A stretch of 32,955 nucleotides of DNA from a bacterium. Lineage in GTDB: Bacteria; Patescibacteriota; CPR2; UBA1875; JAJYID01. This document shows, in pieces, positions 1 to 32,955 of this stretch (within the stretch, counting starts at the first letter, position 1; each line of letters opens with the position of its first letter). The notes under the pieces are model-generated. The model worked only from the letters and a program-made list of their open reading frames with translations. It was not told the DNA's origin and made no database searches. Made by a program: the position numbers and the translations under genes. The stretch is from contig JAJYFH010000001.1 of the NCBI GenBank assembly GCA_021791015.1, positions 1-32,955 on the forward strand, given 5' to 3'.

Positions 1-548
1 TTCACTTCATGCTTCCGCTCATCTTCGGTTTTTTCCTCTGGATTTACAAAAGGAAAGAATATTATAAATTTGCCGTCACTTTGCTGGTCTTGTCCTACCT
101 TGGCTTTCTGACTTACTTGTTTTTCCCGGCCATGCCGCCCTGGATGGCTTCTGACCAGGGAATTATCCCTCAAGTTTATAATGTTTTCGGCGCCACATTT
201 GCCACCTTTGTTCACAGTTCACATCTGCCGAGCGTTTATAATTTCTTTGACCCGGATCCTGTCGCCGCCATGCCATCACTGCATGCTGCTTACCCATTCC
301 TCGTCTACCTATTTATGGTGAAAATCTTCGGGAAGAAAGGACACTTATTCTTAATTTATGTGGCAATACTCACCTTTGCTATCATCTATACCGGGAACCA
401 TTATGTTATAGATGCGCTCTTTGGCTACTTATATGCCTATGTTAGCTTCGTAGGAGTCGAATACATCTGGAAAAAAGTTGCGGCAAAGCTGGCGGCCAGA
501 AAGCAAAAACCGGCAGAAGCGCCGGCCTTTGCAGAGTCTGAGATTTAA
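1..548 (+). CDS. PAP2-superfamily membrane phosphatase/phosphotransferase, N-terminus outside window
   Basis: The frame is open from the window edge to TAA 546-548. The product is a polytopic hydrophobic protein with PAP2-type motifs PSLHAAYP and GNHYVIDALFG (SxH ... HxxxD). Confidence 0.7.
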   Translation, partial: HFMLPLIFGFFLWIYKRKEYYKFAVTLLVLSYLGFLTYLFFPAMPPWMASDQGIIPQVYNVFGATFATFVHSSHLPSVYNFFDPDPVAAMPSLHAAYPFLVYLFMVKIFGKKGHLFLIYVAILTFAIIYTGNHYVIDALFGYLYAYVSFVGVEYIWKKVAAKLAARKQKPAEAPAFAESEI

Positions 549-553
549 TATTT

Positions 554-1738
554 TTATCTGGTAATCATTTTCCTGAAAAGAGGTACGGCGATTACCAAAG
601 TCACCGCGCCAAAAGCAACTAGCACTATGAGTTCATTTGTAACCTGCGAGATGCCCGCGCCTAGAATAATGACTTTTCGCAGCGCCTCAATGGCATATGT
701 CAGCGGCAGAAGGTGGGCTATGTCCTGCATCACTTGCGGCATTTGCTGGATCGGGAAAAATGCGCCAGAAAGGAAAAGCATCGGAAACTGGAACATGAAA
801 AGCAGCTGAGTTGCCGTCTCCTGTTCCGCCGTTGCAGATGAGACTAGGATGCCGAGGCCAACAAATGAGAATATGCCAAGCAAAAGCAAAAGTATTACAA
901 GCAGAATACTGCCGTTTATAGTGACTCCGAAGAGAAACATCGCAAGCAATAGGACAATGGCGCCTTGAGCCAAACCGCGGATTGACTGCGAAGCAGCTTT
1001 GCCTAAAATAATTGCCAAACGGCTGATGGGTGATATAAGGATGCCATCAAGCGTACCCTGCTCGCGTTCCCTGGATACAGATGCCGCAAGCCCGGTCAGA
1101 ACAGCCGTCATCACCACCATGGCCATTATTCCCGGAGCGACAAACTCAAAGTAGTTGGTATCACCCGGCAAGATGCCCTCGAGCCTTGACTGGATTGGCT
1201 GGATGATAGCCCCGGGATTTAACCCCTTAGCGCCGGTCTTAGCAACTAAAACACTTACCTTTTGTTTTCCGATTTGCTGGCCAAAACCCTGGATAATATT
1301 TGTGAGTGTTTGCGTAGTGATGCCGGAAATCTGCGGGTTCGACTGGTCCTCGACTATAGTGACATCTGCCTGTTGACCGGCTTGAAGCTTCCGGGAGAAA
1401 TCAGGAGGGACAACAATTCCGCCATTTATTTCCTGTTTCTTTATGCCGTCTTTTACCGCGTCCATACTGTTGTAATCTTTAGTTTGAAATGCCTTATTTC
1501 CGCTTGTTATTTCCAGATTTTTAATGACGCTAAGCAGCTGATCACCCGTTTTGCCATTCTCATTGACTACGCCAATAGGAACATTTTTGATAGAGGTCTG
1601 GGAAGGAAAAATAAATCCCGTCAGAACCATCATGAATATCGGCATGATAACGAAAGTTATAAGACGAATCCTGTCTCTTGCGAACTCAAGCAGATCCTTT
1701 TTTGTTATTTGCAATAAATCACCAAGTACATGTTTCAT
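554..1738 (-). CDS. ABC-2 type transporter permease
   Basis: ORF 554-1744. The track start at 1744 is TTG; the first ATG at 1738 is preceded by an AAGGAAA SD. Topology is one N-terminal TM, a ~150-aa external loop and a C-terminal bundle of TM helices. The gene lies 53 nt downstream of an ABC ATPase gene. Confidence 0.8.
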   Translation of the reverse strand: MKHVLGDLLQITKKDLLEFARDRIRLITFVIMPIFMMVLTGFIFPSQTSIKNVPIGVVNENGKTGDQLLSVIKNLEITSGNKAFQTKDYNSMDAVKDGIKKQEINGGIVVPPDFSRKLQAGQQADVTIVEDQSNPQISGITTQTLTNIIQGFGQQIGKQKVSVLVAKTGAKGLNPGAIIQPIQSRLEGILPGDTNYFEFVAPGIMAMVVMTAVLTGLAASVSREREQGTLDGILISPISRLAIILGKAASQSIRGLAQGAIVLLLAMFLFGVTINGSILLVILLLLLGIFSFVGLGILVSSATAEQETATQLLFMFQFPMLFLSGAFFPIQQMPQVMQDIAHLLPLTYAIEALRKVIILGAGISQVTNELIVLVAFGAVTLVIAVPLFRKMITR

Positions 1739-1797
1739 TTTCAATTTCCTTTTTTACCTAATTTCCTACTCCCTAATTACCTATTTACCCGACTCTC

Positions 1798-2637
1798 CTA
1801 CCTCACTCTCTTTCCGGCGTTTCCGCCCCAGTGTCCCGGACCGCCGCCATCTCTTTTCGGTTTTCCCTTTCTATCTCTTATCTCAAGTCCCGTTACTTGC
1901 AAAAATACATCTTCCAAAGTCGGGTTTTCCTTGCCTTTCACTTTCCTTTTCAAATTCGTGACTGTATCCATTGCCTGAATCTTGCCGTGGTCTATAATGG
2001 CGACTCTCTCGGACAAGGCTTCCGCTTCAATCATGTCGTGGGTGGTCAAAATGATAGTGATGCCTTTTTCGTTTAACTCCTGGATAAATGTGCGAATCAT
2101 GAATGTCGTCTGAGGGTCGAGGCCCAAAGTCGGCTCATCTAGAAATAAGATATCAGGCTCAGTGAGAAGGGCCCGTACGATATTGATCCTCTGCTTCATG
2201 CCGGTAGAGTAAGTGGCAGCTTGCGCATCTTTCCACTCTTCCATGCCGAGCCTTTTAATCCACTTCTCGGCCCGCTCATGGATGACTTCCTTAGACAAAT
2301 GGTTCAGCCTGCCGAAAAACTCCAGATTTTCCATGGCAGACAAGTGGTTGTAGAGAATAATTTTCTCAGCTACCAGGCCGATATGCTGGCGAACGTTGTC
2401 CTGATCTTTCTTTATGTCAAAACCTTCGATAGTCGCTGATCCCGATGTCGGGGTTAAGAGTGTTGTCAGCATGCGAATGGTGGTTGATTTTCCGGCGCCG
2501 TTCGGCCCCAAAAAACCGAAAATCTCTCCTCTTTTTACTTCAAGAGAAATAGAATCAACCGCCGTAAAGCTTTTGAATTTTTTGGTTAAACTTTTAACCT
2601 CAATGATGTTTTTTGATTTTTCTGCCATGTTTTTCAT
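1798..2637 (-). CDS. ABC transporter ATP-binding protein
   Basis: Walker A GPNGAGKST, signature YSTGMKQR, Walker B ILFLDEPTLGLD, H-loop TTHDM. It has a Gly/Lys/Arg-rich C-terminal tail of about 25 aa. Confidence 0.9.
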   Translation of the reverse strand: MKNMAEKSKNIIEVKSLTKKFKSFTAVDSISLEVKRGEIFGFLGPNGAGKSTTIRMLTTLLTPTSGSATIEGFDIKKDQDNVRQHIGLVAEKIILYNHLSAMENLEFFGRLNHLSKEVIHERAEKWIKRLGMEEWKDAQAATYSTGMKQRINIVRALLTEPDILFLDEPTLGLDPQTTFMIRTFIQELNEKGITIILTTHDMIEAEALSERVAIIDHGKIQAMDTVTNLKRKVKGKENPTLEDVFLQVTGLEIRDRKGKPKRDGGGPGHWGGNAGKRVR

Positions 2638-2716
2638 CTCTACCTTTCAACTTTAATGCGTTTTATACTAAATACAATATACTGAATACTATACACTGCA
2701 TACTGCAACTTGTTGC

Positions 2717-2947
2717 CTAGCTTTCTTCCAAAATTTCGTTTATTTCAGCATGCCTTTTCTCAAGCTCTTTAGAAAACTGCTTGAAGCTGGATAACTTTGT
2801 CAGGAAGATGCCTTTGTCTTTTACACCAAAAACAAGCATTTTTTCACCTTTTTCCAGGTTCAAGATTTCTCGCGCCTCAGCCGGTATCACAACCTGCCCG
2901 CGCTCACCCATGGTTGTCGAACCGTAAAATTTTCTCTTAAACATCAT
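2717..2947 (-). CDS. AbrB/MazE/SpoVT-family DNA-binding protein
   Basis: 76 aa with the swapped-hairpin type motif GERGQVVIPAEAREILNLEKGEKMLVF. An AAGGAGAG SD lies upstream. It is the first gene of a regulator-ATPase-permease operon. Confidence 0.7.
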   Translation of the reverse strand: MMFKRKFYGSTTMGERGQVVIPAEAREILNLEKGEKMLVFGVKDKGIFLTKLSSFKQFSKELEKRHAEINEILEES

Positions 2948-3015
2948 TCTCTCTCCTTTCTAAACCCTGTTGCCCGCAAATATCCTTTCGAATTAATGAC
3001 TCCGCCGTATTCCTA

Positions 3016-3029
3016 TCATACATGTATGA
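3016..3029. promoter_or_regulatory. perfect 14-bp palindrome TCATACATGTATGA, candidate operator
   Basis: Exactly self-complementary. It overlaps a tandem ATGTATGAA x2 (3022-3039) and lies between the predicted -10 box and the abrB-like start codon. Confidence 0.45.
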
Positions 3030-3043
3030 AATGTATGAAGTAT

Positions 3044-3072
3044 ATTTTAATCGACCTTGGCAATAGTGTCAA
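3044..3072 (-). promoter_or_regulatory. sigma70-type promoter of the abrB-like/ABC operon
   Basis: The minus strand reads TTGACA (3072-3067), 17 nt, then TAAAAT (3049-3044). Confidence 0.6.
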
Positions 3073-3142
3073 CAAATTTATAACATTTTATGGCTTGCCG
3101 TCACTTTGCAGGATATTGTGCATCTAAAAATCCTTGTTACTC

Positions 3143-3244
3143 GTCATTCTGGCTTGCCTGCCCGTTCCGAAGCTTTGAGCGAAGGAGGGTCCAGAATCTT
3201 TCACTTAAATGTTGACTCTTTGATTCTGGACAAGCCGGAATGAC
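3143..3244. repeat. GTCATTC-hairpin repeat element, MITE-like (~102 bp)
   Basis: It starts GTCATTCTGGCTTGCC and ends GGACAAGCCGGAATGAC, forming imperfect terminal inverted repeats. An internal stem pairs ATTCTGG with CCAGAAT. The left unit closely matches 10404-10445. Confidence 0.7.
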
Positions 3245-4034
3245 AAACATTTTAGGTAAAATAAAAAGGAAATTTATTTTGCAACCATTTAAAATAAGAT
3301 ATAATCTCCTTATGGCAATCATTTTTACTATTATCACCTTCTTCTCAACGTTAGCCGGCGGCTTGGCCAGCATTAAATACAAGCACAAAATGCACTTGAT
3401 TTTAGGATTTACAGCCGGTGTAGTACTCGGACTCGTAGCCTTTGATCTCTTGCCGGAAATATTTGGGTTAATAGAAAAAACAGGCATGCCTGCCCGCCTC
3501 CCGATGATCGCTTTGGTGGTCGGCTTCCTTATCTTCCACATTCTGGAAAAAACCTTGCTGATCCACCACGGGCAAGAGGAAAATTACCCGACTCATCATC
3601 ACCCGTCCGTGGGGAAATTATCTTCGCTTGCCCTAATCGGCCATTCGTTTTTTGACGGCATCGGCATAGGCCTTGGCTTCCAGGTATCTCCCGCTATCGG
3701 CTTCTTGATAGCAGTCGCTGTCATCGGCCATGATTTTTGCGATGGCCTAAATACCGGCTCGCTCATGATAATTAATAAAAATAATTTAAAAGACACCCTT
3801 GGATATATCCTGGGCGACGCGATCGCCCCTATACTCGGAGCGATCTCAACGCTTTTTTTCAGGCTGCCGGAAAACTATCTCGTGCTTTATCTGGGGTTTT
3901 TTGCCGGATTTTTACTCTACATCGGGCTCGAGGACATCCTGCCTGAGGCTCACAGCAAGAAATTTTCTTTCAATACCGTCCTTATGACCATTCTTGGCAC
4001 AATTTTTATCTTTCTAATTGCCCAAGTGGCCTAG
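3240..4034 (+). CDS. ZIP-family divalent metal transporter
   Basis: Polytopic protein with ZIP motifs GHSFFDGIGIGLGF and GHDFCDGL and a His-rich loop HHGQEENYPTHHH. The longest ORF starts at an ATG inside the repeat (3240). ATG 3312 is the more likely start, since TATAAT 3300-3305 sits 6 nt upstream of it with no SD. Confidence 0.85.
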   Translation: MTNILGKIKRKFILQPFKIRYNLLMAIIFTIITFFSTLAGGLASIKYKHKMHLILGFTAGVVLGLVAFDLLPEIFGLIEKTGMPARLPMIALVVGFLIFHILEKTLLIHHGQEENYPTHHHPSVGKLSSLALIGHSFFDGIGIGLGFQVSPAIGFLIAVAVIGHDFCDGLNTGSLMIINKNNLKDTLGYILGDAIAPILGAISTLFFRLPENYLVLYLGFFAGFLLYIGLEDILPEAHSKKFSFNTVLMTILGTIFIFLIAQVA

Positions 4035-4649
4035 CTAAACGACCCCACTGTTCCGTCTCAGCTCCCAAACACTTATACCCATCTCTTTAAGTGTATCAGT
4101 CAAATCACCGAGGGGTAGTCCCATAATATTTAAAAAATCTCCTTCTATCTTTTCTATAAGAATCGCTCCCAAGGTTTGAATAGCAAACGAGCCTGCCTTG
4201 TCAAGCGGGTCACCGCTTGCAACATACTCATTAATATCCTCATCTGTTAAATCTTTCAGTGTAACGCTTGCTTCGGACACCTTAGATTTAACCTCATCTG
4301 TCATGGTATTGATTATTGTAAAACCTGTTATGATTGAAACTTTTTGACCGCTAAGCTTCTTAAGGGTTTGTTTCGCTTCTTCCGGCGACCTCGGTTTGCC
4401 CAAAAGATTGCCCTGAAAAACTATAAATGTATCTGCGCCTATAACAAGAGCATTGGTGTGTTTGGATGCCACTGTTTCTGCCTTACCCCTAGAGAGGTGA
4501 ATTGCTAAATCTGCTGGTGGTAGATCCAAAGACATATTTTCTTCATAGGAATTCCCCTCAATCTTGAAGGGAATTCCTAATTTTTGAAGAATCTCTTTTC
4601 TTCTAGGAGAGGCGGAAGCCAAAATAATCTGATTTACCATCTTTTCCAT
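4035..4649 (-). CDS. maf: Maf-like nucleoside triphosphate pyrophosphatase
   Basis: N-terminal ILASASPRRKEIL and a ~200-aa length are typical of Maf/YhdE. Its stop codon directly abuts the convergent ZIP stop. Confidence 0.85.
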   Translation of the reverse strand: MEKMVNQIILASASPRRKEILQKLGIPFKIEGNSYEENMSLDLPPADLAIHLSRGKAETVASKHTNALVIGADTFIVFQGNLLGKPRSPEEAKQTLKKLSGQKVSIITGFTIINTMTDEVKSKVSEASVTLKDLTDEDINEYVASGDPLDKAGSFAIQTLGAILIEKIEGDFLNIMGLPLGDLTDTLKEMGISVWELRRNSGVV

Positions 4650-4682
4650 GTGATTCAGTTTACCACACAGAAAAGAACTTTC

Positions 4683-5192
4683 CTAAATATCGAGGTATTC
4701 GATTTTTTTTTCCTCTTTTTTGAGCGCATCTTCGGCCTTTTTCAAGAGATCGTCTGAAATCTTGTCTTTCAGGTCCTTGGGCTTTTTGGCAACGAGCAGT
4801 TCGGCAGAACTGACATCTTGCAGGTATTCGCCCTTTTTCTTCCAATCTTTCGGGTTGGTGATGAGATTTGCCTTGCAAACCGTGGTCAGATGGATGGCCA
4901 CGCTTCCTTTTTGCGTCTCGTAAATCTTGGCCTGCTGCCAATATTCTTTGTCGCGCGAAAAACCTCTCCATTTACCAACTTGATTGCCGATAAATCTCTG
5001 TTCGCGTATGGCGTCCTTTAACCCCACGCCCACACTGATCTCACGCATCTCCCCCTTCAGTGCCTTAGATCTGTCGACGAATTCCCTGAGAGCTCTGGAA
5101 ATGACGCTAGATAGCGCTTCTCCGGCGATTTCTTTTGCCTCTTTGTAGACGTTTTCGTCCTTGCTTGATACGTAAATGGTTTTGTTTGCCAT
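4683..5192 (-). CDS. EXLDI-family protein, function unknown
   Basis: 169-aa charged soluble protein ending in KIEYLDI, which matches the C-terminal E-x-L-D-I signature that names the family. An AGAGGAAAAA SD lies upstream. Confidence 0.55.
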   Translation of the reverse strand: MANKTIYVSSKDENVYKEAKEIAGEALSSVISRALREFVDRSKALKGEMREISVGVGLKDAIREQRFIGNQVGKWRGFSRDKEYWQQAKIYETQKGSVAIHLTTVCKANLITNPKDWKKKGEYLQDVSSAELLVAKKPKDLKDKISDDLLKKAEDALKKEEKKIEYLDI

Positions 5193-5244
5193 TTTTTCCT
5201 CTCTTTCTTGCTGAATTTACAGCAAATTTAATAGTATTAATATA

Positions 5245-5273
5245 AGTATATTTATACACATACCCTTTGTCAA
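5245..5273 (-). promoter_or_regulatory. sigma70-type promoter of the EXLDI gene
   Basis: The minus strand reads TTGACA (5273-5268), 17 nt, then TATACT (5250-5245). Confidence 0.55.
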
Positions 5274-5316
5274 GTACTTTTTTATAAAAGTTTAAATGTG
5301 TATATATCCCTCCTTT

Positions 5317-5407
5317 GTCATTCTGAACTTGACTGAAGAATCTATATCAATAAAATACTGGATTCCGGATCAACTGATTATATTTTAAATGTTTAGTCCG
5401 GAATGAC
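5317..5407. repeat. composite GTCATTC-hairpin element (~91 bp)
   Basis: The left unit is GTCATTCTGAACTTGACTGAAGAATC. The right unit is GGATTCCGGATCAACTGATTATATTTTAAATGTTTAGTCCGGAATGAC. The ends form inverted repeats (GTCATTC... / ...GAATGAC). The same composite occurs in inverted orientation at 19711-19796. Confidence 0.75.
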
Positions 5408-5432
5408 ATCGTAAATGTAAGCAAATTCTTTA

Positions 5433-5461
5433 TTGAAGGATGAGCTTCCAAAATCTATAAT
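5433..5461 (+). promoter_or_regulatory. sigma70-type promoter in leaderless configuration
   Basis: TTGAAG, 17 nt, TATAAT, then only 6 nt (TACCTT, no SD) to ATG 5468. Confidence 0.55.
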
Positions 5462-5467
5462 TACCTT

Positions 5468-6040
5468 ATGGAAAAGATTGTTCCCATCTTCTGGCTTATC
5501 TTCCTGGCTTTTTGGGCCGTGACCGCATTCTTGGCCAAACCCAAGGAAGAAATGGTATCAACCGACAGTGTCGGCGGGGTTCGCGGTATCCTGATCGGCA
5601 TCATCATCTTCATAATCCTGCTCAGACATTTTGCCGGCGCACATCTCGGCTTTCTCTTTCAAAATATCATCACATTTCCTTTGTCTATCGAGAAAATCGG
5701 CATCGGCATCCTGGCTGTCGGCTTGGCCGTAGCCCTCTATGCCAGATATTTCCTGGGGCGAAACTGGAGCGGGCGGGTATCATTTCAGAAAAATCAGGAG
5801 CTTGTCACCTCCGGCCTCTACCGGTACATCCGCCACCCGATCTATCTCGGCATAATGCTCATGGGCGTCGGCACTTTGGCAGTTGTAAACTTTAGCTTTG
5901 TAGTAATTGGAGCCATTTTGGTTGCAATATCTTTTTTCCAAAGAATTAAAAAAGAAGAAGAGCTCATGACGAAGCATTTCCCGAAGGAATACGCCAAGTA
6001 CCAACGCCGCACCAAAAAACTCATCCCGTTTGTTTGGTAG
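5468..6040 (+). CDS. ICMT/PEMT-family membrane methyltransferase (isoprenylcysteine carboxyl methyltransferase-like)
   Basis: Multi-TM protein with the family motif LVTSGLYRYIRHPIYLG followed by a C-terminal EEELM..FPKEYAKY segment. Confidence 0.8.
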   Translation: MEKIVPIFWLIFLAFWAVTAFLAKPKEEMVSTDSVGGVRGILIGIIIFIILLRHFAGAHLGFLFQNIITFPLSIEKIGIGILAVGLAVALYARYFLGRNWSGRVSFQKNQELVTSGLYRYIRHPIYLGIMLMGVGTLAVVNFSFVVIGAILVAISFFQRIKKEEELMTKHFPKEYAKYQRRTKKLIPFVW

Positions 6041-6043
6041 AAC

Positions 6044-6664
6044 CTAATTTAGCTTTTTGATAATCGTCTGATCTTTGGTATTTATCAGCTCAAAGTCATA
6101 ACTGCTTTCCCCGCTGAAAAATTTCTGGATGTGCCTTTCATAAAAATCAGTATTATCAATAACCATATAGCCTCCCTTAATGAGACGTGGAAACAGATTT
6201 TTATACTCAAAAGTCACGGTCTCCGGCAGATGGCTTCCATCCAGAAAAATAAAGCTAAATTTAGAAAAACTGTGTTCTTTGCCTTGAGACCAATAGTGAA
6301 CAGTGTCCATAATCTTAATGAAATCTTCTGAGGTCATGTGGTAATGGACGTGATTTTCATAGCCGGACAAAAGGTCCTTCATCTTTGTATAGAAATCACC
6401 GCCATATTTCCAGGGTTTACCGTCGTATGGCTTGTTGCCGCAAGGATCCACCGTTACCAACACTGTACCCGGATACATTTTTTCAATGATTTTTAAGAGT
6501 GCCAGAGCCGATCCGCCTCTGCGTGTGCCTATTTCTAAAAAAGGCGGCTGACCTTTTACTTTCGGTGTCTTGGCGGCATACTCAACAAGATTGTAAAAAT
6601 CCCGTTGATCGCCCTTGCTATCACTGTATGCAACAGATTCCTTAATGATTTTCGCTAACTCCAT
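6044..6664 (-). CDS. class I SAM-dependent methyltransferase
   Basis: SAM-binding motif I LEIGTRRGGSALAL, then VTVDP and FIFLDGSH. 206 aa. An extended -10 (TGGTATAAT) lies 6 nt upstream of the ATG. Confidence 0.65.
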   Translation of the reverse strand: MELAKIIKESVAYSDSKGDQRDFYNLVEYAAKTPKVKGQPPFLEIGTRRGGSALALLKIIEKMYPGTVLVTVDPCGNKPYDGKPWKYGGDFYTKMKDLLSGYENHVHYHMTSEDFIKIMDTVHYWSQGKEHSFSKFSFIFLDGSHLPETVTFEYKNLFPRLIKGGYMVIDNTDFYERHIQKFFSGESSYDFELINTKDQTIIKKLN

Positions 6665-6705
6665 AAGAGCATTATACCAAAAAACTCATACCTATACCTT
6701 CAATT

Positions 6706-6730
6706 GTCATTCCCGTGCAGACGGGAATCC
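6706..6730. repeat. solo GTCATTC hairpin unit
   Basis: GTCATTCCCGTGCAGACGGGAATCC has an 8-bp stem ATTCCCGT/ACGGGAAT. It is the same unit type as 21598-21624. Confidence 0.7.
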
Positions 6731-6776
6731 AGAGAAAATAAGTCTGCACCAAAACGCTTTTTATAATATGGGAAAA

Positions 6777-7298
6777 TTAATCGTTAAGGTGTGTAATGGC
6801 ATAATCTGCTTCTGCTGGTGTAAACCTTTCACCACTGTCAGATGTTAGCTGATCATGAATAGCGGCTGGTGACATGTGCATGCTATCTTGGTAATCCTTC
6901 GCTTTGGCCAGGGCATTTGCGTTCCAATCGGCTTTTACATTATCTGCCGCATACTGTGCGGCAGCTGCCGAAAATTGCTCGCCATACTCTGAAACCAACT
7001 GATCATAGACACCTTTCTTAGACATATGCATTACATTTGCATACGAATCAGCCTTATCAAGGGCGGATTTATACTCGGCTGGCACCTCGGGTTGCTTTGG
7101 AGCAGGAGCTGGTTGAGATTTTGCTGTTGTGCTTGTGTTTGTTTTACTTGGTGCCGTAGGTGTTGAGGTTTTGTTTGTTGTGTTGCCTCCGCTTTGGGCG
7201 ACAGTAATTACGATAATTAATATTACGAATGCCAGCACTCCCGTCAGAACCTTGTGCCTGACAAACCAATTCTTTTTCTTTGTTGTTTCTTCTGCCAT
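6777..7298 (-). CDS. Ltp-like protein (host cell surface-exposed lipoprotein family), two tandem Ltp domains, TM-anchored
   Basis: Internal duplication: KSALDKADSYANVMHMSKKGVYDQLVSEYGEQFSAAAAQYA versus NALAKAKDYQDSMHMSPAAIHDQLTSDSGERFTPAEADYA. N-terminal TM helix LTGVLAFVILIIVITV without a lipobox Cys, followed by a Thr/Pro-rich linker. AAGGAGA SD upstream. Confidence 0.7.
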   Translation of the reverse strand: MAEETTKKKNWFVRHKVLTGVLAFVILIIVITVAQSGGNTTNKTSTPTAPSKTNTSTTAKSQPAPAPKQPEVPAEYKSALDKADSYANVMHMSKKGVYDQLVSEYGEQFSAAAAQYAADNVKADWNANALAKAKDYQDSMHMSPAAIHDQLTSDSGERFTPAEADYAITHLND

Positions 7299-7410
7299 TT
7301 CATCTCCTTTATGCTAATGCTACTTATTGGCTTCAATATAACATAAAAGTAAACAGAATGCTAGTTTTTAGCTGTAGAGTTATTGGCTTCATTTCCATAG
7401 CCTTGATTGT

Positions 7411-7627
7411 ATGGCTAAGAAAACCCAAGCTAAAATTAAATTTGGCAGAAAGTTAAGAGAAATAAGAAAAGCAACCGGCTTATCTCAGGAAGAGCTCGGC
7501 TTCAAGTCCGGCTTGCATAGAACTTATAGGATCAATCGAACGAGGAGAGCAAAATGTCTCCGTCGATAATATTTTCAAGCTGGCAAAAGCGCTCAAGAAA
7601 AAACCCAGAGACTTTTTTGATTTCTAA
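7411..7627 (+). pseudogene. XRE/Cro-CI family HTH regulator, frameshifted
   Basis: Frame 1 gives MAKKTQAKIKFGRKLREIRKATGLSQEELGFKSGLHRTY and stops at 7567-7569. The +1 frame from 7529 continues GSIERGEQNVSVDNIFKLAKALKKKPRDFFDF to a stop at 7625-7627. The conserved Y-I-G-x-I-E-R-G motif is broken at 7528, where the Ile codon is reduced to a single A. Confidence 0.6.
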
Positions 7628-7635
7628 GAAAAAAC

Positions 7636-8430
7636 CTAAACACTCAAATCCCGCCGGGAGTAAGTGAAGTAGGTTGAGGCGATGAGGACGACGGTAATTA
7701 TTAGAGATAAAACCATATAAAACGGGTCGAGGCCGTTTGTAATGATAGCATGGGCTTCGAAATATTTGAACGGCGAGAGATATTTCAAGAAGTCGAGCTT
7801 GTCGTTTAAGTTAATCACAAAATACAAAATGAAGGTGAGAAGCAGAACGCTCGTAGCGATAGAGGCGCTGGACTTCTGGTGTTTGTTTATGCCGGCCACT
7901 GCCGCGCCGACCGAGAAGAATATCAGCTGGAGGAATGCCAGTCCTGCCATGAGTAAGAGAATGTCGTGATTGGCCGAGGCGCCTTTGTTGAAGTATTGAA
8001 CCATATAGATCGATGATAATGTGGTGACGAGGTTGAAAATGACTAGAATGACAAACCCTGCCAGAAGCTTGCCGGTAATGGCCTTGGCTCTAGATATCGG
8101 CTTGGAAAAGAGAAATTCTGAAGTTTTGTCGCGCTCTTCCTTGGCGATCATGTCCGAACCGATGAGAGTCGCGTGAATGGCCGCCATTATTGCGATATAA
8201 ATAAAAAGCAAGCCGTAGAAACCGGCGGCGGTCGTCAGGTCAAAGCCGCTGATACCCAAAATTATCTGCACGCTTTTGGGAAACTGTGCCATGAGCTGGT
8301 TTATCGACTGGCCGGTCGACTGATAAGCGTCGTACTTGGCCATGCCTGAACCGATGAGCGCAATCATGCCGAGCGACCAGAAAAGGATTCCCTTCCAATG
8401 CGCTTTCAATTCTCTCAAAATTACATTCAT
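7636..8430 (-). CDS. ABC-2 family transporter permease (second permease of the operon)
   Basis: 264-aa protein with about 6 TM helices and the N-terminus MNVILRELKAHWKG. It is a paralog-like partner of 8531-9331. GGAGAAATT SD upstream. Confidence 0.75.
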   Translation of the reverse strand: MNVILRELKAHWKGILFWSLGMIALIGSGMAKYDAYQSTGQSINQLMAQFPKSVQIILGISGFDLTTAAGFYGLLFIYIAIMAAIHATLIGSDMIAKEERDKTSEFLFSKPISRAKAITGKLLAGFVILVIFNLVTTLSSIYMVQYFNKGASANHDILLLMAGLAFLQLIFFSVGAAVAGINKHQKSSASIATSVLLLTFILYFVINLNDKLDFLKYLSPFKYFEAHAIITNGLDPFYMVLSLIITVVLIASTYFTYSRRDLSV

Positions 8431-8457
8431 AATTTCTCCGCTTTTCCTTTAGCCATA

Positions 8458-8517
8458 GTCATTATGATCCGGCAACTGCCGGAGAATAATCGGGATCCTT
8501 CGTCCCTCAGGATGATG
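8458..8517. repeat. degenerate hairpin-repeat units (GTCAT-type)
   Basis: GTCATTATGATCCGGCAACTGCCGGAGAATAAT is followed by GGGATCCTTCGTCCCTCAGGATGATG, whose reverse complement is CATCATCCTGAGGGACGAAGGATCC. This lies in the intercistronic spacer between the two permease genes and is related to the unit at 21172-21196. Confidence 0.55.
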
Positions 8518-8530
8518 CCAGTCAACACAT

Positions 8531-9331
8531 TCATGATGCTGCCCTCACATCTTTTTTAAGATAAATTATGAAGCTTGCAACGATGGCAACCGCGATGCAC
8601 ACCGCCTCAATGATGACGTATTTCCATTCGTAAGTGTTGTGGGCGATGATGTACTGGTAGTCGTAGAATTTAAATGGCGTTACGAGACGGACATTGTCAT
8701 TGCCGATGAAGGCGCCGATTGTCGAAACAATGAAGAAGGCAAAAACGGTCGGCAAAGTGACGCTGATTACGGATTTAATCTTGGGAATAATGACCGCAAA
8801 AAGCGCGCCGAGCGCCCAGAAAAATAATTGAACCAGAAAAAGCGTCGCGGAAATTAAGAAAAATGTTTTGGCGGAAAAGTTCGCGGTGGACACCACTCTG
8901 GCCACGCCGTATGACGCAAGCGAGAAAAAGATGTTAGTAGCGGCAAGAAGGACAAGCGCCGCAGACAGCTTGCTCGTCAAGACTTTCGTCCTGGTCACGG
9001 GCTTTGACAGCAGAAAGTCGGAGGTTTTGCCGGAATCTTCCTTGGAAATAATGCCGGTCCCGAGACTCATCGCCTGCGCCGCGCCGGCCAAAAGAACAAA
9101 GGTAAAGAGATAACCCAAGAAACCGAAGATGGTGAAGAAATTGTCCAGCGAGAGGCCGAGGGCGTTTCGATAAGCGGCCGGGATACCCGAGAGCATTTTT
9201 CTGGTGGCTTCGACGTCTTTTGTAAACCCCGGGTACAAAAGAAGAAAAACAATAGTAATTGCAGACAGCACCAGCACCCAGATGATGGTCGACTTCCTAT
9301 AGGCTTTAATTTCGCGCCAAAATATATTCAC
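8531..9331 (-). CDS. ABC-2 family transporter permease (first permease)
   Basis: 266-aa protein with about 6 TM helices, starting MNIFWREIKAYRKS. GTG start at 9331 with a GAGGAGAAAGA SD. Confidence 0.75.
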   Translation of the reverse strand: MNIFWREIKAYRKSTIIWVLVLSAITIVFLLLYPGFTKDVEATRKMLSGIPAAYRNALGLSLDNFFTIFGFLGYLFTFVLLAGAAQAMSLGTGIISKEDSGKTSDFLLSKPVTRTKVLTSKLSAALVLLAATNIFFSLASYGVARVVSTANFSAKTFFLISATLFLVQLFFWALGALFAVIIPKIKSVISVTLPTVFAFFIVSTIGAFIGNDNVRLVTPFKFYDYQYIIAHNTYEWKYVIIEAVCIAVAIVASFIIYLKKDVRAAS

Positions 9332-9342
9332 TCTTTCTCCTC

Positions 9343-9365
9343 TTACAAGGGTCAGACCCTTGCAA
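9343..9365. repeat. 23-bp palindrome TTACAAGGGTCAGACCCTTGCAA
   Basis: One mismatch from the perfect palindrome TTACAAGGGTCnGACCCTTGTAA. It lies in the ATPase-permease spacer. Confidence 0.7.
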
Positions 9366-9404
9366 TGTAAATTTGTGCTTAAATTTTCTTTAATTTATTC
9401 ATAT

Positions 9405-9427
9405 TTACAAAGGTCCGACCCTTGTAA
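9405..9427. repeat. 23-bp palindrome TTACAAAGGTCCGACCCTTGTAA (second copy)
   Basis: Same palindrome with one mismatch, 39 nt from the first copy. It ends 1 nt before the ATPase stop codon. Confidence 0.7.
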
Positions 9428-9428
9428 G

Positions 9429-10316
9429 TTACTTTTGATAATAATGCAGGAAGATCTCTTCCAGATCCGGTTCTTCGATGGAAATGTTAGCTAGATCCAG
9501 CTTGGCAATTTCACGCATAATGTCATTTAAATGGCCTCTGAAAAGGAAAGTTACAGAGTTGTCCGTAATCGACAAATCGTCGACTCCCTTGATGGCGAAA
9601 TCTTTCTTGTCCGCCTTCATAGCTGTCTCAATCCTGAATCTTTTGGTTTGATTCTCCAGCAAGTCGCTGATTTTCTCGGTCTTTATAATCTTGCCTTCCT
9701 TGATAATGGCAACCTTATCGCACATTTTCTGAACTTCGCTCAAGATGTGAGACGAGAAAAGTATAGTAGCGCCTTTTTCATTTTCTTCCTTTAGCAAATT
9801 GAAGAACTTCTGCTGGATGAGAGGATCAAGTCCGCCGGTCGGCTCGTCTAAAATAATGAGTTTCGGCTGGTGCAAGAGTCCCTGGACTATGCCAACCTTC
9901 TTTTTATTGCCATACGAAAGATCGTCGATTTTTTTGCTTAAGTCAAGATCAAGAATTCCGGATAGCTCCTGGATTCTTTTCTCGGTGAACTTCTTGTCCT
10001 TTTGATAAAAACTGGCCGAGTATTTCAAAAGGTCGATGGCTTTCATGCCGTCGTAGTAAAAGACTTCAGACGGCAGATAGCCGATTTCCTGCTTGATTTG
10101 GGGGCCATATTTTGTAATATCTTTGCCAAATATCGTGGCGCTGCCGCCGGTCGGCTTCATTAAGCCCAAAAGCGTACGAATAGTAGTGGACTTGCCGGCG
10201 CCATTCGGCCCGATAAAGCCGTAAATCTCGCCTTCTTCGACTGTCATATCGACGTCAATGATACCCCGCGCCTTGCCGTAGTATTTGGTTAATTTCTTCG
10301 TCTCGATTATATTCAT
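9429..10316 (-). CDS. ABC transporter ATP-binding protein
   Basis: Walker A GPNGAGKST, signature LSYGNKKK, Walker B LIILDEPTGGLD, H-loop SSHIL. ATG 10316 (MNIIETKKL) is preceded by a GGGGGTGA SD, and the upstream in-frame extension to 10370 is unlikely to be translated. Confidence 0.9.
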   Translation of the reverse strand: MNIIETKKLTKYYGKARGIIDVDMTVEEGEIYGFIGPNGAGKSTTIRTLLGLMKPTGGSATIFGKDITKYGPQIKQEIGYLPSEVFYYDGMKAIDLLKYSASFYQKDKKFTEKRIQELSGILDLDLSKKIDDLSYGNKKKVGIVQGLLHQPKLIILDEPTGGLDPLIQQKFFNLLKEENEKGATILFSSHILSEVQKMCDKVAIIKEGKIIKTEKISDLLENQTKRFRIETAMKADKKDFAIKGVDDLSITDNSVTFLFRGHLNDIMREIAKLDLANISIEEPDLEEIFLHYYQK

Positions 10317-10403
10317 TTTCACCCCCGCGTTAGAACTTTGTGTCTTAAGTAATGATAATGCTAACAACAATTTCCCGCAATTAAAAAATTATGGCATAAC
10401 AAG

Positions 10404-10502
10404 GTCATTCTGGCTTGCCTGTCCGCCTTGGGAGGATCCAGAATCATTTTTGCTGGATGCCGGATCAACTGATTATATTTTTAAGGAATAGTCCGGAATG
10501 AC
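10404..10502. repeat. composite GTCATTC-hairpin element (~99 bp)
   Basis: GTCATTCTGGCTTGCCTGTCCGCCTTGGGAGGATCCAGAATC is followed by GGATGCCGGATCAACTGATTATATTTTTAAGGAATAGTCCGGAATGAC. The left unit matches 3143-3198 and the right unit matches 5361-5407. Confidence 0.75.
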
Positions 10503-10524
10503 AAAATTTTTATAATTTGCATAG

Positions 10525-10552
10525 AAAAATCACCGATTGCTCGGTGATTTTT
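10525..10552 (-). terminator. rho-independent terminator (bidirectional shape) after the DUF5667 gene
   Basis: AAAAATCACCGA-TTGC-TCGGTGATTTTT forms an 8-bp GC-containing stem flanked by A-run and T-run. It lies 19 nt past the stop codon at 10571. Confidence 0.7.
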
Positions 10553-10570
10553 ACTGAATTTAAATTTGTT

Positions 10571-11185
10571 TTATTGTCCGCTTTCGCTTCCCGACTGTTC
10601 GGGTTTCTCAGAATTTGTCGGCTGCTCGGGTTGCTCCTTCGGTTCCGATACCTCCGGTTGCTCATTCTGATCTTTCTTCTCACCGTTTATGGCTTCCATG
10701 GCATTCTCGTGGCCTTTGGCACTTTCATCTATTGCCTTTTGGATAGAAGCTTTTGCCTGTTCCGGTACCTGATTTAGAACTTTTTGCATTGTTGCCTCAT
10801 GCCGGGCCGTCGCATCCTGAATCTGCTCCAGTGCATTTGTTTTGCCGGTTGCTTTGGATTGTCCGGCATACTGCGTGGCCTCGTCCATATATTTCTCATA
10901 ATCTTTCTCAGCGACAGCTTCTGCCTTTTGTTCACCTTTTTCCGCCATTTTTTTGGCCTCTGCCAATTTCTCGTTTGCAATGCTTAAAGCCTTTTGTGCC
11001 TTACCATCTTTCGAAAATGTGAAAAACATGCTAATAGAGTCCATCCATTGTTCAAGAAAATAGAACGGGCTGTCCGGCGTAAGGCCGGGATTTGGCAATG
11101 AATTGCTGCTTGTCGCCGCCAGCGCTACACCGGAAGATAGCGATAGAACAATTACGGTCGTTAAGATTATTGATAGTTTTTTCAT
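10571..11185 (-). CDS. secreted DUF5667-like protein
   Basis: Signal peptide MKKLSIILTTVIVLSLSSGVALA, then PDSPFYFLEQWMDSISMFFTFSKDGKAQKALSIANEKLAEAKKM typical of DUF5667. The C-terminus is acidic and Glu/Pro/Gln-rich. GGAGG SD upstream. Confidence 0.65.
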   Translation of the reverse strand: MKKLSIILTTVIVLSLSSGVALAATSSNSLPNPGLTPDSPFYFLEQWMDSISMFFTFSKDGKAQKALSIANEKLAEAKKMAEKGEQKAEAVAEKDYEKYMDEATQYAGQSKATGKTNALEQIQDATARHEATMQKVLNQVPEQAKASIQKAIDESAKGHENAMEAINGEKKDQNEQPEVSEPKEQPEQPTNSEKPEQSGSESGQ

Positions 11186-11207
11186 TTTTCCTCCTTAATT
11201 TATTTGG

Positions 11208-11235
11208 ATTATACCATTTATGTTAGGCTTGTCAA
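11208..11235 (-). promoter_or_regulatory. sigma70-type promoter of the DUF5667 gene
   Basis: The minus strand reads TTGACA (11235-11230), 16 nt, then TGGTATAAT (extended -10, TATAAT at 11213-11208), followed by a GGAGG SD. Confidence 0.65.
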
Positions 11236-11305
11236 ACAAAAAAGAGGTGAATTTTCAACAGTCTTATACAAGAGAAAAACCACCAGAAAATCGGTGACTT
11301 TTTCA

Positions 11306-11344
11306 TGGGGTCGGATAGTTTGCGATGTCAGAATTGAATTGATT
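11306..11344 (+). repeat. left 39-bp direct repeat (att-like) of the integrative element
   Basis: TGGGGTCGGATAGTTTGCGATGTCAGAATTGAATTGATT. The first 28 nt are identical to 18102-18129, and the full 39 nt differ at 2 positions. Confidence 0.85.
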
Positions 11345-11349
11345 AAATC

Positions 11350-12450
11350 TCAATTCCGATTAGCCAATGCCTTTTCAATCATTGCTTGACGATAATTATC
11401 TTCATAAACAAAACCCTCAAAATCTCTTCCGAAACCATCTTTCTTCTTTTCCCATTTAATATCATCATAAAATAATTTCTCTTTCAGAGCATTATTTGCC
11501 AATCGTTTAATTGTTAAAATGAAAAACAATAGACTTGCATCAAAATAATGTTGCTTATTGCGAAAAAGATATTCCTTAGGCTTGACCTTATCCCCGTGAA
11601 TTATATGATTCCTTAGAGTATAAAATCTGTCCGCCCAGTAGGCTTTGGGTGTTCCTTTTCTTCTTGTTTTACCAGTATAAGCCTCTGACCAAAAAGTTAT
11701 TTGCTTCTCATTAGTTGATGAACATAATTTTTCAATTGATTCTCTAAAATGTTTCCTTTTTTCTTTATTAGGTATTTTTAACAAGACCTCAAAAGCTGAT
11801 GTTTGCAAGGGTATTCTTACGCTTTGACTTAAAGATGGCGTATTATAATAACTTAGATAAAATATCTTTGTCGCTTCTACAATTCTCTTAAATAACATGG
11901 GTTTTTTATTCTTCAATTCCAATAACGCTTTTAATAAATGTCCATCAAATGAAACCCTATCTGGTTTAAGTAGATATGTTGGTGTTTCAAACTTCTTTTT
12001 GCCAATTTGATAACCACCAATTAACATATTTACAATAAAACCATCCTGAAGCCCGAAATAATCATTATCCATTCTGAAATTCTGAATGACTAAATCAAAA
12101 TTCTCAGAGGTATAGGCATAATGACCAGCATTTACATCTTGTCCGAGTTTTGCATTATTTGAAATATGTGAAACAAAAAAAAGATATTTTAATTCTTCTA
12201 CAGTCTCCATTTCTACTTGACTAAATTCACGAAAGTCACACTTGCCGATAGTTACTATTCCAACATCTTCAATTGCTTTCCCACCATGAATATTTGAGCA
12301 AACTAATGCTTGAACTTTTTTATACACCTCATCATCTTTAATATAATCTTTGCCTTTTAACTTGAAATTCCAAATCTTGATATCACCATCGTTAAAGAGA
12401 TACTCTTCTTTCTGTTGCATATTAAGATAAGGGAAATAAACTATCTGCAT
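11350..12450 (-). CDS. HEPN-domain protein (C-terminal RNxxxHG motif; Apea/Abi-like), N-terminal domain unknown
   Basis: 366 aa. The C-terminal helical region contains QTSAFEVLL ... WADRFYTLRNHIIHGDK. The R-N-H-I-I-H codons lie at 11596-11613, giving an Rx4H HEPN catalytic signature. The stop codon is 6 nt from the left direct repeat. Confidence 0.6.
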   Translation of the reverse strand: MQIVYFPYLNMQQKEEYLFNDGDIKIWNFKLKGKDYIKDDEVYKKVQALVCSNIHGGKAIEDVGIVTIGKCDFREFSQVEMETVEELKYLFFVSHISNNAKLGQDVNAGHYAYTSENFDLVIQNFRMDNDYFGLQDGFIVNMLIGGYQIGKKKFETPTYLLKPDRVSFDGHLLKALLELKNKKPMLFKRIVEATKIFYLSYYNTPSLSQSVRIPLQTSAFEVLLKIPNKEKRKHFRESIEKLCSSTNEKQITFWSEAYTGKTRRKGTPKAYWADRFYTLRNHIIHGDKVKPKEYLFRNKQHYFDASLLFFILTIKRLANNALKEKLFYDDIKWEKKKDGFGRDFEGFVYEDNYRQAMIEKALANRN

Positions 12451-12526
12451 AGATTCTTTTAAGATTTATTCTTAATGATTAAGCTTTTATTGCTTGGATT
12501 GATTGTCTCCTAGTTGAATAATGGGT

Positions 12527-13600
12527 TTATGTTCTGCCTGCTAAAAAGATAAAAATGAATAATATTACCGTAACTGTTGCGAAGTTGCAATCACTCTCCC
12601 TAATTTCTCCGTGAGCCACTTTGTTTCTCAAATCATATCCAAGGGGGTTAAAGAGAACATAATCCAGAAACCTGCAAAAATCTTCACTCCAAACCTTCAT
12701 CAACTCTTTTCTCTTTAATAAATGCGAATTAAGTGTTTTTAACTGGGTAGAAATGCCACCTTCTTGATTTAACCGAAGCACATCAATCCCTGCTTTTTCT
12801 GAGAATCTTAGGAAAACATTCTCAAATTGAGGTATCAAAATATGGATTGCAGAAATGTAATCTTCTTCGAAATATCTTTTGATTCCTATTTTTACTAAAG
12901 GTAAATTAGGAGCCTCTAGAATGTTTGATTGCTGAAGATATTTCATGAGAGATTTTTCGTTTAAGTTCTTCTTTTGGTCAGTTGTCCTCATAAGCTCTCT
13001 TAAAATATTCAATAAACGAAGCTTTAAATGAACTCCGATACTCAAACCATACATTTGCATTAACCATGTATATTCTCCGTCTTCTCCACCTCTTACAAGA
13101 TTCCCATCCTCATCTGTAGTATTTACAGTTACAAAGCGATATGAAATTGGCATCGTTTCCTGAGCTGATTTCTCAATCTCGGAAAACTTTGGGAAAAATC
13201 TTACTTTTGTAAGCTTGGTCAAGATTGCCTCTAAACTTGGTTCGGATAGGAAATGATTCACTTCCCTTTCCACTTCTTCCTTTGAAATTTCAGTTCTAAA
13301 TTCTGCTGTTTGATACTCATCTGATGATTTTTTGTTTAATTCTTTCACCTTGTGTTTTAATTCTTGTATTTTTTGAGAGTCCTGAAGCTCGCAAGCCTTT
13401 TCAAGCGCAGACTTATATAAGAAAGCAGCCCTCAGAAGTTCCTGTTTTTCCTCCGCCTCTTTTGCCATCTCTAAATCTAAAGATAATTCTTCTTGTTTTT
13501 CCTTCTTTTTCATCTGCTTATATTTTAACCTCTTTGTCTCTTCACATAAATACTTGTATGTTATACTTATTAAGTCTAGACCAGTAAAGATTGGAATCAT
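12527..13600 (-). CDS. DUF4209-like HEPN-domain protein (RNxxxHG) with N-terminal coiled-coil region
   Basis: 357 aa. The C-terminus IHILIPQFENVFLRFSEKAG ... NPLGYDLRNKVAHGEI matches the DUF4209 pattern. The R-N-K-V-A-H codons lie at 12611-12628. The start is uncertain, because no SD precedes ATG 13600. Confidence 0.6.
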   Translation of the reverse strand: MIPIFTGLDLISITYKYLCEETKRLKYKQMKKKEKQEELSLDLEMAKEAEEKQELLRAAFLYKSALEKACELQDSQKIQELKHKVKELNKKSSDEYQTAEFRTEISKEEVEREVNHFLSEPSLEAILTKLTKVRFFPKFSEIEKSAQETMPISYRFVTVNTTDEDGNLVRGGEDGEYTWLMQMYGLSIGVHLKLRLLNILRELMRTTDQKKNLNEKSLMKYLQQSNILEAPNLPLVKIGIKRYFEEDYISAIHILIPQFENVFLRFSEKAGIDVLRLNQEGGISTQLKTLNSHLLKRKELMKVWSEDFCRFLDYVLFNPLGYDLRNKVAHGEIRESDCNFATVTVILFIFIFLAGRT

Positions 13601-13690
13601 GTGAGTGATTGCGCCTATTTAGGGCAATCACTCGAAAAGCAGGGCGCAATCTCTGCTGGTCTAGACAACCTAGAGTGGTTGTCCTTTTTA
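13574..13690. promoter_or_regulatory. densely structured divergent control region (nested and alternative inverted repeats, three copies of a GCAATC-core motif, terminator-like hairpin)
   Basis: An 11-bp inverted repeat GTCTAGACCAG (13574-13584) pairs with CTGGTCTAGAC (13656-13666). A 10-bp inverted repeat GAGTGATTGC (13603-13612) pairs with GCAATCACTC (13624-13633). Competing with it is GATTGCGCC (13607-13615) paired with GGCGCAATC (13643-13651). The hairpin GACAACC-TAGAGT-GGTTGTC followed by CTTTTTATTT lies at 13664-13690. Confidence 0.5.
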
Positions 13691-13713
13691 TTTATTAATT
13701 TAGGAGAAAAATT

Positions 13714-14175
13714 ATGGATGAAAAAAGAAAACAAGAGATTGAAGACGAAGAAAAACTTAGACAAAAGATAAGAAAAAAGCAAAAGAGCAAAGAACAATTT
13801 GGCTGTCTCGCTGTGTTTATTGTTTTTATAATTATTGGTTTTATCGCAATCAGCATATGGGCAACTAGCAAAACTGCACCGACAGCAGAATTAAAGACCT
13901 TGGATGCAAGTGTCAGGATGGTGTCCGATGTTCCAGGTATAGAAATTACTAATAACGAAAATGTAAGTTGGAACGATTGCAAACTAAGTCTCAATAATGA
14001 CTATGACAGGACTTCCGTCCTTAAGCTTGAACCTCATAGCCCCCTGAATAATCCATATTCTCTTTTTACAAAGGACGACGGTACAAGATTTAACATTCTT
14101 CTCACTAAGCCAAAGAGCGTATTTATCAGTTGCCAAGTGAATGGCATTGAACGAACCAGTTACTATACATTTTAA
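13714..14175 (+). CDS. single-pass membrane protein, hypothetical
   Basis: AGGAGA SD 7 nt upstream. Lys/Glu-rich N-terminus, one TM helix (CLAVFIVFIIIGFIAISIWA) and a ~95-aa external domain. No family recognised. Confidence 0.65.
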   Translation: MDEKRKQEIEDEEKLRQKIRKKQKSKEQFGCLAVFIVFIIIGFIAISIWATSKTAPTAELKTLDASVRMVSDVPGIEITNNENVSWNDCKLSLNNDYDRTSVLKLEPHSPLNNPYSLFTKDDGTRFNILLTKPKSVFISCQVNGIERTSYYTF

Positions 14176-14230
14176 GCAACAGCATGATGTTGCTTACTCA
14201 TTCTAATCTTGCTATGGTAGAATACTTAAA

Positions 14231-14878
14231 ATGAGTATGAAAAAAGAGCCAAAAAGTCTATTAGAAAAATCAAGAAGAAAAGTCTCAGAAAACGCACAAC
14301 TATTAGCGTCTAATCCTGAATTTCAGGCAGACATTATCAAGCTAAGAAGAAAGTGGAATCTTCCAGATGGGGGGTTACAGTCAGGAGAAAGAGAAAAATG
14401 GTGGAAAGAAGTCCGAGACCCATCCATCAATGCAATACGCAAAGATATAATTACTCTTATCAAAAAAAATCAATTAAACCCGAAGATAATGAGTGGTCTC
14501 ATTGGTTATCTTTGGAGCAATAAAGAACAAGCGCTCATGATGACTATGCTCAGTCCGGTAGTCAAGAAGACTGTTAATGAAGATGGATTTGAAGAAATAT
14601 CGGTTGTAATTGACGAAAATACAAGCCACGCTGACTATGTCGATGCCTGGAAGAGAGTGCTGGAATTCCGAGATGATTTAGTTTATAAAAAAAGAAAAAA
14701 ACAACAACCTATAAAAAATCTTAAGAGAGACAGGAGAATATTTGAATTATGGGGAGAATCAAAAACCTCGAGACAAATTGCTGATACAATCTATGATGAG
14801 TTTGGAGAAGTAATAGGGTACGAGTATATTCCTATTCTTAAAAAAAGATTCCAAAACAGAACCGACACCAATCACTAG
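14231..14878 (+). CDS. hypothetical protein with possible C-terminal HTH
   Basis: 215 aa. The C-terminal RDRRIFELWGESKTSRQIADTIYDEFGE resembles a sigma-r4/LuxR-type HTH. An extended -10 (TGGTAGAAT, 14215-14223) sits 7 nt before the ATG with no SD. Confidence 0.6.
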   Translation: MSMKKEPKSLLEKSRRKVSENAQLLASNPEFQADIIKLRRKWNLPDGGLQSGEREKWWKEVRDPSINAIRKDIITLIKKNQLNPKIMSGLIGYLWSNKEQALMMTMLSPVVKKTVNEDGFEEISVVIDENTSHADYVDAWKRVLEFRDDLVYKKRKKQQPIKNLKRDRRIFELWGESKTSRQIADTIYDEFGEVIGYEYIPILKKRFQNRTDTNH

Positions 14879-14911
14879 CCATTGGTGTTTAGGAGAAAAA
14901 GAGATAATACA

Positions 14912-14934
14912 TTATCCTCGCTTTACGAGGATAA
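14912..14934 (+). terminator. 9-bp stem hairpin (terminator-like / SD-sequestering)
   Basis: TTATCCTCG-CTTTA-CGAGGATAA. The descending arm contains the GAGGA SD of the gene starting at 14940. Confidence 0.4.
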
Positions 14935-14939
14935 TTATT

Positions 14940-15188
14940 ATGAGTCAAGAATTAAACAATCAATTAACCAAGACCAGCGACCTGGGTTTAGCTAGTGTAA
15001 TAAACATTTATAGTCCGCTTGTAAAGTTATCGAGAGCAGATATCAGACGGGTTGAATTTGTATTTCATAAGACACCTGAGATTGAAACTTTAATTCGACA
15101 ATATTGGCAAAGAGCCCTCTCTATTGAACCTCAAGCTTATTTTCAATCAATGAAGACACTAAAGTCTAGAATATACGGAAATGAATAA
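14940..15188 (+). CDS. DUF5659-like small protein
   Basis: 82 aa. DLGLASVI...VEFVFHKTPEIETLIRQYWQRALSIEPQAYFQSMKTLKSRIYG matches my recollection of the DUF5659 pattern (YW...L.veP..f....k.LK..i). GAGGA SD upstream. Confidence 0.5.
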   Translation: MSQELNNQLTKTSDLGLASVINIYSPLVKLSRADIRRVEFVFHKTPEIETLIRQYWQRALSIEPQAYFQSMKTLKSRIYGNE

Positions 15189-15397
15189 TGGAATTAACAG
15201 AGGTACAGGTGAAAAAATTCCAAACTATTTATGAAAATCACTTTGGAATCAAAATAAGCAGTCAAGAAGCTTACAAAAGTGGTATGGCACTCTTAGTCCT
15301 AATGAAAAATATTTACAAACCCATTAGCAAAGGTGAGTTGGAGAAATTAAATGAAAATGAAGATTATAGAAACAGAAACATCACCGGAAACAGCTAA
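15188..15397 (+). CDS. hypothetical small protein
   Basis: 69 aa. The start overlaps the preceding stop (TAATG), which suggests translational coupling. Confidence 0.5.
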   Translation: MELTEVQVKKFQTIYENHFGIKISSQEAYKSGMALLVLMKNIYKPISKGELEKLNENEDYRNRNITGNS

Positions 15398-15800
15398 AAA
15401 CTATGTTCGTTTAAGAAGAGGTATTATAGACCATTTGACTGAAGAGAAACTCACTTGGGATGAATTCTCGTTACTCGAATACCTTATTATTAGAGCAAAT
15501 CCCAAAAATGGAAAACTTTTTACGAGCTACAACCTACTTTCTAATGAAACACATTGCCGTTATTCAATAAATCGAATTAACAAACTTCTTTTATCCTTAA
15601 AAGAAAAACTATACATTTATTACCCCGAACATAAGGGCAGTGGCAAACCTTTTGAGGTATCTATCGATAAATATCCACTCTCGAACAAACTGTATTTAAA
15701 AATTATCGAGGACAATGAGGCAGAGCTTTTTACAAGAAAGCAGAACTTTGTTAGGGCAAAAAAGTCTTTAGTGAAAGGACTTTCCATTGATAATAGATGA
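15351..15800 (+). CDS. hypothetical protein, possible winged-helix DNA-binding / replication-associated
   Basis: 149 aa. A GGAGA SD lies 6 nt upstream. It overlaps the previous ORF by 47 nt in another frame. The wHTH-like segment is FSLLEYLIIRANPKNGKLFTSYNLLSNETHCRYSINRINKLLLSLKEK. Confidence 0.5.
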   Translation: MKMKIIETETSPETAKNYVRLRRGIIDHLTEEKLTWDEFSLLEYLIIRANPKNGKLFTSYNLLSNETHCRYSINRINKLLLSLKEKLYIYYPEHKGSGKPFEVSIDKYPLSNKLYLKIIEDNEAELFTRKQNFVRAKKSLVKGLSIDNR

Positions 15801-15803
15801 AGC

Positions 15804-16379
15804 TTGGCAGAACCCCTAATAATAAGAATAAGAAATATAATGAAAAATAAAACAAGGCAGTTAATGGAAAAATATGATTTTACAGATTGGAAAAATTTAG
15901 AGAAAGAGTTCCTTTTAAATATCGACTATCCTTGTGTCAGAACTTGGTTAAGAGAGGTTAAGCAGTGGAAAGAGGAAAAAATAATATCCGGCAACACTCA
16001 AGGAAAGATACATAGTTGGAGATGGAAAAGGGCTGATTTTCAGCAGAGTTTATCAGAATCGTTATCGGAAAGTATGATAAAAGAGAACGATAAATTAATA
16101 CCTTCATTATACAAAGCAAAATGGCAAATTCTAGACACCATTATCGAAAGTTTGAAGATAAAGGAAAAGATTCTATATGAAGCGAGTGGCAAGGAAGTAA
16201 AAATAACTGAATTATCATTAAACGATATTAAAATTTATTATGAAATAATAAAATCTGAACTCGGTGAACCATTAAGATTAAGCGGAATTCAAAACATTCC
16301 TACATCGGAAGAAAAAATAACAGATATAGAAATAGAGGACATATTAAACAATATTGTGAAAAGAAAAAATAATGTATAA
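15804..16379 (+). CDS. hypothetical protein
   Basis: 191-aa ORF with a TTG start at 15804. An alternative ATG lies at 15840 (MKNKTRQL). No recognised domain. Confidence 0.5.
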   Translation: MAEPLIIRIRNIMKNKTRQLMEKYDFTDWKNLEKEFLLNIDYPCVRTWLREVKQWKEEKIISGNTQGKIHSWRWKRADFQQSLSESLSESMIKENDKLIPSLYKAKWQILDTIIESLKIKEKILYEASGKEVKITELSLNDIKIYYEIIKSELGEPLRLSGIQNIPTSEEKITDIEIEDILNNIVKRKNNV

Positions 16380-16384
16380 TAAAT

Positions 16385-16473
16385 TTGGACACAGCAAAAT
16401 ATGCGGAAAATTTTCATTTAGGGGCAACTCTGACAGTTTTCCGCAAGGATGCTGTGTCCAACAGAGTTGTCCC
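16385..16473 (+). promoter_or_regulatory. nested inverted repeats with pseudoknot-like third pairing upstream of the recombinase gene
   Basis: TTGGACACAGCA (16385-16396) pairs with TGCTGTGTCCAA (16450-16461). Inside that, GCGGAAAA (16403-16410) pairs with TTTTCCGC (16437-16444). The loop segment GGGGCAACTCTG (16421-16432) is complementary, with one mismatch, to CAGAGTTGTCCC (16462-16473). Confidence 0.5.
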
Positions 16474-16502
16474 TCTTTGATTAAGAAAAGGAAAAATGAA
16501 AA

Positions 16503-18152
16503 ATGAACGAAGAAATAAAATATTTCATCTATGCTAGAAAGTCTTCAGAAAGCGAAGATAGACAGGTTCAATCCATTGAAGCCCAACTTGATAGATTAAA
16601 ACAGTTGGCATTAGACTTAAACTTGAAGATAGTAAGGCAACCATTCACAGAAGCTAAATCAGCCAAGAATCCTAACGGAAGACCCATCTTTGAAGAAATG
16701 CTTGAAAGGATTGAGAAAGGCGAAGCGAATGGAATACTTACCTGGAAAATAAACAGACTATCAAGAAACCCAGTTGATAGTGGAAAAATCCAATGGATGC
16801 TTCAAGCGGGAACTATTAAGTCTATCCAAACAATAGAGAGAGTTTATAAGCCAGAGGACAACGCTCTTATTCTCTCTGTTGAATCTGGGACAGCTAACCA
16901 ATTTATATTAGATTTAAGCAGAGACACTAAAAGAGGGCTTAATAAGAAGTTGGAGAAGGGTTGGCTTCCTAATCTTGCTCCCCTTGGTTATTTAAATGAC
17001 AAAACAAAAGAACAGGGAGAAAAAGAAATCATTATAGACCCAGATACATTTGATTTAGTCAGGAAAATTTGGGATTTAATGCTGACAGGTACTTACAGTG
17101 TTTCCGAAGTGTTGAGGATTGCAAATGAAGACTGGGGCTTGAGAACAAGAAAATTCAAAAGGAGAGGCGGAAATAAGCTTTGTAAAAGTGGTCTTTATAG
17201 GATGTTAAACAACCCTTTCTATGCAGGACTTATCACAAGAAAAGATGGCAGAGAGTTTAATGGTAGCCATCCAAAAATGATTACGATGGATGAGTTTAAC
17301 AGAATTCAGGCACTTTTGGGTAATAAGTCAAAGGCAAAACCTCAAAATCATAACTTTCCTTTTACTGGATTTATCAGATGTGCTGAATGCGGCTGCTTAT
17401 TTACCGCAGAAGAAAAACCTCCTAAGTGGATTAGAAGCGAGAATAAATACAGGACTTACACTTATTATCACTGCACTCGTAGAAAAAAAGATGTGCCTTG
17501 CAACCAAGTCAAATTTGTAAGAGAAGAGGTCATTGAAGAACAGATTGATAAGCTATTGTCTGGATATACTATTCTCCCAGAGTTTCAGGAATGGGCTTTA
17601 GAGATATTAAGGAACTCAAACGATAAAGAGATAGTAGATAGAACTAAAATCAACGAATCTCTTCAAAAGGCAGTCAATAATAGTCAAAAGCAGTTAGACA
17701 ATCTCACTCAAATGCGATTAAGAGACTTAATTGATGATAAGGAGTATATAGACCAAAAGAAAGCATTAAAAGAGCGGTTAGGAGCAACCAGAACACGATT
17801 AAGAGAGGTTGAAGGGAGAGCAGACAACTGGCTGGAACTGACAGAGAAAGCTTTTGATTTCGCTACTTATGCGAGAGTGAGGTTCAATAAAGGCGATTGG
17901 AGAACAAAAAAAGAGATATTGATGACCTTAGGTCAGAACCCGACAATGAAAGACGGAAGACTGAGCTTTCAAGCTTGTAAATGGCTTGAACCTATAAAAC
18001 AGGGGTATCCAGCACTTGAAAAAGAATATCTAAGGTTAGAACTAAACAAAAAGCCCCTTAATAAGGCAAAAACAGAGGCATTAACCTCTGTCCTTACACA
18101 TTGGGGTCGGATAGTTTGCGATGTCAGAACTGAAATGATTTTACAGGTTTAA
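16503..18152 (+). CDS. large serine recombinase
   Basis: N-terminal resolvase catalytic domain (YARKSSESEDRQVQSIEAQ), a recombinase domain, a zinc ribbon (CAECGCLF...YYHCTRR) and a C-terminal coiled coil. 549 aa. The last ~17 codons are the right direct repeat. Confidence 0.9.
   Translation: MNEEIKYFIYARKSSESEDRQVQSIEAQLDRLKQLALDLNLKIVRQPFTEAKSAKNPNGRPIFEEMLERIEKGEANGILTWKINRLSRNPVDSGKIQWMLQAGTIKSIQTIERVYKPEDNALILSVESGTANQFILDLSRDTKRGLNKKLEKGWLPNLAPLGYLNDKTKEQGEKEIIIDPDTFDLVRKIWDLMLTGTYSVSEVLRIANEDWGLRTRKFKRRGGNKLCKSGLYRMLNNPFYAGLITRKDGREFNGSHPKMITMDEFNRIQALLGNKSKAKPQNHNFPFTGFIRCAECGCLFTAEEKPPKWIRSENKYRTYTYYHCTRRKKDVPCNQVKFVREEVIEEQIDKLLSGYTILPEFQEWALEILRNSNDKEIVDRTKINESLQKAVNNSQKQLDNLTQMRLRDLIDDKEYIDQKKALKERLGATRTRLREVEGRADNWLELTEKAFDFATYARVRFNKGDWRTKKEILMTLGQNPTMKDGRLSFQACKWLEPIKQGYPALEKEYLRLELNKKPLNKAKTEALTSVLTHWGRIVCDVRTEMILQV
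18102..18140 (+). repeat. right 39-bp direct repeat (inside the recombinase 3' end)
   Basis: TGGGGTCGGATAGTTTGCGATGTCAGAACTGAAATGATT encodes WGRIVCDVRTEMI of the recombinase C-terminus. Confidence 0.85.
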
Positions 18153-18754
18153 TAAAAGCCCCATTTATCCAAATCTTTTGAAAAACCAACTATCACCTCT
18201 ATCGTTTCAGATATAAATTCTGAGGCAAGTCCATAGGCGGTGAGTCTCAGATGACCCTCTAATACTATCAGGTCTTCATTGTCTCCTTTGCTTACTAAAA
18301 TAAGTTCTGGAAACTTAGCGCCTTTTTTTATTTTCTCGGCTACTTCTAAAAACCTATCATTGCTCTCACCGAATATTTCCTCTCCTGACTGAATAGTCTT
18401 GACTGCATCTTCTACCCGTCTTGAGCCCTTTGATATCTCAAGCCAATAACTATAACTAATATACTTTATGTTTTTTATGTCTTCTTTGGTTAGCTCTGCT
18501 CTTACCCATTTGACATCCTTTGGAAAACCATCAAATAAAAGCTTGTTATTATAACCTCGGGCATCGGCAAGAATTTGCTTTCTTAGTTTATTCTCTTCCT
18601 TATCTTTAAGGTCATAGTTATCAACTATATTCCTGTCAATCTTATATGACTTCAAAGCATTTATAATGGGTTTATCAAACCTCTCAGAATTTAATTCTCC
18701 TTTAAGGAAAATAGCTATCATTTCATTTTCAGTTATATTTTTGATTATCTTCAT
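18149..18754 (-). CDS. hypothetical protein (ORFan, low GC)
   Basis: ORF 18149-18832 overlaps tRNA-His, so ATG 18754 (MKIIKNITENEM) is the likely start. An extended -10 TGCTATAAT sits 6 nt upstream of it with no SD. Contains a C-terminal LIVLEGHLRLTAYG motif. Its stop overlaps the convergent recombinase stop by 4 nt. Confidence 0.6.
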   Translation of the reverse strand: MKIIKNITENEMIAIFLKGELNSERFDKPIINALKSYKIDRNIVDNYDLKDKEENKLRKQILADARGYNNKLLFDGFPKDVKWVRAELTKEDIKNIKYISYSYWLEISKGSRRVEDAVKTIQSGEEIFGESNDRFLEVAEKIKKGAKFPELILVSKGDNEDLIVLEGHLRLTAYGLASEFISETIEVIVGFSKDLDKWGFY

Positions 18755-18776
18755 AAAAAAATTATAGCACATAAAA

Positions 18777-18802
18777 AGAGCCTCAAATGAGGTCTCTTTT
18801 AT
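18777..18802 (-). terminator. rho-independent terminator downstream of tRNA-His
   Basis: The minus strand reads AAAAGAGACCTCA-TT-TGAGGCTCT followed by TTTTT, with one bulged base in the stem. Confidence 0.55.
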
Positions 18803-18820
18803 TTTATAATGTTCTTTTCT

Positions 18821-18896
18821 TGGGGCGATCATCGGGAATTGAACCCGAATCTAGAGGACCACAACCTCTCGTGTTAACCGTTACACTATGACCGCC
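18821..18896 (-). tRNA. tRNA-His (anticodon GTG), CCA encoded
   Basis: Manual fold: G-1 paired to C73, acceptor GCGGTCA/TGATCGC, D stem GTGT/ACAC, anticodon stem AGAGG/CCTCT with loop TTGTGGT, T arm TCGGG-TTCAATT-CCCGA, 3' CCA. Confidence 0.9.
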
Positions 18897-18903
18897 ATAA
18901 AAA

Positions 18904-19380
18904 TTAATTCAATTGTAGCTCATGCTGATGTACTAAATAATGACAGTTACAACACAACCAAGTCAGATTTTCTATTTCATTATTACTTCTCTTTTTATCT
19001 TTATGATGTACTATTAATACCCTCTTATCATCTATGCCACATATTTGACACTTTCTGTTCTGATTTGATCTTTTTAATCTACTTCTATATGTAGCTTGTC
19101 CATTATTCCAATTACCATGATTCTCCGATAATCTTACATTTCTGTTCATCCAAATACAGGTACAGCTTTTTGAGCAAAAAAATTTACCCAATTTTGATTT
19201 TCTGATTTGTGCTGGTGTTCGTAAAATTACTTTGCCACAATTATTACACTCTTTGCGTATTCTCTTTACTTGTCCCTTTGAACGGCATTCAATAGAACAA
19301 TGTCTACTCCAACCGATTTTTAAATGTCTCGGTTTTGCATAAAATTCCTTCTCACAAACTATGCATTTTACATATGGCAT
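18904..19380 (-). CDS. HNH endonuclease (free-standing, Cys-rich zinc-finger N-terminal region)
   Basis: C-terminal HHKDKKRSNNEIENLTWLCCNCHYLVH is an HNH motif. Several CxxC pairs lie upstream. ~30% G+C in a sampled line. The gene is wedged between tRNA-Arg and tRNA-His, 7 nt from the tRNA-His 5' end. Confidence 0.8.
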   Translation of the reverse strand: MPYVKCIVCEKEFYAKPRHLKIGWSRHCSIECRSKGQVKRIRKECNNCGKVILRTPAQIRKSKLGKFFCSKSCTCIWMNRNVRLSENHGNWNNGQATYRSRLKRSNQNRKCQICGIDDKRVLIVHHKDKKRSNNEIENLTWLCCNCHYLVHQHELQLN

Positions 19381-19425
19381 ATCTTAATTTTAATCCTGCC
19401 ATATTCATTTTCAAGTATACAGATT

Positions 19426-19503
19426 TGGTGCGCCCTGAGGGACTCGAACCCCCGACCTTCTGGGCCGAAACCAGACGCTCTAATCCAACTGAGCTAAGGG
19501 CGC
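19426..19503 (-). tRNA. tRNA-Arg (anticodon TCG), CCA encoded
   Basis: Manual fold: acceptor GCGCCCT/AGGGCGC, D stem GCTC/GAGC, anticodon stem TCTGG/CCAGA with loop TTTCGGC, T arm GGGGG-TTCGAGT-CCCTC, discriminator A, CCA. Confidence 0.9.
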
Positions 19504-19552
19504 GTATTTAATTACTAATTTATAATGCGAAATTAATAATTTTTCGAATTTT

Positions 19553-19579
19553 GAGTTGATAATTACTAATTATCAACTC
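19553..19579 (-). other. perfect 12-bp stem / 3-nt loop hairpin abutting the tRNA-Gly 3' end
   Basis: GAGTTGATAATT-ACT-AATTATCAACTC lies immediately downstream of the tRNA-Gly CCA on the transcribed strand. It is AT-rich, so it may be a processing or termination element. Confidence 0.45.
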
Positions 19580-19654
19580 TGGAGCGGGTAGCGGGGATCG
19601 AACCCGCATATCCACCTTGGAAGGGTGGCATAATAGCCATTATACTATACCCGC
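19580..19654 (-). tRNA. tRNA-Gly (anticodon TCC), CCA encoded
   Basis: Manual fold: acceptor GCGGGTA/TACCCGC, anticodon stem CCACC/GGTGG with loop CTTCCAA, T arm GCGGG-TTCGATC-CCCGC, discriminator T, CCA. The D stem is weak (one mismatch). Confidence 0.85.
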
Positions 19655-19710
19655 GAACCTGTATATTATAGCTGAATTCTGACTTATTTTCAATAAATTC
19701 CCTCTGGTTT

Positions 19711-19831
19711 GTCATTCCAGACTACTCTGCTAAAAATATAATCAGTTGATCCGGAATCCATTTATTCAATAGATTCTGAATCAAGTTCAGAATGACAAAC
19801 GAGATAATGATTCTGGTCAAGCCAGAATGAC
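19711..19831. repeat. composite GTCATTC-hairpin element plus one extra unit
   Basis: 19711-19796 is the inverted counterpart of 5317-5407 (GTCATTCCAGACTACTCTGCTAAAAATATAATCAGTTGATCCGGAATCC ... AGATTCTGAATCAAGTTCAGAATGAC). It is followed by GATTCTGGTCAAGCCAGAATGAC (19809-19831), which resembles 3222-3244. Confidence 0.75.
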
Positions 19832-19840
19832 ATAAGAAAG

Positions 19841-21148
19841 TTACCTCTTTAATAATTTCCGAGCTAACTCTATTGCTTCTTTTTTTGTCTTAATCTTCTC
19901 CTCCATTTGCGCGTGGTGAACGGCATCAAGGATTTTGCCGATTTCCGGACCTTGGCTAATGCCAAACTCATCCATAATCTCTTTTCCGGTCAAAAGTGTC
20001 TCAGGCTTTGGCAAAAGCAGCTCTTTTTTGTCTACTAATTCCTTAAGTTCGTTGTACATACTCAAATCTTTCGGTTTGGTGCCGAGGGTATCGGCGCGAA
20101 GCAGCTCCAAAAGCTCGTGAAACAAAGGTTGGTGAATCCAATGGGATTGTCTGGTTTTTTTCATTTTAAAGAGATCGCCAAGCATCATGTGATGTTTGAT
20201 CAGCCACTGCAAATTTGAGATCATTTCGTTTGAAAACTTTAATCTTTTGCCAATTTCACCTGCCATCTCCGCGCCTTTTTCGGCATGACCGTTGAATCTG
20301 ATGCGGCTGTCAACCGAGAATGTCGCCGGTTTGCCAATGTCATGGAGCAGAACCGCCCAAGCGAGTTCTTTTGACGGATTTTCCGGTAATGAGTCGATGG
20401 ATTCCAGAGTATGTTCGAAAACGTCTCCCTCTTTATGATAAAGTTCCGGCTGTTTAACGCCCTTTAGTTCTTCCAATTCCGGTAAAATAATCTCGAGAAT
20501 TCCGGTTTCTGACATTTCTCGAAATGCCTGACCTGGATTTTTGCCGATTAAAATCTTGGTTAGCTCTTCATGGATCCTTTCGGCCGAGACATTACGAATT
20601 AGCTTGGTATTATTTTTAATCGCTTCAAAGGTTCCGGAAGCGTAACTTAGCTCCAGCTCGTTTTTAAAGCGAATAGCGCGAAGCAGCCGCAGATTATCCT
20701 CGACAATTCGCTCGTGCGGATCACCAATGAAACGCAAAACTTTATTTTTTAAATCATCTTGCCCGCCGACAAAGTCCAGCACTTGTTTCGAAACTGGATC
20801 GTAAAACATGCCGTTAATGGTGAAATCACGCCGGAAAGCGTCCTCTTTCGGATCTGAGAAATAGACAGCATCCGGCCGCCGGCCATCAGTATAGGCAGCG
20901 TCGCTTCGGAAGGTTGCTATTTCAAAATGATGGTCGTTTTTGACCGCCAAAATGACACCAAATTTCTTGCCTATCGGGATAGTATGTTCGAGAATGTCCT
21001 CGATTTCTTCCGGTTTGGCAGAGGTTACGATGTCATAATCCTTGGGGATTTTACCAAGCAAGATATCACGCACCGAACCGCCGGCAAAATAAGTTTCAAA
21101 TCCCTTGGCTTTTAAATCCTTGACGATTTCCAGCGCCGTATTTTCCAT
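19841..21148 (-). CDS. cca: CCA-adding enzyme / tRNA nucleotidyltransferase with HD domain
   Basis: Pol-beta head motif GGSVRDILLGKIPKDYDI, RRDFTINGM, and an HD-domain LLHDIGKP. 435 aa. An extended -10 TGATATAAT sits 6 nt before the ATG. Confidence 0.9.
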   Translation of the reverse strand: MENTALEIVKDLKAKGFETYFAGGSVRDILLGKIPKDYDIVTSAKPEEIEDILEHTIPIGKKFGVILAVKNDHHFEIATFRSDAAYTDGRRPDAVYFSDPKEDAFRRDFTINGMFYDPVSKQVLDFVGGQDDLKNKVLRFIGDPHERIVEDNLRLLRAIRFKNELELSYASGTFEAIKNNTKLIRNVSAERIHEELTKILIGKNPGQAFREMSETGILEIILPELEELKGVKQPELYHKEGDVFEHTLESIDSLPENPSKELAWAVLLHDIGKPATFSVDSRIRFNGHAEKGAEMAGEIGKRLKFSNEMISNLQWLIKHHMMLGDLFKMKKTRQSHWIHQPLFHELLELLRADTLGTKPKDLSMYNELKELVDKKELLLPKPETLLTGKEIMDEFGISQGPEIGKILDAVHHAQMEEKIKTKKEAIELARKLLKR

Positions 21149-21171
21149 AAACTGATTATATCAGGAAAATC

Positions 21172-21196
21172 GATGCTTCGCTTCACTCAGGATCAC
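21172..21196. repeat. degenerate hairpin-repeat unit overlapping the DUF763 stop codon
   Basis: The reverse complement GTGATCCTGAGTGAAGCGAAGCATC is related to the unit at 8492-8517. Confidence 0.45.
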
Positions 21197-22386
21197 AAAG
21201 AAAGCCTTTTATATATTTTTTCCTTTTCTAAAGGATTAATTTTGGTTTTCTTGACCGCCTCCTGCAGAGTATTTATCGTTTTATCGTAAGTCTCCTTGTC
21301 TACCGGATACGGCGTGGCGTCTTTGCCGCCATGGGCAAAGCTGTAGCGAGCCGGATCTTCATATGAAGCATCAGCACCATAAATAATTTCCGAAACGAGT
21401 GACAGAGCCCGAATAGTCTTCGGACCCACACCTTTGGTCGCCACCAGTTCTTCATAGGTTTTCGGCTTCTCATTGGTTAGTTTACCTAGAATTCTTTCCA
21501 GATACTTGCTTTTGGAAAAATCCTCGGCCATAACGGGATGGGTTTTGAACTCTTTTCGAGCAAGTGAAATTAAGGTGGTCTTGTCACCATCAACGCTGTC
21601 ATTCCCGCGGAGGCGGGAATCCAGTCCCTTTTCCCTAAAACTAATCATTTTCGACAAATCGGATGAGTGGCGCCGTAAGATTTCAATGTCCTTCATCACT
21701 GTTTTGAAGTTCGAGTTAACTAGTTCAGTTGAGATTTGTCTGTTTTTGTCCGACCTTTTTGACGACATATTCAGAGTGTTATTTAGTGTACTGATTCTCT
21801 GCGAAGCGATACCTTTGTGCGGCTCCACTATTAAATCTTTGATGTCATCAGAAAACCAGTGATATCGGCGGGCTGTCTGATCCTCGGTGTTCATACCTTG
21901 CTGGACCACCGCCCACGCGCCATTTCGGCTGAATATAAAGCTGTGGTGATAGATTTGATAACCGTCTTGAATTAAGGAGCTGTCGACTTTGGCGCTCATC
22001 TTGGAGTTGTAGACTAAGTTTTCCGTCTTTTCGCCGGGCAAAGATAATCTTTGCCCCCAATCCGTGATTTCATCCGGAGTTTTACGTGAAGTTTTACCCT
22101 TCCCGCCACAAATAAAGACACCTAAATCTCTTTCTTGCCCGCGAATTGATTCCTTAAGCGCCGCTGTTAATATGGTGGTCAACCCGCTCGCATTCCAGTC
22201 AAAGGCAAGAACCGTACCGAGCGATTGGAACCAGACCGGATCGGCTAGGCGCTTCACAAACTCGTCCGGTCCATACTCGGCAATCAACACTCTAGTCATT
22301 TCGCGACCAAGTGAAACCATCCGCCGGAAAAGCCACGGCGGACATTTGCCCCAATCAAGCGTAAATGTAGCGACACCTCTTTGCAT
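21193..22386 (-). CDS. DUF763 domain-containing protein
   Basis: The N-terminus TFTLDWGKCPPWLFRRMVSLGREMTRVLIAEYGPDEFVKRLADPVWFQSLG matches my recollection of the DUF763 family. 397 aa. It contains a 27-nt repeat-derived in-frame segment. Confidence 0.7.
   Translation of the reverse strand: MQRGVATFTLDWGKCPPWLFRRMVSLGREMTRVLIAEYGPDEFVKRLADPVWFQSLGTVLAFDWNASGLTTILTAALKESIRGQERDLGVFICGGKGKTSRKTPDEITDWGQRLSLPGEKTENLVYNSKMSAKVDSSLIQDGYQIYHHSFIFSRNGAWAVVQQGMNTEDQTARRYHWFSDDIKDLIVEPHKGIASQRISTLNNTLNMSSKRSDKNRQISTELVNSNFKTVMKDIEILRRHSSDLSKMISFREKGLDSRLRGNDSVDGDKTTLISLARKEFKTHPVMAEDFSKSKYLERILGKLTNEKPKTYEELVATKGVGPKTIRALSLVSEIIYGADASYEDPARYSFAHGGKDATPYPVDKETYDKTINTLQEAVKKTKINPLEKEKIYKRLSL
21598..21624. 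repeat. GTCATTC hairpin unit inserted in frame within the DUF763 CDS
   Basis: GTCATTCCCGCGGAGGCGGGAATCCAG has the stem ATTCCCGC/GCGGGAAT. Its 27 nt are exactly 9 codons and are translated as LDSRLRGND. Confidence 0.8.
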
Positions 22387-22429
22387 ACTTATATTTTACC
22401 ATTCTTCGCAAGGTCAACTAGTATACAAA

Positions 22430-22876
22430 CTATTTATTTTTTCGGGCGAGTTCCTCGAGAATTTTACTCTGCTTTAACAATTCTTGGTTCTGAGCTTCCA
22501 GAGTTTTTAGAATATATTCTATGTCCTTGTAACTTGTAGTTGTTGTCTTATATTCTTCCTCAGATCTTATTTCGGCATGACGCCCTTGTATATTCTGACC
22601 GACCATTATGAGCGGCATTAAAAGAAGTTGGACAATATTTCCTAGAAAAAGAAGAAATGCAAATGGGTAAGGATCAAAAGGTTTATGGTTGAAAAATCCT
22701 TGCCAAAGCATCCAACTCGCCATAAAAAGAGCAAAGAAATAGACGGCGTACATGGTACCAATGCCAGTGGTGATAATGAGAGCAATCCTGTCCTGAAAGC
22801 CAAGCTGGTTTTTGTGCTTAACATTTACATCTTCCGGTTGATGACGATCAAACTTTGGTTTTTCTGATAAATTCAT
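22430..22876 (-). CDS. DUF1003 domain-containing membrane protein
   Basis: FQDRIALIITTGIGTMYAVYFF...FDPYPFAFLLFLGNIVQLLLMPLIMVGQNIQGRHAEIRSEEEY is the characteristic DUF1003 core. ATGA overlap with the upstream gene. Confidence 0.75.
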   Translation of the reverse strand: MNLSEKPKFDRHQPEDVNVKHKNQLGFQDRIALIITTGIGTMYAVYFFALFMASWMLWQGFFNHKPFDPYPFAFLLFLGNIVQLLLMPLIMVGQNIQGRHAEIRSEEEYKTTTTSYKDIEYILKTLEAQNQELLKQSKILEELARKNK

Positions 22877-23124
22877 TGTTTTTTTCCTATAAATTTAAAT
22901 CTTACTATCCGTTTGCCGTCCTCAAATTCTTTTTCTCCCAAAAACATATCGATTGGCCGCAGCCAAATCATATTTTCCCCATATTGCGCCTGATAAATCA
23001 CTGTTTCTTCTAGTGTTTCGGTGTGAATCCCGACTCCCAAAACTTCATATTTCTTACCTTGCCAGTTTTCGTAGAAACCAAGCCTAATATCCTTGGCTTT
23101 TTGTGATAATTCAACTTTCTCCAT
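22873..23124 (-). CDS. DUF1653 domain-containing protein
   Basis: 83 aa. GFYENWQGKKYEVLGVGIHTETLEETVIYQAQYGENMIWLRPIDMF matches the DUF1653 pattern. Its start overlaps the stop of the fused ABC gene (TAATG). Confidence 0.75.
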   Translation of the reverse strand: MEKVELSQKAKDIRLGFYENWQGKKYEVLGVGIHTETLEETVIYQAQYGENMIWLRPIDMFLGEKEFEDGKRIVRFKFIGKKQ

Positions 23125-25127
23125 TACTCATACCTCAGTGCATTTAGTGCACTAATTTTAGAAGCGCGCCTTGCCGGGTAAATACCCGTAATAATGCTCA
23201 AAAAAACAGAGAAAGCCAATACAGCGAAAAGAAACAGAGGAGGGAAAACAAAAATTTGAATTGGGCTGTTTCCTGTTGTCTTTGCCAAAGTATAAATGCT
23301 AAGGTTAAAAAATTCACCCAAGATATAACTCAAGACCACACCCGTCATGCCTCCGATAAGACCGATAAAAAGAGTGTCAAGAATAAACATTCTTTTAATA
23401 TCTCTGCGGGTCGTGCCCATGGTTTTTAATAAACCGATCTCACGAGTCTTCTCAACCAAAGAAATGGTCAAGGTGTTGAACATGCCGATACAGGATACGA
23501 CGATAGCTACCGCGCCAAAAGCTATGAGAATAACCCGGAAAATACCAAAAAATTGATTGGCCTGGTCAATCGTATCTTTGATAGAACTGACTTGAAATCC
23601 CATATGTTCAATCAAAGATTTAATACTATCAAGGTTGTTAACGGTAGTAATTTTAACTTCCGCACCGCTAAAATTCACAATTCCCATCTTTTCAAGGCTG
23701 GCAAGGGGCATATAGATATAAGGCGCATCACCTTCACTGGTTATGCCAACTATCTTAAACTGGCCGTTTTTTGACTGAAAGTTTTCCCCTGCTTTTTCCA
23801 AAAGTTCAGGACGAATAATAGCCTGTACTTTAAGGTTCTGGTTCAGCACATCGTTATCTTGATTTATGCCAAGCGCTTTCAAAGCTGCTGTGTTCACCAG
23901 AACTTCCTGGCTTTTGCCGGAAAAATAGTTGCCTGCTGTTAAGCTTGGCCTTTCGATTTCATTTAACGTTTCGCCACTTCTGCCATAGATTGCCCCGGTA
24001 ATTTTTTTGCCATGGAAACTAAAATCACCGGCTAAACTGAGTAAAGGATAAACCTTTTCCACCCCAAAAATATTAGACATTTTGTCCAGGGTCGGCTGGT
24101 CAATGCTGGTTTTCTCTGAACCTCCAACATCGACATTTAAAATCTGCAGGGCGGACATTTTCTGAACTCCTTCTGTTGTCAGCTTTTGGAAACCATAGCT
24201 AAGAGCAATTAGAAAAGAAATAAAACCGATACTTAAAGCCACACCACCAGAAGTCAGCAACGTTCTGGCCTTGTATTTTTTAAAATTTTTGAATGCAAGG
24301 TCTGCTAAGAACAGCCACTTTGTCCAGAAAGAACTTGTTCTGCCGCTTTTTCTCAACGCTTGGGGCCGCAAAACATTTTCCCTAACCCGAACTTGTTTAA
24401 CTACCCCATCCTCCATTTGAACAAACTTGCTGGCGTATCTTTCATAATCAGGATTATGGGTAACCATAATAGCTGTTTTACCGGTTTCCACATTTAGTGT
24501 CCGGAGGTCATACATAAGATCCTCAGCAGTCACTGAATCCAAGCTGCCCGTCGGCTCGTCAGCCATAATAATAAGGGGGTCGGGAACCAAGGCCCTGCCA
24601 ACAGCAAGCTTTTGTTGCTCCCCGCCGGAAAGTTCAGCCGGATTTTTTCTTGCAAATTGTTCGAATCTAAAAAGATAAAGCATATTTCGAGCCGCATCCA
24701 GCGCTTTGTTTCTTTTCAATCCAGCTATCCTTAAAGGCAATGATATGTTTTCTAACACATTGAGGGACTTTACCCAATTTGACTCTTGGTAAACCACCCC
24801 AAAGTTTGCACTGCGAAAAGCAGCTCTTTCGTCTTCATTCATGCCATACACGTCCGTTCCGGCAACTAGAACTTGCCCTTCATCCGGCCTCTCAAGACCA
24901 AGTATCGTATTTAAAAGCGTTGTTTTGCCGCAACCGGAAGGACCAATAATAATTACAAACTCGCCGGGATAAATTTCTAAATTTACGCCCTTTAAAATAT
25001 CATTTTTTCTATCACCCGAGAAAAAACTTTTTTTTACTCCTTTAATTTTAAGTAAAGGGGAAATTTCCCGGCTGTTCATATTGTCTGTCATTGATTCCTT
25101 TGAGATCAAGCCAAGATTTTTGCTCAT
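23124..25127 (-). CDS. fused MacB-type ABC transporter (N-terminal ATPase + C-terminal FtsX-family permease)
   Basis: Walker A GPSGCGKTTLLN, signature LSGGEQQK and Walker B IIMADEPTGSLD. These are followed by TM1, a ~220-aa external domain and three C-terminal TMs ending YPARRASKISALNALRYE. ATG 25127 overlaps the upstream TGA (ATGA) and follows a GGAGGAG SD. Confidence 0.9.
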   Translation of the reverse strand: MSKNLGLISKESMTDNMNSREISPLLKIKGVKKSFFSGDRKNDILKGVNLEIYPGEFVIIIGPSGCGKTTLLNTILGLERPDEGQVLVAGTDVYGMNEDERAAFRSANFGVVYQESNWVKSLNVLENISLPLRIAGLKRNKALDAARNMLYLFRFEQFARKNPAELSGGEQQKLAVGRALVPDPLIIMADEPTGSLDSVTAEDLMYDLRTLNVETGKTAIMVTHNPDYERYASKFVQMEDGVVKQVRVRENVLRPQALRKSGRTSSFWTKWLFLADLAFKNFKKYKARTLLTSGGVALSIGFISFLIALSYGFQKLTTEGVQKMSALQILNVDVGGSEKTSIDQPTLDKMSNIFGVEKVYPLLSLAGDFSFHGKKITGAIYGRSGETLNEIERPSLTAGNYFSGKSQEVLVNTAALKALGINQDNDVLNQNLKVQAIIRPELLEKAGENFQSKNGQFKIVGITSEGDAPYIYMPLASLEKMGIVNFSGAEVKITTVNNLDSIKSLIEHMGFQVSSIKDTIDQANQFFGIFRVILIAFGAVAIVVSCIGMFNTLTISLVEKTREIGLLKTMGTTRRDIKRMFILDTLFIGLIGGMTGVVLSYILGEFFNLSIYTLAKTTGNSPIQIFVFPPLFLFAVLAFSVFLSIITGIYPARRASKISALNALRYE

Positions 25128-28100
25128 TTGACTCCTCCGCCAAAAAGCCATCCTATGCTTGAAAATACCGATTTTAAAATTAAATCCAGCACTGAAGGCC
25201 GCGCCTGCCCGGTCAGAGCTGAACGTACTTCTGATTTTGCTTCATTTTGCGATGCATCTTTGGTAATAATCCTAAAATAGTAAGGAGTCGATGGTTTCAA
25301 ATGGGAAATAATGACAGCATGCGAGGTAACAAGCGACGTATCTTCCTGGGTTGCCAGATTTAAATCTTGGCCATTTCCGCCTTCTTCATATTCAACTTGA
25401 GAAGTGGCAGGTTCATCGGTAGTCCAAGAAACGATAAGCTGCGATTCAGTACTTACTCCATATCCTTCAGATGAATTTTCCGTTGTGATTTGCGAGATTG
25501 CCGGCGGCCTTGTGTCGGCTACGGTAGTAACGTCCTGGCTAACCGGACGGGCTTCGTTACCAAGCCCGTCTCTGCCCCTAACCACCACACTATAACTAGT
25601 TTTGTCTTTTAAACCCGAGAGTATCATCTCATGTTGGGTAATTAACTGGTAATCGGAAGCGGTTTGCACGGCACCTGTTGCATCCTGGTATTGTATCTGG
25701 GAAGAAGCAGGAACATTGGTGTCCCAGGAAACTTTTAAACCAGAAGATGGCTGATCTGTTACTTGTTCGAATGCAAGATTTGAAATTTTAGGAAAAGCAA
25801 GCGTTTCAAAAGAATAATCGTCAGACTGGACGAAATTACCGCTCGAGTCAGTCCCGCTTATTCTTAAATGATAAGTGCTTGAGTCTTGAAGGGCTGTCAG
25901 CTGGACGGAATGATTCATCCCTGATCCTCCGTCAGTAGAGAAACCATAATCCGTAGTTTTGCCATAATTTACGATAGAAGCCATGTCTTGCGTAGTCTGC
26001 CAGGACACAAGGGCACTATCAGCATGGATATCGCTGATTTTTAAGTTTGAAATTTCCGCTGACAGAGGGGTAGTAAAAACATAATCACCTGCATAATAGT
26101 CTTGATCGCTGTATGTTCTTTCCTGATCGAGAGATTGGATTTTATAGTGATAAGAGGCGCCAGGAATCAGACCCTTCAAAGAAACAGAGTGGTATGTAAC
26201 CGCATCCTGAGAACCTGCAATTGACCCATAACTGGTATCCGTTCCGTAATCAACCGCAGATGAAGATACTCTGTCGGTTGACCATGTTATGTTTGCGGTA
26301 GTAGCCGATGTTGTCACTGAAGGAGGAGTTACTAAAGAAGGCATGCTCGTATATTTGCCGGTCGGCGTAATCGAAACAACATTAGAAGGATCAGAGACAT
26401 TATTATAGAGACCGCCGATCGTGTCATGTTCAACCGCTTCCACCCTGTAAGAATAATTTACATTTGAACTGCCGACTATTTCTGCATAAGCTTGCTGTGT
26501 ACCATCACTGGTTACACCAACCTGATGCCACGGTCCTCCGTTGTCTGAACGTTCTATTTGATAAAAGCCTACCTGGGTTCCGCCGGCTTGCGGAGCATCC
26601 CATGTTAAAGCTGCCGCCCAGACTCCCTTTGCCCTATTCGACACATCTGAGACCTCAAGCGATTGAGGAGGATTTGGAGGATTTCCTTTAATAGAAACTT
26701 GGATATTGGCAAGTTTCTGGCTGTCACTTGCAGAAGACCCGTGAAAAATCGCTTTCCATTTAAATTTACCCGTACCGCTGCCATAATTTCCCGTAAATGA
26801 AGAGATATTTTGATTAATGACAGAAGCAGTATTTAAATATGTATTGTCGGCTGCAACCGTCCAAGCCGTTCCGTCATACCAATACCAAGTAGCTCCGTCA
26901 TCATTTGACACTTGATAATAAATTGTGCCAATGGAACCAGTACCCAGGTTTTCCTTAAAACCCATGAGCGTACTATAGTTTTGGCTTACATTTGGAATGA
27001 TTGTCGATGTAGGGTAATAATATATGTTCACCCAGTCCGAACCAGCATTCACTGTTTTTAAATTATTTTGATACCCCCCCGTATAACAGACGTTGGCGCT
27101 TGGACAGCTGATTATAAATAAATTGTGTGTTATAGGTACGCTTTGAGCGACCCATGTAGTGCCTCCATTCGTGGTCTTTAGGATAGTACCGAATTGTCCC
27201 ACAGCAAAACCGGTATTGTTGTTTATAAATTTAATATCATTAAGCCAATAAGCTGCTCCGGATGTTTGCGTGTTCCAGTTTGTTCCGCCATTTGTAGTTT
27301 GTAAAATCGTACCGGCATTCCCATCAGTATAACAAGTATTGGCATCCGTACAAGCAATACCATAAAGAGCGTTGCTTGTCCCTGATGCTTGGGTATTCCA
27401 AGTATTGCCGCCGTCGGTGGTTTTAAGTATTGTGCCAGCGTCTCCAACTACGTAACCAACATTGCTGTTGCCGGGAAAGTCAATTTCAACCATAAACGAT
27501 ATTGTGTTAAAATTTTGAGCAGTCCAGCTGGCGCCTCCATTCGTCGTTTGGAAAATAGCGCCTTTGTATGAGTTATTCTCTCCCGACGCAAAACAGACAT
27601 TAGCATCCCTGCAATACATAGAGTATATGAATCCGCTCACCGCACTAGTAGGATTCCAAGTATTACCGCCATCAGTGGTTTTAAGTATAATATTATTGCC
27701 GCCCGCATAAGCGATACTGTTATTTAAAAAATAAATACTATATAAAGCTGTTCCTGAATATTGCTGGGTCCAGTGGGCGCCTCCATCTGCGGTTTTATAA
27801 ATCTTACCAGTGCCAGAACTATCATAACCATCGATATAGCAAGTACTTGTATCAGTACAGTGAATACCAATTATATTAGCAAGTAAGGAATTATAGTTCC
27901 CTGCAGGATATGCAATCCCTCCGCTGATAGTTATCTCACTGGGATTATAAGTATAGTTTGCCGCATTATTTAAATCCCATTCATAACTGGTGGAAGCTAA
28001 CGTTCTTTGGGGAGCCATGAAAGAAAACACACTCAAAGAACTAAAGATAATACTTATAACATAAAAAGTTAGAATAGCCGCGTGAAAATGGCGGCTCAAA

Positions 28101-28258
28101 CGCCGGCTGTGCCATTTCCGGTACCAGGCCAGTTTATGAAGATACATGTGCAAAGAAAAGGTTGTATGAAACCTAAGTAAATTTAAAACCCGCAAGTTGC
28201 TAGGATTGCTCAGTTTTTGTTTATTCTCGCGCTTACGCCTGCTGATTTTAAACATCAT
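25124..28258 (-). CDS. giant cell-surface protein: N-terminal TM anchor, 7-bladed BNR/Ycf48-like beta-propeller, Fn3 and purple-acid-phosphatase-N-like Fn3 repeats, conserved C-terminal tail
   Basis: 1044 aa. TM helix AAILTFYVISIIFSSLSVFSFMA. Seven Asp-box-like motifs (TADGGAHW, TTDGGNTW x2, TTNGGASW, TTNGGTNW, TTNGGTTW, TVNAGSDW). Repeated units of the type ITWSTDRVSSSAVDYGTDTSYG...YHYKIQSLD. Tail LDLILKSVFSSIGWLFGGGVK. Confidence 0.85.
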   Translation of the reverse strand: MMFKISRRKRENKQKLSNPSNLRVLNLLRFHTTFSLHMYLHKLAWYRKWHSRRLSRHFHAAILTFYVISIIFSSLSVFSFMAPQRTLASTSYEWDLNNAANYTYNPSEITISGGIAYPAGNYNSLLANIIGIHCTDTSTCYIDGYDSSGTGKIYKTADGGAHWTQQYSGTALYSIYFLNNSIAYAGGNNIILKTTDGGNTWNPTSAVSGFIYSMYCRDANVCFASGENNSYKGAIFQTTNGGASWTAQNFNTISFMVEIDFPGNSNVGYVVGDAGTILKTTDGGNTWNTQASGTSNALYGIACTDANTCYTDGNAGTILQTTNGGTNWNTQTSGAAYWLNDIKFINNNTGFAVGQFGTILKTTNGGTTWVAQSVPITHNLFIISCPSANVCYTGGYQNNLKTVNAGSDWVNIYYYPTSTIIPNVSQNYSTLMGFKENLGTGSIGTIYYQVSNDDGATWYWYDGTAWTVAADNTYLNTASVINQNISSFTGNYGSGTGKFKWKAIFHGSSASDSQKLANIQVSIKGNPPNPPQSLEVSDVSNRAKGVWAAALTWDAPQAGGTQVGFYQIERSDNGGPWHQVGVTSDGTQQAYAEIVGSSNVNYSYRVEAVEHDTIGGLYNNVSDPSNVVSITPTGKYTSMPSLVTPPSVTTSATTANITWSTDRVSSSAVDYGTDTSYGSIAGSQDAVTYHSVSLKGLIPGASYHYKIQSLDQERTYSDQDYYAGDYVFTTPLSAEISNLKISDIHADSALVSWQTTQDMASIVNYGKTTDYGFSTDGGSGMNHSVQLTALQDSSTYHLRISGTDSSGNFVQSDDYSFETLAFPKISNLAFEQVTDQPSSGLKVSWDTNVPASSQIQYQDATGAVQTASDYQLITQHEMILSGLKDKTSYSVVVRGRDGLGNEARPVSQDVTTVADTRPPAISQITTENSSEGYGVSTESQLIVSWTTDEPATSQVEYEEGGNGQDLNLATQEDTSLVTSHAVIISHLKPSTPYYFRIITKDASQNEAKSEVRSALTGQARPSVLDLILKSVFSSIGWLFGGGVK

Positions 28259-28263
28259 AAAAA

Positions 28264-28272
28264 ATTATATCA
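28264..28272 (-). promoter_or_regulatory. extended -10 element (TGATATAAT) 5 nt upstream of the giant-protein ATG
   Basis: The minus strand reads TGATATAAT-TTTTT-ATGATG with no SD. Confidence 0.45.
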
Positions 28273-28326
28273 CAATCATTATTTTTCCAACATTAACCAA
28301 TAAAAGAAGAGTTCTAATTTCTTTTG

Positions 28327-29526
28327 CTATTCGTATCTAAGGGCATTTAAGGCGCTGATTCTGGATGCGCGCCTCGAAGGATAGGCGCCGGTTAGGAAAC
28401 TGATTAAGATTGAAAGTAAAAGGGCAACAATAATCAGCATTGGCGGAAAAACGAAGATCTGGACCGGATTATTCCCACTAGATTTAGCCAGAGCGTAAAC
28501 ACTGGCATTTAGTGCTTCTCCCAATAAATAGCTTGCTATAAGACCGGTAATACCGCCTACCATTCCGATAAGCAGCGCTTCTGAGATGAAAATTCGGCGT
28601 ACGTCCTTTTTGGTAGTTCCCAAAGATTTCATAATACCTATTTCCCTAGTCTTTTCGATTAATGAAATAGTTAAAGTGTTAAACATGCCGATACAAGAAA
28701 CTGCTACGGCAATGAATCCAAAACCCATTAAGACAGCCCTAAAGACACTGAAAAACTGATTAACTTGGTCTACCGTATCTTTAACCGTGCTAACCTTAAA
28801 ACCCATATGCTCAATCAAGACCTTTATTTTGTCTACGTTATCTTTGCTAGTTGCTTTCACCTGAGCCGAACTGAAATTTTGGACCCCCAGATCTTTTAAA
28901 TTATCAAGTGGTACATAGACATAAGGCGAGTTACCCTCATTAAGAATTCCCACCACCCGGTAGGTAGCTTGTACTGTCTTTGCAGGCTGTCCGTTATTTA
29001 ATAAGAGTTCTGGACGAAGCACCATTGATAGATCTAACTCTCTGCCAACTAAGCCTTGAGGATTGGCAGCTCCCAACTTTTTCGCTGCCGATGTATTAAC
29101 AATAACTTCCTTGGATTTATCAGAGGAATATTTCTTGCCAAATGAAATTTTGGGGTTCTCTATACTTAGAGCGTCAGTACTTTTGCCATAAACTATCCCA
29201 TCAACTTTTGAACCCTGCAAGCTTAGGCTGCCTGCAACACTTATCATCGGATAAACTTTCTCAACCCCTAAAATATTTGAAAACTTACTTAGACTATCGT
29301 TATTTATACTAACAATTTTTGAATTTCCGGCATCTATAGTTAACATCTGAAGAGCTTGCATATTTGCAATTTGATTAGTGGAAATTTGCTGCAGGCCATA
29401 TCCCAAAGCTGTCAAAAAAGAAATAAAACCTATACTGATAGCCACTCCGCCAGCCGTCAAAAAGGTTCTCAGCTTATAGCGTGTCAGGTTCCTCAACGAT
29501 AACTTGATAATAAACCCAAGCTTCAT
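28327..29526 (-). CDS. MacB/FtsX-family ABC transporter permease
   Basis: Paralog of the C-terminal half of 23124-25127, with shared runs GMFNTLTISL, EKTREIG, IFVFPP and SALNALRYE. ATG 29526 overlaps the ATPase TGA (TGATG) and follows a GAGGAGG SD; the track start at 29529 is TTG. Confidence 0.9.
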   Translation of the reverse strand: MKLGFIIKLSLRNLTRYKLRTFLTAGGVAISIGFISFLTALGYGLQQISTNQIANMQALQMLTIDAGNSKIVSINNDSLSKFSNILGVEKVYPMISVAGSLSLQGSKVDGIVYGKSTDALSIENPKISFGKKYSSDKSKEVIVNTSAAKKLGAANPQGLVGRELDLSMVLRPELLLNNGQPAKTVQATYRVVGILNEGNSPYVYVPLDNLKDLGVQNFSSAQVKATSKDNVDKIKVLIEHMGFKVSTVKDTVDQVNQFFSVFRAVLMGFGFIAVAVSCIGMFNTLTISLIEKTREIGIMKSLGTTKKDVRRIFISEALLIGMVGGITGLIASYLLGEALNASVYALAKSSGNNPVQIFVFPPMLIIVALLLSILISFLTGAYPSRRASRISALNALRYE

Positions 29527-30281
29527 CAAAAGACCTCCTCGGTAAGATCCACTACATCCTCTTGCTTTACCTCCATGGGTTTCTCTCTCTGCATGATCCT
29601 TTTTATTTTTCCATCTTCCATATAAACTAGCTTAGTAGCATATCGCTCATATGCCGGATTATGTGTTACCATCACAATTGTCCTTTTCGATTCAGAGTTT
29701 AAAACTTTGAGATCATACATCAAATCTTCTGCCGTTACTGTATCTAGATTGCCGGTCGGCTCATCGGCCATGATAATCCAAGGGTTTGAAACCAGAGCGC
29801 GGCACATAGAAAGCTTTTGCTGCTGGCCGCCGGAAAGTTCCATTGGGTAATATTTGGCATAATTGTCAAACTTGAAAAGATACAAAATATTTCTGGCCCT
29901 TTTCATTGCCTCACCATGGCTTACACCTGCAATATTTAACGGGAAGGCAACGTTCTCTATGACATTCAAGGAGCGAACCCAGTTTGGCTGCTGATAGACA
30001 ACACCGAACTTTTGCCTCCTGAAAGTCGCCCTGCCGTCCTCATCCATTGTGTAGATATCCTTGCCACGCACTAAAACCTGACCTTCAGTAGGCTGCTCAA
30101 GCCCAAGGATCGTGTTCAATAGAGTGCTTTTGCCGCAACCCGAGGGACCAAGAATCACCACAAACTCACCGAAGCCCACTTTCAGATTTAATTCCTTTAG
30201 CACGGGAATTGCTTCTTTGCCAACCAGAAAACTCTTTTTGAGATTTTTTACCTCCAGTGTCGGTGTATTTAATTTTGCCAT
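29526..30281 (-). CDS. MacB/LolD-type ABC transporter ATP-binding protein
   Basis: Walker A GPSGCGKSTLLN, signature LSGGQQQK, Walker B IIMADEPTGNLD, H-loop MVTHNP. Paralog of the N-terminal half of 23124-25127. Confidence 0.9.
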   Translation of the reverse strand: MAKLNTPTLEVKNLKKSFLVGKEAIPVLKELNLKVGFGEFVVILGPSGCGKSTLLNTILGLEQPTEGQVLVRGKDIYTMDEDGRATFRRQKFGVVYQQPNWVRSLNVIENVAFPLNIAGVSHGEAMKRARNILYLFKFDNYAKYYPMELSGGQQQKLSMCRALVSNPWIIMADEPTGNLDTVTAEDLMYDLKVLNSESKRTIVMVTHNPAYERYATKLVYMEDGKIKRIMQREKPMEVKQEDVVDLTEEVF

Positions 30282-30383
30282 TATCTTACCCTCGCTTCTA
30301 TTTGATTTGAAATCTATCTTAACATTTATTGTATGGAAATTGACTAGAAATTTGGAATCAGGTTAGAAATTTTATATACTTGT

Positions 30384-32955
30384 CTAGCCTCCAAAAAGCC
30401 AACCCAAAGTTGATTCAAACGACTTCAGAACAAGATCGAAAATTGATGACTGAGCCTGCTCGGTTAAAGCAGAATTTTCATCAGATTTAGCTTCATTTTT
30501 GGAAGCATCCTTGGAGACAACTCTGAAATAATATGAACTTGACGGATCAAGATCAGAGATGACCACCACATGAGAAGTGGCAAGTGAATCATCCTCTTTG
30601 GTTGACATACCGTAAGTGTCACCGGATACTCCTTTGGCATACTCAACCTGGGAAGTAGCCGGTTCGTCAGTATTCCAAGAAACAATGATTTGGGACTTAG
30701 CTTCGGTCCCGAAACCACTGATAGAGGTTTCGGTGGTAATGCCGGAGATAACAGGAGGGGTGGTATCAAATGCAGTTTTGTATGCCTGGCTGTTAGGTAC
30801 CGCTTCATTGCCGTAAGCATCTCTGCCGGTAACAGAAATTGTATAGTTGGAGTTATCGGCCAGATGGGGCGTGATAATCTCATGCTGCAAGACTAAATCT
30901 GCCTTTGAAACCTCCTGAGAACCGCCCGGACCATTGTAAACAACCGTGGAAGTTGTGGGAACATTGGAATCCCAAGTTACTTTCAGCCCGGCATTGTTAC
31001 CACTTAGCTCCTCGTACTTAATGTTTGAAATCTTCGGAAAAGTTAAGGTGTCAAAGCTATAATCATCCGATTGCATAACATTGCCGTCTGTGTCGGTGCC
31101 GTAGATTTTGAAATGATAGGTTGAGGAATCCTGAAGATTTGGAATTCTAACTGTATGAGTGGTCACAGCCGAACCGGAAGAATCAGTAAGTTCGCTGCCA
31201 TAGGAGCTGGTCTTGCCATATTTGATAGTTGAAATCGACGAGGAAGTAGTTTTCCAGCTGACAATAGCACTCGAAAGGGTGATATCTGAAATTTTTACAT
31301 CACTAATTCCCGGGGCCGGCTGAGTTGAGAAAGTTTGGTCGCCCGAATACGCTAAGCTATCGTCATAATCCTTGAGGTCGGAAGGATCAAGAGATTGGAC
31401 ACGATAATGATAGACTGTACCAGGATCCAAACCATAGAGAGTGACAGAATGCGAGGTAGCAGTTTGAAGCGAACTGTTTTGGAGACCGTAGCTTGAATCT
31501 TTGCCGTATTCTACCATAGAATAAGAGCTTCTATCTGTTGACCATGTAATAGTCGCTGATGTAGCCGTGGCTGTGGCGCCCGGACCGCTAACCATGGTAG
31601 GCGGAGTAATATATTTACCGGTCGGCGTCAGAGAGGCCACGCTTGAAAGAGGCGATTCAGCTCCGGCATTGTCAACGGCAGAAACTCTGTAATAGTAAGT
31701 GGTGCCTTTGGTGAGGTCTGCCTCCGCATAAGCCGGCGTTGATGCCGTACCGACCGGAGCCAGAGCCTGCCACTGGGCATCAGTCAGGTTGGATGCAGTT
31801 GTTTCTCGAATGATGTAATGGCCGAAAGTATTTGCGTCATAGTTATCCGGTGCCTTCCAAGCCAGAGCCAAGCCAAACTCGGGCTTTCGAAGGTCAGAAA
31901 CATCCGAGATGGTTACGGTCTGAGGGGCATGTGGAGCGGTGGCTGTGGTATTTACTTCAAATTGAATCAAACTGTAGTTAGAATAGTTCACCCTAGCCGG
32001 ATTGGAACTATCATAAGCTACCACATAGAAAGTATTGACCCCCTGCTTGGTGGCGGCATGGATAACCCCGGTAGTATTGCCGGTCGGCTGGCTACCGGTG
32101 ACCTGGGTGACTGAACCGGGAAGAGGAAGGGTATTTACGGAGTAGTAGTATCCGGCAATGGGAGAGTTGGTTACGCCGTTCACAGGCGGAGCATCCCAGG
32201 TGAAAGTAAAGTTGTTTTCCGTCTTTGACTGGGCATCCACCTGAAGATTAGGCGGAGCGCCGGGAGCGTTGGTGGTGTAGTAGTAGTTAATTGTTTTGGG
32301 AGCGGAGACATTGCCCGCTTTATCCACCGCTTCGACGCTGAAGGTATTTTGGCCTTCCTGACCCACGATGCCGGTTGCCGGAGAAGACGCGATTGTCGTC
32401 CATGTGTCACCGGCGTATTTTTGGTAAATGTAGTGGTCGATACCGGAGTCGGCGTCGGTTGCCCCCGACCAGTTGACGGTAACCGGATTGGCTGAGTACT
32501 CCAGGGTATTTACGCTGATGGATAAGGGGGCGGTGGGAGCAACGTTGTCATATTTGTAAGTTAGAAGGGTAACAGGCGCCGCCACGTTGCCGGCATTATC
32601 CACCGCAGAGATGCGCAGATAATATGTCTGGCCATCTGTGAGTCCTGAGGCTACGAGATAATTGTTGGTGGTAGCATCGGAAGATGTCGGGGTATAGTTC
32701 GGGTCCGTGGTTAGCTTGGCGTAATATTCCCAGACACCGGAAGCGTCGGGGTTGCCGGTATCGGCCGGTGCGGTCCAGGCAAACTTCGGCGCCGCGTAGT
32801 TATGCCAGAGCTGGGTGGGATCATATGCCCAGGTAGCGCTGGGAGTGGAAGTATAGATTTGGCCGCCGGAAACTGCTGCCGCCAGTTTGGTGCCGTCGGC
32901 GGAAGAGGCGATTGCATACCAACTTTGACTTGTAGCTCTAGGTGTCCAGGTGACG
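30384..32955 (-). CDS. giant cell-surface protein, paralog of 25124-28258, N-terminus outside window
   Basis: I checked codon by codon that the frame stays open from the track's GTG at 32603 to the window edge. The upstream part reads ...WYAIASSADGTKLAAAVSGGQIYTS.... Contains Fn3 repeats with AVDNAGN/AVDKAGN motifs, the same ITWSTDR...YHYRVQSLD units, and the tail FDLVLKSFESTLGWLFGG. Confidence 0.85.
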   Translation of the reverse strand, partial: VTWTPRATSQSWYAIASSADGTKLAAAVSGGQIYTSTPSATWAYDPTQLWHNYAAPKFAWTAPADTGNPDASGVWEYYAKLTTDPNYTPTSSDATTNNYLVASGLTDGQTYYLRISAVDNAGNVAAPVTLLTYKYDNVAPTAPLSISVNTLEYSANPVTVNWSGATDADSGIDHYIYQKYAGDTWTTIASSPATGIVGQEGQNTFSVEAVDKAGNVSAPKTINYYYTTNAPGAPPNLQVDAQSKTENNFTFTWDAPPVNGVTNSPIAGYYYSVNTLPLPGSVTQVTGSQPTGNTTGVIHAATKQGVNTFYVVAYDSSNPARVNYSNYSLIQFEVNTTATAPHAPQTVTISDVSDLRKPEFGLALAWKAPDNYDANTFGHYIIRETTASNLTDAQWQALAPVGTASTPAYAEADLTKGTTYYYRVSAVDNAGAESPLSSVASLTPTGKYITPPTMVSGPGATATATSATITWSTDRSSYSMVEYGKDSSYGLQNSSLQTATSHSVTLYGLDPGTVYHYRVQSLDPSDLKDYDDSLAYSGDQTFSTQPAPGISDVKISDITLSSAIVSWKTTSSSISTIKYGKTSSYGSELTDSSGSAVTTHTVRIPNLQDSSTYHFKIYGTDTDGNVMQSDDYSFDTLTFPKISNIKYEELSGNNAGLKVTWDSNVPTTSTVVYNGPGGSQEVSKADLVLQHEIITPHLADNSNYTISVTGRDAYGNEAVPNSQAYKTAFDTTPPVISGITTETSISGFGTEAKSQIIVSWNTDEPATSQVEYAKGVSGDTYGMSTKEDDSLATSHVVVISDLDPSSSYYFRVVSKDASKNEAKSDENSALTEQAQSSIFDLVLKSFESTLGWLFGG

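Follow-up and report, generated by a model that had tools for sequence, protein, structure and literature searches.

The 6.8-kb segment between positions 11306 and 18140 of the 32,955-nt stretch of bacterial DNA analysed here (the window) is very probably a low-GC, non-phage integrative element (E1) combining defence-like cargo with a large serine recombinase (LSR). The two 39-nt direct repeats at its ends (R1 on the left, R2 on the right; collectively, R) can be taken with good confidence as attachment-site junctions, termA/R1 and recombinase/R2, because R is lineage-restricted, encodes the tail of the recombinase and bounds single genes.

The two copies lie on the plus strand at 11306-11344 and 18102-18140, 6796 nt apart from start to start, and their combined sequence is TGGGGTCGGATAGTTTGCGATGTCAGAA[T/C]TGAA[T/A]TGATT: the first 28 nt match perfectly and 9 of the next 11 do so (37 of 39 overall), and beyond the ends of the 39-mer the likeness between the two loci breaks off sharply. 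An earlier reading of this DNA, made from the sequence alone, had reported such a repeat about 6.8 kb apart, with its right copy inside the recombinase coding end, its left copy in non-coding DNA near the DUF5667 promoter, and no dyad symmetry, all of which is reproduced at the same coordinates. R2 is in frame within the 549-aa recombinase and encodes WGRIVCDVRTEMI, followed by LQV and the stop; R1 is non-coding and lies ~70 nt from the DUF5667 promoter, flanked by a minus-strand terminator hairpin (termA, 11275-11302) and by the 3' end of an ORF on the same strand; the 39-mer has no dyad symmetry. Allowing up to 3 mismatches, the 28-mer occurs twice in the whole window and nowhere in inverted orientation (the inverted-repeat listing likewise lacks it), and none of 100 dinucleotide-preserving shuffled windows yielded even one match. 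The two-copy picture thus stands for the window but not for the genome, another contig of which carries a third, diverged copy (C70:7362-7400). The last 11 nt of R2 are the host version found at empty sites (see below), and those of R1 are the element's own; read in the recombinase frame, R1 gives WGRIVCDVRIELIKSQFRLANAFSIIA and a stop, which would be the tail of the enzyme in the circularised element. Neither a tRNA nor an Rfam match is present in the R2 region (18102-18200).

GC content falls from ~0.44 to 0.30-0.37 at 11.3 kb, and the low-GC tract continues past 18140. Outside the left end stand the host DUF5667 promoter (11208-11235, minus strand; TTGACA-16-TATAAT with extended TG, 12/12 sigma-70 matches), in a region kept in empty-site genomes, and termA, a minus-strand hairpin with a T-run that forms the left arm of the left junction and is joined to R in genomes G002, G003 and G004 as well. 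The cargo (11350-13600, minus strand) consists of a 366-aa ORF and of a 357-aa ORF with DUF4209, which matches the PADLOC candidate defence family PDC-S39. It is followed by a plus-strand module (13714-16379) of ORFs of 153, 215, 82 (DUF5659), 69, 149 (weakly DnaD-like) and 191 aa, which is partly common to relatives located in tRNA-His: in tblastn searches the 215-, 82- and 149-aa ORFs match locus L030, and the 69-aa ORF matches L028 and others. The recombinase gene (16503-18152, plus strand) completes the element. Its last conserved codons (KAKTEALTSV) contain an antisense hairpin with a U-run (18066-18097, minus strand; z = -4.0), the left arm of the right junction, which is likely a terminator for transcripts arriving from the right; the same hairpin is present in L028, directly after tRNA-His.

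To the right of E1 lies a 202-aa cassette gene of no assigned function (18149-18757, minus strand; the longest frame is 227 aa, and homologues start at Met26), which carries a TATAAT box and has homologues in G001, G002 and G026, in unrelated contexts. Then come termB (18774-18800, minus strand), a terminator hairpin directly downstream of tRNA-His and the left arm of the unoccupied tRNA-His site, and tRNA-His(GTG) itself (18821-18895, minus strand), 680 nt from R2 with its own terminator, intact and unoccupied here, the site that is used by the recombinase's closest relatives. Arms of the termB type also adjoin tRNA-His in G003, G004 and G008, and are found in attL of L028. E1 is not a phage, since its genes include no phage structural genes and the recombinase family is nearly missing from 2.9 million viral contigs. 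E1 has no transposase, and no second resolvase-domain ORF was found among the E1 ORFs scanned.

The recombinase has Resolvase, Recombinase and Zn-ribbon domains above curated cut-offs (PF00239, 1e-17; PF07508, 2.4e-7; PF13408, 2.3e-10), matches the PHROG integrase family phrog_95 (4.7e-70), and carries the Y-x-R-x-S catalytic motif in YARKSSESEDRQ (residues 10-21), with Y10, R12, S14, S15 and R20 invariant in a 20-member alignment. It belongs to a very large Patescibacteria LSR family (>4900 homologues). Where does the conserved protein end? It stops at a Trp codon, TGG: in the 20-member alignment W534 does not vary, a Trp is aligned to it in 119 of the 120 top homologues, and the tails past it differ by site type. 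On the opposite strand this codon reads CCA, the end of a tRNA. An antisense tRNA begins no more than 6 nt from the Trp codon in 61 of 78 genome copies, and in a further 12 the T-loop GAAC stands at nt 21 with no tRNA called. Three of the four closest homologues (77, 74 and 68% identity) read into the 3' end of a tRNA-His or a tRNA-His-like sequence, and tRNA-His is also the location of all three of the nearest relatives to which a site could be assigned; L028 has two copies of an 18-nt repeat in direct orientation, 5.9 kb from each other, in the same His-Arg-Gly tRNA cluster. E1 differs from those 61 relatives in that no antisense tRNA overlaps the 3' end of its recombinase. Its gene is in the rarer state, joined to R: 14 of the 120 protein homologues, with free-form tails (W-x7-[RG]-T) like its own, and a single one of the 78 genome copies share this state.

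The free-form tail sets GAAC at nt 26-29, and the tRNA-joined form sets it at nt 21-24. This is the same 5-nt step as the outward shift of the zinc-ribbon-domain motif by which attP and attB half-sites are told apart (PMC3783163); the argument fails for some relatives, because the far-end right arms of L028, L014 and L020, which have 18-19 nt in common with the tRNA, lack GAAC at nt 26-29. Other members of the family show that E1 is not alone in its layout: at L033 the recombinase tail is repeated perfectly over 43 nt, bracketing one gene; at L032 a free-form-tail recombinase is followed by a second element ending in tRNA-Gln; and L032 and L020 are tandem arrays. An att core within the integrase's own 3' end was among the explanations offered by the sequence-only reading, together with a comparison of other copies' 3' ends as a way of checking it. 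The family does read past one Trp codon into sequence beyond the crossover; this Trp codon with an open tail after it supports such a core, and the two mismatches in R fit a crossover within the 28 nt of identity.

Empty sites, which that reading had proposed to look for, exist. G001, G002 and G003 lack E1 and keep the synteny (DUF763, CCA enzyme, tRNA-Gly, tRNA-Arg, tRNA-His, a gap of 0.7-0.9 kb, DUF5667, ABC transporter). A single R stands beside termA, between DUF5667 and tRNA-His, in G002 and G003; G001 has two copies of R in this gap, at a different spacing. Thus the 39-mer occupies the homologous place without the 6.8 kb. Past the right end of R conservation ends, and the genes found there vary by genome. 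TermA/R without E1 occurs in three genera. Over the first 28 nt the R carried by E1 matches the resident R perfectly, although the R copies found in sister genomes vary at 1-4 of these positions, which speaks against the main reading.

R as a family comprises 15 copies in 8 genomes. It is restricted to this lineage: 400 genomes of the phylum returned chance-level matches only, and reversed-pattern controls gave no copies. With two exceptions the copies are co-oriented behind tRNA-His, and each bounds one accessory gene; in 11 of the 15 the stop codon of a minus-strand ORF falls between -11 and +8 nt from R's right end. A terminator hairpin plus TGGGG precedes every tRNA-His as well as those R copies whose TGGGG core is intact; the left arms are otherwise poorly conserved, with only a loose TTAYNCNT motif beside the core. 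Arrays of R stand behind tRNA-His in G001 (2 copies), G004 (4, with three termB-type arms within the one array) and G008 (2). R, then, marks the boundaries between small gene cassettes behind tRNA-His in a group of ultra-small bacteria (Patescibacteria). The worry that the 39-mer might belong to a dispersed repeat family unrelated to element boundaries is borne out in form only: the family exists, but boundaries are what it marks. G001, G004 and G008 have no LSR homologue in their genomes despite their arrays, so that what connects arrays and enzyme is the sequence that they share. The resident host R is best read, from its resemblance to the recombinase tail, as an orphaned half-site of the P' type. 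To that extent the idea that the left copy is a remnant of an earlier integrase gene survives, relatives having arrays of such pieces, but no integrase sequence lies upstream of the host R1.

How might E1 have been inserted? The LSR is the presumed catalyst. The site within its gene would consist of a left arm made of the last conserved codons, KAKTEALTSVLTH, with their antisense terminator hairpin; a core at and just after the invariant TGG; and a right arm that is the tail-coding 39-mer, R. In other family members the usual partner of this site is a tRNA gene, at its 3' end (tRNA-His in the closest relatives), so that the enzyme takes its tail from the right arm to which the gene has been joined. 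E1 appears instead to have joined a resident R, 0.7 kb from the intact tRNA-His. Since R2 ends in host-type sequence and R1 in element-specific sequence, the exchange probably took place inside the first 28 nt, near nt 6-8. That E1 entered a pre-existing termA/R junction is the history that we favour, at somewhat short of an even chance. With canonical serine integrases attP does not react with sites of the attL or attP type (PMC3783163), so entry into a resident R would need relaxed pairing or RecA.

Pairing of the P' type with the tRNA type is all that would be needed if E1 had first integrated at a termA/tRNA-His site and a 202-aa cassette (R2-gene-termB) had arrived later, or if a two-site composite circle had integrated at tRNA-His. 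In either case the true limits of the island would be 11306 and 18820, with the right 39-mer as an attP-type junction inside it. The low-GC tract does extend beyond 18140, tandem arrays are known from L032 and L020, and the three termB-type arms of the G004 array imply that incoming units must carry such an arm. On the other hand, the presence of termA/R in three genera without E1 makes this junction more simply older than E1, and the local tRNA-His allele has only TGGGG in common with R or with the relatives' 18-mer. Such accretion is a somewhat less likely history than entry into a termA/R junction.

The LSR need not have taken part at all: a circular E1 might have crossed with the resident orphan R by RecA over 28-39 nt of identity, the homologous recombination contemplated by the sequence-only reading. 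The sites are 37/39 identical with the exchange placed in the perfect 28-nt stretch, but 28 nt is near the lower identity limit for RecA-dependent exchange. RecA would also relieve the difficulty that canonical enzymes do not pair attP with a site of the attL type (PMC3783163). However, the arrangement recurs with identities of the same range or longer and also at tRNA ends with only 18-19 nt, and the junctions coincide exactly with the family's crossover codon; we regard RecA as an improbable agent. It is more improbable by far that R serves the host as a regulatory sequence or an RNA (such as a 3'-UTR motif or a small RNA preceding a terminator) and overlaps the recombinase incidentally: most copies do have the stop codon of a gene on one side and a terminator on the other, but R has no Rfam or tRNA match, coincides in every genome with a boundary of presence/absence variation, and is in frame in the LSR exactly at the crossover codon. 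That the 39-mer is host sequence duplicated by a transposition-like insertion has next to nothing to recommend it beyond empty sites with one copy and an insert flanked by two, for the right copy's tail motif ([RG]-T at W+8 and +9) is conserved in 14 unrelated family members, so that this motif is native to the element, R1 departs from the host version in its last 11 nt, E1 lacks a transposase, and serine recombinases, to our knowledge, make no target duplications.

By analogy of layout, the closest published counterpart is provided by the ssrA-specific islands of Dehalococcoides, which carry the serine recombinase DsiB (McMurdie et al. 2011, PMC3146451). As here, the 3' end of the LSR gene always overlaps the att site and the C-terminus is variable; integration is directed to a tRNA-like gene at its 3' end, of which short direct repeats flank the islands; units, some of them without an integrase, stack in tandem downstream of the target; and the islands are of the integrative, mobilisable type (IME) (PMC3146451). 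R-bounded tandem units beside tRNA-His in G001, G004 and G008, which have no recombinase, show the same accretion. The DsiB islands differ in targeting tmRNA, with a repeat that is 20 bp of the target itself, in having a second, small recombinase, DsiA, and in size (10-30 kb, versus single-gene units here) (PMC3146451). Here, by contrast, the repeated site is an element-type, tail-coding arm, and E1 sits at such an arm rather than at an RNA gene. The likeness drawn here to the DsiB and CcrB systems is one of layout. SCCmec and pseudo-SCC islands, with their Ccr LSRs, similarly occupy one chromosomal site with direct repeats and tandem composites, some of them recombinase-less; they differ in entering a protein-coding gene (rlmH) at its 3' end and in having internal ccr genes that do not cross att, and no tail is swapped. 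The large serine integrases of the phage type (A118/LI, phiC31, Bxb1) have the same domain set, but their attP lies outside the gene, has few bases in common with attB and recombines strictly with it (PMC3783163). The sequence-only reading had said as much of attP and attB; the 39-mer is exceptional, E1's junctions sharing 37 of 39 nt in an element that is not a phage. An attP in coding sequence, with integration altering the C-terminus as here, is familiar from myxophage Mx8 (intP/intX) and the mycobacteriophage attP-in-gene systems; these use tyrosine integrases, with other chemistry, and form no cassette arrays.

One can also think of the R sites, tRNA-His and the LSR together as a serine-recombinase counterpart of the integron, though this is an unlikely view. 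Each junction would consist of a terminator-type left arm, a TGGGG core and an R-type or tRNA-type right arm; were the right arm alone to set the type, R-type x tRNA-type exchange would regenerate one site of each. Single-gene units (R-gene-terminator) and E1-like units could then stack, excise and re-insert indefinitely behind tRNA-His, no separate directionality factor would be required, and every step would give the enzyme itself a new C-terminal tail. The resemblance to integrons and CALINs (attC clusters without an integrase) is an analogy only: one-way arrays of single genes, the same short site after each, and some genomes without the recombinase. Integrons rely on IntI, which is a tyrosine recombinase, their attC sites are imperfect palindromes that fold, and the cassettes are promoterless; membership is rejected, the sole recombinase here being of the serine type and R having no dyad symmetry. 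Unlike integron cassettes, the R units carry terminators, and the 202-aa gene has its TATAAT box.

The two 39-nt sequences at the ends of the 6.8-kb element E1 (11306-18140) are, as far as sequence comparison can tell, junctions produced by site-specific recombination. The direct repeat itself (R), first noticed in a sequence-only reading, is confirmed at 11306-11344 (R1) and 18102-18140 (R2): 28 nt are identical, 9 of the next 11 match, and the 28-mer finds zero matches in any shuffle of the window. R2 lies in frame at the 3' end of the gene (16503-18152, plus strand) for a large serine recombinase (LSR) of 549 aa, and encodes the end of this protein, ...THWGRIVCDVRTEMILQV*; the domains of the LSR are Resolvase, Recombinase and Zn-ribbon. 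R1 is non-coding, with a perfect σ70 promoter for the DUF5667 gene about 70 nt away and a minus-strand terminator hairpin, termA (11275-11302), 3 nt away. Likeness between the surroundings of R1 and R2 stops at the edges of the 39-mer; at 11.3 kb GC content, until there about 0.44, drops to 0.30-0.37, and it remains low until about 19.5 kb. Flanks of such length and identity are not expected of a serine integrase. R does not match any tRNA or other RNA on record (neither ARAGORN nor Rfam gives a hit for it in the window or the empty-site loci, and folding by hand yields no T-arm), and an exact 23-mer of R has no match in public metagenome contigs or genome contigs.

The window is one entire contig of an assembly of 0.64 Mb that is 64% complete. 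To the right of the recombinase follow, all on the minus strand and in this order, a 202-aa ORF, tRNA-His, an HNH endonuclease gene, tRNA-Arg, tRNA-Gly and the gene of the CCA-adding enzyme, so that the layout reads termA|R1, E1 (cargo, then recombinase)|R2, the 202-aa gene and, beside tRNA-His, a second terminator hairpin, termB (18774-18800). (The HNH gene, 18904-19380, is free-standing between tRNA-His and tRNA-Arg; an 87%-identical counterpart occupies the same place in the related genome G001, and the gene is absent in two other relatives, G002 and G003.) E1 carries two defence-like ORFs, one with hits to DUF4209 and to the PADLOC candidate family PDC-S39, and a plus-strand module, partly common to relatives borne by tRNA-His, that includes a weakly DnaD-like ORF. 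There are no phage structural genes among the ORFs of E1, and 2.9 million viral contigs searched for a free form contained no close relative, only three moderately related copies.

Empty sites, envisaged from the window alone, do exist: genomes of the same family that lack the 6.8-kb segment keep the gene order (DUF763, CCA enzyme, tRNA-Gly, tRNA-Arg, tRNA-His, 0.7-0.9 kb, DUF5667, ABC transporter). G002 and G003 have a single R beside termA (GGGTCGGATAGTTAGTGATGTCAGAACTGAATTTAT in G002; the first 12 nt are lost in G003), and G001, for which R reads TGGAGTCGGATAGTTTGCGATGTCAG-AGT-AAATTAT, has two copies in the gap between tRNA-His and DUF5667, one of them near tRNA-His. The sequence is conserved from DUF5667 across termA up to R's final base, and no farther; what lies between R and tRNA-His varies: G003 has a creatininase there, G001 a pyrophosphatase-like ORF and the window the 202-aa ORF, and G002 has no gene. 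That the 202-aa gene belongs to the host synteny is rejected, since homologues of it in G001, G002 and a further genome, G026, lie elsewhere, with no R downstream. Nor was a recombinase remnant, as the sign of an older element, found beside tRNA-His; the flank contains a terminator and a TATAAT box. In its last 11 nt R2 has the host version of R (AACTGAAAT.AT), and R1 has a version of its own (AATTGAATTGATT), as is predicted by conservative exchange within the 28-nt identity. Target-site duplication is rejected, partly because the last 11 nt of R1 differ from the host version.

The recombinase family supplies the context for these junctions. Its named members are from Patescibacteria; it comprises more than 4900 protein clusters (E <= 1e-30), and species-representative genomes contain at least 585 copies. 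No description of it was found in the searchable literature. The best 120 of the more than 4900 clusters align with the LSR at 56-77% identity over 96-99% of its length (mostly 97%), up to Trp534, which is matched by Trp in 119 of the 120 and forms an invariant column in a 20-member alignment. Past this residue 68 of the 120 have antisense-tRNA-like tails (W...DSNP, which the T-loop encodes), 33 end no more than five codons on, and 14 share with the window LSR a conserved W-x7-[RG]-T, the free-form tail. Genomic 3' ends were placed for 78 recombinases from 80 species-representative genome loci. An antisense tRNA called by ARAGORN begins no more than 6 nt from the Trp codon in 61 (Asn 14, Gln 12, Trp 11, His 9, Ser 8, and others); in another 12 no tRNA is called, but the T-loop GAAC stands at nt 21; one (locus L241) has the W-x7-[RG]-T tail, and the 10 kb around it contain neither a second copy nor a tRNA. 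Among the four closest homologues, three (77, 74 and 68% identity) continue into tRNA-His or into a 3' end resembling that of tRNA-His, and terminate WGG*. The 5.9-kb element of a related locus, L028, is bounded on both sides by 18 nt repeated from the tRNA-His end and sits in the same His-Arg-Gly tRNA cluster as the tRNAs of the window; further relatives have tRNA-end repeats of 18-19 nt, one of them in three copies. This layout at the Trp codon, TGG being the antisense of CCA, implies that the att site of the family spans the last recombinase codons, and that the tail of the enzyme is encoded by whatever stands to the right of the exchange. The earlier suggestion that the element carries an att core within the 3' end of its own integrase is thereby supported.

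Read antisense, the last conserved codons (KAKTEALxSV) specify a strong hairpin followed by a U-run (18066-18097, minus strand; z = -4.0) that looks like an intrinsic terminator. Its counterpart in L028 (11560-11600; z = -2.5) lies 11 nt past the tRNA end, which argues that the element brings along a terminator for the tRNA that it invades. No C-terminal protein motif of the family is better conserved than NKAKTEALxSV, which coincides with the antisense hairpin; its conservation may be at the level of DNA or RNA as much as of protein.

What kind of site is R? It begins like the end of tRNA-His (TGGGGT...), and has GAAC at nt 26-29; the T-loop GAAC of the tRNA-joined copies is at nt 21-24 (60 of 61). 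The [RG]-T that every one of the 14 free-form tails has at W+8 and W+9 corresponds to this GAAC at nt 26. The zinc ribbon of serine integrases binds a motif that stands 5 bp closer to the crossover in attB than it does in attP (PMC3783163). From this spacing and the shift of GAAC we infer that R is an element-type (P') right arm and the tRNA a host-type (B') right arm, with the caveat that the far-end arms of L028 and two other loci, L014 and L020, are without GAAC at nt 26. GTCAGAA has a possible dyad partner, CTCTGTC, in recombinase codons about 10-16 nt to the left of the Trp codon; the dyad would centre near nt 6-8, and left arms beside tRNA-His fit it poorly.

R also occurs in arrays. The class searched has 15 copies in eight genomes and none of the reversed pattern, and 400 genomes across the phylum have chance-level matches only. 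The copies share one orientation, and apart from two they stand downstream of tRNA-His; there are four in G004 and two in each of G001 and G008 (none of these three genomes has an LSR homologue). Single accessory genes separate the copies (GDPD, GNAT, HIT, ceramidase-like, pyrophosphatase), and for 11 of the 15 the end of a minus-strand ORF falls between -11 and +8 nt relative to the right end of R. A terminator hairpin, a loose TTAYNCNT and TGGGG precede the R copies that have an intact TGGGG core, and every tRNA-His. Arms of the termA type are joined to R in all cases (window, G002, G003, G004); those of the termB type lie beside tRNA-His in the window, G003, G004 and G008, and elsewhere at attL of L028 and beside two R copies of G004. 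A third, diverged R in the window's own genome (7362-7400 of contig C70; locus L105) lies 2 nt after the end of a uvrA-like ORF, overlaps the stop codon of an asparaginase-like ORF (162 aa, minus strand) and adjoins a second, shorter LSR (423 aa), with tRNA-Gln 0.9 kb away. The metagenome contig L033 likewise has a recombinase with the free-form tail, one NT5C nucleotidase gene and, behind a terminator, a second copy of the tail (1987-2029 and 2945-2987, direct; 43 nt perfect, about 85 nt imperfect); defence-like cargo (SLFN/AlbA_2, Hypoth_Ymh, ResIII) follows.

In the history that we propose, E1 would natively carry R as its tail-coding arm, and the R of the host would be an orphaned copy of such an arm. 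The long identical flanks would be explained in this way: the att site is the end of the element's own recombinase gene and the host site a left-over copy of the same piece. The sequence-only reading had also allowed that the left copy may be the remnant of an earlier integrase gene. The orphaned tail-coding piece and the R arrays agree with that idea in part; a decayed recombinase gene upstream of R1 was looked for and rejected, tblastn extending only weakly past 13 identical residues and DNA similarity ending at the repeat. Because the termA|R junction is found in three genera without E1, exchange of E1 with a resident termA|R is the most parsimonious course of events suggested by these comparisons; it requires non-canonical pairing or RecA. 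The need is avoided if one circle with both units integrated at tRNA-His via its second site, as may have happened; only pairing of R-type with tRNA-type sites is then required. E1 may also have entered tRNA-His first, the 202-aa unit being inserted later. The tRNA-His allele of the window has only TGGGG in common with R or with the 18-mer of its relatives, and this may be why tRNA-His is unoccupied here.

The E1 system as a whole has its nearest published parallel in the ssrA islands of Dehalococcoides (PMC3146451), in which, as here, the 3' end of the recombinase overlaps the att site, the C-terminus of the recombinase is variable, units are stacked in tandem, and some units are without an integrase. 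It differs from them in having tRNA targets and single-gene units, and in that the repeated site is the element-type arm, at which E1 is inserted. An integron-like use of a serine recombinase is possible. The system points to a route by which gene-poor Patescibacteria, with genomes of about 1 Mb, gain and swap accessory and defence genes. Serine-integrase tools rest on a strict attP x attB rule; should the enzyme really accept pairings of R with R, or of R with the tRNA, from which the same site types emerge again, that rule would be broken. The left and right arms that occur naturally at these loci offer ready-made substrates for testing this.

Some minor observations concern the same sites. 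In L020 (genome G058) the 18-mer of the tRNA-His 3' end occurs three times, co-oriented, at 6502, 7842 and 17550; the first and second copies enclose a 1.3-kb unit, and a recombinase element of 9.7 kb precedes the tRNA, which makes a tandem array. Three R copies (two in G004, one in G008) are split by an insert of 20-60 nt after the terminator/TGGGG part (L090, reverse complement, 13560-13637 and 10820-10913; L106, 4250-4349); the inserts lie between TGGGGTCGGAT and ATAGTTAGCG, and one is a GC-rich hairpin. Two unrelated alleles of tRNA-His(GTG) exist within one family and even one genus (window 18821-18895; L087, L088, L089, L090, L106): GGCGATCATCGGGAATTGAACCC... in the window, G001 and G003, and GGTGGCTGATGGGA[CT]TCGAACCC... 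in G002, G004, G008 and L028. Finally, a 52-nt inverted repeat pair (10454-10505 and 19708-19760; 30 nt at 97% and 20 nt at 90% identity), which contains GAATGAC/GTCATTC, encloses everything between DUF5667 and tRNA-Gly, these two included.

Follow-up and report, generated by a model that had tools for sequence, protein, structure and literature searches.

HEPN RNases, such as Cas13, Csm6, ApeA, PrrC and DARNA, are central effectors of prokaryotic immunity, and how each of them is activated is the open question in that field. The superfamily is characterised by a metal-independent RNase activity that requires the R and H of the motif and by a composite site built in the dimer. Among the described systems that bear on the locus presented here is the DUF4209 family (PF13910), a C6orf70-ERMARD-type HEPN family that is accepted as such and predicted to be active (Anantharaman et al., 2013), together with the PADLOC candidate PDC-S39, which originated in a 'guilt-by-embedding' screen. 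DUF4209 is listed as a single-gene arrangement of the P2 hotspot (Rousset et al., 2022), and one long form of the family, pFR103 from E. coli S88, was assayed against 8 coliphages and appears under 'additional tested' and not with those that were validated (PMC9122126, Table S2B). A second point of comparison is ApeA, a single-protein HEPN anticodon nuclease of about 590 aa with a helical N and Mid region and a split HEPN_ApeA domain (Gao et al., 2020; bioRxiv 10.64898/2026.01.26.701840). Others are the PrrC/RloC-type anticodon nucleases with their N-terminal ABC-ATPase domain, of which PrrC has been described as a 'backup nuclease guarding an R-M system', and the HEPN-MNT (HepT/MntA) toxin-antitoxin modules.

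The locus lies in a window of 32,955 nucleotides (the whole stretch of DNA that was analysed) from a patescibacterial contig, where two adjacent minus-strand genes encode protein 1, after which we name family 1, and protein 2, a short-form DUF4209 protein. We favour, at somewhat better than an even chance, the reading that these are two separable single-gene HEPN-type abortive-infection candidates carried as accessory cargo of a 6.8-kb serine-recombinase element, with the following features:

11275..11302, minus strand: hairpin resembling a terminator, immediately outside the left repeat, with an 11-bp stem and a T-rich tail
11306..11344, no strand: left direct repeat of 39 nt, putative attL, beginning 5 nt past the protein 1 stop codon
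11350..12450, minus strand: protein 1 ORF, 366 aa
11473..11955, minus strand: C-terminal helical HEPN-like domain of protein 1, residues ~166-326, with AFE (220-221) and WADRFYTLRNHIIHG (272-286)
11596..11613, minus strand: R280-N-H-I-I-H285, putative catalytic Rx4H motif of protein 1
11956..12450, minus strand: N-terminal alpha/beta domain of protein 1, residues ~1-165 by AF2 secondary structure, including the conserved TSENF...QNF segment
12451..12526, minus strand: intergenic spacer of 76 nt between the protein 1 and protein 2 genes
12527..13513, minus strand: protein 2 from its conserved start, 328 aa, a short-form DUF4209/PDC-S39-like HEPN protein
12527-13600, minus strand: protein 2 ORF in its longest form, 357 aa
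12611..12628, minus strand: R-N-K-V-A-H, Rx4H motif of protein 2
13714..16379, plus strand: block of backbone genes, of which the first three encode a 153-aa single-pass membrane protein, a 215-aa unknown and DUF5659, and the last three a 69-aa unknown, a DnaD-like protein of 149 aa and a 191-aa unknown
16503..18152, plus strand: large serine recombinase with Resolvase, Recombinase and Zn-ribbon domains (phrog_95 integrase, E 4.7e-70)
18102..18140, no strand: right direct repeat of 39 nt, putative attR, within the 3' end of the recombinase gene

The ORF coordinates agree with an earlier note on this DNA in placing the two genes 76 nt apart, and coordinate arithmetic returns the same positions for both motifs. 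The length of 357 aa given there for protein 2 has to be shortened to 328 aa, as the homologs and one public gene call start the protein at Met30 (13513). A terminator, repeat, RNA family and small ORF were looked for in the 76-nt spacer and none was found; given so short a gap with no terminator, the two genes are probably co-transcribed in the window. The hairpin at the left edge, which now stands 3' of the protein 1 gene, probably belonged originally to the host gene whose 3' flank was the integration target.

That the pair is cargo of a low-GC serine-recombinase element, as had been proposed, is borne out by the recombinase with its characteristic domain set, by the flanking repeats and by a low-GC compositional island, all of them features of large-serine-recombinase elements. 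The element extends over about 11306-18140, with the HEPN gene pair at its att-proximal end. Its two repeats are identical at 37/39 positions, and the same 39-nt repeat is found at the two ends of an independent contig (L012). The DUF5659 and 69-aa genes are common to this element and those in two further loci (L013 and L018), and at least 10 other loci have a serine recombinase next to a family 1 gene or a DUF4209 (family 2) gene.

Both models of the PDC-S39/DUF4209 system match protein 2. The Pfam DUF4209 match lies above the gathering score (E 2.4e-8, 34.4 bits against a cutoff of 22.3), upholding the family assignment made earlier, and the PADLOC PDC-S39 match (E 5.9e-24) covers model positions 236-563 of 595 only. 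Hence, the earlier statement that the pair is not a system that can be named was half right. Using hhalign, we aligned protein 2 with the long DUF4209 forms across residues 267-578 of the latter (Prob 99.9%); it is devoid of the N-terminal ~265 residues of the family, a region that includes DUF7380 (PF24098), which was detected in the long forms only. The AF2 model is all-helical (pLDDT 86.9), and the N-terminal part, previously taken for a coiled coil, is instead a series of helical hairpins with homology to the central part of the long DUF4209 proteins. Protein 2 has the invariant PQFE and LRxKxAHG motifs of the family, in which the R and the H-G are unchanged across 13 short and 9 long proteins, and an RN...HG arose in 103 of 200,000 composition-preserving shuffles of its sequence (~5e-4). 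Like the long forms, the short form is found on mobile elements and near restriction-modification (R-M) genes; it differs from them in length (about 328 aa versus about 590-640 aa) and in its surroundings, a further HEPN-like gene often lying next to it, as against the mostly solo long form. The idea that the pair arose by fission of a long PDC-S39 protein was rejected, as protein 1 does not align with the long-form N-terminus (hhalign Prob 0.7%) and the gene order is wrong for fission. Likewise rejected was the third gene of another locus (L016) as the missing DUF4209 N-domain.

Protein 1 belongs to an unannotated family of ~370-aa proteins, with about 970 clusters at 50% identity when collected at E<=1e-3 and 169 at E<=1e-30, concentrated in uncultured lineages such as Patescibacteria. 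PADLOC and NCBIfam gave no match to protein 1, and the plasmid and phage databases none to its family. In the AF2 model (pLDDT 89.7) the N-terminal domain, earlier described as beta-rich, proves to be mixed alpha/beta; its residues conserved in the family alignment are N107, G109, T114, N117, F118, Q123 and F125, and it shows a weak match to phrog_14842 (E 3.5e-5). We regard the domain as novel and propose it as a candidate sensor or regulatory domain.

The C-terminal domain of protein 1 had been assigned to the HEPN fold from its motif. The conserved motif, the helical structure and the fact that HEPN models are the only Pfam models touched all speak for this, against which stands a score below threshold: the Pfam HEPN_Apea match, over residues 223-300, has E 0.039 and 14.8 bits against a cutoff of 24.4. 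Among 75 relatives, 7 matched HEPN_Apea at E<0.01 (best 7.8e-7) and 1 matched HEPN_Swt1, and no non-HEPN Pfam family recurred. A full-length profile comparison of protein 1 with protein 2 gave a spurious match only; the comparison restricted to the protein 1 C-domain and the DUF4209 HEPN domain alone aligned the two motifs, placing them in register (hhalign Prob 44%, E 2.3e-4). Sequence profiles of the whole proteins and of the HEPN domain alone found no match in the PDB. The AF2 helices (209-223, 231-243, 268-284 with the motif at its end, and 302-322), accompanied by beta-hairpin insertions, are predicted in a layout that fits a four-helix, up-and-down HEPN bundle whose third helix carries the motif. 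Every one of 35 close and 41 distant homologs retains R280 and H285, R-x4-H-G is kept in 144/149 full-length members, and an RN...HG arose in 210 of 200,000 composition-preserving shuffles of protein 1 (~1e-3); the conservation of R and H on which the earlier note had made its proposal depend was found among the homologs examined from both families.

The same motifs could be viewed as structural relics, or as serving a non-nuclease role in nucleotide or ligand binding or in regulation, with no RNase mechanism involved. Consistent with this, Foldseek returned nothing at E<=1e-3, and no HEPN fold in particular, for the protein 2 model against the PDB or for the protein 1 model against the PDB and BFVD, a result which neither confirms nor refutes a HEPN fold for the two proteins; moreover, protein 1 falls under the Pfam threshold, and the sole tested DUF4209 gave no validated defence (PMC9122126, Table S2B). 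We nevertheless hold this reading to be very improbable: the R, the H and the next G are invariant down to ~20% identity and are accompanied by a conserved upstream Glu, the conservation pattern of a catalytic site, DUF4209 is accepted as a HEPN family and predicted to be active (Anantharaman et al., 2013), and the genomic contexts are rich in defence genes.

In its domain architecture protein 1 resembles ApeA: both are single polypeptides with a non-catalytic N-terminal part and a C-terminal HEPN-like domain with insertions, the Apea-like HEPN is the sole Pfam model with repeated matches in family 1, and both are embedded in R-M operons. By analogy, it is plausible that the N-domain of protein 1 senses a ligand or trigger and that this would activate a dimeric RNase. 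Protein 1 is not, however, a bona fide ApeA, a classification that we rejected on account of its size (366 aa versus about 590 aa), its different N-domain (alpha/beta and ~165 aa, versus the helical N and Mid regions and split HEPN_ApeA) and the PADLOC ApeA models, which matched neither protein 1 nor any of 35 relatives.

We observed family 1 genes inside or beside R-M, TIR, DUF4238 and toxin genes. For instance, in three loci (L005, L030 and L073) the family 1 gene lies between the Type III Mod and Res genes with ~2-3 nt spacing, and in another (L024) it directly follows Res; further neighbours include TIR-TPR, KAP NTPase, Mrr, XhoI, HepT and MazF genes. Part of the family 1 neighbours are housekeeping genes. 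The placement of these relatives in Type III R-M operons is a likeness to PrrC/RloC, from which family 1 differs in having no ABC-ATPase N-domain, and the window copy differs further in lying outside an R-M operon; a guard role for family 1 would be a pure inference from that analogy. The link to defence suggested by the earlier note is in keeping with these data, both families being found in defence or mobile contexts.

As small serine-recombinase elements repeatedly carry members of both families as cargo, one or both genes might instead act mainly for the element itself, whether as a toxin for addiction or stabilisation or in competition with other elements, and not in host anti-phage defence. 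Toxin-antitoxin systems commonly use HEPN proteins as toxins (Anantharaman et al., 2013), and several family 1 copies (L005/L030, L035, L038 and L071) carry internal stops or frameshifts, as expected of costly toxins. The window pair shares with HEPN-MNT modules a toxin-like HEPN Rx4H domain on a mobile element; it differs from them in having no adjacent MNT antitoxin and in the proteins being 2-3 times the size of HepT, with extra domains. Indeed, Pfam, NCBIfam and PADLOC searches of the ORFs neighbouring the pair found no MNT or other antitoxin, no tandem repeat array of the kind expected for a type III (AbiF/ToxIN-like) RNA antitoxin lies beside either gene, and Rfam gave nothing near the pair other than one sub-threshold Y_RNA match (E 0.46), so that the earlier remark on the absence of a recognisable antitoxin holds for all of these searches and for that of small ORFs. 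This speaks against addiction, as do the many family 1 copies in R-M operons or chromosomal islands with no recombinase in the fetched flank, and the presence of DUF4209 in the P2 hotspot, which is dedicated to anti-phage cargo. We consider a role of this kind unlikely.

The separability of the two modules in the reading that we favour follows from each gene occurring without the other. DUF4209 is present at 3/47 and absent at 44/47 informative family 1 loci, that is, those with at least 1 kb of upstream sequence, and it is absent from 61/61 metagenomic and 9/10 genomic family 1 loci. The closest relative of protein 1 (73% identity, L011) is encoded on a serine-recombinase element that carries an EcoRII-like R-M system and DUF4238 in place of DUF4209. 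Conversely, family 1 is found at 2/10 short and 1/6 informative long DUF4209 contexts, and DUF4209 stands solo in four loci (L018, L081, L083 and L088), in the P2-phage gpA-gpQ hotspot and on a Sinorhizobium plasmid. The consistent co-occurrence expected of an obligate two-gene system is not seen.

Where the two families do meet, DUF4209 precedes family 1 on the same strand in three unrelated lineages (the window, L016 and L003), with gaps of 76 nt in the window, -4 nt in L016 and 10 nt in L003. The family 1 members of these three pairs lie scattered over the tree and share 34-42% identity with one another, and the partner in L003 is a full-length DUF4209 protein. The likeliest cause of this repeated adjacency is that both families insert into common cargo or defence hotspots, possibly with an additive or backup benefit; the operonic-looking gaps of L016 and L003 argue for more than passive co-location, and facultative cooperation of the two HEPN proteins is possible.

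A stronger version of such cooperation would make the pair one functional system, in which the short DUF4209 protein depends on a second HEPN protein encoded beside it, the two forming a heteromeric nuclease, or acting as guard and effector or as sensor and effector. The dependence would follow from the short form having no counterpart of the DUF7380-containing N-region of the solo long form. In addition to the conserved order and strand in three lineages, the absence of a terminator between the window genes and the retention of R and H in both partners, this account draws on the surroundings of the short forms. A HEPN-like neighbour of some kind is found at 6/10 short-DUF4209 loci, and in 4/10 it is a co-directional downstream protein of ~325-375 aa with a C-terminal Rx4H motif, which belongs to family 1 in two of them (the window and L016) and to a second family in the other two (L085 and L089); in L092 a Pfam HEPN (PF05168) gene lies upstream of the short DUF4209 at a distance of 40 nt, in L013 a convergent, weakly RiboL-PSP-HEPN-like gene lies beside it, and L016 encodes three overlapping proteins bearing Rx4H. 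From the family 1 side, DUF4209 recurs more often than anything else among the 96 non-redundant immediate neighbours, and R.{4}HG occurs in 8/96 of these versus 8/344 background ORFs (odds ratio 3.8, p=0.011), an enrichment that is suggestive and that is no longer significant (p=0.16) once the window and a family 2-seeded locus, which are not independent, are removed.

Weighing against such a dependence are the 44/47 family 1 loci and the nearest relative without DUF4209, and the DUF4209 genes that are often alone, those of the short form having no HEPN-like neighbour at 4/10 loci. The extra partner families are 'HEPN-like' by motif and layout alone, without profile support, hhalign having found no signal between them (L016/L072 and L085/L089, profiles of 2 sequences each) and family 1; furthermore, the full-length DUF4209 partner in L003 misfits the notion that the neighbour compensates for a missing N-domain. 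The dedicated two-HEPN system or heteromer entertained in the earlier note is thus weakened, its remaining strength being the order that recurs in three lineages and the frequent HEPN-like neighbours, and we regard a functional two-HEPN system as a doubtful alternative. Somewhat more doubtful is a modular form of it, whereby the short DUF4209, having lost its sensor region, works only with an interchangeable adjacent HEPN protein, be it family 1 (window, L016) or another Rx4H family (L085/L089, L092, L013), with one partner sensing or licensing and the other executing, or the two forming a heteromeric RNase. If this were true, family 1 would act as a guard or partner with promiscuous associations, joining Type III R-M and TIR systems as well.

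Under the favoured reading of two separable candidates, each protein would, by analogy with ApeA, PrrC, DARNA and HepT, form a homodimer by way of its HEPN domain, with a composite Rx4H site for RNA cleavage. It would stay inactive until infection, when its non-catalytic domain would switch it on; the activated protein would then cleave tRNA or mRNA and the growth of the infected cell would stop.

The tendency of the short form towards partners may help to explain the missing phenotype of the long form in the one published test (PMC9122126), and a short DUF4209 gene beside other HEPN genes offers a concrete and cheap test of HEPN cooperation in trans. Family 1, for its part, is large, invisible to PADLOC and NCBIfam, sub-threshold in Pfam and without structural neighbours in either the PDB or BFVD. 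With a confident AF2 model and a position inside other defence operons, it lends itself to study as a possible new sensor domain or PrrC-like backup nuclease.

Two adjacent minus-strand genes lie at one end of an integrative element in the window, with the coordinates, lengths, 76-nt spacing and motif positions recorded in the earlier note. The 357-aa ORF of protein 2 is present; in its homologs and in one public gene call the start is at Met30 (13513), giving 328 aa.

11350-12450, minus strand, ORF of protein 1, 366 aa
11596-11613, minus strand, R-N-H-I-I-H codons of protein 1
12527-13600, minus strand, ORF of protein 2, 357 aa
12611-12628, minus strand, R-N-K-V-A-H codons of protein 2
16503-18152, plus strand, large serine recombinase, with the right repeat of the element within its 3' end

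In 200,000 composition-preserving shuffles RN...HG arose at frequencies of ~0.1% for protein 1 and 0.05% for protein 2; hence, its presence in both adjacent genes is not due to chance.

Protein 2 belongs, as the earlier note had suggested from its motif, to DUF4209 (PF13910; E 2.4e-8, above the Pfam gathering score), the C6orf70/ERMARD family of HEPN domains seen in 'R-M related operons' (Anantharaman et al., 2013). It also matches PDC-S39, a long DUF4209 defence candidate of PADLOC predicted in a 'guilt-by-embedding' screen (E 5.9e-24), with the match limited to model positions 236-563 of 595. There are 13 relatives of ~325 aa (37-47% identity to protein 2), which define a distinct short family with invariant PQFE, R and H-G. 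Profile-profile comparison equates the short form with residues ~267-578 of the long DUF4209 (Prob 99.9%, E 3.7e-36), the long forms differing in an additional N-terminal region with DUF7380/PF24098. Protein 2 represents a truncated version of a candidate family that was already known. Its AF2 model is helical throughout (pLDDT 86.9), and Foldseek recovered weak TPR-like similarities and nothing else. A long DUF4209 from the P2-prophage hotspot of E. coli S88 was cloned as 'Putative HEPN' (pFR103) and placed under the 'additional tested' rather than the validated systems (Rousset et al., 2022). DUF4209 also occurs without a partner in the P2 gpA-gpQ hotspot of phage vB_EcoM-569R9 and is solitary on a Sinorhizobium plasmid.

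Protein 1 has no match in PADLOC or NCBIfam, and its similarity to the Pfam Apea-like HEPN model (E 0.039, residues 223-300) is below threshold. A word-indexed search recovered 61 homologs, and exhaustive searching with a profile extended the family to 970 clusters at E<=1e-3 (169 of these at <=1e-30), nearly all members being 350-390 aa long; the segment WADRFYTLRNHIIHG is near-invariant among homologs. At ~20% identity G137, Y277, R280 and H285 remain invariant and F220, E221, W272, L279 and G286 near-invariant, while R-x4-H-G is kept in 144 of 149 full-length members; the R and H of the motif are thus conserved in this family (family 1), as they are in the short DUF4209 family. Among 75 members scanned against Pfam, seven touched HEPN_Apea (best 7.8e-7), one HEPN_Swt1 and none any other family. 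Family 1 is large, lacks annotation and bears an active-site signature of HEPN type; database searches found none of its members in catalogued plasmids and phages. When the C-terminal domains alone were compared with hhalign, proteins 1 and 2 aligned over 112 columns (Prob 44%, E 2.3e-4) in the register AFE/QFE and YTLRNHIIHG/YxLRHKvAHG.

The AF2 model of protein 1, a confident one (pLDDT 89.7, pTM 0.89), combines an α/β N-domain (~1-165), which has no detectable structural relative, with C-terminal helices at 209-223, 231-243, 268-284 and 302-322, among which β-hairpins are inserted; Rx4H lies at the end of helix 268-284. ApeA is described as having a HEPN domain with insertions, and the modeled topology is compatible with such a fold. 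Protein 1 as ApeA itself is rejected, given the wrong size, a different N-domain and no match to an ApeA model. Neither Foldseek (PDB, BFVD) nor profiles run against PDB sequences recovered a match for protein 1, so its identification as a HEPN protein is only probable. Of the two proposed C-terminal HEPN domains, that of protein 2 has a Pfam match and that of protein 1 the conserved motif; Foldseek placed neither model in a HEPN fold.

The predicted low-GC serine-recombinase element is borne out by the recombinase, by GC of 30-37% against 42-48% in the flanks, and by a 39-nt direct repeat (11306-11344 and 18102-18140; 37/39 identical) whose left copy begins 5 nt beyond the protein 1 stop. Within the 6.8-kb unit thus bounded are both HEPN genes, the recombinase and a divergently oriented block of small genes (membrane protein, DUF5659, DnaD-like protein and others). 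A terminator-like hairpin (11302-11275) and the promoter of a host DUF5667 gene, a perfect 12/12 sigma-70 consensus with an extended-10 TG (11208-11235), lie immediately beyond the left repeat. In the divergent interval separating protein 2 from a 153-aa single-pass membrane protein (13714-14175), a 20-nt inverted repeat (13574-13593/13647-13666, 90% complementary) overlaps a plus-strand hairpin with a T-run (13664-13683); these could be an operator or 5'-UTR element controlling the cargo operon. The membrane protein, which has a 39% identical relative beside a family 1 and KAP-NTPase pair on another serine-recombinase element (L001 11177-11473), may have a backbone or exclusion role conserved among such elements.

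Low GC runs on past the right repeat (18149-19654), with a minus-strand 227-aa ORF lacking a family match (18149-18832; its longest-ORF start overlaps tRNA-His, 18821-18895) and a minus-strand HNH endonuclease gene (18904-19380) between tRNA-His and tRNA-Arg/tRNA-Gly. An older second insertion could account for this, or else an HNH gene of the homing type within a tRNA cluster. Farther away, and unrelated to the HEPN pair, MacB-type ABC transporter genes are flanked by those of two very large proteins of secreted or surface type (25124-28258 and 30384-32603), which have BNR/YCF48-like, fibronectin-III and purple-acid-phosphatase-N domains.

Serine recombinases adjoin family 1 or family 2 (DUF4209) genes in many other loci, and DUF5659 is common to the window element, L013 and L018. 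Cargo varies: an EcoRII-like R-M system with family 1 and DUF4238 in L011, a short DUF4209 alone in L013 and a long DUF4209 in L086. In L011 (209-1597 and 7325-12003) the cargo encodes a DNA methylase, an EcoRII-C-like nuclease and a protein of DUF4238, a family validated as an anti-T7 defence (Rousset et al., 2022); beside this element is a diversity-generating-retroelement-like pair of bAvd and reverse transcriptase. The L013 element (586-9820) also carries Prim-Pol; its genome, with a contig of ~1.2 Mb, has form-III-like RuBisCO (a CPR-like gene set).

We surveyed 10 genomic family 1 loci (Patescibacteria, Gemmatimonadales, Deltaproteobacteria, Syntrophales, Nitrospirota and others) and 61 metagenomic ones with short- and long-form DUF4209 HMMs. 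Of the 47 loci whose upstream sequence reached 1 kb or more, 3 had DUF4209, always directly upstream of family 1 on the same strand:

Window, short DUF4209 then family 1, gap of 76 nt
L003, full-length PDC-S39 then family 1, gap of 10 nt
L016, short DUF4209 then family 1, overlap of 4 nt

The adjacency thus exists outside the window, and the idea of a dedicated two-HEPN system gains from this recurrence but loses from the absence of DUF4209 at the other 44 loci. The three paired family 1 genes share 34-42% identity and are scattered in the tree, and the closest sister of protein 1 (73% identical, L011) is unpaired; the pairing was therefore gained or lost more than once. The pair as a product of gene fission was excluded.

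Other family 1 neighbors are diverse and defence-rich, including Type III Mod and Res, a TIR-TPR protein, KAP NTPase, Mrr, XhoI, DUF4238, HepT, MazF and recombinases, though some are housekeeping genes; DUF4209 is the most recurrent single family among 96 non-redundant neighbors. Rx4HG occurs in 8 of these 96 immediate neighbors versus 8 of 344 in the background, a nominal enrichment (p=0.011) that is lost (p=0.16) once non-independent loci are removed. In L005 (71-4575), L030 and L073 family 1 sits between Mod and Res at ~2-3 nt spacing. This arrangement recalls PrrC, and by that analogy suggests that some members are backups to another system. In L005 and L030 the gene is split (ORFs 1409-1783 and 1808-2533) and may be inactivated; it is split in a similar way in L035, L038 and L071. 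L016 (GCA_021733565.1, 1203-11184) is a candidate dense defence island, with an MmeI-like R-M/methyltransferase fusion, an SNF2-PLD helicase-nuclease and an HTH gene upstream of three overlapping Rx4H(G) genes: short DUF4209, family 1 and a 357-aa protein with ARSxFVHG, a homolog of which precedes family 1 in L072.

Across ten distinct short-DUF4209 contexts, the downstream gene belongs to family 1 in the window and L016 and, at a distance of 8-10 nt, to another ~325-aa family (WEHLF...ARNRLxHFG) in L085 and L089, and a Pfam HEPN gene (PF05168) lies 40 nt upstream in L092. L013 has a convergent, weakly RiboL-PSP-HEPN-like gene (264 aa, RNAIIH, E 0.007), while L018, L081, L090 and L091 have no HEPN-like neighbor. 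For the extra partner families (L016/L072 and L085/L089), profiles gave no support for a HEPN assignment. Long DUF4209 adjoins family 1 in one of six informative contexts (L003). The wider association of short DUF4209 with HEPN-like neighbors, together with the recurrent DUF4209-family 1 adjacency, keeps in play a cooperative two-HEPN model, which we nonetheless consider rather unlikely.

On balance, the evidence favours two HEPN modules of one gene each that are separable and occupy the same niche: defence operons and the cargo slots of small integrative elements. Proteins 1 and 2 are probably co-transcribed in the window; as the earlier note had it, no antitoxin of any kind was found near them. 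By analogy with ApeA, PrrC and DARNA, each would homodimerize via its HEPN domain, be kept latent or switched on through its non-catalytic domain and, upon infection, cleave tRNA or mRNA to bring about abortive infection. Defence by single HEPN genes is already known, and the pair would fall within this kind of system; cooperation of the two HEPN proteins, if true, would raise its interest.

Follow-up and report, generated by a model that had tools for sequence, protein, structure and literature searches.

A giant protein with a conserved C-terminus and a MacB/FtsX-type ABC transporter are encoded next to each other throughout the Patescibacteria, and the genes duplicate, move and diverge as a unit. 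Two such cassettes lie in tandem in the window, i.e. the whole stretch of 32,955 nucleotides analysed here, and their features are as follows.

22430-22876, minus strand: DUF1003 (Pfam)
22873-23124, minus strand: DUF1653 (Pfam)
23124-25127, minus strand: fused ATPase-permease, 667 aa from the ATG that overlaps the giant 1 stop codon
25124-28258, minus strand: giant protein 1 (ORF, 1044 aa)
25145-25192, minus strand: giant 1 tail helix, SVLDLILKSVFSSIGW, then LFGGGVK and stop (AF2, tail alignment)
25217-26341, minus strand: giant 1 stalk, Fn3/Pur_ac_phosph_N-like, residues ~640-1014 (Pfam, BLASTP, AF2)
27023-27877, minus strand: giant 1 variable head, BNR/Ycf48-like beta-propeller, residues ~128-412 (PF14870, E 3e-24)
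27995-28258, minus strand: giant 1 leader, residues 1-88 (hydrophobicity and motif scan)
28327-29526, minus strand: MacB/FtsX-type permease of the split transporter, 399 aa from ATG
29526-30281, minus strand: ATPase of the split transporter, 251 aa (ABC_tran, E 3.5e-32)
30384-32955, minus strand: giant protein 2, visible C-terminal 856 aa and stop codon, frame continuing past 32955
30387-30449, minus strand: giant 2 tail helix, SSIFDLVLKSFESTLGWLFGG, then stop (tail alignment, column frequencies)

The ORF calls bear out the gene order given in the earlier note (giant 2, ATPase, permease, giant 1, fused transporter), and all four of its junction strings (TGATG, ATGA, TAATG, ATGA) are found in the sequence. 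TGATG joins the stop of the split ATPase to the start of its permease, and the stop of giant 1 overlaps the start of the fused transporter in ATGA. The reading frame of giant 2 has no stop up to the last base (ORF check), thus the gene is cut by the end of the window. Two of the starts have alternatives: a TTG one codon upstream would give a split permease of 400 aa, and the ORF of the fused protein is open back to 25151, making 675 aa possible. DUF1653 and DUF1003 follow the fused transporter with overlapping start and stop codons and lie outside the conserved cassette; they are absent from a 94%-identical relative (L003), and no downstream family recurs in other lineages.

The paralogy of the two modules is far above chance, as had been proposed. 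Identity is 62% over 228 aa between the split ATPase and the fused protein's NBD (E 1e-104) and 53% over 399 aa between the split permease and the fused protein's membrane half (E 3e-156). The two giants are 48% identical in their C-terminal 536 aa (BLASTP, E 2e-142), while their N-terminal halves are unrelated. ORFs and Pfam agree that one transporter is split and the other a single polypeptide of 667 aa. Whether fusion or fission had taken place between these neighbours was left undecided in the earlier note; in the tree of fused and split transporters all fused copies group in a single clade, with the split copies of their lineage as sister group, and every outgroup is split, indicating that the fused form is derived and the event a fusion. 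The tandem pair would go back to an old duplication of the entire cassette, with ATPase and permease later fusing into one gene in one of the copies, and the window offers a clean case of both. Compared with the close relative L003, giant 1 is 94% and the fused transporter 97% identical, and for giant 2, the ATPase and the permease the values are 74%, 81% and 74%. In another locus (L005) the two cassettes occur in opposite order with other genes between them, and each giant type keeps its own transporter type. Cassettes diverge and get exchanged as units.

A cassette was provisionally defined as a giant with a terminal Fn3 domain (SW.TDEP.TSQVEY) and a tail helix of the pattern S[VI][LF]x[IL][IV][LIF][NK][ST][LF]xxx[FL]G[WFL], with genes for an ATPase and a MacB_PCD/FtsX permease immediately downstream on the same strand. 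Both window copies and 115 unique cassettes in related loci have this arrangement. Starting from the permease in GTDB species genomes (78 species-representative loci), a tail-bearing giant was found to end 0 to ~100 bp upstream of the ATPase in 71 of 74 evaluable transporter copies. The adjacency, with gene order and strand constant throughout, persists at permease identities as low as 33% and occurs in MAGs labelled Saccharibacteria/Saccharimonadia, Berkelbacteria, Howlettbacteria, WS5, WS2 and "Patescibacteria group". Starting from the tail in metagenomes, the ATPase lies directly downstream of 64 of 76 evaluable tail-bearing giants; 8 precede another giant or a large cut ORF, and the remaining 4 have neither, one of them being probably another cut array. 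Co-occurrence and synteny of the pairing are therefore conserved, as the earlier note had anticipated, but a strict one-to-one rule fails. A single transporter can follow an array of one to three giants, no giant lies upstream of three transporters (L028 and L038 have none nearby, and in L029 it is convergent and downstream), and three or four giants are orphans (L089, L096, L098 and perhaps L149). No other family recurs beside the cassette, the commonest being present in 12 of 119 loci downstream and 9 of 48 upstream. No published description of the pairing was found in the literature.

Southlakia epibionticum has a MacB-type pair of uncertain orthology (SEML1_0053/0054), with a tRNA gene and no giant upstream. 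It is the only Patescibacterium with genome-wide Tn-seq data. This pair, the transporter loci without a giant and the orphan giants count against a model of dedicated partners. The transporters without an upstream giant, the Southlakia pair included, speak for genes linked without physical contact of their products, the transporter moving something else that the giants need or provoke, such as a lipid, glycolipid, peptide or antimicrobial, and the linkage reflecting co-expression only. MacB-family pumps of monoderms often confer resistance to small molecules or peptides, and BceAB, the Streptococcus Spr0694-0695 transporter (5xu1) and B. subtilis YtrEF are among the closest solved structures. 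Nevertheless, we consider this explanation improbable: adjacency in 71 of 74 copies, even at 33% identity, is far tighter than is usual for mere co-expression, in genomes with otherwise little conserved synteny, and the properties of the giant C-terminus described below also argue against it.

The giants share a common plan of an N-terminal signal, variable heads, a conserved run of Fn3 domains and an amphipathic helix of ~17 residues. They measure 0.6-2.9 kaa, and up to about 6 kaa. Pfam finds PSII_BNR, fn3 and Pur_ac_phosph_N in giant 1, and the latter two in giant 2 as well. The propeller head of giant 1 is modelled by AF2 with a pLDDT of 80-90 throughout and its stalk as beta-sandwich repeats; the region conserved with giant 2 begins near residue 516, and full-length homologues are P0001-P0005. 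An HMM of the terminal Fn3 domain gives 4-10 matches per giant. The description of both giants as beta-propeller/Fn3 proteins of ~1000 aa is accurate for giant 1, but not for giant 2, which is incomplete and whose orthologues (L001 2821-7203, L003 3072-7799, L005 4409-9199; ~1460-1600 aa) have DUF2341 heads, plus Laminin-G in some loci. Head domains vary among giants and are lectin-like or propellers.

The tail, not the leader, is the universal element of these otherwise highly variable proteins. Over 157 distinct tails the median hydrophobic moment is 0.51 and the mean hydrophobicity 0.20; the Kyte-Doolittle mean over 17 residues is ~1.0-1.5, and D, N, K, Q and S occur within the helix. By these values the tail is amphipathic and not membrane-spanning. 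A near-invariant Gly is accompanied by an aromatic residue, and the protein ends 0-8 residues past G-[WF]. In the AF2 model of giant 1 the helix (1023-1038) has low pLDDT and is unpacked against the Fn3 domain. The tails contain no sortase-type or other C-terminal sorting signal and no terminal basic cluster, and no NCBIfam CTERM model matched at the C-terminus of the giants. Sorting of the LPXTG, PEP-CTERM or GlyGly-CTERM type was rejected, as the tail has neither a membrane-spanning helix nor a basic cluster. A match to the MXYO-CTERM family in giant 2 covers residues 82-127, away from the C-terminus.

It is the transporter-proximal end of the giant, then, that is universally conserved, which is hard to reconcile with co-expression without contact. 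Moreover, tail type tracks the transporter paralog within one genome, following the orthology of the adjoining transporter in 8 of 8 informative paralog comparisons. For example, the giant 2 tail type is shared by all giants upstream of split transporters of the same lineage, and extra giants within an array bear the tail type of the array's terminal transporter. In a mirror-tree comparison, the distances between tails correlate most closely with those between ECDs (r 0.78, or 0.50 with the ATPase controlled for), a correlation that is confounded by shared phylogeny and is weak evidence for contact between tail and transporter.

The leader of giant 1 consists of a basic His/Trp-rich motif, RFHTTFSLHMYLHKLAWYRKWHSRRLSRHFH, a membrane helix of ~21 aa and TLA followed by S, which is an AxA-like signal-peptidase site. 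Among 96 complete tail-bearing ORFs, 54 match a custom HMM of the leader, with the motif pattern RFHTT..LH....WY..WH.....H..H. Just 2 other sequences match it, both of them 5' fragments of split giants, so the leader is exclusive to these giants. This specificity might point to a transporter that assists secretion, either by clearing the ~90-aa leader with its membrane helix or by working with the leader at or after Sec translocation. The conserved His/Trp-rich part would be cytoplasmic, on the same membrane side as the NBD and the transporter's N-terminal helix, and type VII ABCs extract membrane-embedded hydrophobic species. We regard such a role as very improbable, however, since the other 42 complete giants, with an ordinary signal peptide or none detected, retain tail and transporter, and the universal feature is the tail.

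The transporter is a type VII ABC (MacB/FtsX superfamily). ABC_tran (PF00005; E 3e-31 and 3.5e-32), MacB_PCD (PF12704) and FtsX (PF02687) are present in both copies, the latter two with E 8e-19 and 4e-24 in the split permease. The split ATPase has an intact Walker A (GPSGCGKS), signature (LSGGQQQK), Walker B (IIMADEPTG) and H-loop (VTHN), and the motifs are intact in both copies as GPSGCGK(S/T), LSGG(Q/E)QQK, IIMADEPTG and VTHN. The split permease, homologues of which are widespread in Patescibacteria, has four membrane helices, with an ECD that carries conserved residues (alignment A1) between helices 1 and 2, roughly at 28732-29394. In the fused protein the NBD (~24378-25052) is followed by a linker and four membrane helices, with the ECD at ~23583-24155. 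Its AF2 model (pLDDT 76) places the helices at 286-322, 516-569, 574-618 and 630-657 and a mixed alpha/beta domain at 325-515. The best Foldseek matches are MacB (5gko/5lil/5nik, TM-score 0.67-0.73), and LolE is the next-best match to a full permease. Since each cassette has a single permease gene, the permease is probably a homodimer.

The earlier note had also asked whether the transporters cluster with families of known, unrelated substrate. They belong to none, all NCBIfam equivalog scores being far under cut-off: MacB NF007826 240 vs 966, LolD 196 vs 308, LolCE 79.8 vs 362, the FtsX models 43-53 vs 225-255 and FtsE 173 vs 265.

Most likely, the C-terminal module of the giant is the outside partner of this type VII ABC machine, either for anchoring and actuation, as in FtsEX, or for extraction, as in Lol. 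We tentatively prefer a three-part Patescibacteria envelope cassette, in which one or more giants and a dedicated type VII ABC are joined by docking, anchoring and mechanotransmission. The giant would be exported by Sec and its leader then cleaved. Its C-terminal Fn3 and helix module would dock on the transporter from outside the membrane, with either the ECD or the groove that the membrane helices form in the outer leaflet as its site, and the transporter would therefore serve as the membrane anchor, with the Fn3 stalk crossing the wall and the variable head outside. ATP binding and hydrolysis might then be passed on by mechanotransmission, as from FtsEX to EnvC or PcsB, so that the bound giant is held, tensioned, repositioned or released at a given time. 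Of the dedicated export, anchoring or activation system suggested earlier, the dedicated pairing is supported, the N-terminal Sec-type signals of the giants make export by the ABC transporter unlikely, and a role of the transporter in anchoring or activation is inferred from gene linkage and anatomy. The low AF2 confidence of the tail helix counts against docking, and why an anchor should need ATP is an unexplained point against anchoring.

With up to three giants per transporter, a catalytic function is no less plausible than a fixed anchor. In a Lol-like extractor, once Sec has exported the giant, the tail helix would stick in the outer leaflet as an in-plane anchor like that of E. coli PBP5, until the transporter captures it in its outer-leaflet cavity and expels it at the expense of ATP; the freed giant would go to the wall, an S-layer, the medium or a host cell, and the transporter would be a catalytic step rather than a permanent anchor. 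The amphipathic tail with its Gly-aromatic end suits this role and resembles the PBP5 anchor in sequence. LolCDE and YbbAP pull hydrophobic moieties from the outer leaflet (PMC8333309, PMC12646458), and the ranking of LolE next to MacB in structure points the same way. However, ~4-5 Fn3 domains are conserved along with the tail, which is easier to understand in a wall-spanning stalk on a membrane-proximal anchor than in a release handle; in addition, no LolA-like acceptor recurs in the loci, and nothing recognisable would keep a giant on the cell once it is released. Extraction is thus rather unlikely, and anchoring with mechanotransmission is preferred.

The ultrasmall Patescibacteria account for a large part of bacterial diversity, and those in culture live attached to other microbes. 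The giants are likely attachment proteins, probably held or operated by the transporter; in published work large Fn3/DUF2341 proteins are only "putative adhesins" (PMC11809585, PMC13059738, PMC10633639). The cassette offers three testable handles, namely the conserved C-terminal plug, the specific leader and the dedicated ATPase, and a rule for finding such proteins in any genome: a tail-bearing giant, then a MacB-type pair. If the model is true, the giants would be a fifth kind of partner for type VII systems, the first giant structural or adhesive one. More doubtful is a wider version, a previously unrecognised phylum-wide machine in which the ABC motor is a membrane socket for giant adhesins, the leader directs them to it, and ATP loads, tensions, retracts or releases them via the Fn3-helix plug. 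If this version is true, Patescibacteria would possess an energised apparatus to engage and let go of hosts, with exchangeable heads setting host range.

All four type VII ABC systems of E. coli have a dedicated extracytoplasmic partner: FtsEX-EnvC, LolCDE-LolA, MacAB-TolC and YbbAP-TesA (PMC12646458). Like the cassette, FtsEX with EnvC, PcsB, CwlO or RipC comprises a split ATPase and a four-helix permease of the FtsX fold; it has no transported substrate, and a dedicated extracellular partner docks via helices on the ECD, in monoderms included. By contrast, the ECD of the cassette is of the larger MacB_PCD (Porter/Sabre) type and not an FtsX ECD, and its partner is an Fn3 protein with lectin-like or propeller heads, without coiled coil or hydrolase domain. 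Strict adjacency, as in the cassette, is not the rule for genes of FtsEX partners. Identity with FtsEX was rejected on the scores under cut-off and on the domains of the giants, which are only propeller, LamG or DUF2341 plus Fn3.

MacB is the best match of the transporter in structure (TM-score 0.67-0.73) and in sequence (~24% identity), and the fused copy has the canonical MacB NBD-TMD architecture with MacB_PCD. We take the window organism to be a monoderm. A single membrane has been inferred for one genus (PMC11809585). The HlyD/MFP (MacA-type) and OEP/TolC families are absent among the called genes of 8 related loci. A MacAB-TolC pump was rejected: these loci have no gene for an adaptor or outer-membrane channel, NF007826 scores 240 vs 966, and the partner is a giant surface protein.

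Among type VII ABCs, LolCDE and YbbAP each draw a hydrophobic "handle" out of the outer leaflet and have a dedicated extracytoplasmic partner, LolA and TesA respectively (PMC8333309, PMC12646458). The handle would be the C-terminal amphipathic helix in the cassette, whereas it consists of acyl chains or lipids in LolCDE and YbbAP. The tesA gene lies next to ybbAP in the genome. Neither a LolA-like nor a TesA-like protein recurs in cassette loci. Identity with LolCDE was rejected, as lolCE and LolD score under cut-off, there is one permease gene and there is no LolA-like neighbour. Type I secretion was rejected on the FtsX fold of the permease and on the N-terminal signal peptides, or leaders with AxA-like sites, of the giants.

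The role of the C-terminal amphipathic membrane anchor of PBP5 has been described (PMC2909392). In PBP5 and PBP6, as in the giants, a short C-terminal amphipathic helix is the sole membrane-association element of an exported protein, but PBP5 needs no ABC partner; there is no homology, and the resemblance is in kind only. Very large surface proteins elsewhere have specialised signal peptides, such as ESPR in autotransporters and YSIRK and KxYKxGKxW in Gram-positive adhesins. The giant leader is similar in being a conserved N-terminal extension before the hydrophobic core that is confined to very large secreted or surface proteins, and it differs in its motif, in being lineage-specific and in always being accompanied by the C-terminal tail and the transporter.

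Seven minus-strand genes occupy positions 22430-32955 of the window, with giant protein 2 first and DUF1003 last. ORF and Pfam analysis bore out the gene order proposed in the earlier note, with its two modules of a giant surface protein and a transporter, and the four start/stop overlaps quoted there are all present in the sequence. The genes, in order of transcription, are:

30384 to beyond 32955, minus strand: giant protein 2, 856 aa visible
29526-30281, minus strand: ABC ATPase of the split transporter, 251 aa
28327-29526, minus strand: permease of the split transporter, 399 aa counted from ATG
25124-28258, minus strand: giant protein 1, 1044 aa
23124-25127, minus strand: fused ATPase-permease, 667 aa from the ATG overlapping the giant 1 stop codon (ORF open back to 25151)
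22873-23124, minus strand: DUF1653 protein
22430-22876, minus strand: DUF1003 protein

The giant 2 gene is cut, since its frame is still open at the window's final base. Each transporter copy matches the Pfam families ABC_tran, MacB_PCD and FtsX; the giants match PSII_BNR, fn3 and Pur_ac_phosph_N. The two transporters are indeed paralogs (ATPases 62% identical over 228 aa, permeases 53% over 399 aa). The giants had been described as propeller/Fn3 proteins; this holds for the fn3 domains of the giants and for the BNR propeller of giant 1, but not as a common architecture, as only the C-terminal 536 aa are shared (48% identity) and the N-terminal parts are unrelated. Promoter and terminator counts in 21000-32955 were the same as in shuffled sequence.

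DUF1653 and DUF1003 (22430-23124) are coupled to the fused transporter gene by start/stop overlaps. In L003, a related locus with 94% identity, neither gene is found at this place and DUF763 directly follows the transporter; DUF1653 is also found in two other related loci, L001 and L002. The two genes were rejected as defining members of the cassette (giant or giants, ATPase and permease), being not conserved together with it; their adjacency is lineage-level synteny, outside the cassette.

Elsewhere, positions 11350-19400 have a GC content of 0.32-0.37, compared with 0.40-0.48 in the rest of the window. This stretch adjoins tRNA-His, tRNA-Arg and tRNA-Gly (18821-19654) and codes for a DUF4209 protein, several ORFs without a Pfam match, and:

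16503-18152: large serine recombinase
18904-19380: HNH endonuclease

Because a close relative (L009) has no counterpart of approximately 11343-18750, the low-GC stretch resembles an integrated mobile element or what is left of a prophage. Two more ABC transporters, of ABC-2 type and each with an ATPase and one or two permeases, lie at 554-2637 and 7636-10370, and the product of 6777-7298 contains two repeats of the Ltp-type "host cell surface-exposed lipoprotein" kind.

The order giant, ATPase, permease was seen in the first contexts of both close and distant homologues, and in a Saccharibacteria contig the same Fn3 domain and C-terminal amphipathic helix (the tail) end the cut ORF preceding the ATPase. 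Conservation was scanned from both sides. A permease alignment (A1), compared with one genome per GTDB species, yielded 78 loci at 33-74% identity, from MAGs labelled Saccharibacteria/Saccharimonadia, Berkelbacteria, Howlettbacteria, WS2 and "Patescibacteria group" (all taxon labels are the depositors' own). When a tail HMM was applied to all stop-to-stop ORFs, a tail-bearing ORF was found to end immediately ahead of the ATPase, on the same strand, in 71 of the 74 transporter copies with sufficient upstream DNA. The exceptions are L028 and L038, which have no giant, and L029, where the giant is convergent and just downstream. From the other side, a tail alignment (A2) compared with metagenome contigs gave 79 loci with 83 tail ORFs, 7 of which were not evaluable; an ATPase lies directly downstream of 64 of the remaining 76. 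The counts contain a few contigs that are represented more than once. Five others are followed by another tail protein, three by a large ORF that runs off the contig, and four by neither an ATPase nor a further large ORF. One of these four, L149, is probably another cut array, as it shares its protein family with the cut arrays L145 and L162. The pairing is thus conserved beyond this genome. The proposal of strict one-to-one pairing had to be given up: arrays of two or three giants stand ahead of one transporter in L002, L003, L044, L061, L067, L143 and L155.

No other neighbour family recurs to this extent, the commonest being found in 12/119 loci downstream and 9/48 upstream, and no membrane-fusion protein was found beside the cassette. 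The commonest upstream neighbour is a family of approximately 280 aa just ahead of the giants that looks secreted; its example in L023 (869-1705) has an N-terminal hydrophobic segment. Up to 3.5 kb ahead of the giants, 5/48 loci have a reverse-transcriptase-like ORF containing an FRDRVV motif and 6/48 loci a small ORF for a putative four-helix-bundle protein (L040, 4838-5986 and 2376-2735, respectively; also four other loci). Together they may constitute a diversity-generating retroelement. Three loci (L033, L035, L069) carry the depositors' labels Gammaproteobacteria or Coxiellaceae; Pfam analysis of their flanks detected no diderm-specific genes, and L035 has a GalT-like neighbour in common with the patescibacterial L007.

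Comparison of about 150 relatives revealed a common four-part plan for the giants: leader, variable head, stalk and tail. The leader begins with approximately 45 basic, His/Trp-rich residues (giant 1 motif RFHTTFSLHMYLHKLAWYRKWHSRRLSRHFH) after which come a roughly 20-residue hydrophobic helix and an AxA-like site, in giant 1 TLA|S at residue 88. A custom leader HMM matches 54 of 96 complete tail-bearing ORFs; elsewhere in all loci it matches only two ORFs, both 5' fragments of giants broken into two ORFs. Ordinary signal peptides are present in at least 10 further giants, and no leader was detected in the remainder. A role of the transporter at this leader end, one of two lesser alternatives for the pairing, is very unlikely in our estimate; the module conserved in all giants is C-terminal and transporter-proximal.

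Directly after the predicted cleavage site the pattern W-[DNTS]-F ... [DS]-[YF]-[TS]-[FYL] recurs in many giants despite their differing heads (giant 1 has a related form, STSYEWDLNNAANYTY), and the mature N-terminus may be a third conserved element. In both broken giants the 5' ORF carries the leader and the 3' ORF the tail:

L001: 9341-9937 with 10001-12475
L122: 1508-4225 with 4192-6369

These could represent a frameshift, a stop, an assembly error or a pseudogene. Such a break into two ORFs accounts for the lack of a leader in the 824-aa "WS5" homologue P0005.

The heads vary, from the BNR/Ycf48-like propeller of giant 1 (AF2 pLDDT 80-90) to DUF2341, Laminin-G and glycine-rich domains in others. 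The stalk, of some 4-5 Fn3 domains of Pur_ac_phosph_N type, is conserved, and an HMM of the terminal Fn3 domain finds 4-10 matches per protein across all giants. The tail follows the consensus S-[VI]-[LF]-x-[IL]-[IV]-[LIF]-[NK]-[ST]-[LF]-x-x-x-[FL]-G-[WFL], with 0-8 residues before the stop. Across 157 distinct tails the median hydrophobic moment is 0.51 and the mean hydrophobicity 0.20, as in an amphipathic helix; with a Kyte-Doolittle mean of 1.0-1.5, the tail is too polar to span the membrane. In the AF2 model of giant 1 it forms a helix at 1023-1038 that is unpacked relative to the last Fn3 domain. The sortase/exosortase-type layout of motif, membrane helix and basic cluster is absent from the tail, and sortase-type sorting of the giants was ruled out on this anatomy. 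A homologue search with the 130-aa tail module returned 20 short fragments only. The same module matched 3786 representatives at E <= 1e-10 in a representative library, mostly proteins with many Fn3 repeats. Of the top 150, roughly one in three, among them proteins of up to 6321 aa, match best at the extreme C-terminus; this shows the Fn3-tail family to be large.

In a neighbour-joining tree of the permeases, all fused copies (window, L001, L002, L003, L005, L013) form one clade, which is sister to the split copies of the same lineage; the named relative nearest to this clade bears the label candidate division WS5, and the outgroups are all split. This topology implies that the whole cassette was duplicated first and that one copy then underwent gene fusion, which settles the earlier question of fusion or fission in favour of fusion. 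In L164 a second, phylogenetically distant ATPase-permease fusion (746-3139) directly follows a tail-bearing giant; fusion like that in the window therefore arose more than once.

Transporter type is kept by giant type, BNR heads occurring with the fused form and DUF2341 heads with the split form. L005 keeps this match too, although its two cassettes stand in reversed order and are separated by other genes. Compared with the close relative L003, giant 1 and the fused transporter of the downstream cassette show 94% and 97% identity; in the upstream cassette the values are 74% for giant 2, 81% for the ATPase and 74% for the permease. Each cassette diverges, or is exchanged, as a whole. Among two-cassette genomes, tails match the neighbouring transporter in orthology in all 8 informative comparisons, and extra giants in arrays have the tail type of the array-end transporter. 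Across 115 unique cassettes, distances between tails correlate with those between permease extracytoplasmic domains (ECD; r 0.78, or 0.50 controlling for the ATPase); the tail-ECD value given the TMD is 0.39, versus 0.26 for tail-TMD given the ECD. As these sequences share phylogeny, the correlation is suggestive only. The other lesser alternative, that giant and transporter are co-expressed and make no contact, would explain gene linkage as such; set beside this matching of tail and transporter types, we rate it as improbable.

Walker A, signature, Walker B (including the catalytic Glu) and H-loop motifs are kept in both ATPases. An AF2 model of the fused protein (53-sequence alignment, mean pLDDT 76) comprises the NBD, a low-confidence linker (253-265), a short amphipathic helix and four long membrane helices, with a mixed alpha/beta ECD at 325-515. 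Its nearest Foldseek matches are MacB structures (5gko, 5lil, 5nik; TM-score 0.67-0.73, 24% identity), followed by LolE and the B. subtilis YtrF permease, and PDB sequence searches are consistent with this placement. No NCBIfam equivalog cut-off is reached (MacB 240 vs 966, LolD 196 vs 308, LolCE 80 vs 362, FtsX 53 vs 225-255); the transporter is therefore a type VII ABC outside every characterised subfamily, and neither copy can be assigned to a family of known, unrelated substrate. Export of the T1SS kind was ruled out, given an FtsX-fold permease, no MFP or outer-membrane protein, and N-terminal signals on the giants. Several metagenome loci have permease ORFs of 536-706 aa in place of about 400 (L137 1210-3069, L146 6021-7847, L154 4507-6624, L158 5246-6853, L163 4224-6026), which suggests that a domain was added or that the gene fused with the one downstream.

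Instead of carrying substrates through the membrane, type VII ABCs relay ATP-driven motion to the extracytoplasmic side, and all four E. coli systems have a dedicated outside partner: FtsEX-EnvC, LolCDE-LolA, MacAB-TolC and YbbAP-TesA (PMC12646458, PMC5985334, PMC7668044). The analyses establish here a type VII ABC with intact catalytic motifs, giants with export signals and a universally conserved, transporter-proximal C-terminal module, and an extremely tight and specific gene linkage between the two. The best model, which we hold tentatively and at somewhat less than even confidence, is that the transporter anchors and actuates the giant. Sec would export the giant and the leader would be removed; the Fn3-helix module would then dock onto the transporter, which would anchor the giant so that the conserved stalk crosses the wall and the variable head is shown outside; and, much as in FtsEX, the bound giant would change state with ATP turnover. 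The main rival is a Lol-like extractor, pulling the amphipathic helix from the outer leaflet and releasing the giant, with the tail as an in-plane anchor of PBP5 type (cf. PMC2909392). Several giants per transporter would suit such an extractor, which we nevertheless consider unlikely; anchoring by the transporter is favoured because the whole stalk is conserved, not merely a handle, and there is no other anchoring signal.

Large Fn3/DUF2341 proteins of Patescibacteria have been described as likely adhesins (PMC11809585, PMC13059738, PMC10633639). No published description of the pairing, the tail, the leader or the ABC linkage was found in open-access papers and preprints. In Southlakia epibionticum ML1, a patescibacterium with genome-wide Tn-seq data, SEML1_0053/0054 encode a MacB_PCD/FtsX permease (408 aa) and an ATPase (311 aa), both of the growth-defect class, with a tRNA-Ser gene and no giant upstream (PMC10633639); the pair may be an orthologue whose giant was lost or unlinked. 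The essential "Fn3" protein SEML1_0890 was rejected as an orthologue of the giants, being only 195 aa with unrelated neighbours.

What is new here, for a type VII ABC and its dedicated partner, is the class of that partner, along with two conserved signals. By the membership tests for FtsEX, LolCDE and MacAB-TolC, the cassette falls outside all three. The fused copy has the canonical layout of MacB, whereas that of the split copy is like LolCDE and FtsEX. By structure, the closest known system is MacB; by function, the closest are the FtsEX-partner systems and extractors of the LolCDE/YbbAP type.
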